Of a stretch of 64,000 nucleotides of DNA, positions 1-64,000 are shown piece by piece. A program made the translations under genes and the position numbers. How positions within the stretch are numbered: the first letter of the stretch is position 1; the number at the start of each line of letters is the position of its first letter. Under the pieces are notes generated by a model. That model worked only from the letters and a program-made list of their open reading frames with translations, was not told where the DNA came from and made no database searches. This stretch comes from an uncultured Dehalococcoidales bacterium (GTDB taxonomy: Bacteria; Chloroflexota; Dehalococcoidia; Dehalococcoidales; GCA-2688105): contig CAZCLE010000001.1 of assembly GCA_964499445.1 (NCBI GenBank), forward strand, positions 29,615 to 93,614, given 5' to 3'.

Positions 1-867
1 GGCTCCAGCTACTTGCGCCATCTCCTGCCCTCTACTCTTGCCAAAGAGTTCAATCCGCTTATCTACTTCAGGCACGTATAAGTAACTCATATTTTCAATC
101 ACACCCAGGACGGGCTTATCCATCTTGTTCACCATATTTATTGCTTTTCTAACTACCATAGCGGTTAAATCCTGAGGAGTGAAAACGATGATTACCCCGG
201 ATACAGGAAGGGCTTGCAACACGGTAAGGGAAACATCGGCAGTACCCGGCGGCAAATCTACGACCAGGCAATCGAGCTTGCCCCAGACTACATCCTCCCA
301 GAACTGGGTAATAGCTCGGGACATGAGAGGACCACGCCAGATAACAGCTTCGTCCTCTTGAGGCAAAAAAAGATTCATAGACATAATCTCTATCCCCGAC
401 CTTGCTAGCACCGGCAGAATTCCGGTATCACTGCCACCAGGTCTAGCCGAGATGCCAAACATTCTGGGTATACTGGAACCGGTAATATCGGCATCCAGAA
501 TACCAACCTCATAGCCCTGACGCTTGAGAGCAACGGCAGTAAGGCTAGCCACCAGCGACTTACCCACTCCCCCCTTACCACTCATCACCGCGATGGTATG
601 TTGAACCTGATTTAGCTCGGCAGGCTTAACCTCAACAAATTCTATATCCACTTTATTTCCATCAGACAGCTTCTCTATAACTTCCGTTGCCTTTGTCCTA
701 ACCAGGTCCTGAGCACCTGGACTCAGTGCTGTCGATGCCAGCGTGATACCGATTTTTTGGTCAGAGACCCTGACCTCACGAACCATATTAAGCATCACCA
801 AGCTACGCATCACACCGGGAACCAGCACCTCTTGTAAACCCTCTCTTATTTGTTCCTCAGTTGCCAC
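1..867 (-). CDS. Mrp/NBP35 (ApbC-type) Fe-S cluster carrier ATPase with an N-terminal DUF59-like domain. The 3' end runs off the window.
   Basis: Not in the ORF track because there is no stop codon inside the window. My minus-strand translation starts at GTG 867, with GGAGGG just upstream. It reads VATEEQIREGLQEVLVPGVMRSL...IAVMSGKGGVGKSLVASLTAVALKRQGYEVGILDADITG...VVDLPPGTAD. The deviant Walker A GKGGVGKS is typical of the Mrp/MinD family. Confidence 0.85.
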   Translation of the reverse strand, partial: MATEEQIREGLQEVLVPGVMRSLVMLNMVREVRVSDQKIGITLASTALSPGAQDLVRTKATEVIEKLSDGNKVDIEFVEVKPAELNQVQHTIAVMSGKGGVGKSLVASLTAVALKRQGYEVGILDADITGSSIPRMFGISARPGGSDTGILPVLARSGIEIMSMNLFLPQEDEAVIWRGPLMSRAITQFWEDVVWGKLDCLVVDLPPGTADVSLTVLQALPVSGVIIVFTPQDLTAMVVRKAINMVNKMDKPVLGVIENMSYLYVPEVDKRIELFGKSRGQEMAQVAGA

Positions 868-1072
868 TAAATCTCCCTCCTGTTATCCTTATCGTTTGAA
901 CATAATTCCAGACTTGATGGAATCGACCTCTAACATCACCCCTCAATTATAAGCAATTAACCTCCCGTAGTTCAAGGACTAACTGCCTCTCATTTCAACA
1001 CCTCCCTGAGAAAATGTTAAAATAGCCCAAAGCTAAAGGATAAGACCTGGTAATGAGCGATAAAAAGGTGAC

Positions 1073-1744
1073 TTGGTAATGATTAGACAAAATGTTAGCC
1101 AGATATTAAGTGAACTACCAGATGGGGTTGAACTGGTGGCGGCGGCTAAAACCAGAAAACCTGAAGAGGTGCTGGAAGCCGTCGAATCGGGGGTAAGAAT
1201 TATAGGTGAAAACTATGTCCAGGAAGCCGAGAGGGTCTACGAAGTAGTCGGCAACAGAGCTAAATGGCATTTTATCGGATACCTTCAAAGAAATAAGGTG
1301 AAAAAAGCGGTAAGGATATTTGACATGATAGAAACCGTTGACTCTATTGAAATAGCCCAGGAAATTGATAAAAGATGCGCTCAAATCGGCAAAATAATGC
1401 CGGTACTAATCGAGGTAAACAGTGGTCGGGAAAAACAAAAATCAGGTGTATTACCCGAGAATGCGGAACAATTAGTCAGAGAGATTTCGGTTCTTCCCAA
1501 CGTAAGAGTAACGGGGCTTATGACCATGGGACCCCGTTTCGGAAACCCCGAAGATTCAAGACCTTATTTTGTGGAAACCAAAAAACTGTTTGACCGGATT
1601 AAAAAACTTAATTTACCTAACCTAGAGATGAGGTATCTTTCCATGGGAATGACCAATTCCTATAAAATTGCCCTGGAGGAAGGCGCCAACGTAGTGAGAA
1701 TAGGTAACAAGATATTTGGCGAGAGGGAGTATGAAAGAAGTTGA
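1073..1744 (+). CDS. yggS: YggS-family pyridoxal-phosphate homeostasis protein (alanine-racemase N-terminal fold)
   Basis: 223 aa. Contains AAKTRKPEEVLEAV...IIGENYVQEA...WHFIGYLQRNKVKK...LSMGMTNSYKIALEEGANVVRIG, the pattern typical of YggS/PROSC. Confidence 0.85.
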   Translation: MVMIRQNVSQILSELPDGVELVAAAKTRKPEEVLEAVESGVRIIGENYVQEAERVYEVVGNRAKWHFIGYLQRNKVKKAVRIFDMIETVDSIEIAQEIDKRCAQIGKIMPVLIEVNSGREKQKSGVLPENAEQLVREISVLPNVRVTGLMTMGPRFGNPEDSRPYFVETKKLFDRIKKLNLPNLEMRYLSMGMTNSYKIALEEGANVVRIGNKIFGEREYERS

Positions 1745-1779
1745 CTATCGGGGTTTTGACGCTTCAAGACTCCAGATTC

Positions 1780-2442
1780 TTATTCCAGCGGTAAGAGTTT
1801 TAAGTCCTTGACTATATCATTAAGGTCAGCAAAGGGAATACAATTAAGATTCATCTCCTTACAATAAGTAAGTAGCTCACCGGTAGCGAAAATATATTGA
1901 GCCTGCCTTGCCGGGGAAACATCAGAAATACCATTACCCACATATACTACGCGATAACCCCGGCTCAAAAACGACCTGATATACGCCTCCTTGAAACCGC
2001 TCTCCAATTGGTTGCCCTCTGGTCCTATATACCACGCCTCAACGCCGTTAGGACTGAACCGATTCTGGGCAGCGAATACCTCGATGTTCTCTACACCGAT
2101 ATCTCTTAACACTGCCTCTATATAGAAACTCAGCCCGTTACTTACAATGACAAACCGGAAGCCATTTCTATGGCAATAGGCTATCAGCTCATGAACTCCG
2201 GCTCGTATCTTCACCTTACCCTCGGCAAATTTAAGCAAGGTCTGCCTATCAGCCTTAACCATGGCAAAGGCATGGGTATTGAAATGGTTGACCGATATCT
2301 TGCCCTCCCTATACTGTGTCAACAGTTGCCGCCAGTCCCCATCGGCAAAGGCGTCCAGCAACAGGAAACTCACATCCTTTTCGGTGATGGTACCGTCGAA
2401 ATCACACTGAACCAGGGCTTTCACGGCTTCGGTTGAGTGCAT
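1780..2442 (-). CDS. HAD-superfamily subfamily IB phosphatase (MtnX/PSPase-like)
   Basis: 220 aa. HAD motif I is DFDGTIT, and VIVSNGL and GNGISD are the later motifs. Confidence 0.6.
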   Translation of the reverse strand: MHSTEAVKALVQCDFDGTITEKDVSFLLLDAFADGDWRQLLTQYREGKISVNHFNTHAFAMVKADRQTLLKFAEGKVKIRAGVHELIAYCHRNGFRFVIVSNGLSFYIEAVLRDIGVENIEVFAAQNRFSPNGVEAWYIGPEGNQLESGFKEAYIRSFLSRGYRVVYVGNGISDVSPARQAQYIFATGELLTYCKEMNLNCIPFADLNDIVKDLKLLPLE

Positions 2443-2531
2443 TATTATGCGTAACTCCTATCACAAGCTCGGATTAACTATCAGATGGGAAGGAAGGGGG
2501 TTAAGCGGGGTGGTGATTCTCAGTTTACGAC

Positions 2532-3026
2532 TCACATCGCTTCAGTCCCGGTGTCGGGTTCAATCTTGTGTAACTTGTCCTGGCTCTCTATATGGTCGAT
2601 ATATAAGATACCATTGAGATGGTCGAGTTCGTGTTCCAGAGCCTGAGCCATGAGACCGGTAGCTTTGATTCTAATCGCCTTCCCCTGCCTATCCCAGCCT
2701 TTGACGGTGACCGAGACTGACCGCTTTATCTCGCCATAATAGCCGGGGACGCTAAGGCAGCCTTCTGTCACCTCCCGCTCCCCGCTGCGCTTCACCATCT
2801 GCGGATTGACGATAGCAACAGGCTCCTCACCCGGCATCTGGAGTACCACCACCCGCAGAGATACCCCAACCTGAGGAGCTGCCAGACCCACGCCATTTGT
2901 CTGCCGCATGGTCTGAATCATATCGTCAATAAGCTGCTGAATTGAACCGTCAACGGTTGGCACCCTTTTGGCTTTTTGCCTCAGCACCGAATCACTAGAG
3001 AGGTAACGCATTGCCAGAGTTGCCAT
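2532..3026 (-). CDS. def: Peptide deformylase
   Basis: 164 aa with all three PDF motifs: [18 protein letters not shown] and HELDHLNG. Confidence 0.95.
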
Positions 3027-3208
3027 GGTGCTGATTACCCCTTTCCCGTATTAGCTACAGCGTAATCCTTTAAGCAATCCAGTCCCAAAGCACAATGTTA
3101 GCATATTTGACGAGACAAGGACAAGTTGACGGCACTAGCCGGGAATAATCTCCGTTTGCTCTGGAAAATAAACTGTGCTAATATGCTTGAGCAGGGTTAA
3201 AACTGCAT

Positions 3209-3285
3209 CGGGGTGTAGCGCAGCCAGGTAGCGCACCTGAATGGGGTTCAGGTGGTCGCCGGTTCAAATCCGGCCACCCCGACCA
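3209..3285 (+). tRNA. tRNA-Pro (anticodon GGG), CCA encoded
   Basis: Hand-folded cloverleaf. Acceptor stem is CGGGGTG/CACCCCG, D stem GCGC/GCGC, anticodon stem CCTGA/TCAGG. The anticodon loop A-T-GGG-G-T gives anticodon GGG with G37. T arm is GCCGG-TTCAAAT-CCGGC, followed by A73-CCA. Confidence 0.9.
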
Positions 3286-3350
3286 TAGATAACAATTAGA
3301 ACGGGGGGGTTGTATAGCTCCCCCTTATTAGTAATGGACATAAAATATTA

Positions 3351-3379
3351 TTGACTTTAGTATTGTTCGAGTATATATT
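3351..3379 (+). promoter_or_regulatory. Sigma-70-like promoter candidate for the Z1 gene
   Basis: TTGACT (3351-3356), a 17-nt spacer, then TATATT (3374-3379), about 60 nt upstream of ATG 3438. Confidence 0.35.
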
Positions 3380-3437
3380 TACCATAAAATATTGAGAATA
3401 ACACGAGGGTCTAGGTAAACATTAACGGGGGCAATAA

Positions 3438-5600
3438 ATGCTAGTTAAAGGGAATTTTTACGATGCTCTGGTGAAAACAAGGGGAGATTCTGAGGACCTT
3501 CAGAATAAAATGGAGGAAACCATCCAGAAGTTCTTGGAAAATGAAACAAATATGAACAAACCGGGGATGCTTCTCGGTAAGATACAAGGTGGCAAGACAA
3601 GAGCTTTCATGGGGATAATTGCTTTGGCATTCGATAATGATTATGACATGGCAATTATTCTAACGAAAGGAACGAAAGCACTGGCTCGTCAAACCTTCGC
3701 AAGACTAAAAAAGGATTTTCGCAATTTCGTTGATGACAACATGGTCAAGCTTTATGACATCATGTTGAATATTCCGGAACGTTTGCCTGGTTTCATTCTT
3801 AGACAGAAATTGATAATGATTGTGAAGAAACAAACAAACAACTTAGACAGAGTAATAAGAATGATTGTCCAAACGTATCCAGATTTAGGTAATAGGAAAA
3901 TATTGATAATTGACGATGAAGCAGATTTTGCGAGCCTTGGATTTACAAAAAAAGCAGAGGGGGACGTTGAGCTGAGAAGAATAGCTTCGCAAATTGATGA
4001 GTTGAGAAAAAAAGTAAAAAAATCTGACTTCTTAGAGGTTACTGCAACGCCTTATGCTTTATATCTCCAGCCAGAGGACACAACAGTACCAAGGGGAGAG
4101 GGACAGTTCGTTTTTGAACCTCAACGTCCAGTGTTTACCGTGCTTCTACCTATCTACGAAGGGTACGTTGGCGGAGATTTCTTTTTTGAAGAGAGTAAAG
4201 AAGAGGGCTCTATTGCGCACTGTGTCTATGAAGAAGTCCCCCTTGATGAATTAGATGCGTTAAGAAGAGAAAATAGAAAGGTGTTCAAAATTGAGGATTG
4301 CCTGACACACAGGAGGGTACAGGTTCTTAGAAGGGGAATCCTAAACTTCATAGTAGGTGCTTGCGTAAGAAGAATACAGCAAAGGAAGTTGCGGAAAAGA
4401 GAAGAGCATTACAGTTTTGTGGTTCATACTGAGCAGGGGAAAGAGGCTCATGATTGGCAAGTGGAAGTCGTTGCGAAACTGAATGAATCGCTTATATATT
4501 GCGCGAATCACAACTTGCCAAGGTTGTCAGAACTTGTACGTGAATCATATGATGACCTTTCAAAGTCTATAAGCATTATGAATACTCCACCAGAATACGA
4601 TGAAGTATTTCAGGAAGTATTGACAGCCTTGAAACTTGACTACTTCTTTATAAGAAAGGTCAATTCAGATGCAGCAGTCGAGCAATTGCTTGATGATAAT
4701 GGAGAACTGGAACTAAGCGCACCTCTTAATGTCTTCATTGGAGGGCAAATTCTGGATAGAGGAGTGACAATAAGGAATTTCATTGGGTTCTACTACGGTA
4801 GAAGACCTAGAAAGTTCCAGCAAGACACGGTATTGCAGCACTCGCGGATATTCGGAAATAGACCGAGGGAAGACCTAGCAGTAACTCGTTTTTACACTGC
4901 GTTAGAGATATATTCAGTTCTTGAAAGAATAAATGGATTTGATAACGCATTGAGGGAAGCTTTTGAAAAAGGTGCACACGCCGGAGTGGTATTTATTCGC
5001 AAAGATTCGTCTAATAGAATCCTTCCTTGCAGTCCTAACAAAATTTCTATTTCGTCAACGACCACGTTGAGACCGGGTATGAGGATGTTACCCATAGGAT
5101 TCCAAACGGATTACATAAAAAATATCAGGGGTAGAATAGAGGAGTTAGATAAAGTTATTTTTGGTCAGATGCCTGATGAGAAAGGAAAAGCTTTCCTAAT
5201 TGAATTTTCTACTGCAAACTCAATCATAGATATAATAGCCGAAACACTGGTGTTTGAACTAGATTGGGAGTGGGAGGCATTCAAATCGTGTATGGAGTTC
5301 TTATCAAAGAACACCGAAAATAAAGAAACACAAGGTAAGGTTTGGTGCTTGGTAAGGACTGGAAGGGACATTAGCATTAAGAAGAAGGACGGGAGTTTCA
5401 CTGATGATGTAGATACAGGGTCAACTGATACAAATCCAGCTAGAAAGATTGCAATTGATATTCCAGCGTTAATTCTAATCAGACAAAATGGCTCTGCGGA
5501 AAAAGGATGGAGAGGTTCGCCCTTCTGGTGGCCAGTTTTAATTGTTCCACAAAGAACAAGGACAATGGTTTTTGCAAATAAAGTAGCGGACGTTGACTGA
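3438..5600 (+). CDS. Z1-domain protein: a P-loop/DEAD-like NTPase fused to a Z1 domain, a putative restriction/defence-type enzyme
   Basis: 720 aa. Walker A is GKIQGGKTRAF, Walker B is ILIIDDEADFAS, and VTATPYAL is present. The C-terminal block GGQILDRGVTIRNFIGFYYGRRPRKFQQDTVLQHSRIFGNRP resembles the Z1 signature (RGLTLEGL...Y.R......DTL.QMGRWFGYR). AT-rich relative to neighbours. Confidence 0.7.
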   Translation: MLVKGNFYDALVKTRGDSEDLQNKMEETIQKFLENETNMNKPGMLLGKIQGGKTRAFMGIIALAFDNDYDMAIILTKGTKALARQTFARLKKDFRNFVDDNMVKLYDIMLNIPERLPGFILRQKLIMIVKKQTNNLDRVIRMIVQTYPDLGNRKILIIDDEADFASLGFTKKAEGDVELRRIASQIDELRKKVKKSDFLEVTATPYALYLQPEDTTVPRGEGQFVFEPQRPVFTVLLPIYEGYVGGDFFFEESKEEGSIAHCVYEEVPLDELDALRRENRKVFKIEDCLTHRRVQVLRRGILNFIVGACVRRIQQRKLRKREEHYSFVVHTEQGKEAHDWQVEVVAKLNESLIYCANHNLPRLSELVRESYDDLSKSISIMNTPPEYDEVFQEVLTALKLDYFFIRKVNSDAAVEQLLDDNGELELSAPLNVFIGGQILDRGVTIRNFIGFYYGRRPRKFQQDTVLQHSRIFGNRPREDLAVTRFYTALEIYSVLERINGFDNALREAFEKGAHAGVVFIRKDSSNRILPCSPNKISISSTTTLRPGMRMLPIGFQTDYIKNIRGRIEELDKVIFGQMPDEKGKAFLIEFSTANSIIDIIAETLVFELDWEWEAFKSCMEFLSKNTENKETQGKVWCLVRTGRDISIKKKDGSFTDDVDTGSTDTNPARKIAIDIPALILIRQNGSAEKGWRGSPFWWPVLIVPQRTRTMVFANKVADVD

Positions 5601-5693
5601 TGCAGTAATAGATTGGATTGATAATAGAACGATAATAAGATATGATTATTTAGTAAAAGGAGGCAAGCGGCCTCCGCCTTTTACACGGGCTAC

Positions 5694-5738
5694 ATGGGGT
5701 TCAGGTGGTCGCCGGTTCAAATCCGGCCACCCCGACCA
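5694..5738 (+). repeat. Displaced 3' half of tRNA-Pro (att-type direct repeat)
   Basis: ATGGGGTTCAGGTGGTCGCCGGTTCAAATCCGGCCACCCCGACCA is identical, 45 of 45 nt, to 3241-3285. The flanking bases differ on both sides. Confidence 0.85.
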
Positions 5739-5911
5739 GTAAACATAAGTCACGGTGGTTGTTGGCTGTCGTAGACCAAGCTTGATACTAATCCCCATAC
5801 CCGCACCGAACGGGACAGTATCCAAACGTCCTGCGGGGCAGATTGATTTTCCTTCATGGATACCACACACGTAACTCGCATTCGATTCTAAAATATGGTG
5901 TGGAGACAGAG

Positions 5912-7318
5912 ATGAAGCGTAAATATGGAAAAGTAACCCGTCAAACTGTTGAAGAATTAACGACAATTGTGGGTAAGGGTAATATTTCCACGGACAAAGG
6001 CGAAATGGAGGGGTATTCTTACGATGAAATGCCGATTACCAAACCTCATGTTCCGCAGGTCGTAGTAAAGCCCAAAGACGCCAAGACAATAGCCAAATTA
6101 CTGGCTTTTGCCAACGAGAAAAGAATTCCGGTTACCCCGAGAGGTGCCGGGACTGGGCTGAGTGGTGGCTGTATACCTATCTACGGCGGCATTGTACTCA
6201 CGCTGGAGAGAATGAACCGGATTCTGGAGATAGACGGGGACAATTTCGTGGCTATCGTGGAACCTGGCGTTATATTATCTGACCTCCGTAATCAGGTAGA
6301 GGAACAAGGGCTCTACTATCCTGTTTACCCGGGCGAAGGGACTGCCACTATTGGGGGCAATGTGGCCACAAATGCCGGAGGAATGAATGCGGTTAAATAT
6401 GGGGTAACCAGACACCATGTTCTGGGACTAGAAGCAGTACTCCCAAATGGTGATATTATAAAAACCGGCGGGGAATTTGTGAAGTGCTCCACGGGCTATG
6501 ATTTGACTCAGCTTATCGCTGGCTCAGAAGGAACATTAGCCGTGATAACCAAAGTCATACTGAAGCTTACCACCAAGCCAACAAAAAGAGAGGTGCTCTT
6601 CATTCCCTTTGTGAATCTACAGAACGCTATTGATGCGGTGCCTGAAATTCTCAGGCTCAAAATGACCCCAATAGGCATCGAATTTATGGAAAGAAGTATC
6701 ATTGAGATAGTTGAGAAACATTTAGGCAAAGAACTACCATATCACGACTACGAGGCGTTTCTCATGATAATAATGGAGGGAGAATCAGAAGACGAAATCT
6801 ACGAGTACTTTGCCAAAGTTGACGAAATCTGCAAACAGCACGGAGCCACTGAGGCCATGATACCCGGCAGCGAGCGGGCAAAGAGAAAACTTCTTGACGC
6901 CAGGGAAAAGTTCTACTCCGCCCTAAGCAGGTTTGCTCCGATGCAAATAGCCGATGTAGTTGTCCCTCGTAGTGAGATAGCCAGATTCATCAGAAGGGTA
7001 AAAGAGATATCGGGAGAATACCAGGTGCCTGTTGTGGGGTATGGACATGCCGGTGATGGTAACGTACATTTGCACCCTATTTGCGTCAATATGAGTAGGG
7101 AGGAATGGGACAGAAGGCTTCCTCACCTAATGAGTGACATATACCGGGCTGGGGTCTCCTTCGGAGGGGCAATATCAGGAGAGCACGGCATCGGTTTTGA
7201 TAAGAAGGCATATCTCCCGATACAGATGGACAACGCAAACTTAAGCATTATGAAAGCCGTAAAGCAGGCTTTTGACCCCAACAATATCCTTAATCCCGGA
7301 AAGATTTTCGATTTATAG
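5912..7318 (+). CDS. FAD-linked oxidase (GlcD / D-lactate dehydrogenase family)
   Basis: VTPRGAGTGLSGG FAD-binding motif and a C-terminal SGEHGIG...K motif. The ORF track starts at 5843. I prefer ATG 5912 (MKRKYGKV, GGAG 6 nt upstream). Confidence 0.8.
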   Translation: MKRKYGKVTRQTVEELTTIVGKGNISTDKGEMEGYSYDEMPITKPHVPQVVVKPKDAKTIAKLLAFANEKRIPVTPRGAGTGLSGGCIPIYGGIVLTLERMNRILEIDGDNFVAIVEPGVILSDLRNQVEEQGLYYPVYPGEGTATIGGNVATNAGGMNAVKYGVTRHHVLGLEAVLPNGDIIKTGGEFVKCSTGYDLTQLIAGSEGTLAVITKVILKLTTKPTKREVLFIPFVNLQNAIDAVPEILRLKMTPIGIEFMERSIIEIVEKHLGKELPYHDYEAFLMIIMEGESEDEIYEYFAKVDEICKQHGATEAMIPGSERAKRKLLDAREKFYSALSRFAPMQIADVVVPRSEIARFIRRVKEISGEYQVPVVGYGHAGDGNVHLHPICVNMSREEWDRRLPHLMSDIYRAGVSFGGAISGEHGIGFDKKAYLPIQMDNANLSIMKAVKQAFDPNNILNPGKIFDL

Positions 7319-7477
7319 ATTCAGGACACAAGAACTGACAATTTACCCCAACGCTTGGAAAGACCTTTTGGTAAGGCTCTAAGCCAATTGGGGCGACAAC
7401 GCACACTCCCCCCTTCCAATCTGTCGGGGAAGCTGAAATGACTTTATTGGGAAGCCCCCGGCAATAGAGGGAATTAG

Positions 7478-8125
7478 TTATGTAGAAACCTTTCGCAGCC
7501 CGTTATCATCCAGCATAGGTCTCACGGTTTGTATCACCTCGTCGATAACATCAGTCAGATTCAGATTCTCCAGTTTGAGTTCCGTCTTCCCCGCTTCTCC
7601 CTTAGTCAGGTCAATGACCTTGTTAATCAGGTTCAGCAGGTGCTGACCACTACCCAAGATGCCGCTGAGACACCGCCTCTGTCCGTCATTGATGTCACCG
7701 GGGACGCCATCCAGCATCAGCTTAGAAAAGCCAATAATGGCGTTAAGCGGGGTACGTAGCTCGTGAGACATACTGGCTAGAAACTCGGACTTAGCCCGGC
7801 TATCTGCTGCCAGCTCCCTGATTTTCTCCATAAGTTCTCGCTGTTGCGCCATCAGTTGTGCATTCTTTTCCTGAAGTTCCCGCTCTGCCCGCTTGCGCTC
7901 AGCCAGTTCTCGCTGAGCCTTCTGGTACTGCCTGCCGTTCTCGATTACAAGGTGCTGCCTCTCATAGCCCTTCCGTCCCAATATGAGCGGCAAGCTTCTA
8001 CCGGTGTTCTCACCATCGTTAACTATCAGGATGTTCTCTTTCCTGTTCCTCCCTTTCTCCTTTTTCATTTCCTCTCCGCCTACACCCCTTCTCTCCAACC
8101 TCAATCCCTGTGGCAGTAAAACCAA
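7478..8125 (-). pseudogene. Truncated sensor histidine kinase: receiver remnant, coiled coil and HisKA, with no HATPase domain
   Basis: 215 aa. ILIVNDGENTG...GYE looks like a receiver start. It is followed directly by a coiled coil and an H-box (SEFLASMSHELRTPLNAIIGF). The ORF stops about 90 aa later with no N/G1/F/G2 boxes, and 160 bp of non-coding DNA follow. Confidence 0.55.
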
Positions 8126-8535
8126 ACTTCATCTGTCTGGGGCTCAATGTAGCAAATGTCATTGCCGATACAAGCCAGATTTATCATGTGTGGCTTGCCT
8201 CGCTCCTCAATTATGGCGACCGACATTAGGAACCCGCTTCTGGCGGCTTGGCGCTGCAATTGAAGAGCATAATCATCACAATCGTACTTAACATCCAGCG
8301 GGCAGACGCCGTCCTCTCCCGCCACCAGGTGAATGCACTCATTAGTGTCATCCTCAGCCAGCCAGGACTTAAGTTCCTCAAGCGAGGTAAATTCGCGCGG
8401 TTCAATTGGTTTCGCAACCACAACTTCCCCGGTAGCTCCTGAATCAGCGTATACCGGTGAATGATTGTTCAGGAATAGTCCAGAAACAACCAGGACCAAG
8501 AGGGTGAAGATTATTATGAATTGCTTGTTTCTCAT
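8101..8535 (-). CDS. Small secreted protein, possibly with a transglutaminase-like Cys-His-Asp fold
   Basis: 144 aa. N-terminal signal-like segment MRNKQFIIIFTLLVLVVSGLF...VYA. The order CDDYA...ARSGF...HMINLA...IEPQTDE resembles a transglutaminase-core C/H/D arrangement. This is a weak, by-eye call. Confidence 0.35.
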   Translation of the reverse strand: MRNKQFIIIFTLLVLVVSGLFLNNHSPVYADSGATGEVVVAKPIEPREFTSLEELKSWLAEDDTNECIHLVAGEDGVCPLDVKYDCDDYALQLQRQAARSGFLMSVAIIEERGKPHMINLACIGNDICYIEPQTDEVWFYCHRD

Positions 8536-8640
8536 TGCTAGACCTCTGCTTTTCTCCTGCTTTCAGCATACAGCCAAGATGAGAAACAAAGCATAAAAAT
8601 CCGTGGGGAGTTATAAACATTCCGTAAACATTTTTGGGGC

Positions 8641-8670
8641 AATAAAAAAGGCACCCGAAAAAGAGTGCCC
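8641..8670 (-). terminator. Possible rho-independent terminator after the OmpR-type regulator
   Basis: The minus strand reads GGCAC-tctttttcgg-GTGCC followed by TTTTTTATT. The stem is short. Confidence 0.35.
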
Positions 8671-8695
8671 CACTGATGGCTTTACTTGCTATGAG

Positions 8696-9400
8696 CTATT
8701 CGCGTTTTGCCACAGCTTTAAACTGATAGCCCACGCCAGGAATAGTGATGATATACTTTGGACTTTCTGGGTCGGGTTCCAGTTCCTTCCGCAGACGACC
8801 TATGAAAACACGAAGATACTCCTTTTCCACTCCGTACTCTGGTCCCCAGAGCTTGCCTAGCAGCATGCTATGGGTAAGAACCTTATTCGCGTTAAGTACC
8901 AGTTCCTGGAGGAGATTATATTCGGTAGGTGTCAATCTGACCTCACGGCTGGCAACAGTTATCCGTCTTTGAGAAAAGTTAATCTCGATGTTATCGCAGG
9001 TAAAGGAAGGTCGAGCCGGTATAGCATGAGCCGCCTCGGTGCGGCGAAACACCGCCCTGACCCGAGCTATCAGCTCCTCCACCCCAAATGGCTTGGTGAG
9101 ATAGTCATCGGCACCGAGGTTCAGGCATTCTACCTTGTCGGCTACATCACCCCGGGCACTGAGCATGATAATCGGGATTTGCGACCACTCACGGAGTCGG
9201 CGGCAGACCTCAAAGCCGTCTATCCCGGGCATCATTATATCCAGAATCAAGAGGTCAGGCAGTTCTCTTTCAATAATCTCGAGGGCTTCAGCACCATCCA
9301 CCGCCATAAGGGTCTGGTAATCCCTGGCTTCCAGGTTAGCGCGGACGAATTTTCTTATTACCGGGTCGTCATCAACAATGAGAATACGAGGGCGGCGCAC
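8696..9400 (-). CDS. OmpR/KdpE-like response regulator (receiver + winged helix)
   Basis: 234 aa. ILIVDDD...DLLILDIMMPGIDG...K receiver. The C-terminal LTPTEYNLLQELVLNANKVLTHSMLLGKLWGPEYGVEKEYLRVFIGRLRKELE matches the trans_reg_C pattern. Confidence 0.9.
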   Translation of the reverse strand: MRRPRILIVDDDPVIRKFVRANLEARDYQTLMAVDGAEALEIIERELPDLLILDIMMPGIDGFEVCRRLREWSQIPIIMLSARGDVADKVECLNLGADDYLTKPFGVEELIARVRAVFRRTEAAHAIPARPSFTCDNIEINFSQRRITVASREVRLTPTEYNLLQELVLNANKVLTHSMLLGKLWGPEYGVEKEYLRVFIGRLRKELEPDPESPKYIITIPGVGYQFKAVAKRE

Positions 9401-9406
9401 TTTACC

Positions 9407-9784
9407 CTACTTCCCCAGGACTTGCTCAACCTGACGCAACAATTCATCAACGCCGAAAGGCTTAACCAGATAGCCAGCAGCTCTCATACTGCGAATTTTG
9501 TACTCCCCACCCTCCGGCACCACGGCAGTCATGATAATCACCGGTATTTTCCGAAACTTTGGGGTAGTCTTGAGAACCATGAGAACATCCCAGCCTGACC
9601 TACCCGGCAGCATCAGGTCAAGGAAAATTAAATCGGGGCGTTCGAGCTGTGCCAGCGCTAATCCCTTCTCACCGTCAGCGGCGACAGCCACCTGGTATCC
9701 TCTGGCGGTTAGGTTAGCCTTCACCAGCTTCTGGAGGTTCAGCTCGTCATCAATAACCAGAATCTTAGCCATCCTGCCCCTCAC
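9407..9784 (-). CDS. Single-domain CheY-like response regulator
   Basis: 125 aa. ILVIDDE...DLIFLDLMLPGRSG...YLVKPF. It overlaps the stop of the upstream kinase by 20 nt, so they form an operon. Confidence 0.85.
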   Translation of the reverse strand: MRGRMAKILVIDDELNLQKLVKANLTARGYQVAVAADGEKGLALAQLERPDLIFLDLMLPGRSGWDVLMVLKTTPKFRKIPVIIMTAVVPEGGEYKIRSMRAAGYLVKPFGVDELLRQVEQVLGK

Positions 9785-12700
9785 TTTGGCTCACCGGCAA
9801 GTTTAAGCTAAACTTTGAGCCCTCCCCCAGCTTGCTCTCCACCCAGATTCTCCCACCGTGAGCCTTCATGATGCCCTGACAGATGGATAGCCCCAAGCCA
9901 GTCCCGCTTTTCCGACCGGTAACAACACTCTCAGTCTGATAGAAGCGGTCAAACACCCTGTCCAGAAGCTCAGGAGGGATGCCCTGACCCCTGTCGGTAA
10001 CACTAATAATAATCTGGTCCCCGGCAAGCTGCGCCTCAATTGTGATTGGGCTGTCCTTGCTGGAGAACTTGGTTGCATTTTCCACCATGTTGGTTATGAC
10101 CTGCCCGATGCGCATTTCGTCAACAAATACGGCAGGTAACTCTGCCGGGACTATCACCTCTAGTTGATGGTGCTCGGTGAGGCTAGCCAGCCTATCGCTA
10201 ACTGAGTCCAGTATCTCAGAAATCCGGTAGTCACCTTTCTCTAACTTCAATGCCCCAACATCAAGGCGTGACATATCCAGCAGGTCACTGATTAAGCTGG
10301 TGAGCCGGTCAGTCTCCTGGTCAATAGACTGAAGGAAGTCCCTCTGTTCCTCCTCACTCCACTTGACATCAGGCTGAAGCAGTGTGGTAGCAAAGCCCTT
10401 GATGGAAGCCAGCGGGGTGCGCAGTTCATGAGAAATGTTAGCCACTAGCTCAGACCGCAGCCGGTCAAGCTCCTTGAAGGCTTCTGCCTCCCGTAATTTC
10501 TCCTCCACCCGCTTTAACTCCTCCTCCCCTTCAGCACTAGCCAGAGCGTAGGCGACATCAGTGGCTAGTTCCCGGAACAACTCGTGCTCTTCCTCATCCT
10601 GAGCCATCTCGGGTGAAACAGAAACGCATACTATCCCGTAGACTCTACCTTCGTACTCCAACTGATTCACAAAGCCAACCCCGCCGCCCATAAAGCAGTC
10701 AGCCAGCACACACTCTATATGTTGTCTCTTAACATCATCGCAGGCGGTAAAAGGCGGCTCTTGCGCCAGTACTTCACGGACACACGGCGGGTATTCACCT
10801 CGCTTCATCTGCTCAAGGAGAATTGGGAAACTTTTTTCAGCGCCAGAACCCGCCGCTGAGATGTAGTTTCCATCTTCATCCAGGAGCAGCATCCAGGCAA
10901 TTGAGTAGCCGCGAGCCTCAACCAGGATGTTACAGCTCTGCTGAATCAGGCGCCCTTTATCCTTCTCATGAGCAATAAGCTGATTGATACTCCTGAGCGC
11001 CCTGAGCATATTGGTAAGATGTACGATTCGCGCCTCCGCCTGCTTGCGCTCGGTGATGTCCTCCAGAATTCCATCAAAGTATAGAATCTTGCCGGCATCG
11101 TCTCTCACCACAACTTTTGTACTCAGTACCACTATTTCAGTTCCATCCTTTTTCCTGAAGCGTAGCTCCTTGGCTACCTTCCCTTTACCCGAAGCTATTT
11201 CCTCAAGAACTCGTTCTCTTTCCTCTGGATGCACATACAGGTCAGAAACATTCATCTGCAGCAACTCTTTCCGGCGGTAGCCGGTAATCTTTTCCATAGC
11301 CGGATTTACTTCCAGGAACCTGCCGACGGGTTCTGGTGTGTTTCTAAATACCCCCAATTTAACGTTGCTAACCAGGCTTCTATACTTTTCCTCGCTCCCC
11401 CGTAACGTCTCCTCCGCCCGCTTGCGTTCGGTGATGTCCATTAATGAGGTAATGCTCTTTTTTGTTCTTGGAATAACCTCTACTATCAGAAATATGTCTT
11501 TTATATTTCCTTCCTTATCAAGGAAACGAAACTCATAATGGGTAGGTACCGCTTCTCCCCCTGGTTCCCTCCTCTTGACATGATACTGTTTCATCCGTTC
11601 CAGGTCTTCTTGGTGAACAAATTCCGTCCATCTCTTTTTACCTTCGATTTCCTCTCTGGAATACCCGCTCAATAACTCGAATCGATGGTTAGCTAGAGAG
11701 ATTGTAGTGTCCTCTTCAATAATTGCCATAGCAGTCCCGGTATGTTCAAATGTGGTTCTGTATCTCTGCTCGCTCTCCCGTAGTGCCTCCTCCGCCTGCC
11801 TGCGTTCGGTGATGTCGGTAAAGAATGAAAAGAAGTATTCTAAATCTCCTTTGCTATCGAAAATCGGGGTTGTGAAAACTTCCACCGGAACCAGGGAACC
11901 GTCCTTGCGGATGTATTCTTTCTCAAAGCGCTGTGGTTGTCGGGTACGAATTATTTCCTCCGCCGCCTTGGCCACGACCTCGCGCCACTCAGGAGGCGTG
12001 AGTTCCACATCCCACTTAAGTTCATGCAGCTCCCCCCTACTGTAGCCTAGCAGTTCACAGTAAGCAGTATTGAAAGTCCTTAGCCGTCCATCAGAGTAAC
12101 CTACAGCGAACGGCTGTGAAGAACTCTCTAGCACATTGGCAAGGAACTGCGCGTGCTCCTCAGCCTGCTTGCGCTCGGTGATATCCAGCACGCTCTCCAC
12201 AATGCCTATAATATCGCCGTTTACATCTCGAACCGGATAACCTCGTACAGACCACATTCTCCCGTCGGGGGTAGTCAGTTCCCCTTGCTGGGGTTGGTCG
12301 GTTTCAATGGCCTTGGCAATGGGGCACCCTACGCAAGGCTCACTACGCTGATGCCAGACCTCATAGCAATAGCGCCCCACCAATTGTGCAGGCGGCGTGT
12401 CTACCGATTCACCCGCAGCTCTATTCGCCCATATCAGCCGATGCTCCATATCCTGAAATACCACTAGCTCGCTCATGCTATCGAGAATGGCGGTTTTTTC
12501 CTGTTCAGTCCTTCTCAGCGCCTCCTCCGCCTGCTTGCGCTCGGTAACATTCCTCAGTACCTGAATAGCGCCGATAATCGTACCGTCGCTCTCCTTTAGC
12601 GGGGCTCCAATAGCCTCCCAATAGCTTTCACCCTGAGTGCCTGCCGCGACAGGTCGATAAACAACATCCGTTTCAATTTGCCCGGTCTTCATAGCCTTTA

Positions 12701-14045
12701 TAGTAGGGCAACCTTCGCAGGGTTCATCCCTCAACGCATAGGCTTTATAGCAGGGCTGCCCTACTGCATCAGGACTGCGGGTAAGGGCAGCTTTGTTTGC
12801 CCAGACAATCTTCAAGTTTCTGTCCACCTGTCGTATCACGTCTGGCGAACTGTCAAGCAGTGTCTGCAGTTGTGCCCTACTCTTCCTTAATTCTTCCTCT
12901 ATCTGCTTGCGCTCGGTGATGTCGGTAAATGTTCCCTGATAACCTATTACGTTCCCGCTTTCATCCTTGTCTACAACCGCTGTGATAAGAATGTTGATGA
13001 TACTGCCATCTTTCTTCCGGAAATCGACAGCTAAACCTTTAGCAAAGCCTTGTTGCTCAATTGCTTGGGTAATCCTTTCCCTTTCCTCCGGTTTTTCATA
13101 TAGTTCTAGTATTCTAACCTTTCTTAATTCGTTGCTATTTTCATAGCCAAGAAGCTCCACAGTAGCATCATTGAAGTCTATCCATCTACCATCTTTGGAA
13201 GTAATGAAAACGCAATCCCTCGATGTTCTGAAGAAGGTTCGGTATTTCTCCTCACTCTCCCGCAGCGCCTCCTCCGCCTGCTTGCGCTCGGTGATTTCAG
13301 CACGCAACTGTTCGTTGATTTTTGCAAGCTGGCTAGTCCGTTCCTCAACCCGTATTTCTAATTCGTCGTGAGCCTTTTGCAGCGCCTGTTCCACCTGCCG
13401 GCGTTGCAACGCTACCGATGCCAGCTTTATAAATGTCTCTATAAGGCTTTCTTCTCCCAACTGGGTTCCCTTGCGGGTAAGGATACTGGCACTGCCAAAC
13501 AGTTCTCCTTTCCAGACAAAACCCATAGCATATATGTCGCCCAAATCGAGCAGTTTTTCAATCGCACGGCAGACGGTCCTTGGTATTCTCCTAAAGGAAA
13601 ATTCGTACAAGCCTCCGGGGACCTTCTCTAGCTTACCACTACCGAGGCCGAGCCTCGCTTCGTCGTCTATCATGAGAGACATCCCAACCGGGTGCTTTCC
13701 CAAGATCCTAACAGCACTCCCCATCTTTCCGCCTACCCCCAAGACCGCGCGTACGCAGACATTATCAGTCGCCCCCTCGAACGAATTCACCAAGATAATA
13801 GAGTTGCCAACAAGCTCCCTTAACTGTCTTCCTATGAATTCGTAGATATCCTCTTCAGGCGAAAGCTCAAGAAAACCTATTGATGTCCTGGACAAAAATG
13901 CCAGGTCACGCATATACTTCTCGTCTTCCTTCGTCCGTTTGTCTGTGGTCGCTGAGCCTTCAAATTCAACAACGCGTCGGCGGATTTCCTCCAGTTCACA
14001 TATTAGTTGTTTCTTAGTTTTGCCACTGTTTTCCATTTCCCACAT
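9765..14045 (-). CDS. Large cytoplasmic multi-PAS/GAF sensor histidine kinase
   Basis: 1426 aa. At least 7 PAS-type modules are separated by ITERKQAEE-type linkers. It also has a GAF-like segment, an H-box (ISHELRTPLASIKGF) and HATPase boxes (NMVENATKF, DRGQGI, GTGLGLS). Confidence 0.9.
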   Translation of the reverse strand: MWEMENSGKTKKQLICELEEIRRRVVEFEGSATTDKRTKEDEKYMRDLAFLSRTSIGFLELSPEEDIYEFIGRQLRELVGNSIILVNSFEGATDNVCVRAVLGVGGKMGSAVRILGKHPVGMSLMIDDEARLGLGSGKLEKVPGGLYEFSFRRIPRTVCRAIEKLLDLGDIYAMGFVWKGELFGSASILTRKGTQLGEESLIETFIKLASVALQRRQVEQALQKAHDELEIRVEERTSQLAKINEQLRAEITERKQAEEALRESEEKYRTFFRTSRDCVFITSKDGRWIDFNDATVELLGYENSNELRKVRILELYEKPEERERITQAIEQQGFAKGLAVDFRKKDGSIINILITAVVDKDESGNVIGYQGTFTDITERKQIEEELRKSRAQLQTLLDSSPDVIRQVDRNLKIVWANKAALTRSPDAVGQPCYKAYALRDEPCEGCPTIKAMKTGQIETDVVYRPVAAGTQGESYWEAIGAPLKESDGTIIGAIQVLRNVTERKQAEEALRRTEQEKTAILDSMSELVVFQDMEHRLIWANRAAGESVDTPPAQLVGRYCYEVWHQRSEPCVGCPIAKAIETDQPQQGELTTPDGRMWSVRGYPVRDVNGDIIGIVESVLDITERKQAEEHAQFLANVLESSSQPFAVGYSDGRLRTFNTAYCELLGYSRGELHELKWDVELTPPEWREVVAKAAEEIIRTRQPQRFEKEYIRKDGSLVPVEVFTTPIFDSKGDLEYFFSFFTDITERRQAEEALRESEQRYRTTFEHTGTAMAIIEEDTTISLANHRFELLSGYSREEIEGKKRWTEFVHQEDLERMKQYHVKRREPGGEAVPTHYEFRFLDKEGNIKDIFLIVEVIPRTKKSITSLMDITERKRAEETLRGSEEKYRSLVSNVKLGVFRNTPEPVGRFLEVNPAMEKITGYRRKELLQMNVSDLYVHPEERERVLEEIASGKGKVAKELRFRKKDGTEIVVLSTKVVVRDDAGKILYFDGILEDITERKQAEARIVHLTNMLRALRSINQLIAHEKDKGRLIQQSCNILVEARGYSIAWMLLLDEDGNYISAAGSGAEKSFPILLEQMKRGEYPPCVREVLAQEPPFTACDDVKRQHIECVLADCFMGGGVGFVNQLEYEGRVYGIVCVSVSPEMAQDEEEHELFRELATDVAYALASAEGEEELKRVEEKLREAEAFKELDRLRSELVANISHELRTPLASIKGFATTLLQPDVKWSEEEQRDFLQSIDQETDRLTSLISDLLDMSRLDVGALKLEKGDYRISEILDSVSDRLASLTEHHQLEVIVPAELPAVFVDEMRIGQVITNMVENATKFSSKDSPITIEAQLAGDQIIISVTDRGQGIPPELLDRVFDRFYQTESVVTGRKSGTGLGLSICQGIMKAHGGRIWVESKLGEGSKFSLNLPVSQSEGQDG

Positions 14046-14143
14046 CCTGAAATCAGATTATAATGCCACTTAGCTATCTTGTAGCCCAAAATCGCCGTTT
14101 GTCAATAACTTGCCTTATCAGCTTGAGGATAAGATAACACCGA

Positions 14144-14353
14144 TTAGTTACTTTCAATGACCCGGTTGGCCTCTATCTCAAACCTATTTACTTCATCTTG
14201 AGTGAATAGCCTCCATCCTCTCCTATCCCGGTGTCTAGCTTCTTGGAGGACGCCTTCCTTGAGCCAGCGAAAGAAAGTAGTTCTACTCACTCCGATTATC
14301 CGGTAAACATCGGCAGTTCTATAATAGGTTTGACCATTTACTCTTACCGGCAT
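14144..14353 (-). CDS. Small MerR/excisionase-family HTH protein (HTH_17-like)
   Basis: 69 aa. YYRTADVYRIIGVSRTTFFRWLKEGVL...RGWRLFTQDEV is typical of the excisionase/MerR-like HTH. Confidence 0.6.
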   Translation of the reverse strand: MPVRVNGQTYYRTADVYRIIGVSRTTFFRWLKEGVLQEARHRDRRGWRLFTQDEVNRFEIEANRVIESN

Positions 14354-15108
14354 ACCCAGAGCCCTCCAACATTATTCAGGTATACCCTAATATATTCAGT
14401 CCGCTGAGTAAATGCCCTTTTAGTACCCCCACTAGGCATGACTTTAGTCCTACCTAGTTATGGCTCTGCCTCCTTCCGCGAAAAAGTTACGTACTGTGGG
14501 AAAGGCAAAAGGCTAAGCTGAAGTCTCTTTGTGCCTTTCTAGCCGTTTAAATTTGACTATAGTAGTTATTATTATACCACTTTTGCTACTTTGTCAATAT
14601 TTTATCATTTTTTAGTATCATTTCTAATCTTGTCCTCTACTTTTCTGATAGCCAGTAGGCAATCATGTTTTTTATCTACAGACATACCGGTAACTCCAGC
14701 TGGCAACAAGTTGCACACAACACGCTTTGTTGCTACAATTACTATAGAGGGGGAGAGGTGGGGGTCAAATATTGAGATTAAAGGCTGGTTTAGAAGTTCT
14801 ACCTAATTGCAACCGCAGCTCCGGGCATTCTCAGAATTGCCACCTGCCCGGGAACAGCCTTGCCTTAACACATTATCGTCTTCGCCATTGAGGTGAAAGA
14901 CATGACTACTTCCAGTGAGAGGGACACCGGCAAGATGAAGCCAATGACCCCGGTAGTTACTGATATGGTAACTGATAAGTTGGTAACTTCATCCCGGGTA
15001 TCTGTCCGTTTAGTGGCTATTCCCTTCAATCAGGAGGAAATGGCAACAAAGGCTTACTATAAAACAATTTGCCGGTCTGGATAAAATCTTGCCCAAGGAG
15101 GTAAAAAG

Positions 15109-17346
15109 ATGAAACCGATATTGATAGTAGATGACGAAGCTGTTATGAGAGAGTCTCTCCAAGACTGGCTGACTGACGGCGGTTATCAGGTGGAGACTGC
15201 CGGGGAGGGAGAGGAAGCGTTAGAAGCTATCGCCGAGCGGGACTTTGGTGTTGTCGTCCTTGACCTGAGGTTGCCGGGAAAGGACGGGATTGAGGTATTA
15301 CGAGAGGCTAGAGCGAAAAGACCGCAGCTCAAGGGAATCATTATCACCGCTTATCCTTCAGTGCCGACAGCGGTAGAGGCAATGAAGGAGGGGGCTATCG
15401 ATTATCTACCCAAACCCTTCGACCTTGATGACCTGGAGAAATTAATCCGGGAAACTCTGGGACCGGTGCAGGTAGAGATAAGACCAAAGGCCGCCCCTGA
15501 GACAGCTATAGCCGAACCGCCTGTAGCAGAGGAGGTAACGGAGGCAGAAGAACGGACACGGGTTGAGGAAGTGATTGATGAGGCTACGGGGAAAATATGC
15601 TTGCCTCCTTGTCAGATAGCCTGTCCTATTGGAGAGGACATTCAGCGCACTAATGCTATGATTGCGCTGCTTCCTCTGGATGCCGAGGAGGCTTCCAGCC
15701 AGATAATAAAGATAGGTGATGAAATTTATGAGAAGAACCCTCTATTCACGGTATGCAGCTATATTTGCGGGCTCTGTGAGAAGGAGTGCAATTACAAAGA
15801 CGAGACCGGAGCCATAAGACGAAAGATGCTCAAACGATTCCTCACCGATTTTTACCTTCCATATCTGGAAACCAAGCCCCCATTTCCCCAACCTACCCAG
15901 GAAAAGGTGGCTGTGATTGGTGGGGGACCGGCGGGGTTGATGTGTGCTTACATGCTGAGTAAAAACGGCTATCAAGCGACTATCCTGGAAAGGAGTCCCC
16001 AGTTAGGGGGAGCTTTGAGATACATCCCTCAATATCGTCTTCCCAGAGACATTGTGGATACTACTTTAAATAGTCTGGTAAGGATTGCCCATACTGATGT
16101 TGAATTCGGAGTGAAAATGGGCAACGGTGAAAAAACGTTGGATGACCTCAAGAATGAAGGCTACCGAGCTATATTCATTGCTACCGGCACCCCTTCTCCC
16201 CGGCCGCTCACCTTTGATGGGAAACCAGTAGCCGGAGCCGATCTGGACGGGGTTGCCTTCGGGTTATATCTCCTCATTGATGTGAACCAAGGTAGGGTTT
16301 CTCATCAGCTCCTTCGCCGGCTCTTTGAGGGTAAGAGGGTAATTGTAGTGGGCGGGGGCAATGTGGCCTTTGATGTGGCCAGAACCGCCCGGCGGCTCGG
16401 TGCCGAAGTTTCCCTTGTCTGCCTGGAATGTGAAAATAAATTAGCCAAGGACGGGATTCCAGCCGATGTAGAAGAGATAGAAGGTGCTAAAGAAGAAGGC
16501 ATAAAAATAGACTATTGCCGAGGTGTAGAAGAGATAATCGGAGAGGATGGAAAATTCAACAAAATAAAATGTCCCCGATGCACATCGGTCTTTGATGAAA
16601 GCGGATTCAATCCCAGGTTTGACCGAAATGATGTCATATATCTTGAGGGTGATGTACTGCTTATCACCATAGGGCAGGGTTCGGAGCGGACATTTTTCCA
16701 GCAGGAGGGCTTGCTGGATGAGAGAGGCAGGACTGATATTGACCGGCTTACTCTTATGAGCAATCGCCAAGAAGGAGTTTTCGTTGGCGGCGATGTCAGG
16801 CGGATAGGTCTCGCCGCAAACGCAATGAGAGACGGAATGATAGCCGCCGAGTCTATAGACCGCTACCTGAGGGGTGAGGACCTGCAAGCAGGCAGAGAAA
16901 AGGAGTATGAAGATGCTGCCATTCCCAAGCTTATGGATTACAAGCCTCAGCCTGAGTCGGAATGGGTACTGCTGGAAGAGCGGTTAAACTTTGAACTGTT
17001 TGAAAAAGGTTTCACCCTGGAAGAGGCGGTGAAAGAGGCCAGAAGGTGTCTGTGCTGTGGCCCATGTAAAAGCTGTAAAGCCTGTGTCGCCCTGGAACTT
17101 CAGCCTGAGATACCACCAATTGAAGTCAACCAAGATATATGTAGTGGGTGTGGAATTTGTGTCGCGGTATGTAGCTATGATGCCGCCAAACTGGTAAAAT
17201 CTAGTAACGGGCTGGTATCAGTTATAGATGACATTAAGTGTAAGCGATGCGGTGTATGTAGTGCTGCCTGCCCTATTGATGCCATTACCATTAAGCAGTT
17301 TACCACTGAGCAGATTATGGCTGAAATCGAGGGGATGCTGGTATAA
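15109..17346 (+). CDS. Receiver domain fused to a GltD/NfnB/SudA-like NAD(P)H-FAD oxidoreductase, with a C-terminal 2x[4Fe-4S] ferredoxin
   Basis: 745 aa. REC is ILIVDDE...VVVLDLRLPGKDG...YLPKPF. An N-terminal Fe-S motif (CLPPCQIACPIGEDI) is typical of glutamate-synthase small-chain-like proteins. Dinucleotide folds are VAVIGGGPAGL and VIVVGGGNVAFD. C-terminal motifs are CLCCGPCKSCKAC, CSGCGICVAVC and CKRCGVCSAACP. Confidence 0.85.
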   Translation: MKPILIVDDEAVMRESLQDWLTDGGYQVETAGEGEEALEAIAERDFGVVVLDLRLPGKDGIEVLREARAKRPQLKGIIITAYPSVPTAVEAMKEGAIDYLPKPFDLDDLEKLIRETLGPVQVEIRPKAAPETAIAEPPVAEEVTEAEERTRVEEVIDEATGKICLPPCQIACPIGEDIQRTNAMIALLPLDAEEASSQIIKIGDEIYEKNPLFTVCSYICGLCEKECNYKDETGAIRRKMLKRFLTDFYLPYLETKPPFPQPTQEKVAVIGGGPAGLMCAYMLSKNGYQATILERSPQLGGALRYIPQYRLPRDIVDTTLNSLVRIAHTDVEFGVKMGNGEKTLDDLKNEGYRAIFIATGTPSPRPLTFDGKPVAGADLDGVAFGLYLLIDVNQGRVSHQLLRRLFEGKRVIVVGGGNVAFDVARTARRLGAEVSLVCLECENKLAKDGIPADVEEIEGAKEEGIKIDYCRGVEEIIGEDGKFNKIKCPRCTSVFDESGFNPRFDRNDVIYLEGDVLLITIGQGSERTFFQQEGLLDERGRTDIDRLTLMSNRQEGVFVGGDVRRIGLAANAMRDGMIAAESIDRYLRGEDLQAGREKEYEDAAIPKLMDYKPQPESEWVLLEERLNFELFEKGFTLEEAVKEARRCLCCGPCKSCKACVALELQPEIPPIEVNQDICSGCGICVAVCSYDAAKLVKSSNGLVSVIDDIKCKRCGVCSAACPIDAITIKQFTTEQIMAEIEGMLV

Positions 17347-17375
17347 GCTTTAAACCAAAGGAAGTCGGGTTAACC

Positions 17376-18473
17376 ATGGAACAAATCCAGTCCTTGCAGA
17401 TGCGGCAGGAGCTAACACAAATCCTCCGGATGGAACAGGCTAACCTGCTGGAGATGCCTGAGGATGAGTTTAACAGGCTAATCACCGAGATGGAGCAGGG
17501 TCCCCTTTTCCGAAGGCTATACCAGAGAGAAAAGCTAATCTGCCATCAGAGATTTCCCAGAACTGATATTTCCTCTGGTTTTTATCAACTCAAAGAAGAG
17601 ATAGCAGCCGATACAGGCTCTGTGGATGTTGAATCTCTTCTGCTGAACAAAGAGTATATCGTCCGTCAAATACAGAAACTAGGGCTGGAGAAATTCAAAC
17701 AGTATTTCCTGTTCTCCGAACCAGCGATGACCCTGGAACAAATCGCCAGAGAGTGCGACCTGGAGGTCGCCGAGGTTCAGACGATAAACAACCTTATTGA
17801 TGAATTCTCTATTATGAGTGAGTTTTATCATCCCTCTAATGTCACCTCAGGCGACATTCACTATTCCAAGGTTGCCTCGGTGGAGAAGGATGAGAAGGGT
17901 TTTATTATCGGCTATTTTTCAGCTTCTTTCGCCCGAGGTCGGTATGCGATTAATTATGAAAGATTTGAGGAGTTAAGAACGGCAGGTGCGTTCACCGAAA
18001 CTGAAATCAAGGAAGCCAGACAGTTATTCAAGAGGCTGGAACTAATCAATAGCCGTAAGGATACACTAACTCAGATACTGCAAAATATTATTGACAAGCA
18101 GGCACTCTACCTAGAGTCTGGTGATTTGAAGTCTCTTTTATCCTTCAGTCAAAAGGAGCTAGCCGAAAAAATTGGACTGGCTCCGAGCTCAGTCAGTCGT
18201 GCTATAAGAAGCAAAAGTATAGACACCCCCTGGGGTAGAGAAGTCCCTCTAAAATACTTCTTCCCCAGGCCAAAGAGGTTCAGGAAGGAACTGCTCAGGC
18301 AGCTCCTTGAAACCGATAATGGACTTTCCTCAGACGAGGCAATACGGACCAAGCTCTGGGAGAAATTTGGCGTGGCCATCTCCCGGCGCTCGGTAGCCAA
18401 CTTGAGGAAGGAACTTAAGTTTCCTGCAGCCCACGGAAAACGGCATCCTATCCAGAGGAGGCAGACAAGATGA
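17376..18473 (+). CDS. Short, divergent RNA polymerase sigma-54 (RpoN)-like factor
   Basis: 365 aa. The Gln/Leu-rich N-terminus LQMRQELTQILRMEQANLLEMPEDEFNRLITEMEQGPLF resembles region I. ELAEKIGLAPSSVSRAIRSKSIDTPWGREVPLKYFF resembles the sigma-54 HTH plus the (E)LKYFF segment. ISRRSVANLRKEL resembles the RpoN box ARRTVAKYRE. It is shorter than typical RpoN, and the middle core-binding part was not confidently recognised. Confidence 0.6.
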   Translation: MEQIQSLQMRQELTQILRMEQANLLEMPEDEFNRLITEMEQGPLFRRLYQREKLICHQRFPRTDISSGFYQLKEEIAADTGSVDVESLLLNKEYIVRQIQKLGLEKFKQYFLFSEPAMTLEQIARECDLEVAEVQTINNLIDEFSIMSEFYHPSNVTSGDIHYSKVASVEKDEKGFIIGYFSASFARGRYAINYERFEELRTAGAFTETEIKEARQLFKRLELINSRKDTLTQILQNIIDKQALYLESGDLKSLLSFSQKELAEKIGLAPSSVSRAIRSKSIDTPWGREVPLKYFFPRPKRFRKELLRQLLETDNGLSSDEAIRTKLWEKFGVAISRRSVANLRKELKFPAAHGKRHPIQRRQTR

Positions 18474-20428
18474 GTGTTGTTTACACCGAGCGAGAAAAGT
18501 GCAAAGGATGCTATACCTGCATACGTAACTGCCCAGCTAAGGCAATCAGGGTAAGAGAGGGCTTGGCTGAAGTGATAAAGGAACGCTGTATCGCCTGCGG
18601 CATCTGCGTCCAGATCTGCATGGCAAAAGCAAAGCTAGCAGAGAGCGACACAGGAATAGTTTGGCAACTACTGGGAGGGGAGGAACCGGTAATTGCTATG
18701 CTTTCATCTCCATTTCCCGCCGCCTTTCCCGAAGTTCGCCCGAGGCGGTTGGTAACCGCCCTGAAAAAACTGGGGTTTAGTGAGGTGATGGAGGATTCCT
18801 TCGGTGCCGAGCTCGTCTGCCGTGAATATGCCCGCCTTATAAAGGAAAACAGTGATAAACCTATCCTCTCATCTACCTGTCCCGCAGTAGTGTCCTACAT
18901 TGAGAAGCACTATCCCCAGCTCATCGATAATCTGGCACCCACTGCTTCCCCCATGATAGCTATGGGTAGAGTGATTAAACGGCAGTATAATCCGCAGGCT
19001 AAGGTGGTCTTCATTGGTCCTTGCGTGGCTAAGAAAGCTGAGGCTAAGGATGAGAATGTTGCCGGGGTGGTGGACGCCGTCCTGACCTTTGCTGAGATGA
19101 AGGAGATGTTCGCCGCTAAAGGTATCAATCCCGAAACTGAGGAAGAAGGTCAATTCTCGGGGCCTAAGCCCAACCTGGGTCGCCTGTTCGCCATAACCGG
19201 GGGACTGCTCAAGATAGCCGGACTTTCCGATGACATCATAGCCAATGAAATTATCAATGCCTGTGGCCGGGACTATACGCTGAATATCGTTCGGGAGTTT
19301 GCCGAAGGCAATATCACTGCCAGGTTCATCAGCCTATGTTTCTGTGAAGGCTGTATTGACGGGCCGGTCATTGATAATGACCTAAGCATTTTTAAACGAA
19401 GGGAAATAATCAGCAATTATACTCTAAGCCAGTCAGACCCGACTCAGACCGAGAGGGACATAAAGGAGTATGCTAGCATTGACCTCAACCGCAAATTTAC
19501 CCACCGAGGTGTCGGCCTGCCGACGCCCAATGAGGAAGATGTTCAACGGGTTTTAAAGAAAATTGGCAGGGTGGACCCCCACTACCGAATGAATTGTGGT
19601 GCTTGTGGCTATAGCGGTTGCCGAGAGCTGGCAGTCGCTGTCTGTCAGGGTCTAGCTGAGACTGAAATGTGCTGGCCGTACGTGCTTGAGAAGTTGAGGA
19701 CTACTCAAGAAGAGTTAATCCAAGCTGAGAAACTGACCTCTCTGGGTCAGATGGCAGCCTCTATTGCTCATGAGGTTAATAATCCTCTGGCTGGCGTCCT
19801 CGTCTATACCCAATTGTTGGCTAAAAAGATAGCTGGTGACAAATTCTCCAAAGAGGTTGCTCTTGACTACCTATCGAAAATGGAACCGGAACTCACTCGC
19901 AGCACCAGGTTAATCCGAGGCCTTCTGGATTTCGCCCGACAGTCGCCCCCAACCCTCAGGGAGGTGAACCTCAACGAGGTCATTAACCGAGCCCTTGACC
20001 TCGCGGCTCATTCAGCTAAGCTACAGCATATCCAGATAATAAAAGAGCTCAACCCCTCCTTGCCTGAGCCCATGGCTGACTTTGACCAGCTTCAACAGGT
20101 CTGTGCCAACCTTATTATGAATGCTATCCAGGCAATGTCTGAAGGCGGCATGCTAACCCTCCGCACCTCAGTCGCTAACGATAGTCAGCTCAAGATAGAG
20201 GTTCAGGATACCGGTTGTGGCATTTCTCAGGAAAATATGCGCAAGCTGTTCACCCCCTTCTTCACCACTAAGGGAAAGGGAAAGGGGGTAGGTCTGGGTC
20301 TGGCGGTGGCCTATGGAATTATCCAGCGCCATCACGGCAAGATAGAAGTGCAAAGTAAGGAGGGAGAGGGTACTACCTTCACCATCCGCCTACCCCGGCA
20401 CCACGGGAAAAGGCCAGAAGATAAATAG
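18470..20428 (+). CDS. Sensor histidine kinase with an N-terminal 2x[4Fe-4S] ferredoxin, a [FeFe]-hydrogenase large-subunit-like (H-domain-like) domain and a putative Fe-S (CxxC...C...C) domain
   Basis: 652 aa. CKGCYTCIRNCP and CIACGICVQIC form the ferredoxin part. Hydrogenase-like motifs are SSTCPAVV (vs TSCCP), GPCVAKKAE (vs MPCxxKxxE) and LCFCEGCIDGP (vs MxCxxGCxxG). MNCGACGYSGCRELAVAVCQG...C follows. The transmitter has H-box SIAHEVNNPL, NLIMNAIQA, DTGCGI and GVGLGLA. Confidence 0.8.
   Translation: MSVVYTEREKCKGCYTCIRNCPAKAIRVREGLAEVIKERCIACGICVQICMAKAKLAESDTGIVWQLLGGEEPVIAMLSSPFPAAFPEVRPRRLVTALKKLGFSEVMEDSFGAELVCREYARLIKENSDKPILSSTCPAVVSYIEKHYPQLIDNLAPTASPMIAMGRVIKRQYNPQAKVVFIGPCVAKKAEAKDENVAGVVDAVLTFAEMKEMFAAKGINPETEEEGQFSGPKPNLGRLFAITGGLLKIAGLSDDIIANEIINACGRDYTLNIVREFAEGNITARFISLCFCEGCIDGPVIDNDLSIFKRREIISNYTLSQSDPTQTERDIKEYASIDLNRKFTHRGVGLPTPNEEDVQRVLKKIGRVDPHYRMNCGACGYSGCRELAVAVCQGLAETEMCWPYVLEKLRTTQEELIQAEKLTSLGQMAASIAHEVNNPLAGVLVYTQLLAKKIAGDKFSKEVALDYLSKMEPELTRSTRLIRGLLDFARQSPPTLREVNLNEVINRALDLAAHSAKLQHIQIIKELNPSLPEPMADFDQLQQVCANLIMNAIQAMSEGGMLTLRTSVANDSQLKIEVQDTGCGISQENMRKLFTPFFTTKGKGKGVGLGLAVAYGIIQRHHGKIEVQSKEGEGTTFTIRLPRHHGKRPEDK
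19724..20332 (+). repeat. Copy 1 of a 609-bp duplicated transmitter module (DHp + CA)
   Basis: It reads base-for-base the same as 20997-21605 (offset 1273) where I compared the lines. The encoded 200+ aa are identical in the ORF track. One mismatch sits just upstream (19723 A vs 20996 G), and similarity decays after 20332/21605. Confidence 0.85.
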
Positions 20429-20444
20429 TTGAGTAAGGTTCTTA

Positions 20445-21701
20445 ATGGAAGAGACTATAACAACCAAACCTACCCTAAAAAGCACCCTGCAGCGCTGGGA
20501 AGAAAGCATAGTAACCAGAGTTGCGGAATGGTTGCCACAGAGCGACACCAGGGGTGTGCGAAGCCCTCACTTGTGGATAATCACGGCTCTAATGGCACTT
20601 GGCACGGTCATTTACTATATAGACCAGACCCCCCTGGTTAGCGTGCCACCATTTAATTACAGCTTTTTTACTAGTGTCCATGACCTGCATCGAACATTAT
20701 TTTTCATTCCTATAATCTACGCGGCGCTGGTATTCAGGGTTCGGGGAAGCCTAATCGCTTCCTTCGTTTTTCTCGGCGTGGTGTTGCCACGTGCCCTGCT
20801 ATTCTCCCCCTATCCCGACCCACTACTCAGGCCACTTCTCCTTGTCGCCTTGGCCACTTTTGTCACTCTGTTAATAGCGACACAGCTTAATCGAATTGAA
20901 AGGGAAAGAAAGGCTCGCGCTGAACTGAGCACAGCCTACCAGGAGCTTAGCGAATATGACCAGCGGCTGAGAGAAAGCCAGGAGCAACTAATCCAGGCTG
21001 AGAAACTGACCTCTCTGGGTCAGATGGCAGCCTCTATTGCTCATGAGGTTAATAATCCTCTGGCTGGCGTCCTCGTCTATACCCAATTGTTGGCTAAAAA
21101 GATAGCTGGTGACAAATTCTCCAAAGAGGTTGCTCTTGACTACCTATCGAAAATGGAACCGGAACTCACTCGCAGCACCAGGTTAATCCGAGGCCTTCTG
21201 GATTTCGCCCGACAGTCGCCCCCAACCCTCAGGGAGGTGAACCTCAACGAGGTCATTAACCGAGCCCTTGACCTCGCGGCTCATTCAGCTAAGCTACAGC
21301 ATATCCAGATAATAAAAGAGCTCAACCCCTCCTTGCCTGAGCCCATGGCTGACTTTGACCAGCTTCAACAGGTCTGTGCCAACCTTATTATGAATGCTAT
21401 CCAGGCAATGTCTGAAGGCGGCATGCTAACCCTCCGCACCTCAGTCGCTAACGATAGTCAGCTCAAGATAGAGGTTCAGGATACCGGTTGTGGCATTTCT
21501 CAGGAAAATATGCGCAAGCTGTTCACCCCCTTCTTCACCACTAAGGGAAAGGGAAAGGGGGTAGGTCTGGGTCTGGCGGTGGCCTATGGAATTATCCAGC
21601 GCCATAAAGGTAGAATAGGAGTGCAAAGTAAGGAGGGGGAGGGTACTACCTTTACCATCTATCTACCATTGCACCATGAAGAACATGAAGAAAAAGGCTA
21701 A
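20445..21701 (+). CDS. Membrane-bound sensor histidine kinase (about 4 TM segments), whose transmitter is identical to that of the preceding kinase
   Basis: 418 aa. Hydrophobic segments are HLWIITALMALGTVIYYI, LFFIPIIYAALVF, LIASFVFLGVVL and LLLVALATFVTLLIA. A coiled coil follows, then the same LIQAEKLTSLGQMAASIAHEVNNPL...GLAVAYGIIQRH block as ORF 18470-20428. Confidence 0.85.
   Translation: MEETITTKPTLKSTLQRWEESIVTRVAEWLPQSDTRGVRSPHLWIITALMALGTVIYYIDQTPLVSVPPFNYSFFTSVHDLHRTLFFIPIIYAALVFRVRGSLIASFVFLGVVLPRALLFSPYPDPLLRPLLLVALATFVTLLIATQLNRIERERKARAELSTAYQELSEYDQRLRESQEQLIQAEKLTSLGQMAASIAHEVNNPLAGVLVYTQLLAKKIAGDKFSKEVALDYLSKMEPELTRSTRLIRGLLDFARQSPPTLREVNLNEVINRALDLAAHSAKLQHIQIIKELNPSLPEPMADFDQLQQVCANLIMNAIQAMSEGGMLTLRTSVANDSQLKIEVQDTGCGISQENMRKLFTPFFTTKGKGKGVGLGLAVAYGIIQRHKGRIGVQSKEGEGTTFTIYLPLHHEEHEEKG
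20997..21605 (+). repeat. Copy 2 of the 609-bp duplicated transmitter module
   Basis: See 19724-20332. Confidence 0.85.
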
Positions 21702-23046
21702 AATCCTAGTGGTTGATGATGAAGTCATTATCCGCGAGTCGCTCCGTGACTGGCTCAGCGATGTCGGGCACCTAGTGCTTACCGCAGAGAACGGTCCCCA
21801 GGCTCTGGAGATTATCCAAAAGGAGAAACCAGCCGTCGCTATTGTTGATTTGGTAATGCCCGGGATGGACGGGATTGAACTACTAAAGAGAGCCAGGGAA
21901 ATATCGCCCAGCATTGAGGTGGTCATCATCACTGCCTATGGCAGTATCCCCACGGCTATTACTGCCATGAGGGAAGGCGCCTATGACTACATCGAGAAGC
22001 CCTTCTGCCCGGAAAAGGTAGAGCTGTTGATTGAGAAACTGGTGGAACATCAACGGCTAATCGAGGAGAACATTTCCCTGCACCAGAAATTAGAGGAGCG
22101 CTACCAATTCCAGAATATCATTGCCAAGAGCCCCAAGATGCAGCAGGTAATCGAGGTAATTAAGGTCGTCGCCAAGAGTAATGCTACGGTGTTGATTGTT
22201 GGTGAGAGTGGTACCGGTAAGGAACTTGTCGCCCGAGCCATCCACTCCCAGAGCTACCGTAAGGATAAGCCGTTTATCGCCGTCAGTTGCGCTGCTTTGC
22301 CGGAGACTCTCCTTGAGAGTGAGCTATTCGGACATGAGAAGGGCTCCTTTACCGGGGCTCATGCTCAACGGAGGGGGAAATTTGAAATCGCTAACAAAGG
22401 CTCCCTCTTCCTGGATGAGATTGGTGAGATGAGTGCCAATATCCAGGTTCACCTGCTCCGAGTCTTGGAGGAGAAGGAATTCACCAGAGTTGGCGGCAAT
22501 GAGCTAGTTAAGGTCGATGTAAGGGTCATCTCAGCGACCAATAAGGACATAAAAAGAGCCATAGCCAATGAGCAGTTTCGGGAGGACCTTTACTACCGAC
22601 TCAACGTGGTTACTATTGAATTGCCACCGTTGAGAGAGAGGAAGGAGGATATTCTCCTCTTAGCCCAGCACTTCCTAAAAAAGTTTGCTGTGGAAAATCA
22701 AAAGGAGATTACCAGCTTCTCTGCCGAGGCTACTGATTTTCTTTTGAAATATGAGTGGCCGGGTAATGTCCGAGAACTGGAAAATGCTGTTGAAAGGGCG
22801 GTCATCTTAGCCAAAAATTCTTATATTGAGATTACTGACCTGCCCCAGGAAAGCTTAACATTGGCTCACTCATCTCCATCAGGGAAAAGCCTGGAAGAAA
22901 TCGAGAAAAACCATATCCTGAATATACTCAACGAAACCGGTGGAAACTATAGTAAAGCGGCTAGAATCATGGGGATTTCCAGAATGACGCTTTACAACAA
23001 GGTTAGGGCATATGGATTAGATGTAAATAAAATAGACAGTAACTGA
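21676..23046 (+). CDS. NtrC-family sigma-54-dependent response regulator (REC + AAA+ + Fis-type HTH)
   Basis: 456 aa. ILVVDDE...VAIVDLVMPGMDG is the receiver. Walker A is GESGTGKE, and ESELFGHEKGSFTGA is the GAFTGA-type sigma-54 contact loop. LFLDEIGEM and the C-terminal GNYSKAARIMGISRMTLYNK HTH are also present. It overlaps the upstream kinase by 26 nt. Confidence 0.9.
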   Translation: MKNMKKKAKILVVDDEVIIRESLRDWLSDVGHLVLTAENGPQALEIIQKEKPAVAIVDLVMPGMDGIELLKRAREISPSIEVVIITAYGSIPTAITAMREGAYDYIEKPFCPEKVELLIEKLVEHQRLIEENISLHQKLEERYQFQNIIAKSPKMQQVIEVIKVVAKSNATVLIVGESGTGKELVARAIHSQSYRKDKPFIAVSCAALPETLLESELFGHEKGSFTGAHAQRRGKFEIANKGSLFLDEIGEMSANIQVHLLRVLEEKEFTRVGGNELVKVDVRVISATNKDIKRAIANEQFREDLYYRLNVVTIELPPLRERKEDILLLAQHFLKKFAVENQKEITSFSAEATDFLLKYEWPGNVRELENAVERAVILAKNSYIEITDLPQESLTLAHSSPSGKSLEEIEKNHILNILNETGGNYSKAARIMGISRMTLYNKVRAYGLDVNKIDSN

Positions 23047-23089
23047 CTAACTCTTTTACAATTAAAACTTCCGCTTAAAGCAAACATTT

Positions 23090-23125
23090 AGGCTATCCTG
23101 ACCATTCAAGATAGCCTTTTCTTTT
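23090..23125 (+). terminator. Hairpin plus T-run after the NtrC-type gene (alternatively a palindromic protein-binding site)
   Basis: AGGCTATC (23090-23097), a 12-nt loop, GATAGCCT (23110-23117), then TTTTCTTTT. Confidence 0.4.
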
Positions 23126-23140
23126 GGCAAGAAAATTGCA
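23125..23140 (+). promoter_or_regulatory. Sigma-54 (-24/-12) promoter candidate
   Basis: TGGCAAGAAAATTGCA, with GG at 23126-23127 and GC at 23138-23139. This is the canonical 12-nt register of TGGCAC-N5-TTGCA. The predicted TSS near 23150 leaves a leader of about 65 nt with AGGAGGAGG before ATG 23217. Confidence 0.5.
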
Positions 23141-23216
23141 TCTAAATAGGGTGGAGGTGATAGAAATGGAAAAGCAGGCAGTCCTAAAGGAAGAGAAAAT
23201 AGGAGGAGGTGGAAAG

Positions 23217-24245
23217 ATGAAACCGATATTGATAGTAGAGGATGAAGTCATTATGAGAGAGTCTCTCCGAGATTGGCTGACTGACAGCGGTTATCACGTG
23301 GAGACTGCTGAGGAAGGAGAGGAAGCGTTAAAAACTATTGCCGAGCGGGACTTTGGTGTTGTCATCCTTGACCTGAGGTTGCCGGGAAAGGACGGGATTG
23401 AGGTACTAAGAGAGGCCAAGGAGAAAAGACCGCAGCTTAAGGGAATCATTATCACCGCTTATCCTTCGGTGCCGACAGCGGTAGAGGCGATGAAGGAGGG
23501 GGCTATTGATTATCTACCCAAACCCTTCGACCTTGATGACCTGGAAAAATTAATCCAGGGCACTCTGGGACCGGTTCAGGTAGAGATAAGACCAAAGGCT
23601 GTTACTGAAGAAGCTGTGGCTGAACCACCTGTAGTAGAGGAGGCTAAGGTTGAGGAGGTCATAGCCGTAGCTCCGGAGGAAATCCCGGTTCACCTCAAGC
23701 AAGGCAAGGCTCACTTTGAGGCTTGTAACTACCGGGAGGCTCTTAAGGAGTTTGAGGCTGTCATCGCCGTGGCTCCGGGCAGCATTGAGACCCGTGTCTG
23801 GATACGAAAGACCCATGAAGCACTAACCAAGCCCAAGGTTGAGGGGGTAGTTGAAGGGGAAGCGGCTCCTGTCGCTGAGGAAGCCAAGCCAAAGGAGTGC
23901 CTGTGGATGAAGCTGGGGATGGTTTCTTACCGCATCTGCACCAATGACTACAACTGTCTCACCTGCGAGTTTGACCAGACGATGCAGGAGAAGATGGCTA
24001 GTGGTGAAGCTCCAGAGCTTGATGCCGCACTGGAAAGATTTAAGGCACTACCTGGAAATCAGAGGCTCTGCCGCTATGCCCTTAAGGGCGATGTCTCATA
24101 CCGGATTTGCACCCGCCTCTTCCAGTGTGACACCTGCGAGTTTGGTCAAATGATGGAGGATGCCCTCCAGCAGAAACTGGCTAAGCTGGCGACACGACGG
24201 GAGGCCCTGCTCAAAAAGGAGCAAAAAGCTGAAGCCAAAGCGTAA
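23217..24245 (+). CDS. Response regulator: a receiver, a helical (TPR-like) linker, and two copies of a C-X12-C-X5-C-X2-C motif
   Basis: The ORF track starts at 23124. I prefer ATG 23217 (MKPILIVEDE, AGGAGGAGG upstream), which parallels ORF 15109. The receiver is about 90% identical to that of ORF 15109. C-terminal motifs are CLWMKLGMVSYRICTNDYNCLTCEF and CRYALKGDVSYRICTRLFQCDTCEF. Confidence 0.8.
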   Translation: MKPILIVEDEVIMRESLRDWLTDSGYHVETAEEGEEALKTIAERDFGVVILDLRLPGKDGIEVLREAKEKRPQLKGIIITAYPSVPTAVEAMKEGAIDYLPKPFDLDDLEKLIQGTLGPVQVEIRPKAVTEEAVAEPPVVEEAKVEEVIAVAPEEIPVHLKQGKAHFEACNYREALKEFEAVIAVAPGSIETRVWIRKTHEALTKPKVEGVVEGEAAPVAEEAKPKECLWMKLGMVSYRICTNDYNCLTCEFDQTMQEKMASGEAPELDAALERFKALPGNQRLCRYALKGDVSYRICTRLFQCDTCEFGQMMEDALQQKLAKLATRREALLKKEQKAEAKA

Positions 24246-24281
24246 ATAAAGCACCTTTGGACTGCGAAGATATAGCTAAGA

Positions 24282-24318
24282 AGATATACGCTCCAACAAG
24301 CGTATATCTTTTATTTCA
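24282..24318 (+). terminator. Rho-independent terminator closing the regulatory cluster
   Basis: AGATATACGC (24282-24291), an 8-nt loop, GCGTATATCT (24300-24309), then TTTTATTT. Confidence 0.55.
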
Positions 24319-24481
24319 TCCTGCCAGAAGGCTATCGGACGGAACCAAAGGGAATCACGTCCATTAGCATATCTGGGTGTTGAATCGATACCCGATAGGT
24401 GGAAAAACAAGCTTGAGAACAGACGGTATATAGAGGAGCTAGCCAAGAAGTTATGGATGGGATTCGTCAATAAGGGCTAGT

Positions 24482-24683
24482 ATATTCGGCAAAGAAAGCA
24501 CATTTTCTCTCTCGCTCTCCCCCCAGCAGTTTATCGAGCTACTCACCAGCCGTGGTGTGGAGGTGGTGGCGGACGTGAGGAGATTCCCTTACAGCATCTG
24601 AGTTCCAGATGAGGGTGAAGGAGCTGGAGAAAGTAGCTCAGGAGAGGAAGGTAGCCATCAATTGCGCTGAGCAATTCCTGTGA
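24482..24683 (+). pseudogene. DUF488-family gene remnant, broken by stop/frameshift
   Basis: My translation gives ...SPQQFIELLTSRGVEVVADVRRFPYSI* (stop 24599-24601). A second piece reads MRVKELEKVAQERKVAINCAEQFL* (24609-24683). These resemble the DUF488 patterns FIELL..GI..LVDVR..P.S and VA.MCAE. Neither piece is full length. Confidence 0.45.
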
Positions 24684-25089
24684 CCATACACTTCAAGGCC
24701 AAGAGAATAAGGAGCACGGTGCGCTGTACCTCTAAGGGCTCCCGTGATAATACCTCAGCTACATACGGGTCCAGTCTCCCAATGGGTGTCTTACCCTCAA
24801 CCAGGGGGGAAGGTTGTGGGGGTAAGTAGCCAGCATAGGTAAATAGTTCACCCTCATCGAAGCCCAAGGGATTAGCAATCTTGCGCAGAGTATAAGCCGA
24901 TGGAAAGCGCTTTCCTCTTTCTATGCGACCGAGATGTGATGAGGATACACCCGACATAGCACTAAGCTCCGTTAGTGTCAGTGGTATTATGACCCTTCGT
25001 TGTTTGAGCATTTTGCCTAGGTCATTCCTGTTATCTGCAGTCACTCTGGCTTCCCCTTGGAGCAACATAAAAAAGGTCACCAAGCTCAT
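24658..25089 (-). CDS. XRE-family HTH transcriptional regulator
   Basis: 143 aa. LTLTELSAMSGVSSSHLGRIERGKRFPSAYTLRKIANPLG is a classic HTH_3 pattern. The true start may be internal (MLKQRR). Confidence 0.6.
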   Translation of the reverse strand: MSLVTFFMLLQGEARVTADNRNDLGKMLKQRRVIIPLTLTELSAMSGVSSSHLGRIERGKRFPSAYTLRKIANPLGFDEGELFTYAGYLPPQPSPLVEGKTPIGRLDPYVAEVLSREPLEVQRTVLLILLALKCMVTGIAQRN

Positions 25090-25264
25090 ATTCGGGAAAG
25101 GCTCTTATTGCCCCGACGATGAACTTTTGGTTTATGGAGCGCTTACCTTCTCTCACCCGGCAGACCTGGCTTACCGATATTCCCATAGCTCGAGCTAACT
25201 CAGATAAGCTCCCATACTTCCCATTGCAGAACTCAAAGACCTTTGTTTCTAGCTTCATAACCAC
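25031..25264 (-). CDS. Small XRE/Cro-like HTH protein
   Basis: 77 aa. SLSELARAMGISVSQVCRVREGKRSINQKFI. It overlaps the start of the downstream HTH ORF in another frame. Confidence 0.5.
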   Translation of the reverse strand: MVMKLETKVFEFCNGKYGSLSELARAMGISVSQVCRVREGKRSINQKFIVGAIRAFPEYELGDLFYVAPRGSQSDCR

Positions 25265-25381
25265 CTCCTGAGCTATACCTTTAACCTTCTGCCATAAACA
25301 TAACCTCCCCTCCGTAGCCCCTTCCTCACTGAGCCCAGAGCCAGGACTGAAACAGACGGTAAATCTAACCCCCGACAGGGG

Positions 25382-25525
25382 CTACCACTTACCAATCCTG
25401 AATACCTTGCCTCCACAGACTGGGCAGACCCCTTTCAATCCTAACCTACCGTTCTTTAAGGGGACCCGCTCAGCATTTTTGATTTCCCTCCTGACCTTAC
25501 ACCTTAAACAATATGCTTGTGCCAT
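25382..25525 (-). CDS. 47-aa zinc-ribbon protein (DUF5679-like)
   Basis: Below the ORF-track size cut-off. My translation is MAQAYCLRCKVRREIKNAERVPLKNGRLGLKGVCPVCGGKVFRIGKW*. It has CxxC...CxxC and AGGGGAG upstream of the ATG. Confidence 0.55.
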   Translation of the reverse strand: MAQAYCLRCKVRREIKNAERVPLKNGRLGLKGVCPVCGGKVFRIGKW

Positions 25526-25763
25526 TTGACTCCCCTTTGCCCCTTAGAAGCTTTTGCCAAACTCTTATTGCCAACTGATAGCAGGTCCTCTACTATGTAA
25601 TACCAGACAAAAACTCACTTTGCCACTTGTCCACCACTAGCTCTCGCTTTAAAAAATCCTAAATGAAAATATACTATAGGCCAACGGAAATATCAACTAA
25701 TAGTTGAGATGTTGCTCACCATATCTACTTCCTGCTCTACTATAATATAGAAAGGTAAAGTAA

Positions 25764-26078
25764 ATGAACCTAGGACAAAGAATTAGAGAAAGAAGGCAAA
25801 TCTTGAAAATTACCCAGCAAGAGCTGGCGGAAGCTCTTGGGGTGACGCCACAACACATTTCAGCTATGGAGCAAGGTAAACGAGCTCCCTCTTTGCCTTC
25901 TCTTGTCAAATTGGCTGAAGAACTGGGAGCAACTGTGGACTACCTTGTGACAGGTAAAGAAGGGGTTATCACAGATACAATACCGGCAATTAAGGCTGAT
26001 AAAAGCCTGAACCTTGATGTAAAGAGAGCGCTGATAGCCCTGGTAAAGGCGCTCTGTAAAGCTACCGTAAATGACTGA
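25764..26078 (+). CDS. XRE-family HTH transcriptional regulator
   Basis: 104 aa. LGQRIRERRQILKITQQELAEALGVTPQHISAMEQGKRAPSLPSLVKLAEELG. Confidence 0.7.
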   Translation: MNLGQRIRERRQILKITQQELAEALGVTPQHISAMEQGKRAPSLPSLVKLAEELGATVDYLVTGKEGVITDTIPAIKADKSLNLDVKRALIALVKALCKATVND

Positions 26079-26100
26079 ATCTGTCCCATCCCCATTTCGT

Positions 26101-26262
26101 TTAGTAATCATCGCCGAGCAGGTGAATATTGCCCAGCCTTACATTTTTTAGTCCGTGTGCCCTCGCCTCAGCCAGACACTCCCGGGCATGCCGCTCGGAG
26201 GTAAGCGGTAAATCGTTCATCATAAACTGGGGGGAGAAGGCAAGGAGGGCATAAGGAATGTC
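26101..26262 (-). pseudogene. C-terminal remnant of a radical-SAM activase-type gene (PflA / AmmeMemoRadiSam-like)
   Basis: IPYALLAFSPQFMMNDLPLTSERHARECLAEARAHGLKNVRLGNIHLL resembles the C-terminal pattern h.F.P.ykm.d.p.T....a..iA...GL.yVY.GN. There is no radical-SAM core upstream, because the hydrolase gene occupies that space. Confidence 0.4.
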
Positions 26263-26266
26263 AGGG

Positions 26267-27136
26267 CTAAGAGAGAAAATCAAGAGCAATCCGGTTAAAC
26301 CTTTCTGGTTCTTCGTCATGCGGCTCATGTGCCGATTTCTCGAAGACCTCTGTTCTCGAGCCCTTTAAGATGTGGTGTATTTCTTGTCCAAGTCTGACTG
26401 GAATACCTTTGTCATGATATCCCCAGACAATCAAGGTGGGAACTCCCATTTCTCCCAGATGGTGAATTTCATCGCGCAGTGTATGAAAGAACTTCAAGCG
26501 TATGATTCTGAGAAATGCCTCATTACTTCCTTTGATTTTTTGTGACCAGGTAAGACCGTCAAAATACTCTTGCGTGATCTCTTTTCGGTAAAGATAAACC
26601 TTCTTAACGATTAACTTGCGAATCAGATTGGTTGGAAGACTGAGCACCAATTCACCCAACCCGGGTAAAGCCACTATCTGCTGGGTTGGCACCGGTCTAT
26701 GAGGCATTCCAGCAGCACAGACCAGAATAATCGATTTTACTCTATCTCTATACTCTGCGGTGAATTTGATAATGGTACCACCACCCATTGACTGCCCGAT
26801 AAGGGAAGCCCTTTCTATATTCAAAGCATTCATAAAGGAGAGCAATTGTTGGGCGTAGAGCGGATAACCATAATTCAATAGCTCACGAGTGCTATAACCA
26901 CAACCCCATAAGTCAAGAGCATAGATTTTGAACTTGGCAGCTAAGGTATCTATGTTGTTATGCCATGAGTAGCTATCGGAACCAAAGCCGTGCAACAGGA
27001 TCACTGGCTCACCTTCTCCCTTTTCTATATAGTGGGTTTGATGTCCAGTAAGGTTGATGAACTTACCTGGAGCATATTTCTTCGCCCACTCATCCAAAGA
27101 TTGACTATTCCACGGTATAAATTCGCCCATTCTCAA
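26267..27136 (-). CDS. Alpha/beta-fold hydrolase
   Basis: 289 aa. HG oxyanion motif ILLHGFG, nucleophile elbow GQSMGG, and a C-terminal His region (AHEPH). Confidence 0.8.
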   Translation of the reverse strand: MRMGEFIPWNSQSLDEWAKKYAPGKFINLTGHQTHYIEKGEGEPVILLHGFGSDSYSWHNNIDTLAAKFKIYALDLWGCGYSTRELLNYGYPLYAQQLLSFMNALNIERASLIGQSMGGGTIIKFTAEYRDRVKSIILVCAAGMPHRPVPTQQIVALPGLGELVLSLPTNLIRKLIVKKVYLYRKEITQEYFDGLTWSQKIKGSNEAFLRIIRLKFFHTLRDEIHHLGEMGVPTLIVWGYHDKGIPVRLGQEIHHILKGSRTEVFEKSAHEPHDEEPERFNRIALDFLS

Positions 27137-27185
27137 CCCCCTTTCCTAATATTACTGTCAACAACTCTAATATAACCCAAGCTAA

Positions 27186-27215
27186 TTGCAAATTAATAGC
27201 CCTATTAGGTATACT
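27186..27215 (+). promoter_or_regulatory. Sigma-70-like promoter candidate for the AcnX-UxaA-LarA operon
   Basis: TTGCAA (27186-27191), an 18-nt spacer, then TATACT (27210-27215). Confidence 0.4.
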
Positions 27216-27316
27216 GACCATCAAAGTAACACCGGGTATAATGCACCCGAAACACTTTTCTCTGATACTGCTAGCGGGAAAGACAACCAAAGTGAAACTC
27301 TGAGGAGGTAAGTAAT

Positions 27317-28594
27317 ATGCATCTTGATGATGAGGAAAAAAGGATGCTCGCCGGTGAAGAGGGAAAAGGGACACAGAGGGCGATGGAGATTCTCAAGGCC
27401 AAGGGAGAGGCTGAAGATGCCAAGAGAATGGTCAAAATTGTTTATGCTCACCTTATGCCTCCCGACACCATGTTCTTCCCCTACGGCCGACAGGGCAAGT
27501 GGGCTCGCGACCTCACCGGGGAGCTTACCGAGGGCATCACCCGCCTTAAGGTACCAGCCACCATGGAGCCCAAGTTTGTTGACCTGGCTATAGCCAAAGA
27601 CATCGAATTCACCGATGAACTCATCGAGGAAATGCGCGGTATCATGCTCCCCGCCGCCGAGTTTTTTGAAAACCTCGGGGTCGTCCCCAGCTATACGGCA
27701 CTGCCCTTCTTAATTTACCCCACCAAGATGGGGGAGCATGTCAGCATCGCTGAATCTATAGCTATCCTGTGGTACAACACCATGTTCGGTTCCAGATGCG
27801 AGCGCGATGACGGTGTTACTTCCCTGGCAGCAGCCATCACCGGCGTTTACCCCGAGATTGGTGCTCACCTCACCGAAAACAGGTTCGCCGAGGTAATTAT
27901 TAGACCCGGTAAAGATATTGACCCGGCCAAGTTCTCTTACACCGACTGGGATGCCTACAGTCTAGCCGCGGCTCGTAAAGGCAAGGAGAAGACGCCTGTC
28001 TTCGTGGGGCTACCGCCTAACCTGACCTTTACCCAGCTAAAACACCTGCTGGCAGTCATCGCCGTGGAATCAGGTCTGGCGATAATGCACATTGTCGGCA
28101 TAACCCCGGAAGCACCTACCCTAGAGGCTGCCCTGAATGGCAGGAAGCCACTGGCCGAATTTGAAATCGGCAAGCGTGAACTTGATGAAGCCTACGCCAT
28201 CGCCACCACCGCCACTGACCCGAATGTTGACTACGTGTTCCTGGGATGCCCCCATGTTACCCTGCCCGAGTTAAAAGAAGTTGCCCAAGCCCTGGATGGC
28301 AAAAAGGTCAACCCCAATGTTAAGCTGGTGGTATCCACCACCTGGCAATACCTTCAGACCGCCGAAGAAATGGGCTACGCCGATGTTATCAGGAAGGCAG
28401 GGGCTGCCTTAACCAAGGATATGTGCATCGCCTTTTCCGGTACCCAGGTTAGCGGCACTATTGCTACTGACTCCATTAAAGCCGCCTTCTTCTACACCGG
28501 CTTTTCCTCCAAAACCACCAGGCGAGTCTGGTTCGGCACTATCCAGGATTGCATCCAGGCAGCCATTACCGGCAAATGGCAAGGAAGGAGATAG
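27317..28594 (+). CDS. Aconitase X catalytic (large) subunit, DUF521 family
   Basis: 425 aa. The N-terminal L.DEEKRMLAGEEG.G.Q.AMEIL signature is typical of AcnX/DUF521. Confidence 0.8.
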   Translation: MHLDDEEKRMLAGEEGKGTQRAMEILKAKGEAEDAKRMVKIVYAHLMPPDTMFFPYGRQGKWARDLTGELTEGITRLKVPATMEPKFVDLAIAKDIEFTDELIEEMRGIMLPAAEFFENLGVVPSYTALPFLIYPTKMGEHVSIAESIAILWYNTMFGSRCERDDGVTSLAAAITGVYPEIGAHLTENRFAEVIIRPGKDIDPAKFSYTDWDAYSLAAARKGKEKTPVFVGLPPNLTFTQLKHLLAVIAVESGLAIMHIVGITPEAPTLEAALNGRKPLAEFEIGKRELDEAYAIATTATDPNVDYVFLGCPHVTLPELKEVAQALDGKKVNPNVKLVVSTTWQYLQTAEEMGYADVIRKAGAALTKDMCIAFSGTQVSGTIATDSIKAAFFYTGFSSKTTRRVWFGTIQDCIQAAITGKWQGRR

Positions 28595-28598
28595 GTAA

Positions 28599-29021
28599 AT
28601 GAGTGTTAATAAAATTAAAGGACGCAGTATAAAAAAACTGCCCACCGTAGAAGGCGAAGCACTGGTAACCACCGACCTGGTGGCTTTCTGGGGCGGTACC
28701 GATTGGGAAACCGGGGAGATAGTTGAGATAGGTCATCAAGCCAGGGGTAAAAATATGGCAGGGAAGATTCTGGTCTGTCCTGCCGGCAAAGGCGGCGCCG
28801 GGGATACCTTCGGTTACTATTATCTCTACAAGAGTGGCAAGGCGCCCAAGGCTATTGTCTGCAATAGAGGTCAGGGGACTACTCTAGCCGGGGCACTGCT
28901 TACCGATACCCCTATGATTTACGGGTTTAATGAGAATGTGGTAGAGCTGGTGAATAACGGGGATATGTTGAAGGTAGATTCGGAAAAGGGAGAGGTTACC
29001 ATAACCAAAAAGGGTGCCTAG
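28599..29021 (+). CDS. Aconitase X swivel (small) subunit, DUF126 family
   Basis: 140 aa. GEALVTTDLVAFWGGTDWETGEI...GKILVCPAGKGGAGDT matches the DUF126 pattern. Confidence 0.75.
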   Translation: MSVNKIKGRSIKKLPTVEGEALVTTDLVAFWGGTDWETGEIVEIGHQARGKNMAGKILVCPAGKGGAGDTFGYYYLYKSGKAPKAIVCNRGQGTTLAGALLTDTPMIYGFNENVVELVNNGDMLKVDSEKGEVTITKKGA

Positions 29022-29059
29022 TCCTCGCCCAGCAGTCGGATTTACTGGAGGTAATTATA

Positions 29060-29362
29060 TTGAAACAGAAAGCAGTCATTCTTAATTCCAAAGATAATGT
29101 GGCTACCGCCCTCGCCGACCTGAAGGCTGGGGATACTTTAGAACTGAATACTGGAGAGAAAACCATAGCCATAAAGCTGACCGCCCCGGTGCCATTCGGC
29201 CACAAGTTCAGTCTGGCTAACATAGAGGCTGGCTCTGCGGTAATTAAATACGGTGAGGCTATCGGTATAGCCACCGCCACCATCCAGCCCGGAGATTATG
29301 TCCATGTCCACAATGTAGCTAGCGCCCGGGGAAGAGGCGATTTAGCCGGAGGTGTCAAATGA
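29060..29362 (+). CDS. UxaA-family dehydratase/lyase small subunit (SAF domain; SuyA/GarD-N-like)
   Basis: 100 aa with a TTG start. DNVATALADLKAGD...PFGHKFSLANIEAGSAVIKYGEAIG...I.PGDYVHVHN. Confidence 0.75.
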   Translation: MKQKAVILNSKDNVATALADLKAGDTLELNTGEKTIAIKLTAPVPFGHKFSLANIEAGSAVIKYGEAIGIATATIQPGDYVHVHNVASARGRGDLAGGVK

Positions 29363-30519
29363 GCTTTCTAGGATACCCTCGTCGGGACGGTTCGGTAGGC
29401 ACGCGAAATTACATCGGCATCATATCTACGGTGAGCTGTGCTAACGATGTCGCCTGGTGGCTCTCACAAAAGGTTAAAGGCTGCGCCCCCTTTCTCCATG
29501 GTCAGGGCTGTTGCCAGACCAAGCCCGACCTTGACATTACCACCCGAACCCTCATCTCCCTGGGCTGGAACCCCAATCTGGCCGGGGTGTTGGTGGTGAG
29601 TCTGGGCTGTGAAGCGGTATCGGCGGATGCCATAGCCGAGGGTATCGCTGAGTCGGGCAAGCCCGTGGAAAAAATAGCGATTCTAAAAATGGGAGGCGCT
29701 ACCGCCGCCTTGACTCAGGGCTCCCGTCTTGCCCGGGCTATGGTGGCTGAGGCATCAAAAATAAAGAGACAGGAATTCCCCGACTCGGAATTGATGCTGG
29801 GGGTGAAGTGCGGTGCCTCCGATACTACCTCGGGGCTGGCGGCAAACCCAGCCGCCGGGTCTGCCTGCGATTTACTAATTGATAATGGTGGCACCTGTGT
29901 CTTTGGCGAGACCACGGAATTTATCGGGGCTGAGCATATTCTTACCCGTCGCGCCGCCACCCCCCAAGTAGCCGACAAAATTATGGACATTGTGGCGCGC
30001 ATGGAAAAGCGGGTTATAGCTATGGGTTTTGATATGAGAGGCGGACAGCCCACGGCCGGCAATATTGCCGGAGGACTGACCACCATCGAGGAGAAATCCC
30101 TAGGGGCGATAGTCAAGGGAGGCACCAAACCCATCCAGGAGGTCTATGAGTATGGAGAACGCCCTCAAGGCAAAGGGCTGTTCATAATTGATACCCCGGG
30201 ACGGGAGCCCGAATTCCTCACCGGTCTGGCCGCCGCCGGGGCTCAGGTCATTGTTTTCACCACCGGGCTGGGTGCCCCGCAGGGCTTTCCCCTTATCCCG
30301 GTCATTAAGATTACCGGCAATCCGGCTACCTATAAGCAACTCCCCGACCACATGGATATATTTGTTGAGCTAGCCGATAAAGTCGGCTCGGGCATTGCCC
30401 AAGCCGGAGAGAGCCTGTACAAGGAGATTCTAGCCGTAGCTTCGGGGAAACAGACCAAGGCGGAAAAGATAAACTACGGCAACTTCCCCAATATCTTTAC
30501 CATTGGTCCGGTAATGTAG
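29359..30519 (+). CDS. UxaA-family dehydratase/lyase large subunit (altronate dehydratase / SuyB-like)
   Basis: 386 aa with an ATGA overlap with the small subunit. FLGYPRRDGSVGTRNYIGI...HGQGCCQ...GVKCGASDTTSG...TTEFIGAEH. Confidence 0.8.
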   Translation: MSFLGYPRRDGSVGTRNYIGIISTVSCANDVAWWLSQKVKGCAPFLHGQGCCQTKPDLDITTRTLISLGWNPNLAGVLVVSLGCEAVSADAIAEGIAESGKPVEKIAILKMGGATAALTQGSRLARAMVAEASKIKRQEFPDSELMLGVKCGASDTTSGLAANPAAGSACDLLIDNGGTCVFGETTEFIGAEHILTRRAATPQVADKIMDIVARMEKRVIAMGFDMRGGQPTAGNIAGGLTTIEEKSLGAIVKGGTKPIQEVYEYGERPQGKGLFIIDTPGREPEFLTGLAAAGAQVIVFTTGLGAPQGFPLIPVIKITGNPATYKQLPDHMDIFVELADKVGSGIAQAGESLYKEILAVASGKQTKAEKINYGNFPNIFTIGPVM

Positions 30520-30551
30520 TCCTGCCCGATTAAAACTGAGGAGATAAGATT

Positions 30552-31796
30552 ATGAATGTGCTTAAGCTACCGCAACTGGCCTGGCACGGGACTAAAGCCC
30601 TGGAGCTACCCCTCCCTGATAGCTGGCAGGTTGAGATGTGTCACATGGCTGGTTATGACCGCCCCGCCCTGACCCCCGACCAGATTAAAGCCGCCGTAAC
30701 CCAAAATCTCATTGGCTCACCACCCATCCGGGAACTGGCTAAAGGTAAAAAAGAGGTTGTCATCATCTTTGACGACATGACCCGGGTGACCAGGGTGGCT
30801 GACATAGTCCCCTTCGTGATAGACGAATTGGCAGAAGCCGGCATCGCCGATGATAGAATCCGCTTCATTGCCGCCCTCGGCTGTCACGGGGCAATGAACC
30901 GATTTGATTTTGTTAAAAAACTGGGCGAGGCAACTCTAGCCAGGTTCCCCGTCTATAATCACAATCCTTTTGATAACTGCGACTATGTGGGCACCACCAG
31001 CCATGGCACCAAGGTCTACTTAAACGCTGAGGTAATGAAGTGCGACTTCAAGATTGCCATTGGTTCCATCACGCCGCACATTATGAGCGGGTTTGGTGGG
31101 GGGTGGAAAATCATCCTGCCCGGTATAGCCTCCTATGAATCTATCAACGCTCTCCACATGCTCTATAAGTTGCTACCCAGGGAGCGCCAGCAGCAGATGA
31201 CCACCGAAGCCGGGGTCATCGAGGACAACCCGATATACCAGGATATTGAGGAAGGGGCATCCCTTTCCGGTCTGGACATCAAGATTGAAACCCTGTTTAA
31301 CCATTGGGGTGAGACGGTGGCAGTCTATGCCGGCACGCCTAAACAAGCCTATGCTGCCAGCGTGGAGGACGCCAAAACCCACTTCCTCACCCCCCGAGCC
31401 AGGGATAAGGACATTGTTATCGCCAATACCTTTGCCAAGGCGAACGAGGCTACCCTGGGCATACTTACCGCCTGCCCCTCGGTGAAGAGCACCGGGGGAG
31501 ACATCGTCCTTATTGCCAATGCCCCCGAGGGGCAGGTAACCCATTACCTGATGGGTCCGTTTGGCAAAATGATTGAGTCAAAGCAACCACTGCAGGTGCG
31601 CACTCCCCCATCCGTCAAGCACCTGATTGTTTTCACCGAGTACCCTGACCTGGCGGGGAGGGGCTATTTTGAACAATCGGACAAGGTAATGTTTATGCAT
31701 AGATGGGATGATGTCCGACATGCCCTTCAGGAATTTCACGGTGATAATGCCGAGGTGGCGGTATATCCCCACGCCGAGGTTCAGTACTGCAGGTAA
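30552..31796 (+). CDS. LarA-family (nickel-pincer-dependent) 2-hydroxyacid racemase/epimerase homologue, DUF2088
   Basis: 414 aa. ALGCHGAMN, ITPHIMSGFGGGWKIILPG and INALH align by eye with the LarA His/His/Lys/His region. Confidence 0.7.
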   Translation: MNVLKLPQLAWHGTKALELPLPDSWQVEMCHMAGYDRPALTPDQIKAAVTQNLIGSPPIRELAKGKKEVVIIFDDMTRVTRVADIVPFVIDELAEAGIADDRIRFIAALGCHGAMNRFDFVKKLGEATLARFPVYNHNPFDNCDYVGTTSHGTKVYLNAEVMKCDFKIAIGSITPHIMSGFGGGWKIILPGIASYESINALHMLYKLLPRERQQQMTTEAGVIEDNPIYQDIEEGASLSGLDIKIETLFNHWGETVAVYAGTPKQAYAASVEDAKTHFLTPRARDKDIVIANTFAKANEATLGILTACPSVKSTGGDIVLIANAPEGQVTHYLMGPFGKMIESKQPLQVRTPPSVKHLIVFTEYPDLAGRGYFEQSDKVMFMHRWDDVRHALQEFHGDNAEVAVYPHAEVQYCR

Positions 31797-31799
31797 TAA

Positions 31800-32600
31800 T
31801 TAATGCTCGACCTGTTTAACCTGATAGCGCAACTTGCCCGCCGGGGCTATTACCTCGACTACTTTTCCCTGACCTTGACCAATAAGGGCTCTACCTATAG
31901 GTGAAGCACTGGAAATCTTGCCCTGGGTCGGGTCTACCTCCCTGGGACTGACTATGGTATAGTGCAGTTCCTCCCCTGAAGCCAGGTCAAGCAAGGTAAC
32001 GCTATTACCAATGCCTACCTTAAGGGTAGCCTTTTGTTCCCTATCAATAATAGTCGCTGACTTTAGAGTCCCCTCCAGTTTTTCAATCCGACCTTCTATG
32101 TGTCCACGCTGCTCCCTCGCTGCCTCCAGAGGCGCATTCTCCCGAAAGTCCTTATCTGCCGCCGCCCTGCGCATTTCATCAATAGCCTCAAGACGCTTGT
32201 TCTTAAGGGTATCAAGCTCAGTCTTCAATTCAGCATAGCCCTGTTGAGTTAAAGAGACCGTCTGGGGCAAACCCCGCCGGGACGAATGCCGGCATAAGGT
32301 CTTTCCCTTCTTAGCCTTAAGCTGGGCGGCCAGATTAGCCTTACTCCACCCCTCCTTTTTAGCGTAAATCAAAAAAGCTCGAATTAACTCGAGCTTTTTC
32401 ATATAATTGGTATCCGATAATGATAACCGCTCCGCATAATTAGCGACCTCAGGGGCAGTAAGTCCCCCCAGAGGTCGCTCCCACCCATACCAGCGAACAA
32501 ATCTATATACCTCCTGCTGGCTGGCGCCTCTTTCTTCAGATGATAAGCTGGCGAGAAAACGAGTAGCGGCTTCACCCAGACCCAGGCTATCACTATTCAC
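31800..32600 (-). CDS. greA: GreA-type transcript cleavage factor with an N-terminal extension of about 105 aa (integrase SAM-like / core-binding-like)
   Basis: 266 aa. The C-terminal 155 aa (LTQQGYAELKTELDTLKN...DFRENAPLEAARE...VSPREVDP..GKISSASPIGRALIG) is classic GreA. The N-terminal part FLASL...S..T...YRFVRWYG...LT...V.NY...L resembles Phage_int_SAM. Confidence 0.8.
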   Translation of the reverse strand: MNSDSLGLGEAATRFLASLSSEERGASQQEVYRFVRWYGWERPLGGLTAPEVANYAERLSLSDTNYMKKLELIRAFLIYAKKEGWSKANLAAQLKAKKGKTLCRHSSRRGLPQTVSLTQQGYAELKTELDTLKNKRLEAIDEMRRAAADKDFRENAPLEAAREQRGHIEGRIEKLEGTLKSATIIDREQKATLKVGIGNSVTLLDLASGEELHYTIVSPREVDPTQGKISSASPIGRALIGQGQGKVVEVIAPAGKLRYQVKQVEH

Positions 32601-32735
32601 TCTCAGAATACCCCCATATAAATATGACTAGGTCTAATCTTACTATTCTAGACGTACATTGGTCAAATAACATTAGAGATTGCTTAGTAACCTATCCCCC
32701 TGACCCCCTTCCCTCAATAAAAGATTGTTTAACAA

Positions 32736-33014
32736 CCCCTCACCCTTTATCCCTCTCCCCTTATGAAGGGGAGAGGGAAGAGAAATTCTTAAAGGGGCTT
32801 TTTACCCCACAAAAATAAATTTTTGCGGGGACCCCGTATTCGCCCCTTTTAATCCCTTTGCTAAAAACTCTCAATAAGGGGGAGTGTAGGTAAGAGAGGG
32901 GCGAAGCCCCTCTCTAAAATCTCTTCCCAAATAGAGGTTTAAGGGGCGGAGCCCCTTCTATAAAAACTTCCCCTTCCCCTTGATAAGGGGAAGGGGATAA
33001 AGGGGATAGGGTTA
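32736..33014. repeat. Composite G-rich hairpin repeat element (MITE/REP-like) with inverted A-module ends and internal B hairpins
   Basis: Left end is CCCCTCACCCTTTATCCC + hairpin CCCTCTCCCCTT/AAGGGGAGAGGG. B hairpins are AGAGAGGGGC-GAA-GCCCCTCTCT (32893-32915) and AAGGGGC-GGA-GCCCCTT (32941-32957). Right end is hairpin CCCCTTCCCCTT/AAGGGGAAGGGG + ATAAAGGGGATAGGGTTA. An extra tail-only copy lies at 32689-32714. Confidence 0.7.
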
Positions 33015-33040
33015 CCTAATAAAAATCTAAGAGGGTGAGG

Positions 33041-34234
33041 TCAATAAACAATCTTATTAGCCCGGAAAGGAATCTTCATCGCCCCAATAGCCTTAGATAT
33101 TGCCTGATGTGCCAACAATTTCAATATCACCTCAGCATGCCAGTCAAAAGACAAATCTTCCTCTTTAAGCAAGGCCTCATCAATGCCGCTGGATTTTATT
33201 ATGTCAAATATCCGGTCAATCTGCCGGTCACTCAGACGCTCATAAAATTTCCGAGCCCGGTAGCCTCTCTTCAACTCACGCCCCAGCCTCACCTTCCACT
33301 CCCGCTCATAGTTAGCCAGACTCCTAGCCGTCAGGGCATCACTTGCCAGAGCCCGGTGCAAATTATTAGCCGCGATGTCAGCACCCAGTAGCCCGTAGTA
33401 GATACCGCCACCGGTGGTTGGCTTCACCTGCCCCGCCGCACTCCCCACCACTATCACTCTCTGCCCGTAGGTTCTAGCCAACGGCTTTAGTGGAATCCCG
33501 CCATAGCTCACCTCAGCCTCAGCCGAAACTATTTTCCCCTGAGCCAACAGGGACGACATTAACTTCCTCAGATAGTGCCCGGGATTAAGGCGCGATAACA
33601 ATCCCACCCGGGCTCTCGGCGATGAGGTCGGCACCAGCCAGGCAAAAAAGCCAGGAGCTATATCCTGACCAAAATAAACCTCAACCTCGTCCACCCCGGT
33701 GGTTTCCACCTCAGCCTGAGCTCCCATAACCAAATCGCCAACCTTGCCCAAACCCAACCCCTCAGCCAGTCTGGAGCCAAAGCCAGTGGCAATAACTACC
33801 GCTCTGGCGTCAAGGTTTAACTTCTCTCCCTGACGAGTTGCCTCAATCCTAACCCTATCCTCCCCAACCGCCACATTCCTGACCTGGCTACTTAAAACAT
33901 ATTCCACTCCCTTATCCTGAGCCCAATTGGCAATAGCCATATCAAAAGCAGCTCGGTCTACAACGCACGCCTGTGGTTCCTGCCTCCACACCCTGAGTAA
34001 CCGTCCTGAAGGTGAAAATAACCTGGCGCTATTTGCCCACTTCAAAATAACCCTGTCGTCAATACCAAAAGTGCTGACACACTCCCGACCAATAAGACCG
34101 GTACAGCAGACTTTCCCTCCCGGCCTTGTCTTCGCTTCCAGCACCACCACCCCGTATCCCATCCCCGCCAGCTTATAAGCGGTATAACTCCCGGCTGGTC
34201 CACCACCTATTACTGCCACATCATACAATTTCAC
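33041..34234 (-). CDS. Geranylgeranyl-reductase-family FAD-dependent oxidoreductase
   Basis: 397 aa. YDVAVIGGGPAGSYTAYKLA...VVVLE is the dinucleotide fold. VGSAAGQVKPTTGGGIYYG is typical of the GGR family. Confidence 0.8.
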   Translation of the reverse strand: MKLYDVAVIGGGPAGSYTAYKLAGMGYGVVVLEAKTRPGGKVCCTGLIGRECVSTFGIDDRVILKWANSARLFSPSGRLLRVWRQEPQACVVDRAAFDMAIANWAQDKGVEYVLSSQVRNVAVGEDRVRIEATRQGEKLNLDARAVVIATGFGSRLAEGLGLGKVGDLVMGAQAEVETTGVDEVEVYFGQDIAPGFFAWLVPTSSPRARVGLLSRLNPGHYLRKLMSSLLAQGKIVSAEAEVSYGGIPLKPLARTYGQRVIVVGSAAGQVKPTTGGGIYYGLLGADIAANNLHRALASDALTARSLANYEREWKVRLGRELKRGYRARKFYERLSDRQIDRIFDIIKSSGIDEALLKEEDLSFDWHAEVILKLLAHQAISKAIGAMKIPFRANKIVY

Positions 34235-34423
34235 TTCTCCACCTACCGGAACATTTTACTCCACCTTCATTCCCGACCCCAACTAACCCGTGAAAAAACA
34301 GTGAGAGGAAATTACTAAGACAGTGAGGAGAACAAATACCACGAACCAACGATAATAGAGCTTAAGCTGTATCCCAAAACCCTGCCCGAATTAAAGGCGC
34401 CACCCATACTTACTAGGATACTT

Positions 34424-35221
34424 TTAGCCGCGCAAAATCTCCAGGGCAACCTCAGCCGCTCGCTTCCCGGAAAGAAGCATGCCCCCGAAGATAGGTCCCA
34501 TCCTGGGGGCTCCAAAAACAGCATTAGCTGCCATGCCGGCAACAATCAGACCAGGATAGACCTCCTGGGTATTCTCTATTATTTGCTTTTCTCCCATCTC
34601 AGCCCACATCGGCTTCTCCCCCATTATTCTACCTGCCTTCGTCCTTAATTTGGCACCGAGCTTATTCACTACTATTTGGCAGATTTCGCAGGCATGCCCG
34701 GTAGCATCTATCACCATCTTCGCCCGCATGACCAAGGGGTCTACATGCAATCCAGCCAGCGGAACAGCACTCCAGTTCAACACCAAGCCGGTTACCCTAT
34801 CTTCCTCCCTGACCATCACATCCTCAATGCAAATCAAGTTGAATATCCTGGCTCCGGCCTTTATTGTCCGGGAACAGATAGTCGAGACGGCCTCCAGGGA
34901 ATCAGCAATATAGTAGTCGTTTTCATACTCTTTGGTGGCTACGTCAAACTCATCCAATAGCTTCTTTCCCTCTTCCTGCACCACGATACGATTGAACATC
35001 ATCCCTCCCCCGGGCATGCCGCCGCCAACACGGAGCTGCTTTTCAAATACCACCGTTTTCGCCCCCGCCTTTGCCAGATAATAAGCCGCCGTCATGCCGG
35101 CTGGCCCAGCCCCACCTATAGCCACGTCAACCTCCATAGCCTCGGTGAAGTCCTTCACAAAGCTTTCGACTATTGCCTTGGATATGGTTACCTCGTCGAG
35201 CATATTCCCTCCTGTTGCCAC
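34424..35221 (-). CDS. thi4: Thi4-family thiazole (ADP-thiazole) synthase
   Basis: 265 aa. [21 protein letters not shown]...VVFEK...GGG..GGGMMF is typical of archaeal/eukaryotic-type Thi4. It lies 24 nt downstream of thiC. Confidence 0.85.
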
Positions 35222-35245
35222 GTTACCCTTTTATGGTATCACCAG

Positions 35246-36541
35246 CTAGCACCTGGATGCTTTGACGCCCAAATACTTTTCCACCAACGCCATAGCACAG
35301 AACTCCCCACACATACTGCAGGCCTCTCCAGCCGAAGCATGCCTGCTGTGAACCTGGCGAGACCGCTCAGGGTTTAAGGACAGTTTAGCTTGCTCCGCCC
35401 AGTCAAGTTTCTTTCGCGCCACCGACATCTTCCTATCCCACTCCTCGGTACCCTTCACCCCTTTGACTATATCACCAGCATGGGCAGCAATGCGCGAGGC
35501 GATTACCCCCAGCTTTACATCCTCAGGGTCAGGCAGAGACAGGTGCTCGGCTGGGGTTACATAGCATAGAAAATCAGTACCGGCAGCGGCAGCGACAGCT
35601 CCACCGATAGCCCCGGTGATATGGTCATAGCCGGCAGCTACATCGGTCACCAGCGGACCCAGAACATAGAACGGAGCCCCCTTGCAGATAGACTTCTCTA
35701 AACGAACATTAGCCTCAATTTGATTCAAGGGCAGATGCCCCGGACCCTCAACCATTACCTGAACTCCAGCCTGTTGTGCCCGCGGCACCAGCTCCCCGAT
35801 AACAAGTAACTCCTCTACCTGAGCCCGGTCAGTAGCATCAGCCAGGCAACCAGGACGCATCCCGTCCCCAAGGCTCAGCGTCACGTCAAACTCCCGGGCT
35901 AACTCCAGCAAGCGGTCATAATATTCATAGAGCGGGTTTTCGCGCTCATTGTAGAGCATCCAGCCTATCAGAAAAGCACCCCCCCGAGATACCACATCAG
36001 CTACTCTTCCCTGCTGCTTAAGGCAGGCAATGGCTGACCGGGTTACGCCACAATGCACCGTTATGAAATCAACACCATCACGAATATGTTCTTCAATGGC
36101 GGCAAATAGGTCATCAACCGTCATCTTGACTATGGCGCCGTGTCTACTTATCGCCTCAATTCCGGCTTGATAAATAGGCACTGTCCCTATCGGTAAGGAG
36201 CTTGAGCCAATAATAGCCCGCCGGATAGCCGATATATCGCCGCCGGTGCTCAAATCCATAACCGTGTCTGCCCCGGAATCAATGGCAACCTTTAGCTTTT
36301 CCATCTCAGTATCAATATTGCCGAAATCAGAAGATGTCCCAATATTGGCATTGACTTTGGTAGACAGCCCCTGACCTATGCCACAAGGAATAAGCTTGGT
36401 GTGCTTAGTATTAGCTGGAATTACTATCGTCCCGCTAACCACACCCTGCCGGATAAACTCAGCTTCCACCCCCTCTTGCTTGGCTACCAAGCTCATCTGT
36501 ATTGAAACAATGCCTTTTCTGGCTAATTCTAATTGAGTCAT
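35246..36541 (-). CDS. thiC: Phosphomethylpyrimidine synthase ThiC
   Basis: Short-form ThiC with a C-terminal CSMCGEFCA cluster motif. I prefer start ATG 36541 ([17 protein letters not shown] upstream) over the track start at 36568. Confidence 0.9.
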
Positions 36542-36552
36542 ATCTGCCCCCT

Positions 36553-36697
36553 TAAAAACAAAAACCAAGGGCTACGGCTCTCATTACCAGACCCTTGGTC
36601 TAGGTTACCGCCGCTTCCCTACGCTCGCATTACCGAGATCAGGTTCACAGGGTTGGCATCAAAACACCTCTCAGCCTTTGAGCACCCCTAGCGGTTA
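36553..36697 (-). promoter_or_regulatory. TPP (THI-box) riboswitch with a terminator-type expression platform upstream of thiC-thi4
   Basis: The minus strand reads CTAGGGGTGCTCAAAGGCTGAGAGGTG...ACCCTGTGAACCTGATCTCGGTAATGCGAGCGTAGGGAAGCGG. This contains the conserved GGGGUGC, CUGAGA, ACCCU.UGAACCUGAUC, GGUAAUGC and GCGUAGGGA elements. The ACCAAGGG/CCCTTGGT hairpin (36564-36599) and TTTTTGTTTTT follow. Confidence 0.85.
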
Positions 36698-36767
36698 GCT
36701 ATAAAATTCTATTTTAAACATAGCACAAACTCTCCTGATATGCAAATGTGCCTTATTAATCTAGCTA

Positions 36768-36839
36768 CCTCACCCCCTTTATCCCCCTCTCCTTCAAAGG
36801 AGAGGGGGAAGGAGTAGGAAAGAGGGGCTTCGCCTCTCT
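36768..36839 (-). repeat. G-rich hairpin repeat, A module (inverted orientation) plus a degenerate B hairpin
   Basis: CCTCACCCCCTTTATCCCC + hairpin CCCCCTCTCCTT/AAGGAGAGGGGG, then AGAGGGGCTTCGCCTCTCT. Confidence 0.7.
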
Positions 36840-36923
36840 TTGACTCTTCAATAGAATTCCCTTTTTCCATATACCTAAATTAGTTCTAGAATACTTGACA
36901 AATAAGACAAATGGAGGTTTAAG

Positions 36924-37388
36924 TTGAAAAGAGGATTTATGGATTTCGCAGTAAATAGTATTATTCCAGCTTCTCCAGGGCAAACTGCACAGTGGATTGC
37001 AGAAGAAGCTCTGGCTCACATCAGCGACCTAAGCGATGCCCAAGACCCGGTAGCTTCTCTCGCAAATACATTAAGTAAGCAGGTTCAGACAGGGAAGGAA
37101 AGGCGTATTAGCAGAGAGCGAATTGGTGGTGTATACTGTTATTTCCCTGTATCTGGGCCATCTGTCTCAGACTCTAGTGAAGATATTGTTGCCCAGATTT
37201 CTCTATCTACGCAAGAATTGGAAGATATAGATAACCTTGTAGCTGTTGTAGGTAAGTTTGACAATAGAAGCAGCGCCATAAAATGGTTGGTTACGGAAGG
37301 TATTAAAGCTAACCGTGCTTACCTAGATAAGGTGGCGGATACACAAAACCAAATTGAGCGCCTAAAAAGAGAGGTAGCAACAGCTTAA
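36924..37388 (+). CDS. Hypothetical small protein, possibly DNA-binding (HARE-HTH-like N-terminus, ribbon-helix-helix-like C-terminus)
   Basis: 154 aa. It is bracketed by oppositely oriented repeat modules. ISLSTQELEDIDNLV...NRSSAIKWLVTEGI resembles a CopG/RHH pattern. This is a by-eye call only. Confidence 0.35.
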   Translation: MKRGFMDFAVNSIIPASPGQTAQWIAEEALAHISDLSDAQDPVASLANTLSKQVQTGKERRISRERIGGVYCYFPVSGPSVSDSSEDIVAQISLSTQELEDIDNLVAVVGKFDNRSSAIKWLVTEGIKANRAYLDKVADTQNQIERLKREVATA

Positions 37389-37408
37389 GGAGCAGCAATA
37401 AAGGGTTT

Positions 37409-37525
37409 AAGGGGCGAAGCCCCTGATATTCTTATATGGGGAGCCTAAGAGGGGGCGGAGCCCCCTCTTTAAAAATCCTCTCCCCTTCCCCTTACCAAGG
37501 GGAAGGGGATAAAGGGGATAGGGTT
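37409..37525 (+). repeat. G-rich hairpin repeat: two B hairpins plus an A module
   Basis: AAGGGGC-GAA-GCCCCT (37409-37424), AAGAGGGGGC-GGA-GCCCCCTCTT (37447-37469), then CCCCTTCCCCTT-acc-AAGGGGAAGGGG-ATAAAGGGGATAGGGTT (37482-37525). Confidence 0.75.
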
Positions 37526-37552
37526 GATAAACAATCTAAACAGTAGTAGAAT
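37524..37552 (+). promoter_or_regulatory. Sigma-70-like promoter candidate for pdxST, with its -35 overlapping the repeat terminus
   Basis: TTGATA (37524-37529), a 17-nt spacer, then TAGAAT (37547-37552). Confidence 0.45.
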
Positions 37553-37579
37553 ATTATAAACAAGGCTAAAGAGGAAAAT

Positions 37580-38461
37580 ATGGAAAGCGGGACATGGAAG
37601 GTTAAAACCGGGCTGGCTCAGATGCTAAAAGGCGGCGTAATTATGGATGTAATCAACGTCGAGCAGGCCAAGATTGCCCAGGAGTCCGGCGCCTGCGCAG
37701 TAATGGCACTGGAGAGGGTCCCGGCAGATATCAGAGCTACCGGGGGTGTAGCCCGCATGGCTGACCCAACGATTATTGAAGCTATTATGAAAGCAGTTTC
37801 TATACCGGTAATGGCTAAGTGCCGCATCGGTCACTTCGTGGAGGCTCAAGTACTGCAAGCCCTGGGCGTAGACTTCATAGATGAATCAGAAGTACTCACC
37901 CCGGCTGATGAAGCCCACCACGTCTGGAAGCACGAGTTTAAGGTTCCATTCGTCTGCGGCTGCCGCGACCTTGGAGAAGCCCTGCGCCGCATTGGCGAGG
38001 GAGCGGCTATGATTAGAACCAAAGGTGAAGCTGGCACCGGCAACATTGTGGAAGCGGTCAGGCATATGCGGGCAGTAACGGATGGCATCCGCAAACTGGT
38101 AAACAGCCCCCAGGATGAGCTAATGGCACTGGCTAAGGAAATGGGAGCCCCCTTTGAACTGGTAGAGGAGATACATAAAACCGGGAAACTGCCGGTAGTT
38201 AATTTTGCTGCTGGCGGAGTGGCTACCCCAGCCGATGCCGCCCTGATGATGCAGTTGGGTGCCGACGGTGTCTTCGTTGGCTCGGGTATCTTTAAGTCCA
38301 GCAACCCTGAGGTTAGAGCCAGAGCCATTGTCAAGGCAACTACTCACTTCCAGGACCCGGAAATCATTGCCGAGGTCTCCAAGAACCTGGGAGAAGCCAT
38401 GCCCGGACTGGATATAAAGCAAATCCCTACCGAGGAGCTACTGGCACCTAGAGGATGGTAA
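37580..38461 (+). CDS. pdxS: Pyridoxal 5'-phosphate synthase lyase subunit PdxS
   Basis: 293 aa. [14 protein letters not shown]...[26 protein letters not shown]...[10 protein letters not shown] are highly conserved PdxS blocks. Confidence 0.95.
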
Positions 38462-38462
38462 T

Positions 38463-39047
38463 ATGAGAATCGGTGTCCTTGCTTCGCAGGGAGCCTTTGC
38501 CGAGCATATAGCTATATTGCACCGCCTAGAAGTTGATACCATGCCCGTCCGTCTGCCTCACCAACTTACCCCATTGGACGGGCTAATCATTCCTGGCGGA
38601 GAAAGTACCTCTATCAGCCGGTTGATACTAGATTACAACCTGACAAATGAAATAAGAAATCTAGCTAAAAATGGTCTGCCGATACTGGGAACCTGTGCCG
38701 GTATGATACTGCTAGCCAAAGAAATTTCAGATTCGGACATAGAGCCTATAGGCGTAATGGACATAACCATCAGGCGTAACGCCTTTGGCCGACAAACGGA
38801 TAGCTTTGAGACTGACCTCTCCATACCCGTGCTGGGAGAAAAGCCCTTTCCCGGCGTATTCATCCGAGCACCCATAGTTGAGCAGACAGACAACGAAGTG
38901 GAAATACTGGCCAGGTTAGCTGATGGCACCAGCGTGGCTGCCCGACAAGGGAAACTACTAGCCTCCGCCTTTCACCCTGAGCTAACCAACGACCTGAGAT
39001 TTCACCGTTATTTTTTGGATATCGTAGCCGGAGACCGGCAAGTATAA
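38463..39047 (+). CDS. pdxT: Pyridoxal 5'-phosphate synthase glutaminase subunit PdxT
   Basis: 194 aa. IGVLASQGAF.EH...LIIPGGESTS...GTCAGMILLA...FHPE. Confidence 0.9.
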   Translation: MRIGVLASQGAFAEHIAILHRLEVDTMPVRLPHQLTPLDGLIIPGGESTSISRLILDYNLTNEIRNLAKNGLPILGTCAGMILLAKEISDSDIEPIGVMDITIRRNAFGRQTDSFETDLSIPVLGEKPFPGVFIRAPIVEQTDNEVEILARLADGTSVAARQGKLLASAFHPELTNDLRFHRYFLDIVAGDRQV

Positions 39048-39067
39048 CGCATACCCTGGGGGCACCT

Positions 39068-40582
39068 GTGCAAAAAGTAATCACCGATGACCTGGACGCT
39101 CTGCTCGACATTTTACCACCGCATATTCACCAGCCACTACGCCGACAAAAGGACATCAGCGAACTACTAGAGGTAGTCCTCGACCTGGGTCGCCCTCCTG
39201 AAGCTCGCTTTCCCCAGCGAGAAATGATTCTCGACCCCAAGGAAGTTGACGAGCCGGACATTGATTATGTCGCCTCTCGTATCAGCAGCTTCGGGGATGA
39301 CAACCGGGCGGGAATCGAGCGGACACTGCACCGCATCTCAGCCATTCGTAATCGCAAGGGGTGCATTGTTGGGCTTACCTGCCGTGTGGGCAGGGCTGTC
39401 TTCGGCACCATAAAAATTATTGAAGACCTTGTCCAATCAGGCAAAGGCATCCTGTTGCTGGGCCGTCCCGGGGTAGGCAAAACAACCATGCTCCGTGAGG
39501 TAGCCCGGGTGCTCGCCGACGACCTCAATAAACGGGTTATCATTGTTGACACCTCAAATGAAATTGCCGGTGACGGTGATATTCCCCACCCGGCTATTGG
39601 GCACGCCCGGCGAATGCAGGTAACCACCCCTACTATGCAGCACGCAGTAATGATTGAAGCCGTAGAAAACCACATGCCGGAGGTAATCGTTATCGATGAA
39701 ATCGGCACCGAGCTTGAAGCTCAAGCCGCCCGAACTATCGCTGAGCGTGGGGTGCAACTGGTCGGCACCGCCCACGGCAACACACTGGAAAACCTGATGA
39801 TGAACCCTACCCTGGCTGACCTTATTGGCGGTATCCAGACGGTAACCCTGGGCGATGAAGAGGCCAGGCGGAGGGGCACCCAGAAGTCCATACTGGAGCG
39901 CATGTCAATGCCTACCTTTAATATTGTCGTTGAAATTCAGGACTGGGACAGGGTAGCCATTCACCCTGATGTCAGCGAAGCCGTTGACGCCATCCTGCGG
40001 GGACAACCCATAGCTACTGAGATTCGCTGGCTGGATGATACCGGAGAGGTCAGAATAGAAAAGGAAATGCTAGCTACTTCTAATAAGCCTTCTAAGGACA
40101 AGCCACCGGTCAGGGAAGACAAGCACTATAAGCTTTACCTATTTGGCATAAACCGGGGGCGGGTGGAGCAGGTAGCCAGAGAGAGGCAGCTAACTCTGGA
40201 TACAGTTAACCACCTGAATGAGGCTAACCTGTTTGTAACCTCTAAGAGCTACTACCGGCGGAAGCCACAAAAGGTCAAAGATGCCGAAGCGGCTAACCTG
40301 CCCATCTACGTCCTCAAAAGTAACACCCCGCATCAAATCAGGCAGCTATTAAACACCATCCATCCCTCACCTAAAACCGACCGGTCAGACTCCTTCAAGC
40401 TTGCCCTTAATGAGGCGGAAGAAGCCGTGGAGCGGGTAAAAGGAGGGGAGGAGACAATAGAACTCAGCCCCCAGAGCGCCTATATCCGACGCCTCCAGCA
40501 CCTGATAGCGGAAAGAAATGCCCTAAGTTCCCAAAGCACGGGCAAAGACCCCAATAGACGGGTGAGGATTTATAAAGAGTAG
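39068..40582 (+). CDS. SpoIIIAA/Ycf45-like AAA ATPase with a C-terminal R3H nucleic-acid-binding domain
   Basis: 504 aa. GRPGVGKTTMLRE is Walker A and VIVIDEIGT is Walker B. The C-terminal LSPQSAYIRRLQHLIAE...STGKDPNRRVRIY matches the R3H pattern. Confidence 0.75.
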   Translation: MQKVITDDLDALLDILPPHIHQPLRRQKDISELLEVVLDLGRPPEARFPQREMILDPKEVDEPDIDYVASRISSFGDDNRAGIERTLHRISAIRNRKGCIVGLTCRVGRAVFGTIKIIEDLVQSGKGILLLGRPGVGKTTMLREVARVLADDLNKRVIIVDTSNEIAGDGDIPHPAIGHARRMQVTTPTMQHAVMIEAVENHMPEVIVIDEIGTELEAQAARTIAERGVQLVGTAHGNTLENLMMNPTLADLIGGIQTVTLGDEEARRRGTQKSILERMSMPTFNIVVEIQDWDRVAIHPDVSEAVDAILRGQPIATEIRWLDDTGEVRIEKEMLATSNKPSKDKPPVREDKHYKLYLFGINRGRVEQVARERQLTLDTVNHLNEANLFVTSKSYYRRKPQKVKDAEAANLPIYVLKSNTPHQIRQLLNTIHPSPKTDRSDSFKLALNEAEEAVERVKGGEETIELSPQSAYIRRLQHLIAERNALSSQSTGKDPNRRVRIYKE

Positions 40583-40609
40583 TGCATAGCTCAAGGAGGC
40601 TAACTGACT

Positions 40610-40900
40610 ATGCAGAAGGAAGATTGGCCTGAGTACTGGGGGCGTATAATTGGTGCGACCGTTTCCCTTGGTGCTCTATCAGCATTAGCGGGTCTTGTGT
40701 GGGGCTTGGCCGTTGGTTTCGATAAAGTCGCAGGTGCAATGTGGGGTGGCATCATTGGCGCTGGTATCGTATTTATCCTATCACTAGGAATTGGCAAGAA
40801 GGCAACTACCGGTATGATGATGATGTTTGGCGGTGTTGGGGCAATTGTGGTAGTGATAGGGCTAGTAGTATGGCTTATCCGTACATTAAAGGGGGGATAG
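40610..40900 (+). CDS. Small Gly-rich membrane protein (3 predicted TM segments)
   Basis: 96 aa. Hydrophobic stretches are IIGATVSLGALSALAGLVWGLAVGF, MWGGIIGAGIVFILSLGIG and MMMFGGVGAIVVVIGLVVWLI. No recognisable family. Confidence 0.4.
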   Translation: MQKEDWPEYWGRIIGATVSLGALSALAGLVWGLAVGFDKVAGAMWGGIIGAGIVFILSLGIGKKATTGMMMMFGGVGAIVVVIGLVVWLIRTLKGG

Positions 40901-40904
40901 TGTT

Positions 40905-41111
40905 ATGGCTAAGGAATTGAGTGAGCAGGATAAAGCTAGGTTGGTAGGGTGGTTGACTGTTTTAGAAGTTGCTTTGACTGGATTTGGTCACGAGCAGATA
41001 TATTTAGGACTAGCCACCCCTACAGTCACAAAACAAATGGATAGTATTCATAATACGCTAATGTGGATGCTGTCTGAGTTCGGGTTGGAAGGAGTAGCAA
41101 AGGGTTTGTAA
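40905..41111 (+). CDS. Hypothetical 68-aa protein
   Basis: The ORF sits 4 nt after the previous stop. No recognisable motif. Confidence 0.3.
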   Translation: MAKELSEQDKARLVGWLTVLEVALTGFGHEQIYLGLATPTVTKQMDSIHNTLMWMLSEFGLEGVAKGL

Positions 41112-41215
41112 CCGTAGGATAGTCAATTTAGAATGTTGAGAAATATAAATTAAGACCGCCGAGAATTACAATGTCATTTATGGCTTTACTCAGCACCTTT
41201 GAGGATTAACCAACT

Positions 41216-42973
41216 ATGAATAGATACAGTATTCGCTATCATTCACGAACCCGAGCAGCTTTAGCAAGGAGAGCCGAACAACAAATACCCCCTCTACCCG
41301 CATGGATTTTTAATTATCCTAACATTCCGAAATATGAACTAACTATGGCACTGAACGACTACGTTAAGAGAATTGACAACATCAACTTGCATACCGGTCT
41401 AAATATCATCGCTGATATAAGAGCAGATTCAGAAGAAGAGGCTTTAGAGATTTCAAAAAATCACGCGGAGGCACTTCTAAATATCATCAGTTTTTCCTCC
41501 CTAACTTATTGCGACCCAGCAACATTGGTTAGCATAATCAATATTGTGGATGATAAGGAAGGCTTCCCTCTGAGCTATTATGTATACCCATTGAAGGAAC
41601 AGGAAATCATCAGCTCCATAAACAAAATAGACGAATCCACATTCCGTACAATATTCGAGGCTTACGATAGAAGCTCTTATCAACCAAGAACCCTAAGAGC
41701 ATTAACATGGTTAAGAAAAGGAATTGGCGAAGATAACTTCGTGGACCAATTCACCTCCTACTGGATTGGATTGGAAGTTATCAAGCACATTCTGTCACCC
41801 GAAAAGACGAATACAGAAGCAGAATGGCAAAAAGTGGGAGAAATCTTCACAGATACATTACACTTTAAAGATTTTAAGAAAATTAGGCATGGCGGAAGGG
41901 TAGGATTATTACACGGCTCCCATGAGCTAAGCAACGAATTTGTAAGAGAAATAGGGAGCTATTTAGAACCAATAAGAAAAACATTAATCTTTTGCATAGG
42001 AAGTGTTTTAGGGTTGGAAGATAATATCACGACAACTATTATGAGCAGAACTCCTCGAAGAATTGAACAATCCCCTTGGTCGATCATGAAAGGCAATCTC
42101 AAAAATTTACCCAGAGATTTTGGAGAACTAATTAAGAACTACCCAAAGATTGATGCCGAGATAATAAACAAGCAATTCTCGATAAATGAAGATGGAAGCT
42201 TATCAATAAGATTTAAGGTAACCCATCACTTTCGTGGGTCAAGTGCCATCAAGTGGGAATTAAGGGAAATAGAACAATGGGGTAAAAAAGATGCCGGTAT
42301 CCAAGGATTTACGTTAGATGAAGCAAATATAAACAAAGGAAATAAGTTGCCCCTATTTATCACCTTTGAGGGTGGGGAGGGGTGCGGCAAGAGCGTCCAG
42401 GCCAAGGCACTATACCGGAGGCTGTCAAAATTAGCTATTCCGGCACTCCTGACCCATGAACCCGGGGGAACATCTCTGGGTAAGAGACTCGCTCGCTGCC
42501 TGAAGTGGGCGCAAAATACAGATATGTCACCGCTGACCGAGCTACTGCTGTTTAATGCTTCCCGCACCCAGCTAATAGACGAGGTCATCCATCCTAATCT
42601 AGCCGAGGGGAAAATCGTTATCTGCGACCGCTATGCCGACTCCACCACTGCCTACCAGGGCTACGGGCGAGGACTGGACTCAGAAATGGTCGCCGCTATC
42701 AATAACGCAGCCACTCGGGGACTAAAGCCCAATCTGACCGTGCTACTGGATATACCAGCCGAGGCTGGACTGGCCCGTAAAAGCACCAAAAAGCAAGACC
42801 GCTTTGAGCAGGAGGAGGTAGCCTTCCACCAGAGGGTGCGACAGGGCTACCTCAAGCTGGCAGCCAGTGACCCGGAGCGCTGGCTGGTAATTGATGCCAG
42901 CAAAAATAAAGAGGAAATAGCCCAGATTATCTGGCAAAGAGTAAGACAACTGCTGCCAAGTCGAGGAGGCTGA
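41216..42973 (+). CDS. Continuous 585-codon ORF: an unknown AT-rich 377-codon N-terminal part reads in frame into thymidylate kinase
   Basis: There is no stop between 41216 and 42973. Residues 1-377 have no family I can name (a possible Rx4H, RVGLLH). From LPLFITFEGGEGCGKS onward it is canonical Tmk. A sharp change from AT-rich to GC-normal composition occurs at about 42340. Confidence 0.5.
   Translation: MNRYSIRYHSRTRAALARRAEQQIPPLPAWIFNYPNIPKYELTMALNDYVKRIDNINLHTGLNIIADIRADSEEEALEISKNHAEALLNIISFSSLTYCDPATLVSIINIVDDKEGFPLSYYVYPLKEQEIISSINKIDESTFRTIFEAYDRSSYQPRTLRALTWLRKGIGEDNFVDQFTSYWIGLEVIKHILSPEKTNTEAEWQKVGEIFTDTLHFKDFKKIRHGGRVGLLHGSHELSNEFVREIGSYLEPIRKTLIFCIGSVLGLEDNITTTIMSRTPRRIEQSPWSIMKGNLKNLPRDFGELIKNYPKIDAEIINKQFSINEDGSLSIRFKVTHHFRGSSAIKWELREIEQWGKKDAGIQGFTLDEANINKGNKLPLFITFEGGEGCGKSVQAKALYRRLSKLAIPALLTHEPGGTSLGKRLARCLKWAQNTDMSPLTELLLFNASRTQLIDEVIHPNLAEGKIVICDRYADSTTAYQGYGRGLDSEMVAAINNAATRGLKPNLTVLLDIPAEAGLARKSTKKQDRFEQEEVAFHQRVRQGYLKLAASDPERWLVIDASKNKEEIAQIIWQRVRQLLPSRGG
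42347..42973 (+). CDS. tmk: Thymidylate (dTMP) kinase core, with a possible independent TTG start
   Basis: The in-frame TTG at 42347 is preceded by AAAGGA. The 208-aa product (M)PLFITFEGGEGCGKS...THEPGGT...ICDRYADST is normal Tmk length, with a P-loop and DRY motif. Confidence 0.65.
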   Translation: MPLFITFEGGEGCGKSVQAKALYRRLSKLAIPALLTHEPGGTSLGKRLARCLKWAQNTDMSPLTELLLFNASRTQLIDEVIHPNLAEGKIVICDRYADSTTAYQGYGRGLDSEMVAAINNAATRGLKPNLTVLLDIPAEAGLARKSTKKQDRFEQEEVAFHQRVRQGYLKLAASDPERWLVIDASKNKEEIAQIIWQRVRQLLPSRGG

Positions 42974-42978
42974 GTTAT

Positions 42979-44022
42979 ATGCCTCAAAAACGGGTTGCCG
43001 TAGCTATGAGTGGGGGAGTGGACTCATCACTGGCCGCCGCCCTGCTGAAAAAAGCTGGCTATGAGGTCAGTGGCGTTCACCTGAAGCTATACTCTGGTGG
43101 CAACTCAGCTCAGGTCGCCCCAGACTTAGAGCGCACTTGCCAAATCCTAAATATCCCCCTTGAGCAGCTTAACCTTGAGACGGAATTTAAGCGCCTGGTT
43201 ATCGACTACTTCTGCCGAGAATACAACCTGGGGCGCACGCCAAACCCGTGCACTATTTGCAACCAGCATATCAAATTTGGACTTCTCCTCAACAGGGTGC
43301 GGGAAATGGGGGCAGACTATTTAGCCACCGGTCATTATGCCCGAATTGAATGCCTGCCGGATGGCTATCGCCTGCTGAAAGCCATCGACCTGACTAAAGA
43401 CCAGTCCTATTTCCTCTATACTCTGGGGCAAAGGCAGCTTCAATACCTACTGCTGCCTCTAGGTAACCTCCACAAAGCGGAGGTAAGGAGGCTAGCCACC
43501 GAACTGGGCTTACCCACCGGCAGCCGACGTGATAGCCAGGATGTTTGCTTCATCCCTGATAACGACTATCGGTCATTTATCGCTCAGCATATTCCTCTCC
43601 AACCGGGGGGCATCGTTGATACCGAGGGCAAGGTTCTAGGCAGACACGATGGTCTAGCCCAATATACGGTGGGGCAAAGGCAAGGCTTGGGGCTTACCTC
43701 GAATAAACGTCTATATGTGCTCAAGCTGGATACCACTGGCAATAGATTAGTAGTCGGCACTGAAGACCAGCTTCTAAGTAATGTCCTCTCCGCCAATAAG
43801 CTAAGCTGGGTATCAGGAGAAGCCCCCCCAGAGCCGACTAACGTAACCGCTAAAGTCCGATACAAGTCGCCTGAGGCGGTGGCTAAACTCAACCTTAATG
43901 ATGAGATGGCAAGGGTTCAGTTTCACCAGCCTCAGCGGGCGATTGCCCCCGGACAAGCCGTAGTATTCTATCAGGGTGACGCAGTTCTCGGCGGGGGAAT
44001 AATAGAAGACAGGGTAGATTGA
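42979..44022 (+). CDS. mnmA: tRNA 2-thiouridine(34) synthase MnmA
   Basis: 347 aa. VAVAMSGGVDSS is the PP-loop. NPC..CN and KDQSYFL motifs are present. Confidence 0.9.
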   Translation: MPQKRVAVAMSGGVDSSLAAALLKKAGYEVSGVHLKLYSGGNSAQVAPDLERTCQILNIPLEQLNLETEFKRLVIDYFCREYNLGRTPNPCTICNQHIKFGLLLNRVREMGADYLATGHYARIECLPDGYRLLKAIDLTKDQSYFLYTLGQRQLQYLLLPLGNLHKAEVRRLATELGLPTGSRRDSQDVCFIPDNDYRSFIAQHIPLQPGGIVDTEGKVLGRHDGLAQYTVGQRQGLGLTSNKRLYVLKLDTTGNRLVVGTEDQLLSNVLSANKLSWVSGEAPPEPTNVTAKVRYKSPEAVAKLNLNDEMARVQFHQPQRAIAPGQAVVFYQGDAVLGGGIIEDRVD

Positions 44023-44049
44023 AGGAGAAGAAGGCTAAAGGAGAATTAA

Positions 44050-44127
44050 AGAGAGACAAAGCCTCTCTTATATAACCAAGGGCAAATTCCCCTTCGTAAG
44101 GGAAAGGGGATAAAGGGGATAGGGTTA
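44050..44127 (+). repeat. G-rich hairpin repeat (degenerate B + A module)
   Basis: AGAGAG-acaaagc-CTCTCT, then TTCCCCTT-cgt-AAGGGAAAGGGGATAAAGGGGATAGGGTTA. Confidence 0.65.
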
Positions 44128-44141
44128 CTTGACAAAACTCA

Positions 44142-44783
44142 ATGGGGGTAGGGCTAATAAATAGTCTTCAGAAACCAACCTTTACTGAAGAAAAACTGCT
44201 TGAGGCGCAGGGCTACCGGCTCATCGCTGGCATTGACGAGGCTGGGCGTGGTGCCCTGGCTGGTCCGGTGGCAGCCGCCGCCGTTATCCTACCCCACCCC
44301 CTAAAGGCTCCCTGGCTCAACCAGGTAAAAGACAGCAAGCAGTTGACCCCGACCCGACGCGAACTTTTGTTTCATAATATCCACGAAGTAGCTATCTCAA
44401 TAGGTATCGGCGTAGCTCACCACGACGTAATAGATGCTCAGGGTATAATCAGGGCGACACGGCTGGCGATGAAACTAGCCATAGACCGGCTGTCGCCACC
44501 GCCGGAATCTCTCCTCATAGACTATATGCTCCTCCCTGATGTTAACCTGCCTCAAAAAGGCATAACTAACGGTGATAGGCTATGCTTCTCAATTGCCTGT
44601 GCCTCCATCATAGCTAAAGTGGCTCGAGACCGCCTGATGGTAGAGCTTGACCAGATTTATCCCGGCTATGGATTGGCTCAACACAAGGGCTATGGCACCG
44701 AGGGGCATATGGCCTGTTTGCACCGACTGGGACCATCCTTCATCCACCGCCATTCATTCAAGCCAGTTAAGGACATGATTTAA
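44142..44783 (+). CDS. rnhB: Ribonuclease HII
   Basis: 213 aa. IAGIDEAGRGALAGPV, DSKQLT and ASIIAKV.RD motifs are present. The start is uncertain because the ATG lies right at the repeat edge. Confidence 0.85.
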   Translation: MGVGLINSLQKPTFTEEKLLEAQGYRLIAGIDEAGRGALAGPVAAAAVILPHPLKAPWLNQVKDSKQLTPTRRELLFHNIHEVAISIGIGVAHHDVIDAQGIIRATRLAMKLAIDRLSPPPESLLIDYMLLPDVNLPQKGITNGDRLCFSIACASIIAKVARDRLMVELDQIYPGYGLAQHKGYGTEGHMACLHRLGPSFIHRHSFKPVKDMI

Positions 44784-44810
44784 AGTCGTTTATGAAAGAG
44801 ATTTTTTATT

Positions 44811-44940
44811 AACCTCACCCCCTTAATCCCCCTCTCCTTCTCAAGGAGAGGGGGAAGAGACTTTAGAGAGGGGCGGAGCCCCTCTCTTACCTACACTCCC
44901 CCCTTCCCTTATTAAGGGAAGGGGGTCAGGGGGATAGGTT
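44811..44940. repeat. Complete 130-bp G-rich hairpin element (A-inverted, B, A)
   Basis: AACCTCACCCCCTTAATCCCC + CCCCCTCTCCTT/AAGGAGAGGGGG, then AGAGAGGGGC-GGA-GCCCCTCTCT (44865-44887), then CCCCCTTCCCTT-att-AAGGGAAGGGGG + TCAGGGGGATAGGTT. The termini are inverted repeats of each other. Confidence 0.75.
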
Positions 44941-44960
44941 GCTAAATGACCTCTTTGTGA

Positions 44961-45344
44961 TTGGAAGTTAATAGAGAAATGAAACGCAGAGATACCGGCA
45001 TCCTGGGTGAAAAACTAGCCAGGGATTTCATTAAAAAGCGGGGCTATCATATCCTGGAGACCAACTACCGCTGCCCTGAAGGTGAGATTGATATTGTCGC
45101 CAAGCATAAGGATTGCCTTGTCTTTGTTGAGGTAAGAACTAAAACAAGCCTGGAGTTTGGTAGTCCTGAAGAGTCAATCACCCCAACCAAGCAAGCCAGG
45201 ATGAGGGCTACCGCCGCCCATTACCGGCAAACCCATAATGACCTGCCTCCACAGTGGCGAATTGATGTCGTGGCCATAGAGCTGGACCAAAAGAGCAAGC
45301 TATCACGGATTGAACTCATTGAAAATGCCGTCGGCGACATATAA
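44961..45344 (+). CDS. yraN: YraN-family (UPF0102) endonuclease-like protein
   Basis: G..GE..A..F....GY.ILE.N.R...GEIDIVA......VFVEVR pattern. The likely true start is ATG 44979 (MKRRDTG). Confidence 0.8.
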   Translation: MEVNREMKRRDTGILGEKLARDFIKKRGYHILETNYRCPEGEIDIVAKHKDCLVFVEVRTKTSLEFGSPEESITPTKQARMRATAAHYRQTHNDLPPQWRIDVVAIELDQKSKLSRIELIENAVGDI

Positions 45345-45407
45345 AGATTCCCCAAGCTTTACTCCCTAACCTGGCTGTGCTAAAATTAGCCCTCGGGAAA
45401 TATAAGT

Positions 45408-46472
45408 ATGGCTTCATCAGAAGCAACATCAAAACAGACGCTGCGTATTATTGATGCCAATCTGAACCGCATTGGTGAAGGGCTTCGCCTTCTGGAAGAC
45501 CTGGCTCGCTTGCTACTTAATGATACCGCTCTAACTCAACAGCTAAAGACCATGCGCCATGAGCTGGTAACCAGCGACTGGCCATCCTACCAGCAGCTTC
45601 TTCAGGCCCGAAACTCAGCGGGTGATGTCGGCATCAATATTAAAGCCCCGGGGCAGGAAAAGCCGAGGGATTTACCTGTAATGGTAGCAGCTAACGCCAG
45701 GAGGGTTCAGGAGTCGCTGAGAACCATAGAAGAACTGGCCAAGCTTCCCGACACTAAACTAGACTCAGAAAAGTTCAAGCAAGCCCGGTTTAATCTCTAC
45801 ACCATAGAGCAAAGGTTGCTGTCCAAGCTAATGCGCCAGGACAAGTTAAAGCACCTACCCGGGCTTTATGTTATTATAGATACCCAAGCTCTAAAGGGTC
45901 GTAGTCATATTGAAGTAGCCAAGCAGGTAATCCAGGGCGGAGCTAAGACAATCCAATTGCGCGATAAACTCCATAACAAAAAGGAACTGCTACCCATAGC
46001 CCAGCAGCTTAGGAATCTATGCGCTGATAAGGGTGTGCTTTTTATAATAAATGACTACCTGGATTTAGCCCTGGCCACTGACGCTGACGGACTGCACCTG
46101 GGACAGAACGACCTGCCGATTAAAGCGGCTCGCCAGTTGCTGCCAATAGGTAAAATCCTGGGCGCCTCAACCACCAGTGCAGACCAGGCTACTACTGCTG
46201 AATCAGAAGGGGCTGACTATATTGCCGTGGGCTCAATATACCCCACTCCGTCTAAAGAAACGGCCAAGGTTATTGGCTTAGATGGGCTGTGCCAAATCAG
46301 GCAGGCGGTAACCCTACCCCTGGTGGCTATTGGCGGCATCACCCAGGATAATGCTGCTGAGGTTATGTCCGCCGGTGCTGACGCAGTAGCCGTAATCAGT
46401 GCTATCTTACAAGCCGAGTCTCCGGAAGAAGCCGCTCGACAAATAGTAGCCAGACTTGAACCTCAAAAATGA
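45408..46472 (+). CDS. thiE: Thiamine-phosphate synthase ThiE with an N-terminal extension of about 140 aa
   Basis: 354 aa. The C-terminal half LYVIID......IQLRDK...DGLHLGQ.D...G.S...........GADYIAVG.I..T.SK is canonical ThiE. The N-terminal RIIDANLNRIGEGLR block is of unknown role. Confidence 0.85.
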   Translation: MASSEATSKQTLRIIDANLNRIGEGLRLLEDLARLLLNDTALTQQLKTMRHELVTSDWPSYQQLLQARNSAGDVGINIKAPGQEKPRDLPVMVAANARRVQESLRTIEELAKLPDTKLDSEKFKQARFNLYTIEQRLLSKLMRQDKLKHLPGLYVIIDTQALKGRSHIEVAKQVIQGGAKTIQLRDKLHNKKELLPIAQQLRNLCADKGVLFIINDYLDLALATDADGLHLGQNDLPIKAARQLLPIGKILGASTTSADQATTAESEGADYIAVGSIYPTPSKETAKVIGLDGLCQIRQAVTLPLVAIGGITQDNAAEVMSAGADAVAVISAILQAESPEEAARQIVARLEPQK

Positions 46473-47122
46473 GTAGATTAACCGATAATTTAGATTCAAT
46501 TGCTGACCAGCTCCGACTGAACTTGTCAGCTCTAGACGCCGCTAGAGAAAAGACACTGCCCCTATGCCGCGAAGTAATTCGCCACTGTAGCCAGGCTATT
46601 CGGGCGGTGCACCGCCAGGAATTTGACCAGGCTAAAGAACTACTGGAGTCAGCCCACAACCTTCTTAATGAGGCAAAACAAGCCGTGACTGCCTATACCG
46701 AGCTTAGCCACGCTGGCTTTATCCGAGATGCTCAAAAGGAGTTTGCTGAAGGCAGTATCACCCTCGCCCTGGTAACCGGAAAACGACTCCCTTCCCCTGA
46801 TGAACTGGGCATTGATTCCGCAGCTTACTTGAACGGGTTGGGTGAAGCGGTAGGTGAGCTAAGGCGTTACCTTCTGGATAACATGAGAAAGGGAGACCTG
46901 TCCCGAGGTGAAGAACTACTAAGCGCTATGGATGACATTTATACTATTTTAGTTACTATGGACTTCCCTGACACCATAACCGGTGGTCTACGACGCACTA
47001 CCGATATGGTTCGTGGGGTACTAGAAAGGACTCGCAGTGACCTGACATTAGTTCTAAGGCAAAAGGATTTAGAGAATAGGTTAGAGAAATTTGGTGGGAA
47101 TCTTCAACAGAAAGGAGACTAA
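46469..47122 (+). CDS. Translin-family protein
   Basis: 217 aa, helical. AREKTL...R..I..C..AIRAVHR.EF..A..LL and YLNGLGEAVGELRRY resemble the bacterial/archaeal translin family. By-eye call. Confidence 0.6.
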   Translation: MSRLTDNLDSIADQLRLNLSALDAAREKTLPLCREVIRHCSQAIRAVHRQEFDQAKELLESAHNLLNEAKQAVTAYTELSHAGFIRDAQKEFAEGSITLALVTGKRLPSPDELGIDSAAYLNGLGEAVGELRRYLLDNMRKGDLSRGEELLSAMDDIYTILVTMDFPDTITGGLRRTTDMVRGVLERTRSDLTLVLRQKDLENRLEKFGGNLQQKGD

Positions 47123-47125
47123 ATA

Positions 47126-49180
47126 GTGATTCCAATAATAGTCGCGGTAATATGCGGGGCGCTGGGGTTGGTTCTGGCTGGCTTTATGGCTCGCTATGTA
47201 CTGAAGCAAGACCAAGGCTCAGAGAGAATAAGGGAGATATCAGCAGCTATCAAGGAGGGGGCTTTAGCCTTTCTGGGTCGAGAGTACAAGATACTGGGTA
47301 TCTTTGTGGTGGTGGTTGGTATTATCCTCGGCGTAATACCTATGCTTGGCTGGTGGGTAACAGTAGCCTTTGTTTTTGGTGCTGTCTGCTCAGGACTAGC
47401 CGGCTTTATCGGCATGAATATGGCTATCAGGTCTAATAGCCGAACCGCTGCAGCCGCCCAAAAGAGCCTGAATGATGGCTTGAAGGTCTCCTTCCGTGGC
47501 GGAACGGTAATGGGAATGTGCGTGGTTGGCATTGGTATCCTTGGACTGAGTATCATGTATTTTGCCTTCCACACCAGTCCTGACTTTTTGAAGATTATTC
47601 CCGGCTTTGGCTTCGGTGCCTCCTCGGTAGCCATATTCGCTAGAGTCGGAGGGGGTATCTTTACCAAGGCAGCCGACACCGGGGCCGATATAGTAGGTAA
47701 GGTTGAGAAGGGAATCCCCGAAGACGACCCCAGGAATGCTGCGGTTATCGCTGATTTCGTTGGCGACAATGTTGGTGATGTGGCTGGTATGGGTGCCGAC
47801 CTGTTTGAATCCTATGTTGACTCAATTATTGCTACTATGACATTAGGCATGATAGCCGCCTTCTCCATTACCATAGGTAAACCCCTGGTTCCCGATATGG
47901 CTACAGCCTGGTTTTTACCTATGATAGTAGCTGCTGGCGGTATCATCGCCTCTATTATCGGAGTCTTCCTGGTGAGGGTCGGTGAAAAGGCAGAGATGGG
48001 AGCTTTGCTCAATGCCCTGCGCCGGGGCACATTCTCAGCATCAATCCTCACAGCTATTTTTTCTTTCCTGGCAGTGTATTTTCTGTGCGGGATTCAAGGC
48101 TACGGCATTAATATATTTTGGGCAATCCTGGCTGGTCTGATTGCAGGCGTCCTGATTGGAGAAAGCACCAATTACTTCACCTCCTATGTCTACAGGCCAA
48201 CACTCAACATCTCGGAAGCATCTCAAACCGGAGCCGGGACACTTATAACCAGAGGGTTTGCCAATGGTCTGATGAGCACCATACCCCCTATCATTCTGGT
48301 GGTAATCGCCATTTTGGTGGCTCATCACTTCGCTGATATCTACGGTATTGCCATTGCCGGGGTTGGGATGTTGTCAACCCTAGGCATACAAGACGCTACC
48401 GATGCTTACGGGCCTGTAGCTGATAATGCCGGTGGCATTGTCGAGATGTCGGGGCTGCCACCGGAGATTAGGGAACGAACCGATGCCCTGGACTCGCTGG
48501 GCAACACCACTGCCGCTACCGGCAAGGGTTTTGCCATCGGTGCCGCTGCTCTTACCGCCCTCGCTTTACTACTATCCTACACCCAGGCAGTAGGCATTGA
48601 CATCACTAAACTTAACCTGATTAGTCCCCAGGTCATTTCCGGTATCTTTCTAGGGGCTATGCTACCCGCCGTCTTCTGTGCCATGACCATGAATGCAGTA
48701 GGCAAGACCAGCTTCACCATAATCAACGAGGTTCGCAGGCAGTTTCGCGAGATAAAGGGGCTGATGGAGGGTACCGCCCGGCCTGAATATGGGAAATGCG
48801 TGGATATCTGCACCACAGCCGCCATAAAGCAAATGATAGCCCCAGGCATAATCACGATACTTTCACCAGTTATTGTAGGTCTGGTACTGGGTCCACTAGC
48901 CCTTGCCGGGTTCTTAGTCGGGGCTATTGCCTGTGGTTTCATCCTAGCTATAACCTTTGCCAATGCCGGCGGCTCCTGGGATAACGCCAAGAAATGGATA
49001 GAAACCGGTGCCTTTGGTGGTAAAGGCTCAGATGCTCACAAAGCTGCCGTGGTGGGCGATACAGTGGGTGACCCGATGAAGGATACCTCAGGACCGTCGC
49101 TGAATATCATGATAAAGCTAATGTCCATAGTGGCTTTGGTTCTGGCACCAGTCCTGGTGAGCTTCCCCGGGCTGCTCTAG
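47126..49180 (+). CDS. hppA: Membrane-integral H+/Na+-translocating pyrophosphatase
   Basis: 684 aa, polytopic. [29 protein letters not shown] (here [20 protein letters not shown]) and [19 protein letters not shown] signatures are present. Confidence 0.95.
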
Positions 49181-49809
49181 AGGCTGGGCTTATCGCCTAG
49201 GAAGGGATTGCCCTGGCGCTCGGCACCGATGGTGCTATCCGGACCGTGACCGGGGTAAACAATTGTGTCATCAGGCAGTACCATAAGCCGGCTGTGGATG
49301 CTATCCATTAGCTGGCTGTAGCTGCCGCCAGGCAAATCAGTTCTACCTATGCCATAATTGAATAGGGTATCCCCGGAGAAGACCACGCCATGCCCCAGCA
49401 GGCAAACACCTCCCCGGGAATGTCCCGGCGTATGCAGAACCGAAAAATGCAGGTCGCCAACGTCTAAGCTATCCCCGTCCTTAAGCAACCGGTCGGGAAG
49501 AGGTGGAGTGGGATAGGACAGACCAAATAATGCGCCCAACGAGTGGTCTTGGAGAAAATTGGCGTCATCACTATGAATCGCCACCTCGGCGTCGGTTGCC
49601 TCCTTAACCTCTTTTAGAGCGCCAATGTGGTCTAGGTGACCGTGGGTGAGGACGATAGACTTTATGTCAAGTCCCAAATCCTTAACACTGCTTAAAATCA
49701 CCTGAGCTTCATCAGCCGGGTCAATAATCATCCCTTCCTTTTTAGACTCAGAGCCCACAACATAGCAGTTAGTGGCAAATGGCCCTATTACCAGTTTCCT
49801 CACAATCAC
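49177..49809 (-). CDS. MBL-fold metallo-hydrolase (glyoxalase II-like)
   Basis: 210 aa. LTHGHLDHIG, HTPGHS and the later D/H ligands are present. Confidence 0.85.
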   Translation of the reverse strand: MIVRKLVIGPFATNCYVVGSESKKEGMIIDPADEAQVILSSVKDLGLDIKSIVLTHGHLDHIGALKEVKEATDAEVAIHSDDANFLQDHSLGALFGLSYPTPPLPDRLLKDGDSLDVGDLHFSVLHTPGHSRGGVCLLGHGVVFSGDTLFNYGIGRTDLPGGSYSQLMDSIHSRLMVLPDDTIVYPGHGPDSTIGAERQGNPFLGDKPSL

Positions 49810-49969
49810 TATACACTCCTTCTATTTGACACGAAGCTATATTCTATCATTTAGCCAGGCTAACCACAAGAATTAAGGGCGGTTATGAAGAGTAGTTTGA
49901 AGGAGGGTGAGGATTTAACCCTTTGACATCTACAGTCAAAGCTGGTAGCTTTTATATGTTAATAAATAG

Positions 49970-50590
49970 ATGACGATAATCATTATCATTTTAATTGTAC
50001 TCTTCTTACTTGGTTTAGGCGGTGGAGCCGTCGCCTGGTTTATTTTTAGACACCGGCAAGCGGTTAAAAGTAAAGAGCCGACAAAAGAAACCGCCAAGGG
50101 GGGCGCCCTACCCTTCCACTGGAACTACATCATAGCGCCGCTCGCCATTCTTATCCTGTCTATAATTCTGACTGCCTACTTCTACCACCTGCTTCCCCAG
50201 GAGGTAGCCTATCACTTCCAACCCGATGGCTCACCTGATAGGTGGCTCAGCCGTGGCGCCGCTATCGTCTGGGCGGTAGCACCACAACTGTTCCTCACCC
50301 TGCTGGCCGGCGCCATTACCTGGGGAATAACCCGACTGAGTAGGCTGTCCGGGCAGACCGAGGGTACCTGGATAAAACCGGAAAGAGTATTATCACTCAT
50401 GGGCAATATTATTGCCCTGCCCCAAATCGTTCTCTGCTTTGCAATGCTCGACATTTTCAGCTACAATTCCTATCAAATGAACCTTATGTCCGTCTGGGTA
50501 TTCGCCCTTATTATTATGGTATTGGGGGGTATTATTCTGGGCATATTCTTCATCCAAGCCATCCGGCGGGCTTGGGCAACCACTCGATAG
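49970..50590 (+). CDS. Integral membrane protein (about 5 TM segments), family unknown (DUF1648-like?)
   Basis: 206 aa with several long hydrophobic segments. No catalytic motif seen. Confidence 0.4.
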   Translation: MTIIIIILIVLFLLGLGGGAVAWFIFRHRQAVKSKEPTKETAKGGALPFHWNYIIAPLAILILSIILTAYFYHLLPQEVAYHFQPDGSPDRWLSRGAAIVWAVAPQLFLTLLAGAITWGITRLSRLSGQTEGTWIKPERVLSLMGNIIALPQIVLCFAMLDIFSYNSYQMNLMSVWVFALIIMVLGGIILGIFFIQAIRRAWATTR

Positions 50591-50615
50591 CACCGCCGAA
50601 TAACAGCGTTAAGGA

Positions 50616-52007
50616 GTGATAGTAGTGACCGAACCGACACCAACCAAGGTTAGTATGGAAAAGATTGTCTCCCTCTGCCAGCGGCGGGGTTTCATCTTTC
50701 CCAGCAGCGAAATCTACGGCGGTCTGTCCAGTTGCTGGGACTATGGGCCTCTAGGGGTGGAACTGAAGCAGAATATTAAGCAAGCCTGGTGGCAAACGGA
50801 GGTTCAACAGCGCGATGACATGGTGGGTGTGGACACCAGTATCCTGATGCACCCTCAGACCTGGGCCGCCAGCGGTCACCTTGAGGGGTTTTCCGACCCC
50901 CTGGTTGAGTGTAAGGGCTGCCACTTGAGATGGCGCGCCGATGAACTAAAGGGCGATAGTTGCCCTTCCTGCGGCGGTGAACTAACCGACCCCCGCCTGT
51001 TTAATTTAATGTTCAAAACCTTTATGGGACCTGTCGAAGAAGAAGCCAGTGTAGTTTACCTGCGTCCCGAGACAGCCCAGGGTATGTTCGTTAACTTCCA
51101 AAATGTGGTTAATACCACCAGAAAGAGGTTGCCCTTCGGCATCGCCCAGATAGGTAAGTCCTTCCGCAACGAGATTACCACCGGTAACTTTATCTTCCGC
51201 AGTCGGGAATTTGAGCAGATGGAAATCGAATACTTTGTCAAGCCCGGAACCGACAAGGAATGGTTTGACTACTGGCTGGAGGAACGTTTCAACTGGTATG
51301 TGAAGTTAGGCATCAATAAAGAAAACTTGAAGCTACGCCAGCACATGAAACACGAACTGGCTCACTACGCCCTAGCCTGCTATGACATTGATTACCTGTT
51401 CCCTATGGGCTGGTCTGAGCTGGAAGGGATTGCCAACCGCGGTGACTTCGACCTTACTCAACATGCCAAATATAGCGGCAAGAGCCTGGACTACTTTGAT
51501 GAAGAGACCAAAGAGCACATTATGCCTTATATCATCGAGCCATCAGCCGGGGTAGACCGCTCTGCCCTGGCTTTCCTCTGCGATGCCTACGATGAAGAAC
51601 CAGACAAAGAAGAGATAAGGGTGCTCCTCCACCTCCACCCCAGTATAGCTCCAATTAAGGTAGCCGTATTGCCCTTAAGCCGACGGGAGAATCTGGTTAA
51701 GGTAGCCAAACAGATATATGCCGACCTGCGCCAGTGCTGGATGACAAGCTATGACGACGCCCAGAGCATTGGTCGCCGCTACCGACGCCAGGATGAGATT
51801 GGCACTCCATTCTGTATCACCGTTGACTTCCAATCGCTTGAAGATGAGCAGGTCACCATCCGCGAACGCGACTCTATGAACCAGATACGAGTCCCGATTA
51901 ACGAGCTGAAGACAACGCTAACCGCCAAGCTCAGCGGTGAACCGCTATTCGTCCTGCCACCGGGCGGGCAGATATGGAAAGTTGAAAGAGAGGGGGATAA
52001 GCTATGA
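50616..52007 (+). CDS. glyQS: Glycine--tRNA ligase (dimeric class II, GlyQS type)
   Basis: 463 aa. [40 protein letters not shown] and [14 protein letters not shown] are present. The real start is perhaps Met14 (50655). Confidence 0.95.
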
Positions 52008-52144
52008 AGTTAGAAAGAGTTATTTACTGCGGGGATAACCTCTACTGGATGACCCGGCTTCCTGATGAGTTTGTTGACCTGTGTTATATTAGGAAGCCTC
52101 AAATATTTTATAAAAAAGTCTCAAAATCGAGTAAAAAGACTTGA
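52004..52144 (+). pseudogene. N-terminal stump of an N4/N6 DNA methyltransferase gene, start-stop coupled (ATGA) to glyQS
   Basis: My translation is [29 protein letters not shown], then unrelated AT-rich sequence and a stop. The pattern GDNL..M..LPD..VDL.YIDPP(F/Y) is the usual N-terminus of beta-class amino-MTases. The DPPF/Y motif itself is missing. Confidence 0.5.
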
Positions 52145-52169
52145 CAAAATACACGGAAGCGTGTATCAT
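52141..52169 (+). promoter_or_regulatory. Sigma-70-like promoter candidate for the methyltransferase, with a palindrome in the spacer
   Basis: TTGACA (52141-52146), a 17-nt spacer containing ACACG-gaag-CGTGT, then TATCAT (52164-52169). Confidence 0.4.
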
Positions 52170-52242
52170 TATCTAAATGTCCATATAATTTTAAGAAGAC
52201 AAGGCTATCAGCCATTCATACAAATATTGTATAATAAGAAAT

Positions 52243-53580
52243 ATGATAACAAAAGAAGCTAAACAAAAAGCCGAATCTCAAATATTAAATTACAGCGGTA
52301 GATATTCGAAAAGAATAGAGTTTAATAAAGACTACGAAAAACTAGTCACTTTCGCACCAACTAAAAAAATGGGCATATATAACTGGTTTTCGTATAAGGA
52401 AGCATTTTCTAACATACTGGTTTACAAGCTAATAGAGTTATTTGAACTGAATAGTGGCGATTATTTGCTAGACCCATTCTGTGGGATAGGTACTACTCTA
52501 CTAGCAGCTAAGGAAAAAGGCATAAATGCTTACGGTATAGATATACTACCTTTATGCACATTTGTTACACAGGTCAAGATGAATGTGTGCAACTATGATA
52601 CAGGAAAGATGAGAGAGTATCTTGATCAGATCTTAGATAGCGACTTAGTGATAGATAGGAGCTTAGTTTTACCTGATATTAAGATAATCACAAAGGCATT
52701 TGATTCAAGTGATGGATTCCTTGAAATCTTGTCTTTCAAACGACTGATAGAGAACGTAGTGGAAGACCAACTGTATCGGAATTTGTTTACGCTTGGATTG
52801 CTATCAATAGTCGGAGAGTTGAGCAATACTAAGAAAGATGGTGCATTTTTAAGACTGGTTCAACACAAGCAACATAAGGACACAAAATCTCTTTTCAGAG
52901 CACAGATTGCAAAATACATTCTGGATGTTGATAACCTTAGTTCTGGCTTATTTGAGAATGACTTGCTTAGGAGTAACGTAGACAATAAAGTCTTTTGCAT
53001 GGATTCAAGAGGAATAGAGTTAGATCGATGTTTTCACGCTGTAATCACATCTCCACCGTATTTGAATCGCTATGACTATACCCGTACCTATGCTTTGGAA
53101 CTAGCTACAGAGTTCGTAACTAGCTTTCAAGAGTTGAAGACGATTAGATATAATACAATACGGTCTCATGTGGAAGCAAAGTTCGGAAAGAGTCAATTCG
53201 TTAAGTCAGTTATTCTAAGAGAGTGTTTGGCGACTCTATCAAATAGACAACTCAATAATCCCCAAATCCCAGAGATGATTTCTGGTTACTTCGAAGATAT
53301 GTACTTAGTACTTAGAACAATAAAACAATACCTATATGTAAATGGTAAAGTAGCTTTTGTTGTCGGAACAGTAAGATATAGTGGAGTGAATATTCCTGTG
53401 GACATCATACTAGCTGATATTGGATCTCAATTAGGATTCAAACTAGAAAAAATTATCATAACAAGAGTAAAAGGGAATAGTCAACAACAACGAAGGCAGT
53501 ATGATGATGACCCAAGCAGAGAAAGCATAGTTATACTGTCTATGCCACAGGATTCCTTAAACACCTCAACTTCTCGATAA
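52243..53580 (+). CDS. DNA amino-methyltransferase (N4-C or N6-A), with motif I before motif IV
   Basis: 445 aa. Motif I is LLDPFCGIGTTLLAA (aa about 75). Motif IV is VITSPPYLNRYDY (aa about 270). Confidence 0.8.
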   Translation: MITKEAKQKAESQILNYSGRYSKRIEFNKDYEKLVTFAPTKKMGIYNWFSYKEAFSNILVYKLIELFELNSGDYLLDPFCGIGTTLLAAKEKGINAYGIDILPLCTFVTQVKMNVCNYDTGKMREYLDQILDSDLVIDRSLVLPDIKIITKAFDSSDGFLEILSFKRLIENVVEDQLYRNLFTLGLLSIVGELSNTKKDGAFLRLVQHKQHKDTKSLFRAQIAKYILDVDNLSSGLFENDLLRSNVDNKVFCMDSRGIELDRCFHAVITSPPYLNRYDYTRTYALELATEFVTSFQELKTIRYNTIRSHVEAKFGKSQFVKSVILRECLATLSNRQLNNPQIPEMISGYFEDMYLVLRTIKQYLYVNGKVAFVVGTVRYSGVNIPVDIILADIGSQLGFKLEKIIITRVKGNSQQQRRQYDDDPSRESIVILSMPQDSLNTSTSR

Positions 53581-54802
53581 TCTCAGTCAAAGCATTATTG
53601 TCAATGACTTCGAAATTTTTATTCACCAATTCATGCCCATTAAGTATATAATCAGCACCTGCTATTTGTAGAATGTGTACGTATTTAAGGGGATATTTCT
53701 TTGGAAAATTCCAGTAACCATCAAGTATATAGATGCTTATATAATCTTTGCGATTAGAAATAAGCCCATTGGTGTCATCAATTGTTGATCTGTACAGAAT
53801 TGACCTACCTATCTGTTCTCTAGCCCTACTAGGCAGTGCTTTTGACGTATTAGTTGGCCCTCCGGCAGAGGACTTACACTGGATATAGACCCTTTTCTTA
53901 TGATTATCAGAATATAACAAGAAGTCTTCAGTAAAGCGAGTTGTCGTAAAGCCCAAATCATGTAAGACGCTATGGTGCACGGCAACACTTCTACCAAGTC
54001 CACCCTTATACCATATATTATTACTTTCTAGTATCATCTCTGTGATAGCTTCTAATACATTAAAATAATTTCTCTCTTGCCAGACTTTTTCATATTGACC
54101 ACTCTTGATGTAATCCCAGAAAATACTATCGATACCAACCTCCCCCATTTTTCTCAGAATACTACTTTGTATCTGATTAGGATATTGAGGAGCCGTCTTT
54201 TCAGCAAGTCTCAGAATAACTTGTGAATAGAACTCTTGCCTCAAATTTCTGCTACATACCCTAGAATCTTGACCAAGCAATTTCACCTCTGTTAATAACT
54301 TTTGCTCGTTTATCCAGAAATGCTTATTATTCAATTGTGATTTAAGGGCCATTGACATCTCTTGTGAGAAGCTCTTCCTTTCCACGTAGACAACCTTATC
54401 GAAGAATAGCTCAAAAACCTTGAGTACGTAAGGCGCCCATTTACTAATGTCACCACCTACAACTAGCACTATCCTCCTTTCTGGTTTTCTCAGTTTAAAT
54501 AAGTATAGTTCCGCTAGTTTCTGGTGCAGCTTATTTTCATTACTATGTCCAGGAATACGAGGATTTGAATGCGTAACTGAGATAAAGGTTTCGTAACCAT
54601 TTATTTCATCTATCTTAAAATCTACCTCTATATCTGCTCTACTGATATCTAGATATCTTTCTTTAATACGATGATAATAGTGTATACCTTCATTATTTAA
54701 AAAGTTACTGACAGCTATTTCTGCCTTCTTACCCCTCACTTGAGTATCTACAAGGGCACGTCTGGCAGCCAAGTATTGATTGTTGAAAACGTTATTCATC
54801 AT
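53540..54802 (-). CDS. Putative cognate restriction endonuclease (context-based)
   Basis: 420 aa, AT-rich. It is convergent with the MTase gene and overlaps its 3' end by 41 nt. A possible PD-(D/E)xK-like stretch is DISRADIEVDFK. No family recognised. Confidence 0.45.
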   Translation of the reverse strand: MMNNVFNNQYLAARRALVDTQVRGKKAEIAVSNFLNNEGIHYYHRIKERYLDISRADIEVDFKIDEINGYETFISVTHSNPRIPGHSNENKLHQKLAELYLFKLRKPERRIVLVVGGDISKWAPYVLKVFELFFDKVVYVERKSFSQEMSMALKSQLNNKHFWINEQKLLTEVKLLGQDSRVCSRNLRQEFYSQVILRLAEKTAPQYPNQIQSSILRKMGEVGIDSIFWDYIKSGQYEKVWQERNYFNVLEAITEMILESNNIWYKGGLGRSVAVHHSVLHDLGFTTTRFTEDFLLYSDNHKKRVYIQCKSSAGGPTNTSKALPSRAREQIGRSILYRSTIDDTNGLISNRKDYISIYILDGYWNFPKKYPLKYVHILQIAGADYILNGHELVNKNFEVIDNNALTEIIEKLRCLRNPVA

Positions 54803-54930
54803 ATCGATCCCAATGAAACTCTAGTCTTTAAGCATGCTTCTGTCAAGACCACAGTAAATCACTCCTGCCCCGGTTGGATGTCTAACTCAGTCAGGAATGG
54901 TATAATATGGGTCGGATTATCTATTCCGCA

Positions 54931-54954
54931 GGGGGATAAAGGGGGATAGGGCTA
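54931..54954 (+). repeat. Tail-only copy of the A repeat module, abutting the sbcD start codon
   Basis: GGGGGATAAAGGGGGATAGGGCTA is followed by CCTAATGAAAATC. Compare GGGGATAAAGGGGATAGGGTTACCTAATAAAAATC at 32994-33028. Confidence 0.65.
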
Positions 54955-54958
54955 CCTA

Positions 54959-56197
54959 ATGAAAATCCTCCACTTTGCCGACCTTCATCTCGGTGTGGAA
55001 AACTACGGGCGCATTGACCCGGCTACTGGGTTATCCACACGCCTCCTTGACTTCCTGTCTGCCCTAGACCAGGTAGTAGACTACGCCCTGGAAAACAGGG
55101 TAGACCTTATCCTCTTCTGCGGCGATGCCTATAAGAGCCGTGAGCCCAGCCAGACTCACCAGCGGGAGTTTGCCAAACGCATAAATCGTCTGTCCACCGC
55201 CGGCATCCCCGTCTTTCTCCTCATTGGCAACCACGACCTACCTAACGCTATAGGTCGGGCGACTACCACCGAAATCTTTGATACCCTGGCGGTGAAAAAT
55301 GTCTATGTCTCCAACCGCCCCGATGTTTACCGCATCCCAACCCCAAGCGGTACTATTCAAATAGTCTCCCTGCCCTGGCTAAGACGCAGTGCCCTATTAA
55401 GCAAAGAAGAAACTAAAAATCTTAACTTTGACCAGATTAACCAGAAGTTGCAGCAGGTGCTAACCAATATTATTGCTGCCAATATCCCCAAACTCGACCC
55501 CGGGCTGCCATCAATACTGGCGGCTCATGTCTGGGTCTCAGGGGCAAAAGTAGGCTCAGAGAAGTCAATGACCATCGGGCAAGAGCATGCCCTACTGCTA
55601 AGCAATGTTGCCCACCCTGCCTTTGACTATATCGCCCTGGGCCATATTCATAAGCACCAGGTTTTGAGCACTAACCCGCCGGTAGTCTATGCCGGCAGCC
55701 TGGAGCGGATAGATTTCGGCGAGGAAGAGGACGACAAGGGGTTCTATCTGGTAGAAATTGAGCCAGACAAGGAAACCGGCCAAAGGCAGGTCTCCTTTGA
55801 CTTCCACCAGATAACCGGGCGCCGTTTTCTCACCATTAACATCGGTATTGAGCCCCAGGACACCGACCCCACCTCAACTGTGCTCGGAACTATTGCCGAA
55901 CCAGAAGAAGGGATTAAGGATGCCATAGTCCGACTCCAAATCAGCCTGCCCGCAGAGATTAAAGGTCAGCTTAGGGATAATGACATCAGGAACGCCCTAA
56001 AAGAAGCTCACTACTTTACCATCGCCAAGGATATACAGCGAGAGACCCGCCTCAGACTGGGCAAGTGGACCGCTGAAGAGATAGCCCCCCTCGACGCCCT
56101 GAAAGCCTACCTGGAGTCAAAGAAGATACCCCCGGAACGAGCCAAGCTTCTGCTTGACTACGGCGAGAGGCTTATCCAAGAGCAGAGGACCAAATAG
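54959..56197 (+). CDS. sbcD: SbcD/Mre11-family nuclease
   Basis: 412 aa. MKILHFADLHLG, LFCGDAY, LIGNHD and the GHIH phosphoesterase motifs are present. Confidence 0.85.
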   Translation: MKILHFADLHLGVENYGRIDPATGLSTRLLDFLSALDQVVDYALENRVDLILFCGDAYKSREPSQTHQREFAKRINRLSTAGIPVFLLIGNHDLPNAIGRATTTEIFDTLAVKNVYVSNRPDVYRIPTPSGTIQIVSLPWLRRSALLSKEETKNLNFDQINQKLQQVLTNIIAANIPKLDPGLPSILAAHVWVSGAKVGSEKSMTIGQEHALLLSNVAHPAFDYIALGHIHKHQVLSTNPPVVYAGSLERIDFGEEEDDKGFYLVEIEPDKETGQRQVSFDFHQITGRRFLTINIGIEPQDTDPTSTVLGTIAEPEEGIKDAIVRLQISLPAEIKGQLRDNDIRNALKEAHYFTIAKDIQRETRLRLGKWTAEEIAPLDALKAYLESKKIPPERAKLLLDYGERLIQEQRTK

Positions 56198-56225
56198 GGA
56201 TAAAAGGTCTCTTGAAGGGGTGTCT

Positions 56226-56301
56226 AAGAGGGGCGAAGCCCCTCTTTTTAATATTCCTCCCCCTCTCCTTCAAAGGAGAGGGGGACACAGGGGGTGAGGT
56301 A
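56226..56301 (+). repeat. G-rich hairpin repeat (B + A module variant)
   Basis: AAGAGGGGC-GAA-GCCCCTCTT, then CCCCCTCTCCTT/AAGGAGAGGGGG + ACACAGGGGGTGAGGTA. Confidence 0.7.
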
Positions 56302-56364
56302 GATAAAAATCCCCCTTATTTTTTTTGACAGGACTTGCCCTACCTTATTTCTCCCCCTTTACTT

Positions 56365-56393
56365 TTGCATACGCCCCAAATATATGCTAGAAT
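56365..56393 (+). promoter_or_regulatory. Sigma-70-like promoter candidate for the cold-shock gene
   Basis: TTGCAT (56365-56370), a 17-nt spacer, then TAGAAT (56388-56393). This leaves a 5' UTR of about 115 nt. Confidence 0.45.
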
Positions 56394-56517
56394 ATAACCA
56401 ATAACAGGAATATAGACGCATTCCGGCTAAAACAAGGTCACTTACTTAGAGCTTTGCAATCTTGCAAGCTTTTGTAGGGCTTCGCAGGATTTTTATTATA
56501 CAAAGGAGGTGAAAGGC

Positions 56518-56724
56518 TTGAAAGGACAGATAAAGAGACTCATCCGGGACCGAGGTTTCGGTTTCATCACTGCTGAAGACGGCTCCGAGGTCTTCTTCCA
56601 CCGCTCCGCTTTAGCTGAAGAGGACTTTGATGCTCTGGAAGAGGGCACCAGTGTAGAATACAACCTGGAAACAGGTCCTAAAGGACCTCGGGCGACCAAT
56701 GTAAGTACAGAAAAGACCGAGTGA
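56518..56724 (+). CDS. Cold-shock domain protein (CspA family)
   Basis: GQIKRLIRDRGFGFITAEDGSEVFFHRSAL contains the RNP1-like GFGFI and RNP2-like VFFH motifs. I prefer TTG 56518 (GGAGG 9 nt upstream) to the track's GTG 56509, which overlaps the SD. Confidence 0.85.
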   Translation: MKGQIKRLIRDRGFGFITAEDGSEVFFHRSALAEEDFDALEEGTSVEYNLETGPKGPRATNVSTEKTE

Positions 56725-56966
56725 AATAAGGCGACAGATTCTGAAGTAGGCATTAGGCTTTCTTCCTTCCCCTTCGAAGCCAAACCAGTTAGAGATGACA
56801 TTAGGCAAAGAAAAGTAAGGAGACCAAGTAGTGGCAAGCGAAGGGGTAAAGATTTTACTTTTGTCACTTAACACTGAAGCAATCCACTTTCTGGCTTAAA
56901 TTAATCCTGAGACGCTGTTTGGAGGAGAGCAGCTACGGGATAGCTGTGTCCACGAAGAAGAATGCC

Positions 56967-57368
56967 TCACCCGCCGATTATAGTAAGCCAGAGCCAGGCA
57001 ACCAGAATACCTAATGCCGCCCCGACAATGACCTGAAATGGGGTATGCCCGATGAACTCCCGCAGGTCACGCTCTACCTCAGCTATGGGACGCTTAAACC
57101 TGAGCTCCTGTACAATACGGTTTAGAACAACTGATTGTTGGCTCACTGATTGCCGCACACCAGCGGAATCATAGGTAACAATCAAAGCTAAAACAACCGC
57201 AATGCCAAAGGTCACTGACCCTATACCATGGGTCATGGCCACCGCTGTAGCCAGCGCACAGACTATTGCTGAATGCGCACTGGGCATACCACCACTGGTA
57301 ACAAAATAACGCAAGTCCAGTCGTTTATCTCGCACCAGTATGACGAATACCTTCATCAACTGTGCCAC
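56967..57368 (-). CDS. Divergent PAP2-family membrane protein (DUF212/YuiD-like)
   Basis: SGGMPSAHSA signature. The reading frame stays open 69 nt further upstream (…LHKIITTNVLVISICAWAV) without an ATG/GTG/TTG, so the N-terminus is uncertain. Confidence 0.7.
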   Translation of the reverse strand: MAQLMKVFVILVRDKRLDLRYFVTSGGMPSAHSAIVCALATAVAMTHGIGSVTFGIAVVLALIVTYDSAGVRQSVSQQSVVLNRIVQELRFKRPIAEVERDLREFIGHTPFQVIVGAALGILVAWLWLTIIGG

Positions 57369-57561
57369 CGCCCAGGCACAAATAGATATTACCAGTACAT
57401 TAGTCGTAATGATTTTGTGTAACCCCCTATTCCACGCTTACTTTCTGAGCCTCAACTCTCAGCTACGTACCTTCAATACAATAATTAATAAGCGCCCCGC
57501 ACTTTATCACATATACTCATTATAACATTAGCCCCGCTACCCATCCCGCGGTAGCTCAGTT

Positions 57562-58224
57562 TTAGAGAACACGTCGCACCCGCCATTGGTTAAGGTATCG
57601 GACTACTTCGTCATTACTAACGTCATACCACTGGCGATAGAAGTCGGATACGTAGAATGTGGGCATAAACCCGGTAGCGCAGGTTACTACTTTGTCCGCC
57701 ACTCTCTCCAGCTGCTTTAAGGCTATCGCCGAGGCACAGGGCACCGCCACCACTATTTCCCTCGGTCGGCGATGACGCACCGATTCCACTGCTGCCATCA
57801 TGGTAACACCTGAAGCCAGTCCATCATCTATGACTATTGCCGTCTTACCATTGACACTAACCAGTGGTCGGTCCCCTTTGTAGAGCAGGCTCCGTTGTCT
57901 AATCTCAGCTCTTACTTTGCCCGCCTCATACTCTACCTGCTGCCGGTTCAAGCCGATTCTCTTAGCGGCTTCATCATTAAGAATAATGGTACCATCATCG
58001 GCAATGGCACCAAAGCCCGCTTCGGGGTTGAGTGGCGACGGAATTTTACGAGAGATAACCAGGCCAAAGCCAGCATTAAGGGCGCCAGCTACCTCCAGCG
58101 CCACTGGCACACCACCGTTGGGAATAGCCATAACAACAACTGAATGGTTGCTATATTCATTTAGCTTCTCAGCTAACTGCCGGCCGGCATCATGTCGGTT
58201 GTCAAAGATAATTTGTGACGACAA
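57562..58224 (-). CDS. Phosphoribosyltransferase-family protein
   Basis: 220 aa with the PRPP-binding loop AIVIDDGLASGVTM. Confidence 0.8.
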   Translation of the reverse strand: MSSQIIFDNRHDAGRQLAEKLNEYSNHSVVVMAIPNGGVPVALEVAGALNAGFGLVISRKIPSPLNPEAGFGAIADDGTIILNDEAAKRIGLNRQQVEYEAGKVRAEIRQRSLLYKGDRPLVSVNGKTAIVIDDGLASGVTMMAAVESVRHRRPREIVVAVPCASAIALKQLERVADKVVTCATGFMPTFYVSDFYRQWYDVSNDEVVRYLNQWRVRRVL

Positions 58225-58286
58225 AATAGGTAATCGTTCTCCTGGTTTACTATTCTAGCCCAATTCAGCTACGAACACAAAACGTC

Positions 58287-59993
58287 TTATTTAATCAGCC
58301 TAAACTCATTCACATCCACCAGACCAAGGTCGGTGAGGCGGAGTTCGGGGATTACCGGGAGAGCCAGGAAGGAAAGGGTGGCGAAGGGCGATTTTAGCCC
58401 GGTGCCTAAATCCCTGGCTAGCTGCTCCAGCTCCTTTAATTTACCTACCACTACCTCCAACGGTTCGTCTGACAGCAGTCCGGCAATGGGTAAGGCTAAG
58501 CTGGCCTGAACTTTGCCATCAACAGCTACTACCAGACCGCCGTGCAATCTCTCAATCTCTTTAACCGCAGTAAATATGTCTTCATCATTAGTGCCGACAG
58601 CCACAATATTATGAGAATCATGAGCAATAGATGAAGCCAGAGCCCCTCGCTTCAAGCCAAACCCCATAACCAGCCCCAAGCCGATATTGCCCGTAGCCCG
58701 GTGCCTCTCCACTACCACCAGCTTCAGAATATCCCGGCCAGTATCAGGCACAACCACCCCATCGGCAACCTTAACCTTCTCCATCCTTTTTCGGGTAATT
58801 ATCTGACCGGGGATAATCTCAATAACCGGCTCAGTTTCTCCGCAAGCCTTCAGCTTCAATGCCTCCACATTAAAGGGCTTGATATTTACCGTATTGGTCA
58901 GTCCTCCACCACTGGCTTGATATACCGGGAATAACGGTTCCCCGTCTCTGGCTACCAGGCGACCCCGGTGAAAGACCATATCTATCTTGAGGCCAGGTAA
59001 TTCGCCAATCACCATTAAATTAGCCAGGTAGCCGGGGGCTACCGCCCCCAGCCCGTCCAGCCTGAAATACTCGGCGGTATTAACCGTCGCCAGTTGAATA
59101 GCCCGCACCGGGTCAAGACCCTTTCTTATCGCCTTGCGCACCACGGCATCAATATCACCGTCCCCAAGCAGGTCAACACAGCTACGGTCATCAACCACCA
59201 GCATACATCTTTTATAGGTCTTATCGGTAACCAGGGGTAGCAAGGCATCCAGATTTTTCTCCGACGAACCCTCCCTAATCATGACATACATACCCTGACT
59301 TAATTTCTCTCTAGCCTCCTCCAGAGAAACCGACTCGTGGTCAGAATAGATACCAGCGGCAATATAGGCAGTGAGGTTTTTCCCGGTAACACCGGGGGCA
59401 TGCCCATCAACAATCTTACCCCGGGCAAAATTGATTTTACTCAGCACGCTGGCATCACCACCAAGCACCCCGGGGAAATTCATTACCTCCCCCAGCCCGA
59501 TGCAACCCCTCCACCGGAGAACCCGGCGAATGTCCTCAGGCCCAAGGCTGGCTCCTGAGGTCTCCAGATGGGTGGCCGGCACACAGGAAGGAGCCATCAG
59601 AAAAAGCTCAAGGGGTAAACGGCGGGCACAGTTCAGCACATACCTCATACCCTCCAGCCCGCAGACATTAGCTATTTCGTGGAGGTCGGTAACTACCACC
59701 GAAGTGCCACGGGGCACCACCGCCCGGGCATACTGACCAATATCAAGCATGGAGCTTTCTACATGAATATGCCCATTAATAAGACCGGGAGCCAGATACC
59801 TGCCCCCTAAATCCAGCACCTGCCCGGCCTGGTTATACTTGCCTACCCCGGCAATCCTATCCTGGTAAATAGCTACATTACCCGGTTCAACCTCGCCGGT
59901 AAAGACATTCACCACCCGGGCATTGGCCAGAATCAGGTCGGCGGGAAGCTCCCCCTTAGCTACTGAAATTAAGTGAGCCAGTTTGGATAACAC
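58287..59993 (-). CDS. ade: Adenine deaminase (amidohydrolase superfamily)
   Basis: 568 aa. APGLINGHIHVESSM metal motif and family-typical length. The GTG start overlaps the upstream stop by 1 nt. Confidence 0.85.
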   Translation of the reverse strand: MLSKLAHLISVAKGELPADLILANARVVNVFTGEVEPGNVAIYQDRIAGVGKYNQAGQVLDLGGRYLAPGLINGHIHVESSMLDIGQYARAVVPRGTSVVVTDLHEIANVCGLEGMRYVLNCARRLPLELFLMAPSCVPATHLETSGASLGPEDIRRVLRWRGCIGLGEVMNFPGVLGGDASVLSKINFARGKIVDGHAPGVTGKNLTAYIAAGIYSDHESVSLEEAREKLSQGMYVMIREGSSEKNLDALLPLVTDKTYKRCMLVVDDRSCVDLLGDGDIDAVVRKAIRKGLDPVRAIQLATVNTAEYFRLDGLGAVAPGYLANLMVIGELPGLKIDMVFHRGRLVARDGEPLFPVYQASGGGLTNTVNIKPFNVEALKLKACGETEPVIEIIPGQIITRKRMEKVKVADGVVVPDTGRDILKLVVVERHRATGNIGLGLVMGFGLKRGALASSIAHDSHNIVAVGTNDEDIFTAVKEIERLHGGLVVAVDGKVQASLALPIAGLLSDEPLEVVVGKLKELEQLARDLGTGLKSPFATLSFLALPVIPELRLTDLGLVDVNEFRLIK

Positions 59994-60667
59994 TAATCCT
60001 CCTTAATAATCGGTTTTGACCCTCTGCCATCCTTAAAATACAAAGCGCCCACCGGACAGACAGTAACACACTCGGCACACTCCGGGCATCTCGCCTTAGC
60101 CATAGGCTCATCGGCAAAAGTGGCAACTACCCGCTGAAAGCCGCGGTGAGCAAAGCCAATATCGCCTATACCCAGACGCTCCCTGCATACCCACACGCAC
60201 CGGCCACAGAGCACACACTTATTGGGGTCATATATAAATAGCGGGCTGCTGGAATCTATGGGTAATTCCCGGGTAAGCTTCCTTAACCGCTTCGTTTTCA
60301 GCTTGACTTTCAGGTGGGCAGCAATCTTCTGAAGCTCACAGGAGCCACTACTGAGACAGTGGGCACAGTCTACCGGGTGGCTGGCTATAAGTAGCTCGGC
60401 AGCAGTGCGCGCCAGCCTCAAGGCTTTGGGGCCGGTGGTATTTACCACCATGCCCCCTGTTACTGGCTCGGTGCAAGCGGTAACCGGGCTATCCTTCCCC
60501 TCCACCTCAACAAAGCAGAGGCGGCAGGAGGCAGAAGGTGGCCAAGCCTCCCGAAGGGCACACAGGTTAGGTATATAAATACCATTGTCCAGTGCCGCCC
60601 ACAAGAGATTCTCCCCCTCTTTGGCTTTTATTTTCTTGCCATCAATAGTTAACGAGACCATCTTCAC
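59993..60667 (-). CDS. NuoG/HydA N-terminal-like Fe-S protein ([2Fe-2S] + His-ligated [4Fe-4S] + [4Fe-4S]) with no catalytic domain
   Basis: 224 aa. C..SCRLC...C is the plant-type 2Fe-2S motif. HPVDCAHCLSSGSCELQ and CVLCGRCVWVC ... CPECAECVTVCPVGA are also present. Confidence 0.8.
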   Translation of the reverse strand: MKMVSLTIDGKKIKAKEGENLLWAALDNGIYIPNLCALREAWPPSASCRLCFVEVEGKDSPVTACTEPVTGGMVVNTTGPKALRLARTAAELLIASHPVDCAHCLSSGSCELQKIAAHLKVKLKTKRLRKLTRELPIDSSSPLFIYDPNKCVLCGRCVWVCRERLGIGDIGFAHRGFQRVVATFADEPMAKARCPECAECVTVCPVGALYFKDGRGSKPIIKED

Positions 60668-60671
60668 TTGT

Positions 60672-62585
60672 CTACTCCGAGGCTGGCACCTGGTCAGGGG
60701 GTGAAAACCTCACTACTGCGTCATACTGAGGTGGACAGGCTTTGAGACAGGTGCCACACTTGACGCACTTTTCCTGGTCAATGACCTTTATTCTTTTCTT
60801 ATTGGTGGTTATTGCCTCCACGGTGCAAGTGCCGACACAGGCATCGCAAGAACGCTCGCACCTCTCGGGGATAATGTAGTAAGTGATGAGCTCTCGGCAC
60901 ATCAGCGCCGGGCAGCGCCCTTCCTTGATATGCGCTTCATATTCGTCCCTAAAATAGCGCAGGGTGCTCAACACCGGGTTGGGTGCCGTCTTCCCCAGAC
61001 CACAGAGAGAGCCGGCCTTAATGTCTTCTGCCAACTCGGTAAGCATATCAATATCTTCCGTTTTCCCTTTGCCTTGAGTAATTTCATCCAGGGCTTCCAG
61101 CATTTGTTTCGTCCCCAGGCGGCAGAAGGTGCACAAGCCACAGGACTCCCGCTGAGTGAACTCCAGGAAGTAGCGAGCTATCTCCACCATGCAATCGTCC
61201 TCATCAAGCACTATTATGCCCCCTGAGCCCATCATGGCTCCAGCATCTCTGAGGGAGTCAAAGTCGATGGGCAGGTCTAGAGCCGATTCCGGTAGGCAGC
61301 CACCAGAGGGACCACCGATTTGCACTGCCTTGAAACGCTTGCCGTCGGGGATACCACTACCGACATCAAAGATAAGCTGACGCAGGGTGGTGCCCATAGG
61401 TACCTCGGCCAGCCCGGTATTAACTATTTTACCCGCCAGAGCAAAAACGGCAGTCCCTGGGCGTCCCTCAGTGCCAATGCTGGCAAACCACTCCGCCCCG
61501 TTCTCAATTATGTGGTGTACGCAGGCCAGGGTCTTCACGTTATTGATAAGGGTAGGCTTTCCATGCAGACCGCTGACTGCCGGGTAAGGTGGGCGGTGAT
61601 AGGGTATGCCCGGCTTACCTTCCAGGGAGGCGATGAGCGCCGTTTCCTCACCGCAGACGAAGGCTCCCGAACCCTGAAACAGCTCAATATCAAAACTGAA
61701 ATCGCTTCCCAGGATATTCTTGCCCAGAAGCCCCAGCTCCCGAGCCTGGCGAAGGGCAACCTTAACCCGATGCACGGCTAGCGGATATTCGGCACGAACG
61801 TAGATATAGCCATAACGGGCGCCAACGGCATAGGCGGCAATAATCATTCCCTCCACTACCGAGTGGGGGTCACTCTCAAGGATAGTGCGGTCCATAAAGG
61901 CGCCCGGGTCACCCTCATCGCCGTTGCACACCATATATTTTGGTCTCCCCTGAGCATGGCGACAGATTTCCCACTTCTGCCCGGTAGGAAAGCCGGCACC
62001 ACCCATACCCCGCAATCCGGATTCCTTGACCTCATCTATAATCTCTTCCGGTGGCGTCTTAAGCACCTTTACCAGAACCTGATAGCCACCGTTGGCAATG
62101 TAATGGTCTATCTGCTCCGGGTCAATATAACCGCAGTTTTTAAGCGTAACCTTTTTCTCATATTCAGCCCGGGGAAATTCGGCAAAGCTGGGAACGAGCT
62201 CATTTTTCTCCAGAGCCCCGAGGATGAATTCAAAACAAGGATTATCGCCAAGGATAAAATCCTTGATTAGTCTCTCGGCTATCACCGGATTGACATGCCC
62301 GTAGGCGATAGGAGGATACCCCTGCCTAGCTATAATAAGTATTGGTTCAGCATAACAGTGCCCCATGCAGCCGACCTCGACCAGATGGCAGTCCAGGTTC
62401 TGCCGACCAATTTCATCTCGTATTGCCTGGAGCACGTCCAGAGCCCCGGCCGCCCGACCACAGGTGGCAGTACCTATCAGAATAACTGGCTTGCCGCTAT
62501 GCCATAGCTCCTGCCAGCCGGATTCAGCCCGGTTCTTTATCTCCTGAAAGGTTGAAGCTACGGTTGAGAGCTCGACTGCTTTCAC
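60672..62585 (-). CDS. NuoF/HndC/HydB-like NAD(P)H-binding flavoprotein, with an N-terminal thioredoxin-like [2Fe-2S] and a C-terminal 2x[4Fe-4S]
   Basis: 637 aa. GLRGMGGAGFPTG.KW, NGDEGDPGAF and ESCGLCTFCR are present. The C-terminal motifs are CDACVGTC and CVKCGTCLKACP. Confidence 0.9.
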   Translation of the reverse strand: MKAVELSTVASTFQEIKNRAESGWQELWHSGKPVILIGTATCGRAAGALDVLQAIRDEIGRQNLDCHLVEVGCMGHCYAEPILIIARQGYPPIAYGHVNPVIAERLIKDFILGDNPCFEFILGALEKNELVPSFAEFPRAEYEKKVTLKNCGYIDPEQIDHYIANGGYQVLVKVLKTPPEEIIDEVKESGLRGMGGAGFPTGQKWEICRHAQGRPKYMVCNGDEGDPGAFMDRTILESDPHSVVEGMIIAAYAVGARYGYIYVRAEYPLAVHRVKVALRQARELGLLGKNILGSDFSFDIELFQGSGAFVCGEETALIASLEGKPGIPYHRPPYPAVSGLHGKPTLINNVKTLACVHHIIENGAEWFASIGTEGRPGTAVFALAGKIVNTGLAEVPMGTTLRQLIFDVGSGIPDGKRFKAVQIGGPSGGCLPESALDLPIDFDSLRDAGAMMGSGGIIVLDEDDCMVEIARYFLEFTQRESCGLCTFCRLGTKQMLEALDEITQGKGKTEDIDMLTELAEDIKAGSLCGLGKTAPNPVLSTLRYFRDEYEAHIKEGRCPALMCRELITYYIIPERCERSCDACVGTCTVEAITTNKKRIKVIDQEKCVKCGTCLKACPPQYDAVVRFSPPDQVPASE

Positions 62586-63118
62586 TGGTTTTGCTTACCT
62601 TCTTTCTCTTTTTCTAGCTCAAACGAGAGCAGGATTCCATCTACCTTGGTAGGTTCAACCTGACCCTGTGGCTTATTATCGACAACAGTCACTGGTGCCA
62701 TAGTGCAGCAACCGACACAGGCGACGGTATCCAGGTCAAACTCACGGTCAGGAGTAGTTTCACCTGAGTCAATATCTAACCTTCTCCTCCAGGCATCCAG
62801 AGTAATATAACCGCCCTTCATATGACAGGCGGTGCCTAAACACACCCTTATTGAGTGCTTCCCGGGAGGATTGAGCCGGAATTGATTGTAAAAGGTAACC
62901 ACGCTGTAAACATCTATCCCCGTTATACCGAGAAATTCGGCTATCTCCAGCATAACTTCCCGGGGAAGATAGCCAAGCCTGCCCTGAACCTCCTGCAGAA
63001 TAGGGATAAGATTTCCCCTTTTCCTGCCGAACTTTTTTAGAATTCGCCTGGTTTCCCGTATGTTGTTAGCCGGCTCCTCAGCCATAGTGATTTCTTTCTC
63101 AGGAGCAACCTTCGCCAT
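62582..63118 (-). CDS. NuoE/HndA/HydC-like [2Fe-2S] subunit
   Basis: 178 aa. VCLGTACHMKG...CVGCCTMAP. Confidence 0.9.
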   Translation of the reverse strand: MAKVAPEKEITMAEEPANNIRETRRILKKFGRKRGNLIPILQEVQGRLGYLPREVMLEIAEFLGITGIDVYSVVTFYNQFRLNPPGKHSIRVCLGTACHMKGGYITLDAWRRRLDIDSGETTPDREFDLDTVACVGCCTMAPVTVVDNKPQGQVEPTKVDGILLSFELEKEKEGKQNQ

Positions 63119-63152
63119 ACTATTATCGCCTCCGTAAATCGGGTAACTGCCC

Positions 63153-63857
63153 TTAAGTAGCGCCTTTCCCGGCCATGATTACGGTGAATCCAGCATCAGG
63201 AGAAAAACCCTCCCGTGGCAATTCCATATACCCTACCTCACTCGGCTTCTGAAAGAGCGTGGCCATGACCTTTTCCACGGTGAAGCCTGCCTGTCCCAGC
63301 AGTCCCACTGCCTCATCATACCGGTAAAAGGTAGCCCGTTGGTAGAAAGAATGTCCCTGTTTCTTTTTGCTTTCATAAAACCTACCCCAGGGGCTTTCTG
63401 CTAAGACCAGACCCAGCACTACCTTTCCCCCCGGCTGCAAAATGCGGTAAGCCTCCCGTAAAACCGCCAAAGGCGAACTGACAAAGCAGAGGGTCACTAT
63501 AAAGAATACAGTACCGAAAGACTCCGCCACCAAAGGTTCTTGCTCCCCTCTACCCAGAAACACTGCTATCCCCCGTCCCCTCGCCATATTCAACAGTTTG
63601 ATGGAGGGGTCAACTCCGGTCTCTATCCCCAGTGTCTGGGCAAAACGACCACTACCCACCCCTACCTCAAGCCAGGGTTTAGATAAAAAAGGCAACACCT
63701 CCTGAAAAGCCTGCACCTCAATAGCGAAGATAAGCTTCCCTTCACCATCGAACCAGGCATCGTAGTCCGAAGCCAAGTGCTCGAAGGGAGACGCTTCTAG
63801 ATTAACGGGTGGTGCTTCTGCCCTCGATTTTGGAGCGGAGTATTCCTGGCTAAGCAT
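63153..63857 (-). CDS. Class I SAM-dependent methyltransferase
   Basis: 234 aa with motif I LEVGVGSGRF. Confidence 0.75.
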   Translation of the reverse strand: MLSQEYSAPKSRAEAPPVNLEASPFEHLASDYDAWFDGEGKLIFAIEVQAFQEVLPFLSKPWLEVGVGSGRFAQTLGIETGVDPSIKLLNMARGRGIAVFLGRGEQEPLVAESFGTVFFIVTLCFVSSPLAVLREAYRILQPGGKVVLGLVLAESPWGRFYESKKKQGHSFYQRATFYRYDEAVGLLGQAGFTVEKVMATLFQKPSEVGYMELPREGFSPDAGFTVIMAGKGAT

Positions 63858-63909
63858 ATAAATACCCCCTACTATTTCTCAGAGTAATGTCTGCCACTAG
63901 ACCTCTCCT

Positions 63910-64000
63910 CTATACCCTCCATATCTGAATTGCATTAAGGGGGCAGGCTCGAGCGCAATCACCACAACCCTGACAAACAGACGGGTCAGTCATAGGTCTC
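63910..64000 (-). CDS. C-terminal end of a 4Fe-4S ferredoxin-domain protein. The 5' part lies outside the window.
   Basis: My translation of the minus strand from the window edge is ...RPMTDPSVCQGCGDCARACPLNAIQIWRV*. CxxCxxCxxxCP is a ferredoxin motif. An internal ATG alternative would give only about 27 aa. Confidence 0.4.
   Translation of the reverse strand, partial: RPMTDPSVCQGCGDCARACPLNAIQIWRV

Follow-up and report, generated by a model that had tools for sequence, protein, structure and literature searches.

A probable two-unit sigma54 two-component cassette of uncultured Dehalococcoidia with hydrogenase-like and membrane sensor kinases

How a short sigma54-like protein, two histidine kinases and three receiver proteins encoded side by side in an uncultured Dehalococcoidales bacterium might work together, and whether such a grouping is a recent one-off assembly or something older, is the question raised by this locus within the 64-kb window (the whole stretch of DNA analysed, 64,000 nucleotides). 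The original prediction is supported in that this is a self-contained sigma54 and two-component cluster, whose two kinases are a membrane protein and a hydrogenase-like metallocluster sensor: six consecutive plus-strand ORFs, two repeated modules, a closing terminator and a −24/−12 element all lie where it had placed them, and Pfam and NCBIfam profiles return the domain make-up it described. The reading we prefer, at a probability of roughly 0.7, is a hierarchical sigma54 two-component circuit laid out in two transcription units and carried as a lineage-wide cassette of uncultured Dehalococcoidia.

The six genes had been taken as one unit, but a second hairpin and U-run at 23090-23124 (plus strand) stands between gene 5 and the gene 6 promoter, and the region is best read as two transcription units, genes 1-5 and then gene 6. 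Genes 1-5 presumably form operon 1 with the REC-GltD gene first, and would be read from a presumed sigma70-type promoter in the 1-kb gap upstream to give REC-GltD, the compact sigma54, the hydrogenase-like kinase, the membrane kinase and the NtrC-type activator, stopping at this intrinsic terminator. Its hairpin (23090-23117) has a folding energy of −13.6 kcal/mol (z = −4.65, none of 200 shuffles as good), and between genomes the stem shows compensatory changes (aggctatcc/ggatagcct, acgctaccc/gggtagcgt, aggctgtcc/ggacagcct, ggccgcctccc/gggaggcgg) with a T-run always 3' of it. Unit 2, which encodes the REC-Cys-rich protein, would begin at the −24/−12 promoter that abuts this terminator; the unit is closed at 24279-24318 (plus strand) by an intrinsic terminator with a 14-bp stem and U-rich tail, the hairpin of which (24279-24312) is stronger still at −17.5 kcal/mol (z = −6.10, again none of 200 shuffles).

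The promoter TGGCAAGAAAATTGCA lies at 23125-23140 on the plus strand, with GG at 23126-23127, GC at 23138-23139 and a predicted transcription start near 23150. Taken alone it is not significant, the window holding seven loose matches where 4.2 are expected, and its significance comes from its conservation: of 33 species-level genomes, 30 have a strict TGGCA-N6-TTGC ahead of REC-Cys-rich, most often as TGGCAAGAAAATTGCA, and the count rises to 32 with near-variants or operon position included. Within the window 23125-23140 is the only strong sigma54 site, scoring 33.9 bits where the runner-up has 13.0. A position-weight scan over about 850 kb (both strands) places its hits of at least 15 bits upstream of REC-Cys-rich, Cys-rich-only or REC-GltD genes at all Dehalococcoidia loci whose downstream ORF can be called, the single exception being an Elusimicrobia locus (L055). 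An exact 18-mer scan of metagenomes adds some 46 further cassettes, all with an activator upstream and a REC-X gene downstream, the downstream genes including REC-GltD, REC-NuoE, a Fer2_4 protein and an aldehyde:ferredoxin oxidoreductase; placement of the same promoter before REC-GltD, REC-NuoE or the aldehyde:ferredoxin oxidoreductase points to redox modules as outputs. The predicted promoter looks functional. Since a hairpin follows the activator gene and TGGCA-N6-TTGC recurs before the REC-Cys-rich gene in 30 of the 33 genomes, gene 6 appears to be a conserved sigma54 target and not just a parallel output, and the idea of three parallel outputs gives way to one in which REC-Cys-rich is a terminator-insulated transcriptional target of the NtrC/sigma54 arm.

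Where the activator would bind is suggested by an inverted repeat, TGTAAA-N27-TTTACA, which spans the stop codon of its own gene at 23022-23060 and precedes the −24 element by about 100 bp. Of 37 related promoters, 26 have GTAAA-N26/27-TTTAC at a distance of 99-182 nt on their upstream side (background 0.012 per 220 nt), and we infer a candidate activator-binding site, although coding conservation and common descent could account for part of the pattern; L040 has the repeat too, though no activator gene precedes its promoter.

This cluster is not a one-off recent assembly but the local version of a cassette spread through uncultured Dehalococcoidia. Gene order is widely conserved among related genomes, and a four-gene core, in which compact sigma54 is followed by one or both histidine kinases ([FeFe]-hydrogenase-like, membrane), an NtrC-type activator and lastly REC-Cys-rich, is found again in some 45 Dehalococcoidia species-level genomes, with distant relatives in Elusimicrobia showing the same arrangement. 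Ten genomes have the membrane kinase and no hydrogenase-kinase, and so the cassette is not tied to the hydrogenase-like sensor; the closest relative (L011) is without both the hydrogenase-kinase and REC-GltD. The original description of recently shuffled modules therefore holds in part, the core and the REC-GltD fusion being old and widespread, and the homogenisation or swapping of transmitters and receivers being recent, as are the gains, losses and placement of accessory genes. In relatives the usual neighbours are genes for HdrA-like proteins, HdrBC, MvhD and [NiFe]-hydrogenase, and HycI genes also occur there, but a scan of the 10-kb flanks of related loci finds no sigma54 promoter before the Hdr or hydrogenase operons and the tie to these is of neighbourhood only.

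The repeated modules raise the matter of how far their likeness is biological. The kinase transmitter (DHp/CA) repeat, 19716-20332 with a second copy at 20989-21605 on the plus strand, is exact over 617 bp (609 had been reported), and about 80% identity continues beyond it to the 3' ends of both kinase genes. The shared transmitter stands; two further assemblies of this organism (L001 and L002) do not reproduce its perfect identity, for they match the window over about 13 kb with two stray mismatches in L001, and yet have 16 and 11 differences respectively, all inside 19804-20275. The perfect identity may accordingly reflect assembly collapse or strain-level conversion, and the short-read contigs of both these assemblies break in or at the repeat. 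That the identical and near-identical modules are largely artefact, from collapsed reads of two diverged paralogues and not from recent shuffling in this genome, is a real possibility on such evidence, though we hold it the less probable, because the kinase copies remain at least 97% identical in L001 and L002, which is the true paralogue identity, and because unrelated assemblies behave alike. In every genome with both kinases the two share their transmitter, and transmitters cluster by genome and not by sensor type (within-genome 94% in the window, 98% in L018 and 86% in L021, against about 80% between genomes). Similarly the receiver and linker repeat, 15096-15545 with a second copy at 23204-23653 on the plus strand, is 89% identical over 450 nt, its receiver part (15096-15395 and 23204-23503) at 91% agreeing with the roughly 90% first reported, and the REC-GltD and REC-Cys-rich receivers are mutual closest relatives within genomes (88% in the window, 99% in L018, 84% in L040, against 66-82% between genomes). 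Such recurrence in unrelated assemblies makes the near-identity biological, with only the last 2-3% in doubt, and the independent homogenisation in other genomes would indicate recurrent concerted evolution or module swapping. The alpha1 motif RESLxDWL is common to all three receivers, and alpha1 is the best conserved segment between activator and effector receivers (72.5% versus 46.7% elsewhere, 33 genomes), which is suggestive of partners in common but not proof.

Turning to the sensors, the hydrogenase-like histidine kinase (18470-20428, plus strand, 652 aa, cytoplasmic) runs from a 2x[4Fe-4S] ferredoxin (Fer4) through a sensory-type [FeFe]-hydrogenase H-domain (Fe_hyd_lg_C, 2.6e-52) and a Cx2Cx4Cx16C motif (PF04060) to the DHp/CA module (HisKA, HATPase_c), with no PAS domain and a transmitter closest to AtoS/ZraS in NCBIfam. 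All four H-cluster cysteines and a sensory-type C-terminal cluster are retained and the proton-relay cysteine is gone; in alignments to solved HydA chains the equivalents of C300, C355, K358, E361, C499 and C503 are kept, C299 becomes T and M353 becomes G. In these ligands, C-terminal motif and replaced cysteine the kinase resembles HydS as described (PMC8163306). Most likely the domain senses H2. Less probable is that the same circuit operates with a domain lacking the [2Fe] subcluster, or using the site differently, and reporting redox state, O2, CO or Fe-S status via its four or five Fe-S clusters. The proton-relay cysteine is missing in 33 of 33 orthologues, M353 and M497 are replaced, no maturase genes (HydE/F/G) are seen in the window, the membrane kinase alone runs the cassette in those ten genomes, and group C/D [FeFe]-hydrogenases are still termed only "putative" sensors in the literature. 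However the H-cluster ligands and C-terminal motif are invariant across the same 33, and the four cysteines with the K358 and E361 equivalents persist in orthologues down to 50% identity, which is hard to explain without the cofactor; HydS enzymes with the same substitutions bind the H-cluster and react with H2 (PMC8163306), and the [NiFe]-hydrogenase and HycI neighbours also speak for H2. The membrane kinase (20445-21701, plus strand, 418 aa, HisKA and HATPase_c), a type that replaces or accompanies the hydrogenase-kinase in relatives, has in its N-terminal 150 or so residues several hydrophobic helices (by hydropathy at about residues 85-150, with another visible in the sequence around 43-60) and no large extracytoplasmic loop, and its sensor part matches no Pfam family.

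The compact sigma54 (ORF2, 17376-18473, plus strand, 365 aa) begins with an N-terminus resembling region I, followed by a core-binding region that is reduced or divergent, then a long helix, a HTH and an RpoN box. It matches sigma54 profiles: Pfam Sigma54_DBD at 7.7e-21 (74.9 bits, cutoff 22.8), and in a PDB profile search the C-terminal half finds sigma54 chains (E = 8e-13), its ISRRSVANLRKEL falling on their RpoN box. For TIGR02395 the score of 89.8 bits falls short of the 277 required and covers model positions 189-432 only, the Pfam activator-interacting and core-binding models have no match, and no Pfam family is found for the first 205 aa even with E ≤ 10 allowed. The AlphaFold model (pLDDT 61) has sigma54 chains as all of its top 25 Foldseek matches, with E down to 1e-7. 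There are 712 close homologues; clustered at 50% identity, the matches with E ≤ 1e-30 give 193 representatives, of which almost all measure 340-395 aa. We infer that ORF2 is the sigma54 of the cassette, and maybe the sole one of the genome, with putative binding to core RNA polymerase. It is improbable that ORF2 is instead a sigma54-derived regulator binding TGGCA-N6-TTGCA without recruiting core, or a non-functional remnant, gene 6 then needing a sigma54 encoded elsewhere, for even though its DNA-binding domain alone passes a curated threshold, a similar domain fused to a GIY-YIG-like one in L011 shows it to be reusable, and it is some 35 aa shorter than the shortest well-studied sigma54 (Aquifex, 398 aa), full-length Foldseek alignments (about 430 columns) find only sigma54 chains, 17 homologues keep the region I-like Q/L-rich helix ending ExxxPLF almost unchanged, hundreds are conserved at 73-93%, and ORF2 always accompanies a −24/−12 promoter and an activator with a sigma54-contacting loop, also in Elusimicrobia.

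That activator (21676-23046, plus strand, 456 aa), always encoded after the kinase(s) in relatives, is an AtoC/NtrC/ZraR-like enhancer-binding protein in NCBIfam with a receiver (Response_reg), AAA+ sigma54 interaction domain (Sigma54_activat, 8.5e-75; AAA_lid_14) and Fis-type HTH (HTH_8), and a GSFTGA loop at residue 223. Its target, REC-Cys-rich (23166-24245, plus strand, 359 aa; Response_reg, 6.4e-31), combines a receiver and linker with TPR-like helices, two C-x12-C-x5-C-x2-C repeats and a basic C-terminal helix, in an output domain that is novel: the C-terminal 190 aa match no Pfam family, a weak TPR_2 match aside. GGAGG at 23153-23157 and the ATG at 23166 are kept in most loci; an ATG at 23214 would give 343 aa, and a TTG at 23124 was ruled out as it overlaps the promoter. 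The predicted structure has a pLDDT of 47.6. All eight cysteines are invariant among 30 homologues, and 384 homologues occur with REC (about 335 aa) or stand-alone (about 208 aa). The protein probably binds metal. REC-GltD (15109-17346, plus strand, 745 aa) joins a receiver to a FAD/NAD(P)H oxidoreductase of the GltD/NfnB kind, which is flanked by two 2x[4Fe-4S] modules, Fer4_20 on the N-terminal side and a ferredoxin domain at the C-terminus (Response_reg 1.1e-29, Pyr_redox_2 3e-34, Fer4_20, Fer4; PRK12771 at 331 bits, below the cutoff of 516), and has more than 115 clusters of homologues of about 740 aa at 65-88% identity. In relatives the cassette has HdrA-like neighbours of about 1110 aa, and their C-terminal halves share 47-57% identity with the GltD part of this protein. 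No sigma54 promoter lies upstream of REC-GltD in the window; in L018, L040, L128 and L140 it is under one.

Overall, in the circuit we favour, autokinase activity in the two kinases would be governed by an unspecified membrane signal and by the H-cluster, whose redox or ligand state most likely depends on H2; in the first kinase the Fe-S relay stops some 30 residues short of the histidine that accepts the phosphoryl group. Both kinases would phosphorylate the activator, which may then bind near the end of its own gene and remodel the closed complex of RNA polymerase and compact sigma54, allowing transcription of gene 6. The gene 6 protein and REC-GltD are probably substrates of the same two kinases, because their receivers have the same kinase-facing alpha1 helix, and induction of gene 6 would thus both drain phosphoryl groups and make a phosphorylation-gated effector, so that the circuit would be hierarchical with feedback possible. 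The effector is most likely an Fe-S (or metal) protein acting on electron-transfer complexes, because elsewhere this promoter and receiver come with modules that are GltD-like, NuoE-like ([2Fe-2S]) or otherwise Cys-rich, and because of the usual Hdr and hydrogenase neighbours.

Literature and database comparison found no characterised homologous cluster and did not refute the novelty first claimed for this composition. The cassette is undescribed and uncharacterised, and its kinds, sigma54 two-component systems and sensory hydrogenases, are ones already known.

The locus probably forms a hierarchical circuit (we would put this at about 0.7), in which histidine kinases act on an NtrC-type activator paired with a compact sigma54, and these in turn on a conserved promoter in front of a gene for a receiver fused to a Cys-rich region (REC-Cys-rich). 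The six genes concerned lie on the + strand from 15109 to 24245, and Pfam and NCBIfam bear out the domains assigned to them by the original prediction. Gene 1 (15109-17346, +) encodes a receiver joined to a GltD-like Fe-S flavoprotein (REC-GltD; Fer4_20, Pyr_redox_2 and a C-terminal 2x[4Fe-4S]), gene 2 (ORF2, 17376-18473, +) the compact sigma54, gene 3 (ORF3, 18470-20428, +) a protein made of a ferredoxin part, Fe_hyd_lg_C (2.6e-52), a PF04060 FeS domain and HisKA/HATPase_c, gene 4 (20445-21701, +) a membrane kinase with a hydrophobic N-terminus and the same transmitter as gene 3, gene 5 (ORF5, 21676-23046, +) the activator, and gene 6 (+, ending at 24245) REC-Cys-rich, the Cys-rich region of which is recognised by no Pfam or NCBIfam library. 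Genes 1-5 follow one another at +29, -4, +16 and -26 nt, with no interrupting feature by hairpin, Rfam or tRNA scan, the latter two being negative throughout 13.5-26.5 kb. A single operon of all six genes, as first proposed, is rejected because a conserved terminator and a sigma54 promoter split gene 6 from genes 1-5. The hairpin and T-run at 23090-23124 (+, -13.6 kcal/mol, z = -4.65) is taken to be a real terminator of the activator operon because its stem shows compensatory substitutions between genomes, and the terminator predicted to close the cluster is found at 24279-24318 (z = -6.1).

The −24/−12 promoter before gene 6, TGGCAAGAAAATTGCA at 23125-23140, is on its own unremarkable in 64 kb but is conserved across genomes, a strict TGGCA-N6-TTGC lying no more than 250 nt upstream of REC-Cys-rich in 30 of 33. 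Among the three others one locus (L029; L-numbers denote related genome or metagenome loci) has a one-base variant, another (L056) a looser variant, and in L040 the gene follows a REC-GltD gene which itself carries the site. With a weight matrix run over both strands of about 850 kb, matches of at least 15 bits occur only before REC-Cys-rich, REC-GltD (L018, L040), a stand-alone Cys-rich gene (L054) and one Elusimicrobia gene, an unrelated ketoacyl-synthase (L055), and the window itself holds one strong site (33.9 bits), the second best scoring 13.0. Neither the strict pattern nor the matrix, whose training on orthologous sites could make it overlook promoters with a different spacer, finds a sigma54 promoter before the HdrA-like and hydrogenase operons or before gene 1. 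A candidate TGGCA(T/A)A(G/A)CCTTTGCT in four loci was set aside as part of a hairpin, GCAAAGG...CCTTTGC. Downstream of the promoter GGAGG at 23153-23157 and ATG 23166 are conserved, and with the −24/−12 elements at 23125-23140 this excludes a start of gene 6 at TTG 23124; the start is either ATG 23166 or ATG 23214, gene callers having mostly taken the downstream one, and homologues such as that in L073 possess the upstream Met only.

An inverted repeat TGTAAA-N27-TTTACA at 23022-23060 is a candidate activator site. Of 37 such promoters 26 have it at a distance of 99-182 nt on the upstream side (background 0.012 per 220 nt), including that of L040 where it lies outside any activator gene, and its conservation may in part reflect shared ancestry and coding constraint. 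The exact 18-mer TTTGGCAAGAAAATTGCA was met at 80 loci in metagenome contigs, about 46 being cassettes, about 31 chance matches and three associated with a second activator type; wherever a cassette had enough flank the activator was upstream. In those three loci (L075, L110, L120) another activator, 47% or 57-60% identical to ORF5, precedes the identical TTTGGCAAGAAAATTGCA. The sequence 3' of it is unrelated to any gene of the window and may belong to a gene running the opposite way; a second class of sigma54 target could be represented there.

A survey of one genome per species, with loci annotated by the window's domains, gave 49 loci, in which the core order of compact sigma54, kinase, NtrC-type activator and REC-Cys-rich is widely conserved, which answers the synteny check named in the original prediction. 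Nearly every relative bears the label of a Dehalococcoidales or Dehalococcoidia MAG. The kinase is of the hydrogenase type in most loci, of the membrane type alone in ten (L009, L011, L014, L016, L025, L030, L032, L034, L041, L053), and both types are present in L018, L021 and the window. Accessory content is mosaic even between near neighbours, because the closest relative, L011, with a sigma54 93% and an activator 93-99% identical to those of the window, has neither the hydrogenase-kinase nor REC-GltD and a membrane sensor just 57% identical. About 20 loci encode, within 10 kb of the cassette, an HdrA-like protein of around 1110 aa, the C-terminal half of which shares 47-57% identity with the GltD portion of gene 1; by the gene calls HdrB/C-like proteins stand beside it in L007 and L009, and L009 has MvhD-like, [NiFe]-hydrogenase and HycI genes as well. 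Contigs of distant family members in the representative library (1.3-3.4 kb) offer little context beyond one more HycI neighbour.

Otherwise the window reads as ordinary chromosome, with genes for thiamine and PLP synthesis, an H+-pyrophosphatase, a tRNA synthetase and GreA, and the NCBI assembly GCA_007279795.1 carries the same sequence. In the 1-kb gap 5' of gene 1 (14046-15108) are several sigma70-like hexamer pairs and a 69-aa excisionase/MerR-like HTH gene at 14144-14353 (−), already called in the NCBI record and weakly matched by MerR_1, and in L005 a serine recombinase lies directly 3' of the cassette; both are possible traces of the rearrangements that placed REC-GltD at the operon head. 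Directly beyond this gap lies a divergent two-component cluster (7478-14045, −), separate from the cassette. Its histidine kinase is a multi-PAS/GAF protein of 1426 aa (9765-14045, −), accompanied by a single-domain receiver, a regulator of the OmpR type (8696-9400) and a HisKA protein that is truncated (7478-8125, −). The receivers of this cluster are 33-38% identical to those of the cassette and are not recovered by queries with RESLxDWL-bearing receivers. A stretch of low G+C (52001-54000, 0.36 against about 0.50 elsewhere) contains a DNA methylase-domain ORF (52243-53580) and, on the other strand, an unassigned ORF of 420 aa, and was probably acquired as a mobile or restriction-modification island.

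ORF5 has the features of an NtrC-type enhancer-binding protein, namely REC (PF00072), Sigma54_activat (PF00158, 8.5e-75), PF25601 and HTH_8 (PF02954) with GSFTGA at residue 223, and it is not itself an orthologue of a named protein, its NCBIfam scores being under every equivalog cutoff. The first-helix motif said to be shared by the receivers, (I/M)RESL(R/Q)DWL(S/T)D, is indeed present in all three. When activator and effector receivers are compared across 33 genomes in a sliding profile, no stretch is better conserved than this alpha1 helix, at 72.5% identity as compared with 46.7% for the rest of the domain. The shared transmitter and the conserved alpha1 support, without proving, that both kinases serve all receivers. 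Another receiver paralogue, the third, measures about 205-230 aa and has RESVRDWL as its alpha1 and a C-terminus 38-50% identical to the Cys-rich domain. It forms a clade of its own and is common beside the cassette in many related loci (e.g. L009 12400-13017, L014 1509-2186, L020 12247-12867, L021 11926-12543 and L053 5043-5660) and absent from the window.

The repeat between the two kinase genes is, as predicted, exact in the window's assembly, and its length is 617 rather than 609 bp (19716-20332 = 20989-21605), with about 80% identity continuing to both gene ends. It spans the whole DHp/CA transmitter since it begins some 15 codons before the phospho-accepting His. Likewise the predicted likeness of roughly 90% between the two other receivers is recovered as 89% over REC and linker (15096-15545 against 23204-23653). 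The same organism is represented by two further assemblies, L001 from NCBI and L002 from ENA, which match the window over about 13 kb except for two stray mismatches in L001 and differences in the repeat, at 16 and 11 positions respectively, all inside 19804-20275. In both of them the contig stops within the repeat or at its edge. Doubt therefore attaches to the final 2-3% of identity, which represents either a collapse in the window's assembly or strain-level conversion; that the exactness is an assembly artefact is less likely than not though far from negligible, and would concern that final 2-3% only. The near-identity as such is biological. In the three genomes with both kinases the transmitters are each other's closest relatives, at 94% (window), 98% (L018) and 86% (L021) protein identity against about 80% between genomes, and in a transmitter tree hydrogenase-type and membrane-type kinases intermingle by genome lineage. 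The receivers of REC-GltD and REC-Cys-rich behave similarly, being 88% (window), 99% (L018) and 84% (L040) identical within genomes and 66-82% between them. A single recent shuffle, as originally envisaged, does not account for within-genome similarity that recurs across genomes in transmitters and receivers alike, and the modules have either evolved in concert time and again or had different inputs and outputs swapped repeatedly onto a single transmitter/receiver pair. Such recurrent homogenisation offers a clean natural example of partner specificity being kept while inputs and outputs are exchanged.

Aligned with solved HydA structures ORF3 has the equivalents of C300, C355, K358, E361, C499 and C503, whilst T replaces the proton-relay C299, G replaces M353 and the M497 position is C. 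Among 33 orthologues the four H-cluster Cys ligands (C300, C355, C499 and C503) are invariant, the C299 position is N or T and never Cys, the M353 position is G (S in one) and the M497 position H, Y, F or C. A C-terminal Cx2Cx4Cx16C motif, CGACGYSGCRELAVAVCQGLAETEMC (PF04060, 2.2e-08), has Cys that are invariant in the same 33. Loss of C299, altered M353 and M497, the H-cluster ligands and the C-terminal motif are the marks described for the putative sensors TmHydS and TamHydS (PMC8163306). By four of five sequence criteria ORF3 belongs with these HydS-type sensory [FeFe]-hydrogenases, the one missing being the PAS domain, which Pfam does not detect; HisKA starts about 25 residues past the last Cys of the C-terminal cluster. 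Lacking PAS, ORF3 resembles group D or may be an unclassified kinase-fused form. HydDB lists a subgroup C1 of "histidine kinase-linked (putative)" [FeFe]-hydrogenases (PMC5037454), and group C enzymes in Chloroflexi are recorded as a catalogue entry only (bioRxiv 10.1101/2021.08.23.457424). No H-cluster maturase HydE, HydF or HydG is encoded within the 64-kb window.

ORF3 is thus set beside the HydS of groups C and D from Thermotoga maritima and Thermoanaerobacter mathranii, with which it has in common the N-terminal 2x[4Fe-4S], all H-cluster ligands, the loss of C299 and the C-terminal Cx2Cx4Cx16C cluster, and with TmHydS also Gly in place of M353. It differs in that DHp/CA follows directly on the C-terminal cluster without a PAS, and in that its activator, sigma54, promoter and target can be read from genomes whereas the pathway downstream of HydS is unknown. 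This direct fusion of H-domain to transmitter and the readable pathway would be what is new. Sensory [FeFe]-hydrogenases have stayed "putative" for more than a decade because nothing was known downstream of them, and the conserved wiring, running from the activator to a dedicated sigma factor, one promoter and one target, would be a first complete pathway in which such a sensor is directly testable. Anoxic sediments and aquifers harbour Dehalococcoidia in abundance, and the cultured organohalide-respiring members use H2 as electron donor, and so perception of H2 or redox state matters to them. H2 as the signal we hold at even odds or marginally better, and redox, O2 or CO in its stead seems unlikely if far from negligible.

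The compact sigma54 was tested by the profile search that the original prediction had named as decisive for ORF 17376, and there is a match, the C-terminal DNA-binding domain with HTH and RpoN box scoring 74.9 bits (Sigma54_DBD, PF04552) over a Pfam cutoff of 22.8. A PDB profile alignment places ORF2 on residues 313-476 of E. coli sigma54 with ISRRSVANLRKEL opposite the RpoN box, a profile of ORF2 homologues finds sigma54 chains in the PDB (E = 8e-13) over a stretch that starts with the long helix, takes in the HTH and reaches the RpoN box, and the top 25 Foldseek matches to an AlphaFold model of moderate confidence (pLDDT 61) are all sigma54, aligned over the whole protein. So far as DNA binding goes ORF2 would qualify as an RpoN protein. 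Its N-terminal 205 aa have no Pfam match even at E <= 10, although they open with MEQIQSLQMRQELTQILRMEQANLLEMPEDEF...GPLF, which reads as Region I-like and is nearly invariant among homologues; the core-binding domain PF04963 is undetected, the curated activator-interacting model is without a match, and the TIGR02395 alignment starts only at model position 189, with 89.8 against an equivalog cutoff of 277, a third of what is needed. ORF2 has 712 close homologues, and the 193 clusters at 50% identity with E <= 1e-30 are almost all of 340-395 aa and align end to end, so the family appears to be a distinct compact branch of sigma54 without Region II. Compared with canonical sigma54 (RpoN, among which the short protein of Aquifex aeolicus has served for structural work), the long helix, HTH, RpoN box, predicted overall fold and cognate TGGCA-N6-TTGCA promoter are alike and the N-terminus may be of Region I type, and ORF2 differs in its 365 aa, its lack of an acidic Region II, the absence of any core-binding match to Pfam or NCBIfam models, and its place in a separate family of ~360-aa proteins. 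That the cognate promoter with −24 GG and −12 GC, kept in 30 of 33 genomes, stands directly 3' of the co-encoded activator fits, indirectly, ORF2 as the factor used. A non-sigma DNA-binding protein, to which the undetected core-binding domain might point, is improbable given the whole-length sigma54 matches and this promoter. If it is indeed a sigma54, a family of about 365 aa would define how little core-binding region suffices, and the module would be a naturally orthogonal set of sigma, activator and promoter.

A second canonical rpoN in the closest relative (L011 1053-2402, −) was considered and rejected. This 449-aa ORF, divergent from the cassette, has a middle part like the sigma54 DNA-binding domain, about 30-35% identical to compact sigma54s, joined to a C-terminus that reads as a GIY-YIG nuclease motif (GIYELRL...YIGSG), an odd reuse of that domain. 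In two Elusimicrobia MAGs (L055 and L058) compact sigma54 homologues of 42% and 31% identity adjoin an NtrC-type activator, with a TGGCA-N6-TTGC site before unrelated cargo, at one locus ketoacyl synthase, ICMT-like methyltransferase and B12-radical SAM genes and at the other a small protein and a TPR protein, which suggests that compact sigma54 genes may generally travel as sigma/activator/promoter cassettes.

As to outputs, gene 1 carries PF14691, PF07992 and PF00070 (two stretches), that is Fer4_20 2x[4Fe-4S] with FAD and NAD(P)H Rossmann domains, and scores 331 bits against PRK12771, under the cutoff of 516, so that it can be called a GltD/NfnB-like Fe-S flavoprotein at family level only. 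Its fusion to a receiver is old, since more than 115 clusters of full-length homologues of about 740 aa exist, and a recent local fusion is rejected; REC-GltD is also found in L018, 3' of the activator, and in L040. The genes 3' of the 18-mer promoter are mostly REC-Cys-rich, with REC-GltD in L128 and L140, a receiver carrying a [2Fe-2S] domain of the NuoE type in L073 and L024 (4513-5517; PF01257, 8.9e-46), REC fused to a second duplicated Cys motif (C-x2-C-x8-C-x7-C) in L141, a Fer2_4 protein keeping only the first eight receiver codons in L074 and an aldehyde:ferredoxin oxidoreductase in L123. Receiver and promoter thus look like a portable unit joined to varied redox-cofactor modules. It is mainly for this reason that the eight Cys of gene 6, invariant across homologues, would be expected to bind Fe-S or another metal, its output then acting on electron transfer and not on DNA. 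When the Cys-rich part, the membrane sensor and the N-terminal half of ORF2 were each searched alone with Pfam and NCBIfam at E <= 10, only a weak TPR match came up, and a structure prediction of gene 6 with 30 homologues reached pLDDT 47.6, with the receiver also poorly modelled. Set against GltD/NfnB/SudA-type flavoproteins and the NuoE-type [2Fe-2S] subunits of bifurcating hydrogenases and Hdr complexes, gene 1 and REC-NuoE have full cofactor-binding domains and differ in being fused to a receiver. A literature search, outside which most subscription journals fell, found no description of receiver-fused GltD or NuoE proteins. These fusions suggest phosphorylation control of electron-transfer proteins, apparently an undescribed type of output.

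At 59993-63118 (−) the window also holds a HydBC/NuoEFG-like module of NuoE-like (62582-63118), NuoF-like (60672-62585) and 224-aa Fer2_4 plus NADH-G Fe-S (59993-60667) proteins, adjoined by adenine deaminase and without an H-cluster or other catalytic subunit beside it, onto which the receiver-fused redox proteins might dock. A speculative and rather doubtful extension of the circuit would have the module self-contained, with the compact sigma54, one activator and essentially one promoter, maybe as the cell's only sigma54 system. An H2 or redox signal perceived through the kinase-fused [FeFe]-hydrogenase would then deliver receiver-fused modules (Cys4x2, GltD-like, NuoE-like) whose docking or activity in flavin-based bifurcating complexes (Hdr/Mvh, NuoEF-like) is gated by phosphorylation. 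Were it true, there would be a new class of response-regulator output, a direct post-translational rewiring of electron flow, and a first [FeFe] sensory hydrogenase with a completely readable signalling pathway.

No characterised homologous cluster was found in the literature, in keeping with the novelty first claimed, nor any paper linking Dehalococcoidia, sigma54 and hydrogenase in a search with most subscription journals outside its reach. The cluster is likened to AtoSC/ZraSR-type systems and to HoxBC-HoxJ-HoxA. In NCBIfam the transmitter comes closest to AtoS and ZraS, and the activator to AtoC, NtrC and ZraR, the REC-AAA+-HTH_8 architecture of which is identical in ORF5. The differences from AtoS/AtoC, ZraS/ZraR and NtrB/NtrC are the sub-cutoff scores, other inputs, three receivers with one alpha1 signature and a sigma factor in the operon. 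HoxBC-HoxJ-HoxA of Cupriavidus necator and HupUV-HupT-HupR of Rhodobacter capsulatus are H2-sensing regulatory hydrogenase systems; in HydDB their sensor falls under [NiFe] group 2b, "histidine kinase-linked". They share the logic of the present cluster, in which a hydrogenase of low activity serves as sensor and passes to a histidine kinase, an NtrC-family regulator and sigma54 transcription (the last in C. necator), but here the sensor is of [FeFe] type and fused without PAS to the kinase in one polypeptide, the sigma54 is a compact paralogue encoded within the cassette, a second, membrane kinase with a shared transmitter is added, and the conserved target is a single response-regulator gene and not a hydrogenase operon. 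The parts are thus familiar, and what appears to be new is the conserved wiring, the minimal dedicated sigma54 module and the receiver-fused redox outputs.

Follow-up and report, generated by a model that had tools for sequence, protein, structure and literature searches.

Two-component receivers are known as gates of transcription factors and of a small number of signalling enzymes, and response regulators whose enzymatic output hangs on a flexible linker include the CheB methylesterase, the GGDEF proteins PleD and WspR, the HD-GYP protein RpfG and PP2C-type proteins. In the HoxBC-HoxJ-HoxA and HupUV-HupT-HupR systems, energy hydrogenases are controlled by a hydrogenase-like sensor, a histidine kinase and an NtrC-type sigma-54 activator. 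In the Mvh-Hdr structure of Wagner et al. from 2017, MvhD reportedly delivers electrons at the C-terminal ferredoxin domain of HdrA. HdrL and type III HdrA are HdrA proteins with a GltD insert (PMC2702500; PMC12054007), and in NfnABC the GltD-like module passes the electrons of NADPH via FAD to a chain of clusters (PMC12018979). The HydDB table places the H2-sensing regulatory hydrogenases in [NiFe] group 2b and lists group C1 of the [FeFe]-hydrogenases as 'histidine kinase-linked (putative)' (PMC5037454). Here, we compare with these systems a receiver-fused oxidoreductase gene in a 64-kb stretch of DNA from an uncultured Dehalococcoidales bacterium, which is referred to as the window.

Domain Organization of the Receiver-Fused Oxidoreductase

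The ORF at 15109..17346 of the plus strand encodes 745 amino acid residues from an ATG start and without an internal stop, according to the ORF listing and its translation. Its product in NCBI is TRZ52108.1, named 'FAD-dependent oxidoreductase.' The features of the gene are as follows.

15095..15101, plus strand: Shine-Dalgarno sequence AAGGAGG, 7 nt 5' of the ATG at 15109, also the opening bases of a duplicated receiver cassette
15109..17346, plus strand: receiver (REC), GltD/NfnB-like module and HdrA-type tail in one protein, hereafter REC-GltD (ORF, Pfam, homologs; dN/dS of 0.16 against the ortholog of the relative L006)
15109..15462, plus strand: receiver domain, aa 1-118 (Pfam 1.1e-29, conserved residues, PDB matches, AlphaFold2 fold)
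15463..15558, plus strand: acidic Pro/Glu/Ala linker, aa 119-150 (predicted disordered, poorly conserved)
15559..15873, plus strand: N-terminal Fe-S domain, Fer4_20-like, aa 151-255 (Pfam, invariant Cys, alignment)
15874..16908, plus strand: FAD and NAD(P) dinucleotide-binding domains, aa 256-600 (Pfam, motifs, Foldseek)
17047..17085, plus strand: Cys patch C647-x2-C650-x2-C653-x2-C656-x2-C659, a candidate extra Fe-S site (invariant in 81 sequences)
17104..17346, plus strand: C-terminal 2x[4Fe-4S] ferredoxin domain of the HdrA type, aa 666-745 (HdrA match)

In Pfam searches, Response_reg was found at aa 4-113 (1.1e-29; 103.2 bits for PF00072 versus the curated cutoff of 30.2), Pyr_redox_2 at aa 266-576 (3e-34) and Fer4/Fer4_7 at aa 678-727; Fer4_20 at aa 142-248 was barely over threshold (E 1.6e-6, 28.4 bits versus a cutoff of 25.8). 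The nearest curated model, NCBIfam NF009410 (PRK12771, 'NAD(P)-binding protein' subfamily), gave 331 bits versus a cutoff of 516, and the protein is thus a non-member. The union of a receiver with a GltD/NfnB-type flavin/Fe-S oxidoreductase module, proposed earlier in a sequence-only reading of this DNA, is genuine and conserved as judged from Pfam, PDB matches, alignment and Foldseek. The acidic linker described there is present as PETAIAEPPVAEEVTEAEE, and the Cys patch and the 2x[4Fe-4S] ferredoxin end are both there, with conserved Cys. Searching databases for the architecture, as that reading had proposed, returned the same full-length fusion from more than 110 independent 90%-identity clusters (JGI, ENA, NCBI, and Logan) at identities of 65–85%. 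No frameshift or stop that would split the receiver from the oxidoreductase was seen in the intact ORF, and an artefact of frameshift or mis-assembly is ruled out, since all of these clusters share the architecture.

Purifying selection was found on each domain (omega 0.14–0.18 against the L006 ortholog), and the dN/dS of the linker was 0.39 in the same comparison, with a column identity of 0.64 in an alignment of 116 sequences. The AlphaFold model was moderate (pLDDT 70.8, pTM 0.55) and uninformative on the contact between receiver and enzyme, with pLDDT below 50 at aa 120-171.

The 115 full-length homologs all came from Dehalococcoidia-type MAGs. In a neighbor-joining core tree without bootstrap, REC-fused forms were one clade nested within REC-less forms. 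The set of 50%-identity representatives, in which the cluster of this family is apparently represented by a receiver-less protein, gives no fusion count; among these representatives, only two others (P0155 and P0173) had the receiver as the best-matched part, each within a protein exceeding 1,100 aa that was also matched elsewhere along its length. In L055, the same receiver type is joined to two further proteins beside the same kinase type, namely another protein like a hydrogenase diaphorase (REC-Fer4_22-FAD-NAD), whose gene precedes a second [NiFe] hydrogenase, and a Pyr_redox_2 flavoprotein. Separately, an HdrA-like protein of Desulfobacterales was observed to bear an internal receiver.

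The Receiver and Its Twin

The receiver possesses D8, D9, the phospho-acceptor D52, T80, Y99, and K102. In the alignment of 116 sequences, which comprised the 115 full-length homologs and the protein of the window, D9, D52, T80, Y99, and K102 were kept in 97–98% and D8 in 84%, so that the receiver residues claimed earlier hold up in a proper alignment. Conservation of all residues of the phospho-chemistry rules out a pseudo-receiver. The PDB matches were the receivers of FixJ, NtrC1, and NtrC, and the AlphaFold2 receiver is a (beta-alpha)5 fold with five strands and five helices over aa 4-117 and block-mean pLDDT of 75–92. A second receiver of this type lies downstream.

15096..15535, plus strand: duplicated cassette of Shine-Dalgarno sequence, receiver and early acidic linker (89.8% identical to 23204-23643; dS 0.22)
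23217..24245, plus strand: REC-X, with the twin receiver, an acidic linker, a TPR-like stretch and two Cys-rich repeats without assigned family

The likely start of REC-X is the ATG at 23217, and the mechanical ORF opens at a TTG at 23124. The sequence-only reading had called the receiver on this ORF near-identical and recently copied between two different output domains. The twin is real, at about 90% rather than about 100% identity: the two cassettes align over 440 nt without gaps, and the receivers are 89% identical over 124 aa. Recent exchange between the two ORFs also stands, because the dS between the copies is well below the 0.5–0.8 of the orthologs in L006; judging from these sequences, the cassette pair of the window is homogenised after the split from L006. 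What does not stand is a one-off copy. The receivers of REC-GltD and REC-X were intermixed on the tree, paired by genome in several lineages and were 99% identical in L008, and the single recent copy was hence revised to repeated homogenisation of the two receiver types in several genomes. Such homogenisation would be expected if the same kinases must serve both protein types.

Flavoprotein Core and Nucleotide

The best Foldseek matches were NfnA (9n5u, 9bov_A), StnC (8oh5_C), Xfn, NfnL, DPD, and GltD, and the Foldseek probability was 1.00 to NfnA, NfnL, DPD, and GltD. The dinucleotide motifs GGGPAG (271-276) and GGGNVA (415-420) and the five Cys of the patch were invariant in 81 sequences. 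Of the eight Cys in the two CxxCxxCxxxC motifs, seven were invariant, with C714 kept in 91% and C721 in 99% of the 116-sequence alignment. The N-terminal Fe-S domain aligned with that of NfnA, StnC, and NfnL. Only six of its Cys were invariant (C168, C172, C216, C220, C223, and C227), and C164 is Tyr in 77% of the homologs in the 116-sequence alignment; non-Cys ligands are present in NfnA and NfnL (PMC12018979).

Where NfnA, StnC, NfnL, and NfnB have the NADPH-binding Y-R-R, the 745-aa protein has an invariant C438-L439-E440 and a 4–5-residue insertion. The Arg pair for NADPH specificity after beta-2 of the nucleotide fold is absent from the alignment position in this protein. Because Y-R-R is replaced in this manner, a preference for NAD(H) is suggested, and the nucleotide is more likely to be NAD(H) than NADP(H).

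HdrA-Type Tail and Hydrogenase Operons of the Relatives

Residues 650-744 matched residues 553-650 of HdrA (5odc_A), collinear to the C-terminus, with an E-value of 4e-18, although generic polyferredoxins score equally over the core motifs. The tail was also 52–58% identical to the C-termini of the adjoining HdrA-like proteins in L006 and L007. REC-less orthologs, which are about 600 aa long, are encoded by the third gene in [NiFe]-hydrogenase operons of Dehalococcoidia, in the order [NiFe] small-[NiFe] large-[GltD/HdrA-tail]-NifU-HycI-FlpD-...-HypFCDEAB. REC-fused orthologs are found in the same third slot or in operons of the order HdrC-HdrB-HdrL-[REC-GltD]-MvhD-[NiFe] small-[NiFe] large-HycI. 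The operon was shared with mvhD and the genes of the [NiFe] small and large subunits in seven relatives (L006, L011, L001, L004, L012, L014, and L037), and the large subunits of the relatives were of the MvhA type (5odc_F, 8e-123; 7t2r_D, 8e-120). By ancestry and synteny, the 745-aa protein is best read as a flavoprotein subunit of Mvh-type [NiFe]-hydrogenase and HdrL-type complexes, and the flavin/Fe-S protein of the relatives' [NiFe]-hydrogenase operons probably links the hydrogenase to NAD(H). The oxidoreductase module of the earlier view is thus real, but a free-standing NAD(P)H:ferredoxin enzyme is not the preferred reading of the output.

Loss of the Adjoining Hydrogenase Genes in the Window

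In L006, a relative that is 84% identical, mvhD, the genes of both [NiFe] subunits (small and large) and hycI come after REC-GltD. Compared with L006, these four downstream genes are deleted in the window, a loss of about 3.5 kb that left two traces.

14830..14997, plus strand: relic of a HycI-like hydrogenase maturation protease with an in-frame stop (tblastn with HycI of L006)
17343..17360, plus strand: deletion scar consisting of the opening 18 nt of mvhD, including its start codon (ATAAGCTTTAAACCAAAG, versus ATGAGCTTTGAACCAAAG in L006)

The relic was 39% identical to HycI of L006 over 56 aa (tblastn, E 1e-6), and its translation, ..ALP*HIIVFAIEVKDMTTSSE.., aligned with ..ALPHQITIFAIEVEDVTTFSE.. 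of L006. Except for this relic, no hydrogenase, Hyp or Hdr gene was found in the window, where tblastn gave no hit for mvhD or the [NiFe] subunits, or in the approximately 5–10 kb past either end. In neither the window nor the related loci was the gene accompanied by a neighbor of the NfnA/NfnS type (FAD plus [2Fe-2S], PyrK-like). In the 1 kb upstream of 15109, an excisionase-like ORF runs on the other strand, and a clear conserved promoter is lacking.

Given the scar, the HycI pseudogene and this upstream region, the gene might be a decaying remnant, useless in the source organism since the mvh deletion. We regard this as highly improbable, as the 745-codon ORF is intact and has a strong Shine-Dalgarno sequence, its dN/dS of 0.16 is similar to that of its neighbors, every cofactor and receiver residue is intact, and three other genomes retain the gene in a hydrogenase-free signalling context.

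Since the partner genes are deleted, the protein must function by itself or with a partner whose gene lies elsewhere. Within 10 kb of REC-GltD, hydrogenase or Hdr genes were absent from the window, L008, L013, and L036, and a hydrogenase-independent role is therefore possible in the window. The protein could be a stand-alone, phosphorylation-gated oxidoreductase of NAD(P)H and ferredoxin (or another acceptor), through which the kinases directly tune the cytoplasmic NAD(H)/ferredoxin balance. All modules for electron transfer from NAD(P)H to FAD to Fe-S clusters are present, the gene lies among signalling genes in these four loci, and purifying selection persists after the loss of the adjacent mvh genes. 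We nonetheless consider a stand-alone enzyme unlikely: the gene descends from, and is frequently present in, hydrogenase and Hdr operons, the tail is of the HdrA type and found beside MvhD genes, and the solved relatives that have this module with extra clusters (NfnA and StnC) are subunits of larger complexes.

Signalling Cassette Beside the Gene

Downstream of REC-GltD, the following features precede REC-X.

17376..18473, plus strand: compact sigma-54-like factor, 365 aa (Pfam Sigma54_DBD 7.7e-21; TIGR02395 2e-25, below cutoff)
18470..20428, plus strand: [FeFe]-hydrogenase-like sensor histidine kinase with 2x[4Fe-4S], H-domain, Cx2Cx4Cx16C, HisKA and HATPase (Pfam, motifs)
20445..21701, plus strand: second kinase, with hydrophobic segments suggesting membrane spans (Pfam, sequence)
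21676..23046, plus strand: NtrC-type sigma-54 activator with REC, AAA+ and HTH_8 (Pfam)
23125..23140, plus strand: sigma-54-type -24/-12 element TGGCAAGAAAATTGCA (same position conserved in relatives)

The sigma-54-like factor has a region-I-like N-terminus, a DNA-binding domain and an RpoN-box-like motif and is conserved in the cassette across loci. In the H-domain of the first kinase, motif L1 has a single Cys. The Cx2Cx4Cx16C motif was defined as a C-terminal motif of M2e/M2f enzymes (PMC8163306). The transmitter module of the second kinase is a copy of that of the first (97.8% identical in nucleotides and 94% in amino acids). The receiver of NtrC is 53% identical to that of REC-GltD. No HydE/F/G-like maturases were found in Pfam scans of the larger ORFs of the window.

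Near-consensus sigma-54 sites occurred across the window at a chance count, and only the site at 23125 is supported, by conservation. No sigma-54 promoter was found upstream of 15109, where the lone candidate, TGGCAACAAGTTGCA near 14699, is wrongly spaced. A conserved sigma-54 promoter was present immediately 5' of REC-GltD in L008, L009, and L036. Scans for sigma-70 promoters and terminators gave nothing informative.

The cassette (sigma-54, [FeFe]-hydrogenase-like kinase, NtrC, and REC-X) adjoined 7 of 13 REC-fused loci and none of 22 REC-less loci (Fisher p = 2.6e-4); the co-occurrence with the hydrogenase-like kinase, which the sequence-only reading had suggested looking for, thus exists. 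The cassette also adjoined HdrL and Mvh genes in five fusion-free genomes (L043, L051, L053, L056, and L063).

In at least four genomes the gene is embedded in the signalling cassette, sometimes right behind an NtrC-dependent sigma-54 promoter; three receiver proteins share kinases with near-identical transmitter modules, and the receiver is kept matched to that of REC-X. These arrangements would also suit a flavoprotein that serves as an input, in which the redox state of FAD and the Fe-S clusters alters (de)phosphorylation of its own receiver, a redox-dependent phosphate sink competing with NtrC and REC-X. However, a redox signal would reach the receiver only poorly through the long disordered linker, and in five REC-fused loci the gene is in structural hydrogenase/Hdr operons without signalling genes within 10 kb, which makes an input role rather improbable.

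Proposed Function

With slightly better than an even chance in our judgment, REC-GltD is an NAD(H)-linked flavin/Fe-S electron-transfer subunit of a cytoplasmic Mvh-type [NiFe]-hydrogenase and/or an HdrL-type complex that gained an N-terminal phospho-receiver. Electrons would pass between H2 and NAD(H) through the [NiFe] site, the clusters of the small subunit, the [2Fe-2S] cluster of MvhD, the C-terminal ferredoxin domain, FAD and NAD(H), and the N-terminal clusters may form a second branch to ferredoxin or Hdr. Such a subunit would be under phosphorylation control by a probable H2-sensing two-component system, and the position of the receiver fusion beside a hydrogenase-like kinase suggests that the electron flow of hydrogen is controlled directly at the protein level.

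D52 would be phosphorylated by the two kinases of the operon with their almost identical transmitter modules. The input of the first would be its sensory [FeFe]-hydrogenase-like domain, a probable sensor of H2 or redox state; the second is apparently membrane-anchored. Both may also serve NtrC, acting on transcription via the cassette's own sigma-54, and REC-X. Phosphorylation would switch the assembly or the electron flow of the flavoprotein, most likely via receiver dimerisation or docking and undocking rather than a rigid allosteric connection, because the receiver sits on a disordered linker of about 30–50 residues.

More speculatively, and with little probability in our view, the receiver is a docking handle as well as a switch. 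It would bind the DHp helices of the [FeFe]-hydrogenase-like kinase and place the ferredoxin tail by the N-terminal [4Fe-4S] clusters of the kinase, with the sensory hydrogenase thereby poised against the pool of NAD(H). What the kinase reported, as a thermodynamic comparator, would then be the disequilibrium of H2 versus NAD(H) and not H2 alone, and it would feed this back simultaneously on transcription, through NtrC and the cassette sigma-54, and on the electron flow of hydrogenase/Hdr.

If the receiver of REC-GltD gates a flavin/Fe-S subunit of hydrogenase/Hdr complexes, H2/NAD(H) electron flow would be switchable in seconds. H2 serves as a central energy currency in subsurface sediments, an environment with abundant Dehalococcoidia. 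As soluble proteins, all components would be amenable to in vitro work.

Comparison With Known Systems

The GltD-like module of Bfu-type NfnABC/StnABC (NfnA, 9n5u/9bov; StnC, 8oh5) and NfnL/NfnB of NfnSL (5jca, 4ylf) were the best matches of aa ~137-600 (9e-61 by sequence and 1e-31 by Foldseek), at an identity of only about 30%. An N-terminal Fe-S domain, an FAD fold and a second dinucleotide fold are common to NfnA, StnC, NfnL, and the 745-aa protein. Different from NfnABC and NfnSL, however, the window has no adjacent NfnB/C (NuoF/E-like) or NfnS partner, the Cys patch and the HdrA-type tail differ, and the receiver is absent from all solved relatives.

Similar to HdrA of Mvh-Hdr, the protein ends in a ferredoxin domain, which its C-terminal 95 aa match, and its relatives are encoded beside mvhD, [NiFe] subunit genes and hdrB/C. 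A neighbor of 1110 aa in L007 joins HdrA and GltD parts, like HdrL (PMC2702500) and type III HdrA (PMC12054007). Different from HdrA, the flavin domain is of the GltD/NfnB type and not the bifurcating domain of the thioredoxin-reductase type, and the N-terminal and inserted ferredoxin domains of HdrA are missing; the protein is therefore no HdrA.

Like the response regulators with enzymatic outputs, REC-GltD has a canonical receiver with all residues of the phospho-chemistry, a linker and a catalytic domain, but the output attached to it is a redox protein with several cofactors, which probably belongs to a larger complex as a subunit. No published description of a receiver-flavin/Fe-S fusion, or of a receiver gating the flavin/Fe-S electron-transfer subunit of hydrogenase/Hdr complexes, was found in full-text literature searches outside the classic Galperin response-regulator censuses.

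The likeness to sensory hydrogenases of the group C1/HydS type (2x[4Fe-4S], single-Cys L1, and Cx2Cx4Cx16C) is that of the partner kinase and not of REC-GltD. No kinase-fused member of group C1 is known to have been characterised. For this group the locus offers explicit candidate targets, previously lacking, beside a sensor-fused kinase: NtrC, which has a sigma-54 and a promoter of its own, and two or more proteins tagged with a receiver.

The cassette of the window has the same system logic as HoxBC-HoxJ-HoxA and HupUV-HupT-HupR. Different from these systems, its sensor, of the [FeFe] type, and the kinase form one fused protein, a compact sigma-54 is part of the cassette itself, and receivers are added on the redox proteins themselves, which points to a possible post-translational branch.

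Domain composition of the REC-GltD protein

The REC-GltD ORF (15109–17346, +) had exactly the coordinates given in the sequence-only reading. It encoded 745 amino acid residues from an ATG start with 0 internal stops, and its Shine-Dalgarno sequence, AAGGAGG, was at 15095–15101. The following domains were identified with Pfam in the encoded protein:

aa 4–113, Response_reg (1.1e-29)
aa 142–248, Fer4_20 (1.6e-6)
aa 266–576, Pyr_redox_2 (3e-34)
aa 678–727, 2x[4Fe-4S] domain

The top NCBIfam model, PRK12771 'NAD(P)-binding protein', remained below threshold (331 bits vs a cutoff of 516). The NCBI entry for the identical protein, TRZ52108.1 on a 105-kb contig, is named 'MAG: FAD-dependent oxidoreductase [Dehalococcoidia bacterium]', and the receiver is absent from its annotation. 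The proposed fusion of receiver and oxidoreductase was genuine, as the same architecture was found in >110 full-length clusters with identities of 65–85% when 5.8 billion proteins were searched; the named clusters were from Dehalococcoidales, Dehalococcoidia or Chloroflexota. When the window protein was aligned with 115 full-length homologs (116 sequences in all), D9, D52, T80, Y99, and K102 were conserved in 97–98% and D8 in 84%, which confirmed that the receiver residues are complete. Judged by its residues, the domain belongs to the receivers and is predicted to be live. In the AlphaFold model (mean pLDDT 70.8, pTM 0.55), the receiver and the FAD domain were confident and aa 120–171 were disordered.

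By sequence and fold, the closest solved proteins to the flavoprotein body were GltD-like NADPH/FAD modules of Bfu-type transhydrogenases, including NfnA 9n5u (9e-61 by sequence, Foldseek 1e-31), 9bov_A, and StnC 8oh5_C. The second tier of structural relatives comprised NfnL/NfnB, Xfn, dihydropyrimidine dehydrogenase, and GltD. In NfnABC, the GltD-like module carries NADPH electrons via a non-bifurcating FAD to a cluster chain (PMC12018979). Neither an NfnS partner nor an HdrA core was found for the REC-GltD protein, and the NADPH motif was also missing. The residues after beta-2 usually determine whether a dinucleotide fold prefers NAD(H) or NADP(H). All NADPH-dependent relatives possess Y-R-R at this position, whereas the REC-GltD family has an invariant C438-L439-E440 accompanied by a 4–5-residue insertion. 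Because these replace Y-R-R, the sequence points to NAD(H) as the probable nucleotide.

The final 95 residues matched the HdrA C-terminal ferredoxin domain collinearly to the end (5odc_A residues 553–650, E 4e-18) and were 52–58% identical to the C-termini of HdrA-like proteins encoded beside homologs in two related loci (L006 and L007). Upstream of this tail, the Cys patch C647/650/653/656/659 was invariant. In the Mvh-Hdr structure of Wagner and colleagues from 2017, the HdrA C-terminal tail is reportedly where MvhD delivers electrons. In some Dehalococcoidia, a C-terminal FlpD(MvhD-like)+Fer4 portion was fused to the GltD-like core and replaced the HdrA-type tail (fusion of ~725 aa):

L024, 9971–12157
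L026, 12290–14467
L028, 5744–7927

The existence of this natural fusion supports a physical contact between the GltD core and MvhD-type proteins.

Gene neighborhoods and ancestry

From a GTDB genome scan and contig look-ups, 87 loci were collected and their ORFs were classified against a reference set. The REC-less orthologs (~600 aa) were 65–78% identical to aa ~140–745 of the REC-GltD protein and encoded by the third gene of a Dehalococcoidia [NiFe] operon. In L001/2, L004/5, L012, L014, and L037, the REC-fused form occupied this operon slot. In L011, and in L006 where partly visible, REC-GltD was inside a super-operon of Hdr, Mvh, and signaling genes.

Gene orders of the REC-less operon and the super-operon
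REC-less operon: [NiFe] small, [NiFe] large, REC-less protein, NifU-like, HycI, FlpD/MvhD-like, FlpD+Fer4, DUF5981, HypFCDEAB
Super-operon (L011): HdrC, HdrB, HdrL-like (1110 aa), REC-GltD, MvhD, [NiFe] small, [NiFe] large, HycI, sigma-54-like, Hyd-like kinase, NtrC, REC-X

In the window, L008, L013, and L036, REC-GltD was placed among signaling genes only. In the fusion-less genomes L043, L051, L053, L056, and L063, the signaling cassette adjoined HdrL and Mvh genes. The [NiFe] large subunits of the relatives were of the MvhA type (5odc_F, 8e-123; 7t2r_D, 8e-120). A hydrogenase-subunit setting was found in the relatives, not in the window. The signaling cassette with the hydrogenase-like kinase adjoined 7 of the 13 REC-fused loci vs 0 of the 22 REC-less ones (Fisher p = 2.6e-4). 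In a neighbor-joining tree of the core domain, the REC-fused forms were a single clade inside the REC-less forms, which points to a gene of a hydrogenase operon that probably underwent a single fusion and was later relocated.

Loss of hydrogenase genes from the window

The DNA of the window and that of L006 were collinear with 80–86% identity, except for L006 3258–6814 (mvhD, [NiFe] small, [NiFe] large, hycI, and a hypC fragment), whose counterpart was absent from the window. Of mvhD, only the initial 18 nt, which overlap the stop codon, remained (ATAAGCTTTAAACCAAAG vs ATGAGCTTTGAACCAAAG in L006), directly followed by the sigma-54-like gene. Upstream of the REC-GltD ORF, a HycI relic interrupted by an in-frame stop was found at 14830–14997. 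No Mvh, Hyp, or Hdr genes were detectable in the 64 kb or ~5–10 kb past either end. The hydrogenase genes have been lost from the window. That REC-GltD acts on its own as a gated NAD(H):ferredoxin oxidoreductase is unlikely. That its gene is a decaying remnant is very unlikely. In the comparison with the L006 ortholog (84% identical), the receiver, core, tail, and linker had dN/dS values of 0.18, 0.15, 0.14, and 0.39, respectively.

The 1 kb upstream of the REC-GltD ORF (14050–15100) also contained a minus-strand excisionase/MerR-like HTH ORF (~14140–14360) and an AT-rich segment bearing several sigma-70-like sites besides the relic, and looks like a rearrangement junction.

Signaling partners

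The following signaling features were found downstream of REC-GltD:

17376–18473 (+), compact sigma-54-like protein
18470–20428 (+), [FeFe]-hydrogenase-like protein fused to HisKA/HATPase
20445–21701, second kinase with N-terminal hydrophobic segments
23125–23140 (+), sigma-54-type -24/-12 element
23217–24245 (+), REC-X

The hydrogenase-like kinase possessed 2x[4Fe-4S], an H-domain, GPC185, C290/292/295, and a Cx2Cx4Cx16C motif. Motif L1 of its H-domain had a single Cys (STC137P) and lacked the proton-relay Cys. Cx2Cx4Cx16C, also present in sensory HydS enzymes, is the signature of putative sensory M2e/M2f enzymes (PMC8163306), and the domain combination matched HydDB group C1, 'histidine kinase-linked (putative)' (PMC5037454). 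No HydE/F/G-like maturases appeared when the larger ORFs of the window were scanned with Pfam. That REC-GltD is a docked redox partner poising this putative sensory hydrogenase against NAD(H) is very unlikely.

The hydrophobic segments of the second kinase suggest membrane spans. The transmitter modules of both kinases were 94% (aa) and 97.8% (nt) identical, for which they should have equal partner specificity. The underlying 688-nt tract (19716–20403 vs 20989–21676; 97.8% identical, dS 0.11) resembles the product of a recent duplication or gene conversion, by which two inputs share one specificity. Three receivers were available: those of REC-GltD, NtrC (53% identical to it), and REC-X (89%). 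Among these possible phosphate acceptors, REC-GltD as a redox-dependent phosphate sink or input is quite doubtful.

The sigma-54-like protein was 365 aa long vs ~480 in E. coli and contained a region-I-like N-terminus, a DNA-binding domain, and an RpoN-box-like ISRRSVANLRKEL. Its gene was kept inside the signaling cassette in at least 12 related loci; it is unusual for a signaling cassette to encode its own sigma-54. The sigma-54-type element TGGCAAGAAAATTGCA was immediately downstream of ntrC. It preceded REC-X in the window, L006, L011, L043, L053, L063, and L042, and REC-GltD in L008, L009, and L036. For the sigma-54-like gene, hdrC, and the [NiFe] small-subunit gene, no preceding element was found. 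Past its receiver, REC-X contained a TPR-like stretch and two Cys-rich repeats (..CLWMKLGMVSYRICTNDYNCLTCEFDQTM.. and ..CRYALKGDVSYRICTRLFQCDTCEFGQMM..). The repeats had no Pfam match and may form a candidate metal-binding output domain.

The receivers of REC-GltD and REC-X lie in a gapless 440-nt repeat (15096–15535 vs 23204–23643) with 89.8% identity, bounded by the Shine-Dalgarno start and an end within the acidic linker. The dS between these copies was 0.22 vs 0.49–0.81 for window/L006 orthologs; because it is well below the latter, the copies were homogenized after the window/L006 split. When genomes were compared, the REC-GltD and REC-X receivers did not separate into two clades, and they paired within a genome in L008 (99%), L009/L013, and the window. 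Thus, the recent copying proposed earlier stands as a recent exchange, but not as a single event: it is one instance of recurrent exchange, as would be expected if shared kinases required both receivers to remain matched to them.

Receivers on other redox proteins

In the Dehalococcoidales MAG L055, the same receiver type was part of an 801-aa REC-Fer4_22-FAD_binding_6-NAD_binding_1-DHODB_Fe-S protein, whose gene directly precedes those for the small and large subunits of a distinct [NiFe] hydrogenase. A Pyr_redox_2 + Pyr_redox_dim flavoprotein of L055 had a C-terminal receiver of this type, and both proteins adjoined a hydrogenase-like kinase. Two Desulfobacterales MAGs (L064 and L065) encoded an HdrA-like protein of 1137 aa in which a receiver was inserted at aa 192–301, and MvhD-like, HdrB/C-like, kinase, and NtrC-like genes flanked its gene; therefore, receiver-tagged Hdr-type flavoproteins are not confined to Chloroflexota.

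L055, 64–1815, 2325–4730, and 4622–6753: receiver-tagged region
L064, 11963–15376: receiver-bearing HdrA-like gene
L065, 12209–15622: receiver-bearing HdrA-like gene

Among the other top-150 representatives of the 50%-identity search, only P0155 and P0173 had as best match a receiver within a >1,100-aa protein with further matched stretches. Receiver-tagged redox proteins are a real but rare theme.

Other features of the window

9765–14045 (-), 1426-aa kinase with six PAS and one GAF domain
9407–9784 and 8696–9400 (-), single-domain receiver and OmpR-type regulator after this kinase
59993–63118 (-), NuoE-like (178 aa), NuoF-like (637 aa), and HoxU/NuoG-N-terminal-like (224 aa) trio
52001–54000, low-GC island (36% vs ~50%)
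3438–5600, Z1-domain protein

The PAS/GAF kinase set constitutes a two-component system of its own that is divergent from the REC-GltD operon. The trio, next to adenine deaminase, is an orphan diaphorase-type module ~43 kb from the REC-GltD ORF, with no adjoining hydrogenase or formate dehydrogenase catalytic gene. The island, with a DNA methylase (52243–53580) and a 420-aa ORF having no Pfam match (53540–54802, -), may be a mobile restriction-modification element.

Proposed function and comparison with known systems

Our results established the domain set, conserved phospho-chemistry, hydrogenase-operon ancestry, co-location with kinases, and shared receiver cassette of REC-GltD. We lean, slightly beyond even, toward REC-GltD being an electron carrier between an Mvh-type [NiFe] hydrogenase and NAD(H). 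Electrons would enter via MvhD and the HdrA-type tail and then reach FAD, and the N-terminal clusters may be a second electron branch. D52 would be phosphorylated by both the hydrogenase-like and the second kinase. With such a long, disordered linker, phosphorylation would most likely act by receiver dimerization or docking/undocking, controlling assembly or electron flow.

Full-text literature searches found no paper describing this receiver-flavoprotein fusion. Related building blocks have been described, including HdrL (PMC2702500), type III HdrA (PMC12054007), sensory [FeFe] hydrogenases (PMC8163306), and HydDB group C1 (PMC5037454). The REC-GltD protein would work similarly to response regulators with enzymatic output and to the NfnA/GltD-type nucleotide-to-cluster module.

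Follow-up and report, generated by a model that had tools for sequence, protein, structure and literature searches.

Hydrogen sensing by a hydrogenase coupled to a kinase is exemplified by the HoxBC-HoxJ and HupUV-HupT systems (HydDB group 2b), in which a low-activity [NiFe] hydrogenase acts as the H2 sensor and two-component control leads to an NtrC-family activator of hydrogenase genes. A different use of the hydrogenase scaffold is found in the Nar1/NARF (IOP) proteins, which have the H-domain fold, keep the cysteines of the [4Fe-4S]H cluster and have no proton-relay cysteine, and which provide a precedent for an H-domain without the 2Fe subcluster. We know of no sensory [FeFe] hydrogenase for which signalling has so far been demonstrated, and to our knowledge no member of the histidine kinase-linked class C1 of HydDB has been characterised. 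HydDB lists this group as “histidine kinase-linked (putative)” (PMC5037454); C1 proteins carrying HATPase_c have already been noted in Hydrogenedentota, in a study that doubted the H-cluster motifs of the group (PMC11406978). TmHydS of Thermotoga maritima (group C, M2f) and TamHydS of Thermoanaerobacter mathranii (group D, M2e) can both be loaded with the 2Fe cofactor in vitro (PMC10055695; PMC8163306).

The gene considered here lies in a 64-kb stretch of DNA from an uncultured Dehalococcoidia bacterium, referred to throughout as the window; the features of the gene and its surroundings are the following.

15109..17346, + strand: 745-aa fusion of a REC domain, a GltD/NfnB-like NAD(P)H flavin/Fe-S oxidoreductase and a C-terminal ferredoxin domain (Response_reg, Fer4_20, Pyr_redox_2 and Fer4 matches)
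17376..18473, + strand: short sigma-54-like protein, 365 aa (Sigma54_DBD E=7.7e-21; TIGR02395 89.8 bits, below cutoff)
18470..20428, + strand: sensor histidine kinase gene, 652 aa, with ferredoxin-like domain, H-domain, Fe-S domain, DHp and CA (open reading frame and Pfam)
18482..18631, + strand: N-terminal 2x[4Fe-4S] ferredoxin motifs of the sensor, aa 5-54 (Fer4_10, Fer4 and Fer4_9 matches)
18686..19366, + strand: H-domain of the sensor, Fe_hyd_lg_C (PF02906), aa 73-299 (Pfam E=2.6e-52, model positions 2-245 of 245)
19589..19675, + strand: C-terminal Fe-S domain of the sensor (PF04060, FeS), aa 374-402 (Pfam E=2.2e-8)
19742..20398, + strand: transmitter of the sensor, HisKA/DHp aa 425-491 and HATPase_c aa 537-643 (both above Pfam cutoffs)
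20445..21701, + strand: second, membrane-type histidine kinase, 418 aa (Pfam)
21676..23046, + strand: NtrC-type response regulator with REC, sigma-54 AAA+ activator and HTH_8 domains (Sigma54_activat E=8.5e-75)
23125..23140, + strand: sigma-54 type -24/-12 promoter element TGGCAAGAAAATTGCA, one mismatch to TGGCAC-N5-TTGCW
23217..24245, + strand: REC domain with a Cys-rich module containing two C-x12-C-x5-C-x2-C repeats (Response_reg E=7.6e-31)

An earlier note on this DNA had described an H-domain-like module that follows two ferredoxin motifs and is fused directly to a histidine kinase transmitter, with a further CxxC...C...C Fe-S domain placed before the DHp helix, and the Pfam matches bear out each of these elements. 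The architecture is common to 120 homologues with 71-100% identity to the window protein, among which the cysteines of the N-terminal motifs (C11, C14, C17, C21, C40, C43, C46 and C50) are each 96-100% kept and those of the Fe-S domain, which has exactly the motif Cx2Cx4Cx16C (C376, C379, C384 and C401), are 99-100% kept. The transmitter contains all of the class I (HisKA) kinase boxes H, N, G1, F and G2; the predicted phospho-acceptor H434 (codon 19769, in AHEVNNPL), N551, D580-x-G-x-G, FFTTK and G606-x-G-L-G-L are invariant in 58 sequences, and its best solved relative is ZraS (E=2e-44). In the AF2 model the H-domain has pLDDT values of 80-95, C401 stands at the start of the helix leading into DHp (helices 402-416 and 422-455), and Foldseek matches the model to HydABC, CbA5H and DdH as well as to ZraS/HK853. 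The protein is best explained as a soluble, cytoplasmic kinase of the putative sensory [FeFe]-hydrogenase class that is HydDB group C1-like, a label used here for kinase association plus nesting in a neighbour-joining (NJ) tree, group C1 itself being defined by sequence-similarity clustering in HydDB.

No PAS family is found in the sensor at E<=0.01 in the Pfam scan, and HisKA begins at aa 425. The absence of PAS that the earlier note reported is therefore confirmed, but the architecture is not distinctive: among the nearest relatives no output is commoner than a directly fused kinase, which comes straight after the Fe-S domain in 47 of the 150 nearest representatives of 50%-identity clusters and in 62 of the 70 sensors found at the best 80 genome loci. 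Relatives carry the sensor module on kinases, sigma-54 activators, PAS and GGDEF, and 31 of the 81 without a match to this HisKA-type transmitter carry PAS. The direct-fusion architecture is thus not new; it belongs to a widespread and already catalogued class of putative hydrogen sensors. The sensor family as a whole comprises 958 clusters at 50% identity (E<=1e-30) from many phyla of anaerobes.

The placement of the H-domain was examined by alignment, phylogeny and structure prediction. Pairwise HMMER comparison with solved [FeFe] hydrogenases aligns SSTCPAVV with TSCCPAW (L1) and IGPCVAKKAEA with VMPCTAKKFEA (L2), while LCFC-EGCIDGP is matched to VMTCPEGCISGG (L3) through a weak extra segment. 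The putative [4Fe-4S]H ligands are C137 (codon 18878), C185 (19022), C292 (19343) and C295 (19352), the counterparts of CpI C300, C355, C499 and C503; they are kept in 119-120 of 120 homologues, and the supposition that the cluster-ligating cysteines are retained holds. All five codons that had been named for the three motifs do encode cysteine, but one of them, C290 (19337), lies outside the ligand set and is not conserved: L3 supplies C292/C295, at a spacing of Cx2C as against Cx3C in CpI, and Cx2C is the rule across the sensor family. In the NJ tree, which contained no Nar1 sequence, the H-domain nests within the sensor radiation among kinase-fused sensors and far from group A HydA and CpI, and the best-matching curated models describe bacterial hydrogenases (TIGR04105, 202 bits, and TIGR02512, 106 bits, both below cutoff). 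Membership in the sensory-type [FeFe]-hydrogenase radiation is supported, as judged from sequence, by the N-terminal 2x[4Fe-4S] motifs, the four ligand cysteines with K188 and E191 (the counterparts of CpI K358 and E361), the lack of a proton-relay cysteine, G183 and the Cx2Cx4Cx16C motif. A Nar1/NARF-like architecture comprising the H-domain only was considered and rejected, the sensor having ferredoxin, Fe-S and kinase domains (Pfam).

The proton-relay position (CpI C299) is occupied by T136, immediately before C137. The reported loss of the cysteine, as in HydS, stands; the threonine itself is not conserved (N 56, T 43, S 11 and P 6 of 120). Mapping onto CpI shows that other proton-pathway residues are missing as well, and together with the fusion of the module to kinases, sigma-54 activators, PAS and GGDEF, which fits a sensory input domain, this makes it very unlikely that the protein is a catalytic hydrogenase incidentally fused to a kinase, even though TmHydS and TamHydS show measurable but low turnover (PMC10055695; PMC8163306). 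The variant of this explanation in which the protein is a functionless, decaying remnant is also very unlikely, since hundreds of homologues (71-100% identity) are intact and have kept their ligands and kinase boxes without change.

Retained cysteines alone cannot tell an H-cluster protein from a Nar1-like protein that holds only the [4Fe-4S] cluster, and the residues of the pocket bear on a rival explanation with a considerable, though minority, claim to be correct: that the protein is a redox sensor kinase whose H-domain, in this clade, keeps only the [4Fe-4S] cluster, as in eukaryotic Nar1/NARF. A four-cluster chain would then report the reduction of ferredoxin or of a partner flavin/Fe-S enzyme, with the downstream NtrC, sigma-54 and REC wiring unchanged. 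The Met residues framing the 2Fe site are lost (M353 to G183, M497 to C290). The M497 position, which is L in most relatives, is C, H or Y in the Dehalococcoidia clade (C 44, H 42, Y 24 and L 6 of 120), Asp (D109) takes the place of CpI I268, A that of G418, and H/E293 is a further polar or ligand-capable residue introduced in the clade; D109, H/C/Y290 and H/E293 favour the redox sensor, as does the replacement of the counterparts of CpI A230 and P231, which keep the CpI residues without exception in 39 HydABC-linked sensors, by S and by S/A respectively. The remodelled pocket is made up of A230S, P231S, Asp109 and His/Cys/Tyr290. One clade member (L007) has a degenerate site, with His at the C292 position and with E191 and the GG motif lost, which points in the same direction, as do the published doubts about the H-cluster motifs of group C1 (PMC11406978). 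The remainder of the site argues the other way: K188 (111/120), E191, S160, P161, G183 and P184 are still strongly kept, and by our own tally 4 of ~19 pocket positions are changed as against 17 of ~97 elsewhere, so that there is no clear enrichment of changes at the 2Fe site.

Gene neighbourhoods bear on the same question. In other phyla the sensor occurs inside HydABC hydrogenase clusters, often with hydE, hydG and hydF: within 10 kb, the best 80 loci include a HydA-type hydrogenase in 47, HydG in 16, HydE in 14 and HydF in 14, and at L030 and L060 NuoE, NuoF, HydA, the sensor kinase and REC proteins are followed by HydE, HydG and HydF, all above NCBIfam cutoffs. This linkage supports a hydrogen-related role for the class. 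Within the window, hydE, hydF and hydG are absent, as had been noted, both in a Pfam scan of open reading frames of at least 120 aa, in which ThiC is the only radical-SAM enzyme, and in tblastn searches with verified HydE, HydG and HydF; hydrogenase genes of every type are missing from the window. At the remaining 12 clade loci, too, hydE, hydG, hydF and catalytic [FeFe] hydrogenase are absent. None of the best 120 matches of a HydF search was labelled Chloroflexota, a result that carries no weight either way. The lack of nearby maturases at all 13 clade loci, when these genes are common beside relatives elsewhere, favours the redox sensor, and so does a neighbourhood made up mostly of electron-bifurcation-like modules (Hdr, GltD or NuoEF type) and not of hydrogenases. 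Two observations weigh against it. In L008, the closest outgroup that shares the NtrC, Cys-rich and NuoEF context, hydG-hydE-hydF immediately precede the sensor and the surrounding +-10 kb contains no catalytic HydA; and at 3 of the 13 clade loci (L086, L089 and L091) the cassette adjoins a [NiFe] hydrogenase with Hyp/HycI genes, which points to hydrogen as the variable that matters. The string at L089 reads HdrA-like, REC-GltD, MvhD, [NiFe] small and large subunits, HycI, HypA, HypC, sigma-54 and sensor, and the REC-GltD proteins of L089 and the window share 83% identity.

The Dehalococcoidia cassette consists of the short sigma-54, the sensor kinase, the NtrC-type activator, the REC-Cys protein and a conserved -24/-12 promoter, and it adjoins Hdr-, GltD- or NuoEF-like oxidoreductases. 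The short sigma-54 gene, whose stop overlaps the sensor start, is immediately upstream of the sensor in 13/13 clade loci examined, and the NtrC-type regulator, presumed to be the sensor's phosphoryl acceptor, is a conserved neighbour. The second kinase, also found at L084, L085 and L091, has a DHp/CA region nearly identical to that of the sensor (19716-20332 versus 20989-21605, 1 of 617 nt differing). The -24/-12 element precedes the probable start codon of the REC-Cys-rich gene (ATG at 23217) by ~77 nt, and near-identical elements occupy the same intergenic position at L001, L003-L006, L084 and L086-L088, giving conservation across 10 loci. The REC-Cys-rich gene, which has an internal repeat (23922-23989 and 24093-24160) and whose Cys-rich module in L008 either stands alone or is joined to a NuoG-like subunit, is probably both a sigma-54-dependent target and a second phosphoryl acceptor.

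The best reading of these data, in which we place middling confidence, is that of a hydrogen-responsive sensor kinase. In this reading the 2Fe subcluster, the identity of the signal as H2, the sense in which the kinase is controlled and the partners in phosphotransfer are inferred. The H-domain would hold a [4Fe-4S] cluster on C137, C185, C292 and C295, with the 2Fe subcluster attached through C295, and would react slowly with H2 because the proton-relay cysteine is missing. Electrons would be shared between the N-terminal pair of clusters and the C-terminal Cx2Cx4Cx16C cluster, and autophosphorylation of H434 would be set by the sensor module's redox or conformational state, since C401, the last C-terminal ligand, sits at the base of the helix into DHp; the C-terminal cluster of TamHydS has been argued to keep its redox state under H2 (PMC13104023), and this transmission step is therefore uncertain. 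The phosphoryl group would pass to the adjacent NtrC-type activator, which together with the short sigma-54 would fire the promoter before the REC-Cys-rich gene and, in relatives, also the promoter before Hdr-like or NuoEF genes, and it would probably pass as well to the REC domains on redox-enzyme subunits (REC-GltD and REC-Cys). The role of the system would be to match the expression and activity of low-potential flavin/Fe-S oxidoreductases, which in sister genomes include a [NiFe] group 3 hydrogenase, to hydrogen availability. H-clusters also bind CO and react with O2, and the pocket is remodelled in this clade, so a sensor for CO, O2 or NO that switches its regulon under oxidative or CO stress can be envisaged; it is improbable, because no neighbourhood gene suggests CO or oxidative-stress functions and the class is linked to hydrogenase operons.

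More tentatively still, and as a possibility that we regard as rather doubtful, the sensor kinase may represent an [FeFe]-derived sensor that in the Dehalococcoidia became detached from [FeFe] operons and was re-wired to its own short sigma-54, NtrC-type activator and REC-fused redox subunits, so as to control electron-bifurcation-like modules of Hdr, GltD or NuoEF type, together with a [NiFe] hydrogenase in some genomes. If this is true, then either HydEFG are kept solely to mature the sensor or the pocket senses without the canonical 2Fe cofactor. The clade is a test case both for H-domain sensing without nearby maturases and for an [FeFe]-type sensor governing a [NiFe] hydrogenase and Hdr-like electron-bifurcating modules. 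The family as a whole may be a main route of bacterial hydrogen perception, since it is large and spans many phyla of anaerobes. TmHydS and TamHydS, the two studied sensory enzymes, are without a readable output, whereas direct fusion to a standard histidine kinase would provide a one-protein readout, namely H2-dependent H434 autophosphorylation and transfer to the neighbouring NtrC-type regulator.

Among known systems, the group 2b [NiFe] sensors differ from the window protein in metal centre and fold, and in having sensor and kinase as separate proteins rather than one polypeptide. Nar1/NARF are eukaryotic Fe-S assembly factors without the 2x[4Fe-4S] domain, the Cx2Cx4Cx16C domain or a signalling output. 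The transmitter is most similar to ZraS/AtoS (ZraS and AtoS/ZraS models), whose partner is likewise an NtrC-type sigma-54 activator; their inputs are periplasmic or PAS, whereas here the input is an Fe-S hydrogenase-like module. HydDB C1 proteins combine a sensory-type H-domain with histidine kinase association, as here, yet kinase-fused relatives elsewhere lie in HydABC clusters, while the Dehalococcoidia clade has a sigma-54/NtrC cassette beside Hdr, GltD, NuoEF or [NiFe] genes. TamHydS resembles the window sensor in its three-part Fe-S architecture without PAS, and its gene stands beside a kinase-like gene and a regulator gene (PMC8163306); it lacks a fused output domain, carries Ser where CpI has M353 and Leu where CpI has M497 (the latter as in most kinase-fused sensors), and has a C-terminal cluster that is reportedly not reduced under H2 (PMC13104023). 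The likeness to TmHydS, which is one of motifs and mapped residues and not an overall identity figure, extends to the 2x[4Fe-4S] motifs, an H-domain with four ligand cysteines, the missing proton-relay cysteine (A131 in TmHydS, T136 here), Gly at the M353 position (G177 and G183) and the C-terminal Cx2Cx4Cx16C, which is common to both and to TamHydS (PMC8163306). The two differ in that TmHydS has Ser at the M497 position, where the Dehalococcoidia clade has C/H/Y, in that the A230/P231 counterparts are replaced in the window sensor, unlike TmHydS, and in what follows the Fe-S domain, which is PAS with no kinase in TmHydS and DHp/CA here.

The architecture proposed in the earlier note, in which ferredoxin motifs, an H-domain, an added Fe-S domain and a kinase transmitter follow one another without a PAS domain, was recovered in every element by a Pfam scan, which detected no PAS family in the sensor at E<=0.01, and the cysteine codons listed there proved right on re-checking. 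The combination of H-domain and kinase is real and far exceeds chance.

Features of the sensor gene and its product (domains from Pfam)
18470-20428, + strand: sensor gene, ORF of 652 aa
aa 5-54: ferredoxin-type dicluster motifs
aa 73-299: Fe_hyd_lg_C (H-domain), E=2.6e-52, model matched over its full length
aa 374-402: small 'FeS' domain, PF04060
aa 425-491: HisKA
aa 537-643: HATPase_c

An AlphaFold2 model, read for fold and confidence only, gives a confident H-domain (pLDDT 80-95); its metal-cluster domains and its DHp helices, which are normally dimeric, are modelled with poor confidence. Foldseek matched the C-terminal half to ZraS and HK853, and the N-terminal half to the H-domains of HydABC, CbA5H and DdH over ~360 columns at ~4.3 Å.

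Counterparts of all three H-cluster motifs had been proposed. In an alignment to solved [FeFe] hydrogenases, SSTCPAVV is paired with TSCCPAW (L1) and GPCVAKKAE with MPCTAKKFE (L2), which upholds the first two; LCFC-EGCIDGP lies opposite VMTCPEGCISGG in a weak segment, and the third (L3) needs correction in detail: its spacing is Cx2C throughout the sensor family, as against Cx3C in CpI, the Clostridium pasteurianum enzyme, and C290 is a non-ligand (C 44, H 42, Y 24 and L 6 among 120 homologues). Residues were mapped onto a CpI sequence that reproduced the published numbering at 19 checked positions.

Sensor residues and their CpI counterparts (residue mapping)
C137: CpI C300
C185: CpI C355
C292: CpI C499
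C295: CpI C503
K188: CpI K358
E191: CpI E361
G183: CpI M353
T136: CpI C299
C290: CpI M497

The replacement of the proton-relay Cys by Thr, previously read as a mark of sensory hydrogenases, is confirmed by the position of T136, but Thr is only one of several residues found there (N 56, T 43, S 11 and P 6 among homologues).

Conservation of at least 85% across 39 HydABC-linked sensors marks 116 positions, of which the clade of Dehalococcoidia sensors close to the window protein retains 95 and has changed 21. The changed set includes the counterparts of CpI A230 and P231, which are invariant in the HydABC-linked sensors and identical in CpI and have become S and S/A in the clade, as well as the M497 and G418 positions; K188, E191, S160, P161, G183 and P184 are conserved in the clade, and at the CpI I268 position 112 of 120 homologues have Asp. 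These residues bear on the main alternative to hydrogen sensing, which keeps the same wiring and supposes that the 2Fe site has been lost in the clade, so that the redox state of ferredoxin or of a partner enzyme is sensed by the [4Fe-4S] clusters alone. The substitutions at the A230 and P231 positions would be consistent with such a loss and the conserved residues with an intact site, and we consider the alternative possible, if somewhat doubtful. A pocket specifically degraded in the clade was rejected as a description of the data, since by our own tally changes fall at ~4/19 pocket positions versus 17/~97 others. One outlying homologue, that of the Chloroflexota locus L007 (7923-9869), carries His at the position of ligand C292, Gly at that of E191 and ES where the others have the GG motif, and in this lineage the H-cluster site seems to be in decay.

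A neighbour-joining tree, computed with no bootstrap, places the window protein in a Chloroflexota clade next to the homologue P0121 and then to those of loci L008, L010 and L009; this whole group lies within the sensor radiation, at a large distance from group A. The tree contains no characterised sensory reference because a search of the representatives for TmHydS, based on the residue numbers published for it, gave no match.

To compare gene neighbourhoods, ORFs were called in 80 loci and labelled by phmmer. In other phyla, among them Ignavibacteria, Planctomycetota (one a Kuenenia MAG), Myxococcota and Bacteroidota, a recurrent string of NuoE-like, NuoF-like, HydA (~575 aa), sensor kinase, small receiver-domain (REC) protein and REC-kinase hybrid genes is found; in L030 and L060 it goes on with HydE, HydG and HydF, and its HydA is a group A enzyme (NCBIfam, above cutoff in each case). 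Within 10 kb, HydA is present in 47 of the 80 loci, HydG in 16, HydE in 14 and HydF in 14, and this linkage is the strongest support at hand for the view that the kinase-fused class has a role related to hydrogen. Among outgroups that share the NtrC, Cys-rich and NuoEF context, the nearest is L008, from an uncultured Clostridia-labelled MAG (49% identity, LAPSF kept). In its region 6229-12061 the kinase-fused sensor has hydG, hydE and hydF as direct upstream neighbours, and no catalytic HydA is found within 10 kb; these maturases may serve the sensor itself.

The surroundings in the clade were compared across 13 distinct loci, namely the window (L084 and L085 being the same locus), L001, L003-L007 and L086-L091. 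Exact-sequence look-ups had placed neither the window protein nor the sequence P0001 on a recorded contig, and close homologues took their place. A short sigma-54-like gene immediately precedes the sensor in 13/13, and an NtrC-type activator and a gene for a REC-Cys-rich protein follow it in nearly all. The neighbour of this cassette is an HdrA-like 1113-aa protein with HdrC- and HdrB-like genes in L003, L004, L086, L087, L090 and L091; NuoE and NuoF with a truncated, REC-bearing NuoG-like protein in L005 and L006; and in L007 a NuoG-GltD fusion with NuoF and NuoE, a set that resembles the Stn transhydrogenase, which is built from HydABC-like parts (PMC7483475). [NiFe] hydrogenase occurs in 3/13 loci: L086 and L089 carry small and large subunits in one string with MvhD-like and HycI genes, joined in L089 by HypA and HypC, and in L091 the enzyme lies 6 kb from the cassette. 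The window's REC-GltD protein is 83% identical to its counterpart within the L089 string, and the window looks like the L089-type arrangement minus the hydrogenase genes. Neither a catalytic [FeFe] hydrogenase nor a maturase was found in any of the 13 loci, which bears out the remark that hydE/F/G are missing from the window. A literature search for hydEFG in Dehalococcoidia or Chloroflexi yielded nothing usable, and a HydF search seeded from L008 returned no Chloroflexota-labelled sequence among the best 120 of 7808 matches, which cannot count as absence.

Several genes of the window cassette have features of their own. The sigma-54-like protein (17376-18473, + strand, 365 aa) combines an N-terminus rich in Gln and Leu with an RpoN DNA-binding domain but falls well short of the rpoN model cutoff, and may represent a dedicated paralogue of sigma-54. 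Upstream of it, 15109-17346 (+ strand) encodes a response-regulator receiver domain fused to a GltD/NfnB-like flavin/Fe-S oxidoreductase, and at the DNA level its REC-coding part shares 91% identity with the one in the REC-Cys-rich gene (23204-23503). Receiver domains carried by subunits of redox enzymes suggest that the two-component system exerts direct control at the post-translational level. The REC-Cys-rich gene also contains a tandem internal repeat (23922-23989 and 24093-24160) with two C-x12-C-x5-C-x2-C motifs (VSYRICT...C..CEF), to which no Pfam family corresponds; in L008 the same module stands free (121 aa) or joins a NuoG-like subunit, and within the regulated complex it may serve to bind a metal or an Fe-S cluster.

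A candidate target for the activator lies between its own gene and the REC-Cys-rich gene, whose probable start is the ATG at 23217, with GGAGGAGG ahead of it.

23125-23140: -24/-12 element, TGGCAAGAAAATTGCA

A near-identical 16-mer occupies the equivalent place in L001, L003-L006, L084 and L086-L088. Because the sigma-54 consensus is not enriched across the window (30 matches versus 30.5 expected), the case for this element rests on positional conservation. L003-L006 carry a second element on the opposite strand that faces genes transcribed divergently; in L003 and L004 these form the Hdr-like operon. A non-coding stretch of ~1 kb (14040-15108) precedes the REC-GltD gene and contained no convincing candidate for a cassette promoter; CTGGCAACAAGTTGCAC at ~14701 was rejected as a sigma-54 promoter, its spacing being N4 and one base short.

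The earlier note is sound in what it observed of domains, motifs and codons, and its interpretation holds in part. That the sensor is a hydrogen-responsive sensor kinase has, in our estimate, an even chance of being correct. The H-domain would react with H2, and kinase activity would be set by the state of an Fe-S chain whose end, C401, is put by the predicted model at the foot of the helix toward H434; phosphoryl groups would pass to the NtrC-type activator, acting with the cassette sigma-54 on the conserved promoter, and probably also to the REC domains that are joined to GltD-like and Cys-rich redox subunits. Data on TamHydS, a characterised putative sensory hydrogenase, caution that the C-terminal cluster may not be the redox-active relay (PMC13104023). 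The value of the system lies in its testability, because the fused kinase offers a direct readout, and also in the clade-specific re-wiring toward Hdr-, GltD- and NuoEF-like modules and [NiFe] hydrogenases.

Between the sensor (19716-20332) and the next kinase gene (20989-21605), the DHp/CA coding regions differ at 1/617 nt, and the same two copies differ at 24/617 in L084 and L085, which represent one locus from two JGI metagenomes and are 99.9% identical overall. All 23 differences between the window and L084 lie inside these copies, a pattern that points to gene conversion in the window's strain or to homogenisation in assembly or polishing. With identical DHp domains, heterodimers and a common response regulator would be possible.

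Elsewhere in the window, 59993-63118 (- strand) encodes NuoE-like, NuoF-like (637 aa) and 224-aa NuoG/HydA N-terminal-like Fe-S proteins, with no H-domain, and an adenine deaminase gene comes directly after them; the set is similar to a HydABC/Stn-type module minus its catalytic partner, and its equivalents in L005 and L006 lie directly downstream of the sensor cassette. Signalling genes are dense at 9765-14045 and 8696-9400 (both - strand): just upstream of the window cassette, on the opposite strand, is a 1426-aa multi-PAS/GAF histidine kinase, and near it are a small REC gene and a response regulator of the OmpR type. The stretch 52001-54800 is low in GC (0.36 versus ~0.50) and holds a DNA methylase-like gene (52243-53580) and, on the opposite strand, a 420-aa ORF with no annotation; it may be a restriction-modification island gained by horizontal transfer. 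Another protein in a lower-GC stretch is the Z1-domain protein at 3438-5600.

Relatives of the sensor number in the thousands. The best 120 are 71-100% identical and have the architecture in common, the named ones all being Dehalococcoidia/Dehalococcoidales, and when the 50%-identity representatives were scanned in full by HMMER, with only the sensor part as query, 958 clusters passed E<=1e-30. The kinase transmitter directly follows the Fe-S domain in 47 of the best 150 representatives, and among full-length sensors in the best 80 species-genome loci kinase fusion accounts for 62/70 and sigma-54 activator fusion for 8/70. A Pfam output-domain scan, which covered a subset of 81 of the 140 aligned relatives, all without a match to this HisKA-type transmitter, found PAS in 31, a sigma-54 activator module in 16 and GGDEF in 4, the closest of the 81 having a HisKA_3 kinase. 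Direct kinase fusion is the most frequent form of the sensor module, which, given this variety of outputs, acts as a portable input domain.

The class has been known in outline for some time: HydDB has since 2016 listed '[FeFe] group C1, histidine kinase-linked (putative)' (PMC5037454), a preprint places group C in Chloroflexi, and a 2024 study described HATPase_c in C1 proteins and questioned their H-cluster motifs (PMC11406978). The absence of PAS, which had been offered as distinctive, does separate the window protein from TmHydS and HfsB, both of which have a PAS domain, but it does not define a new architecture, given the frequency of kinase fusion and the HydDB entry; the protein is a further member of a known, putative and uncharacterised class. 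Its additional cysteine motif is an exact Cx2Cx4Cx16C, the C-terminal cluster motif of both characterised putative sensors, TmHydS and TamHydS (PMC8163306), and TmHydS, like the window protein, has Gly at the CpI M353 position (PMC10055695).
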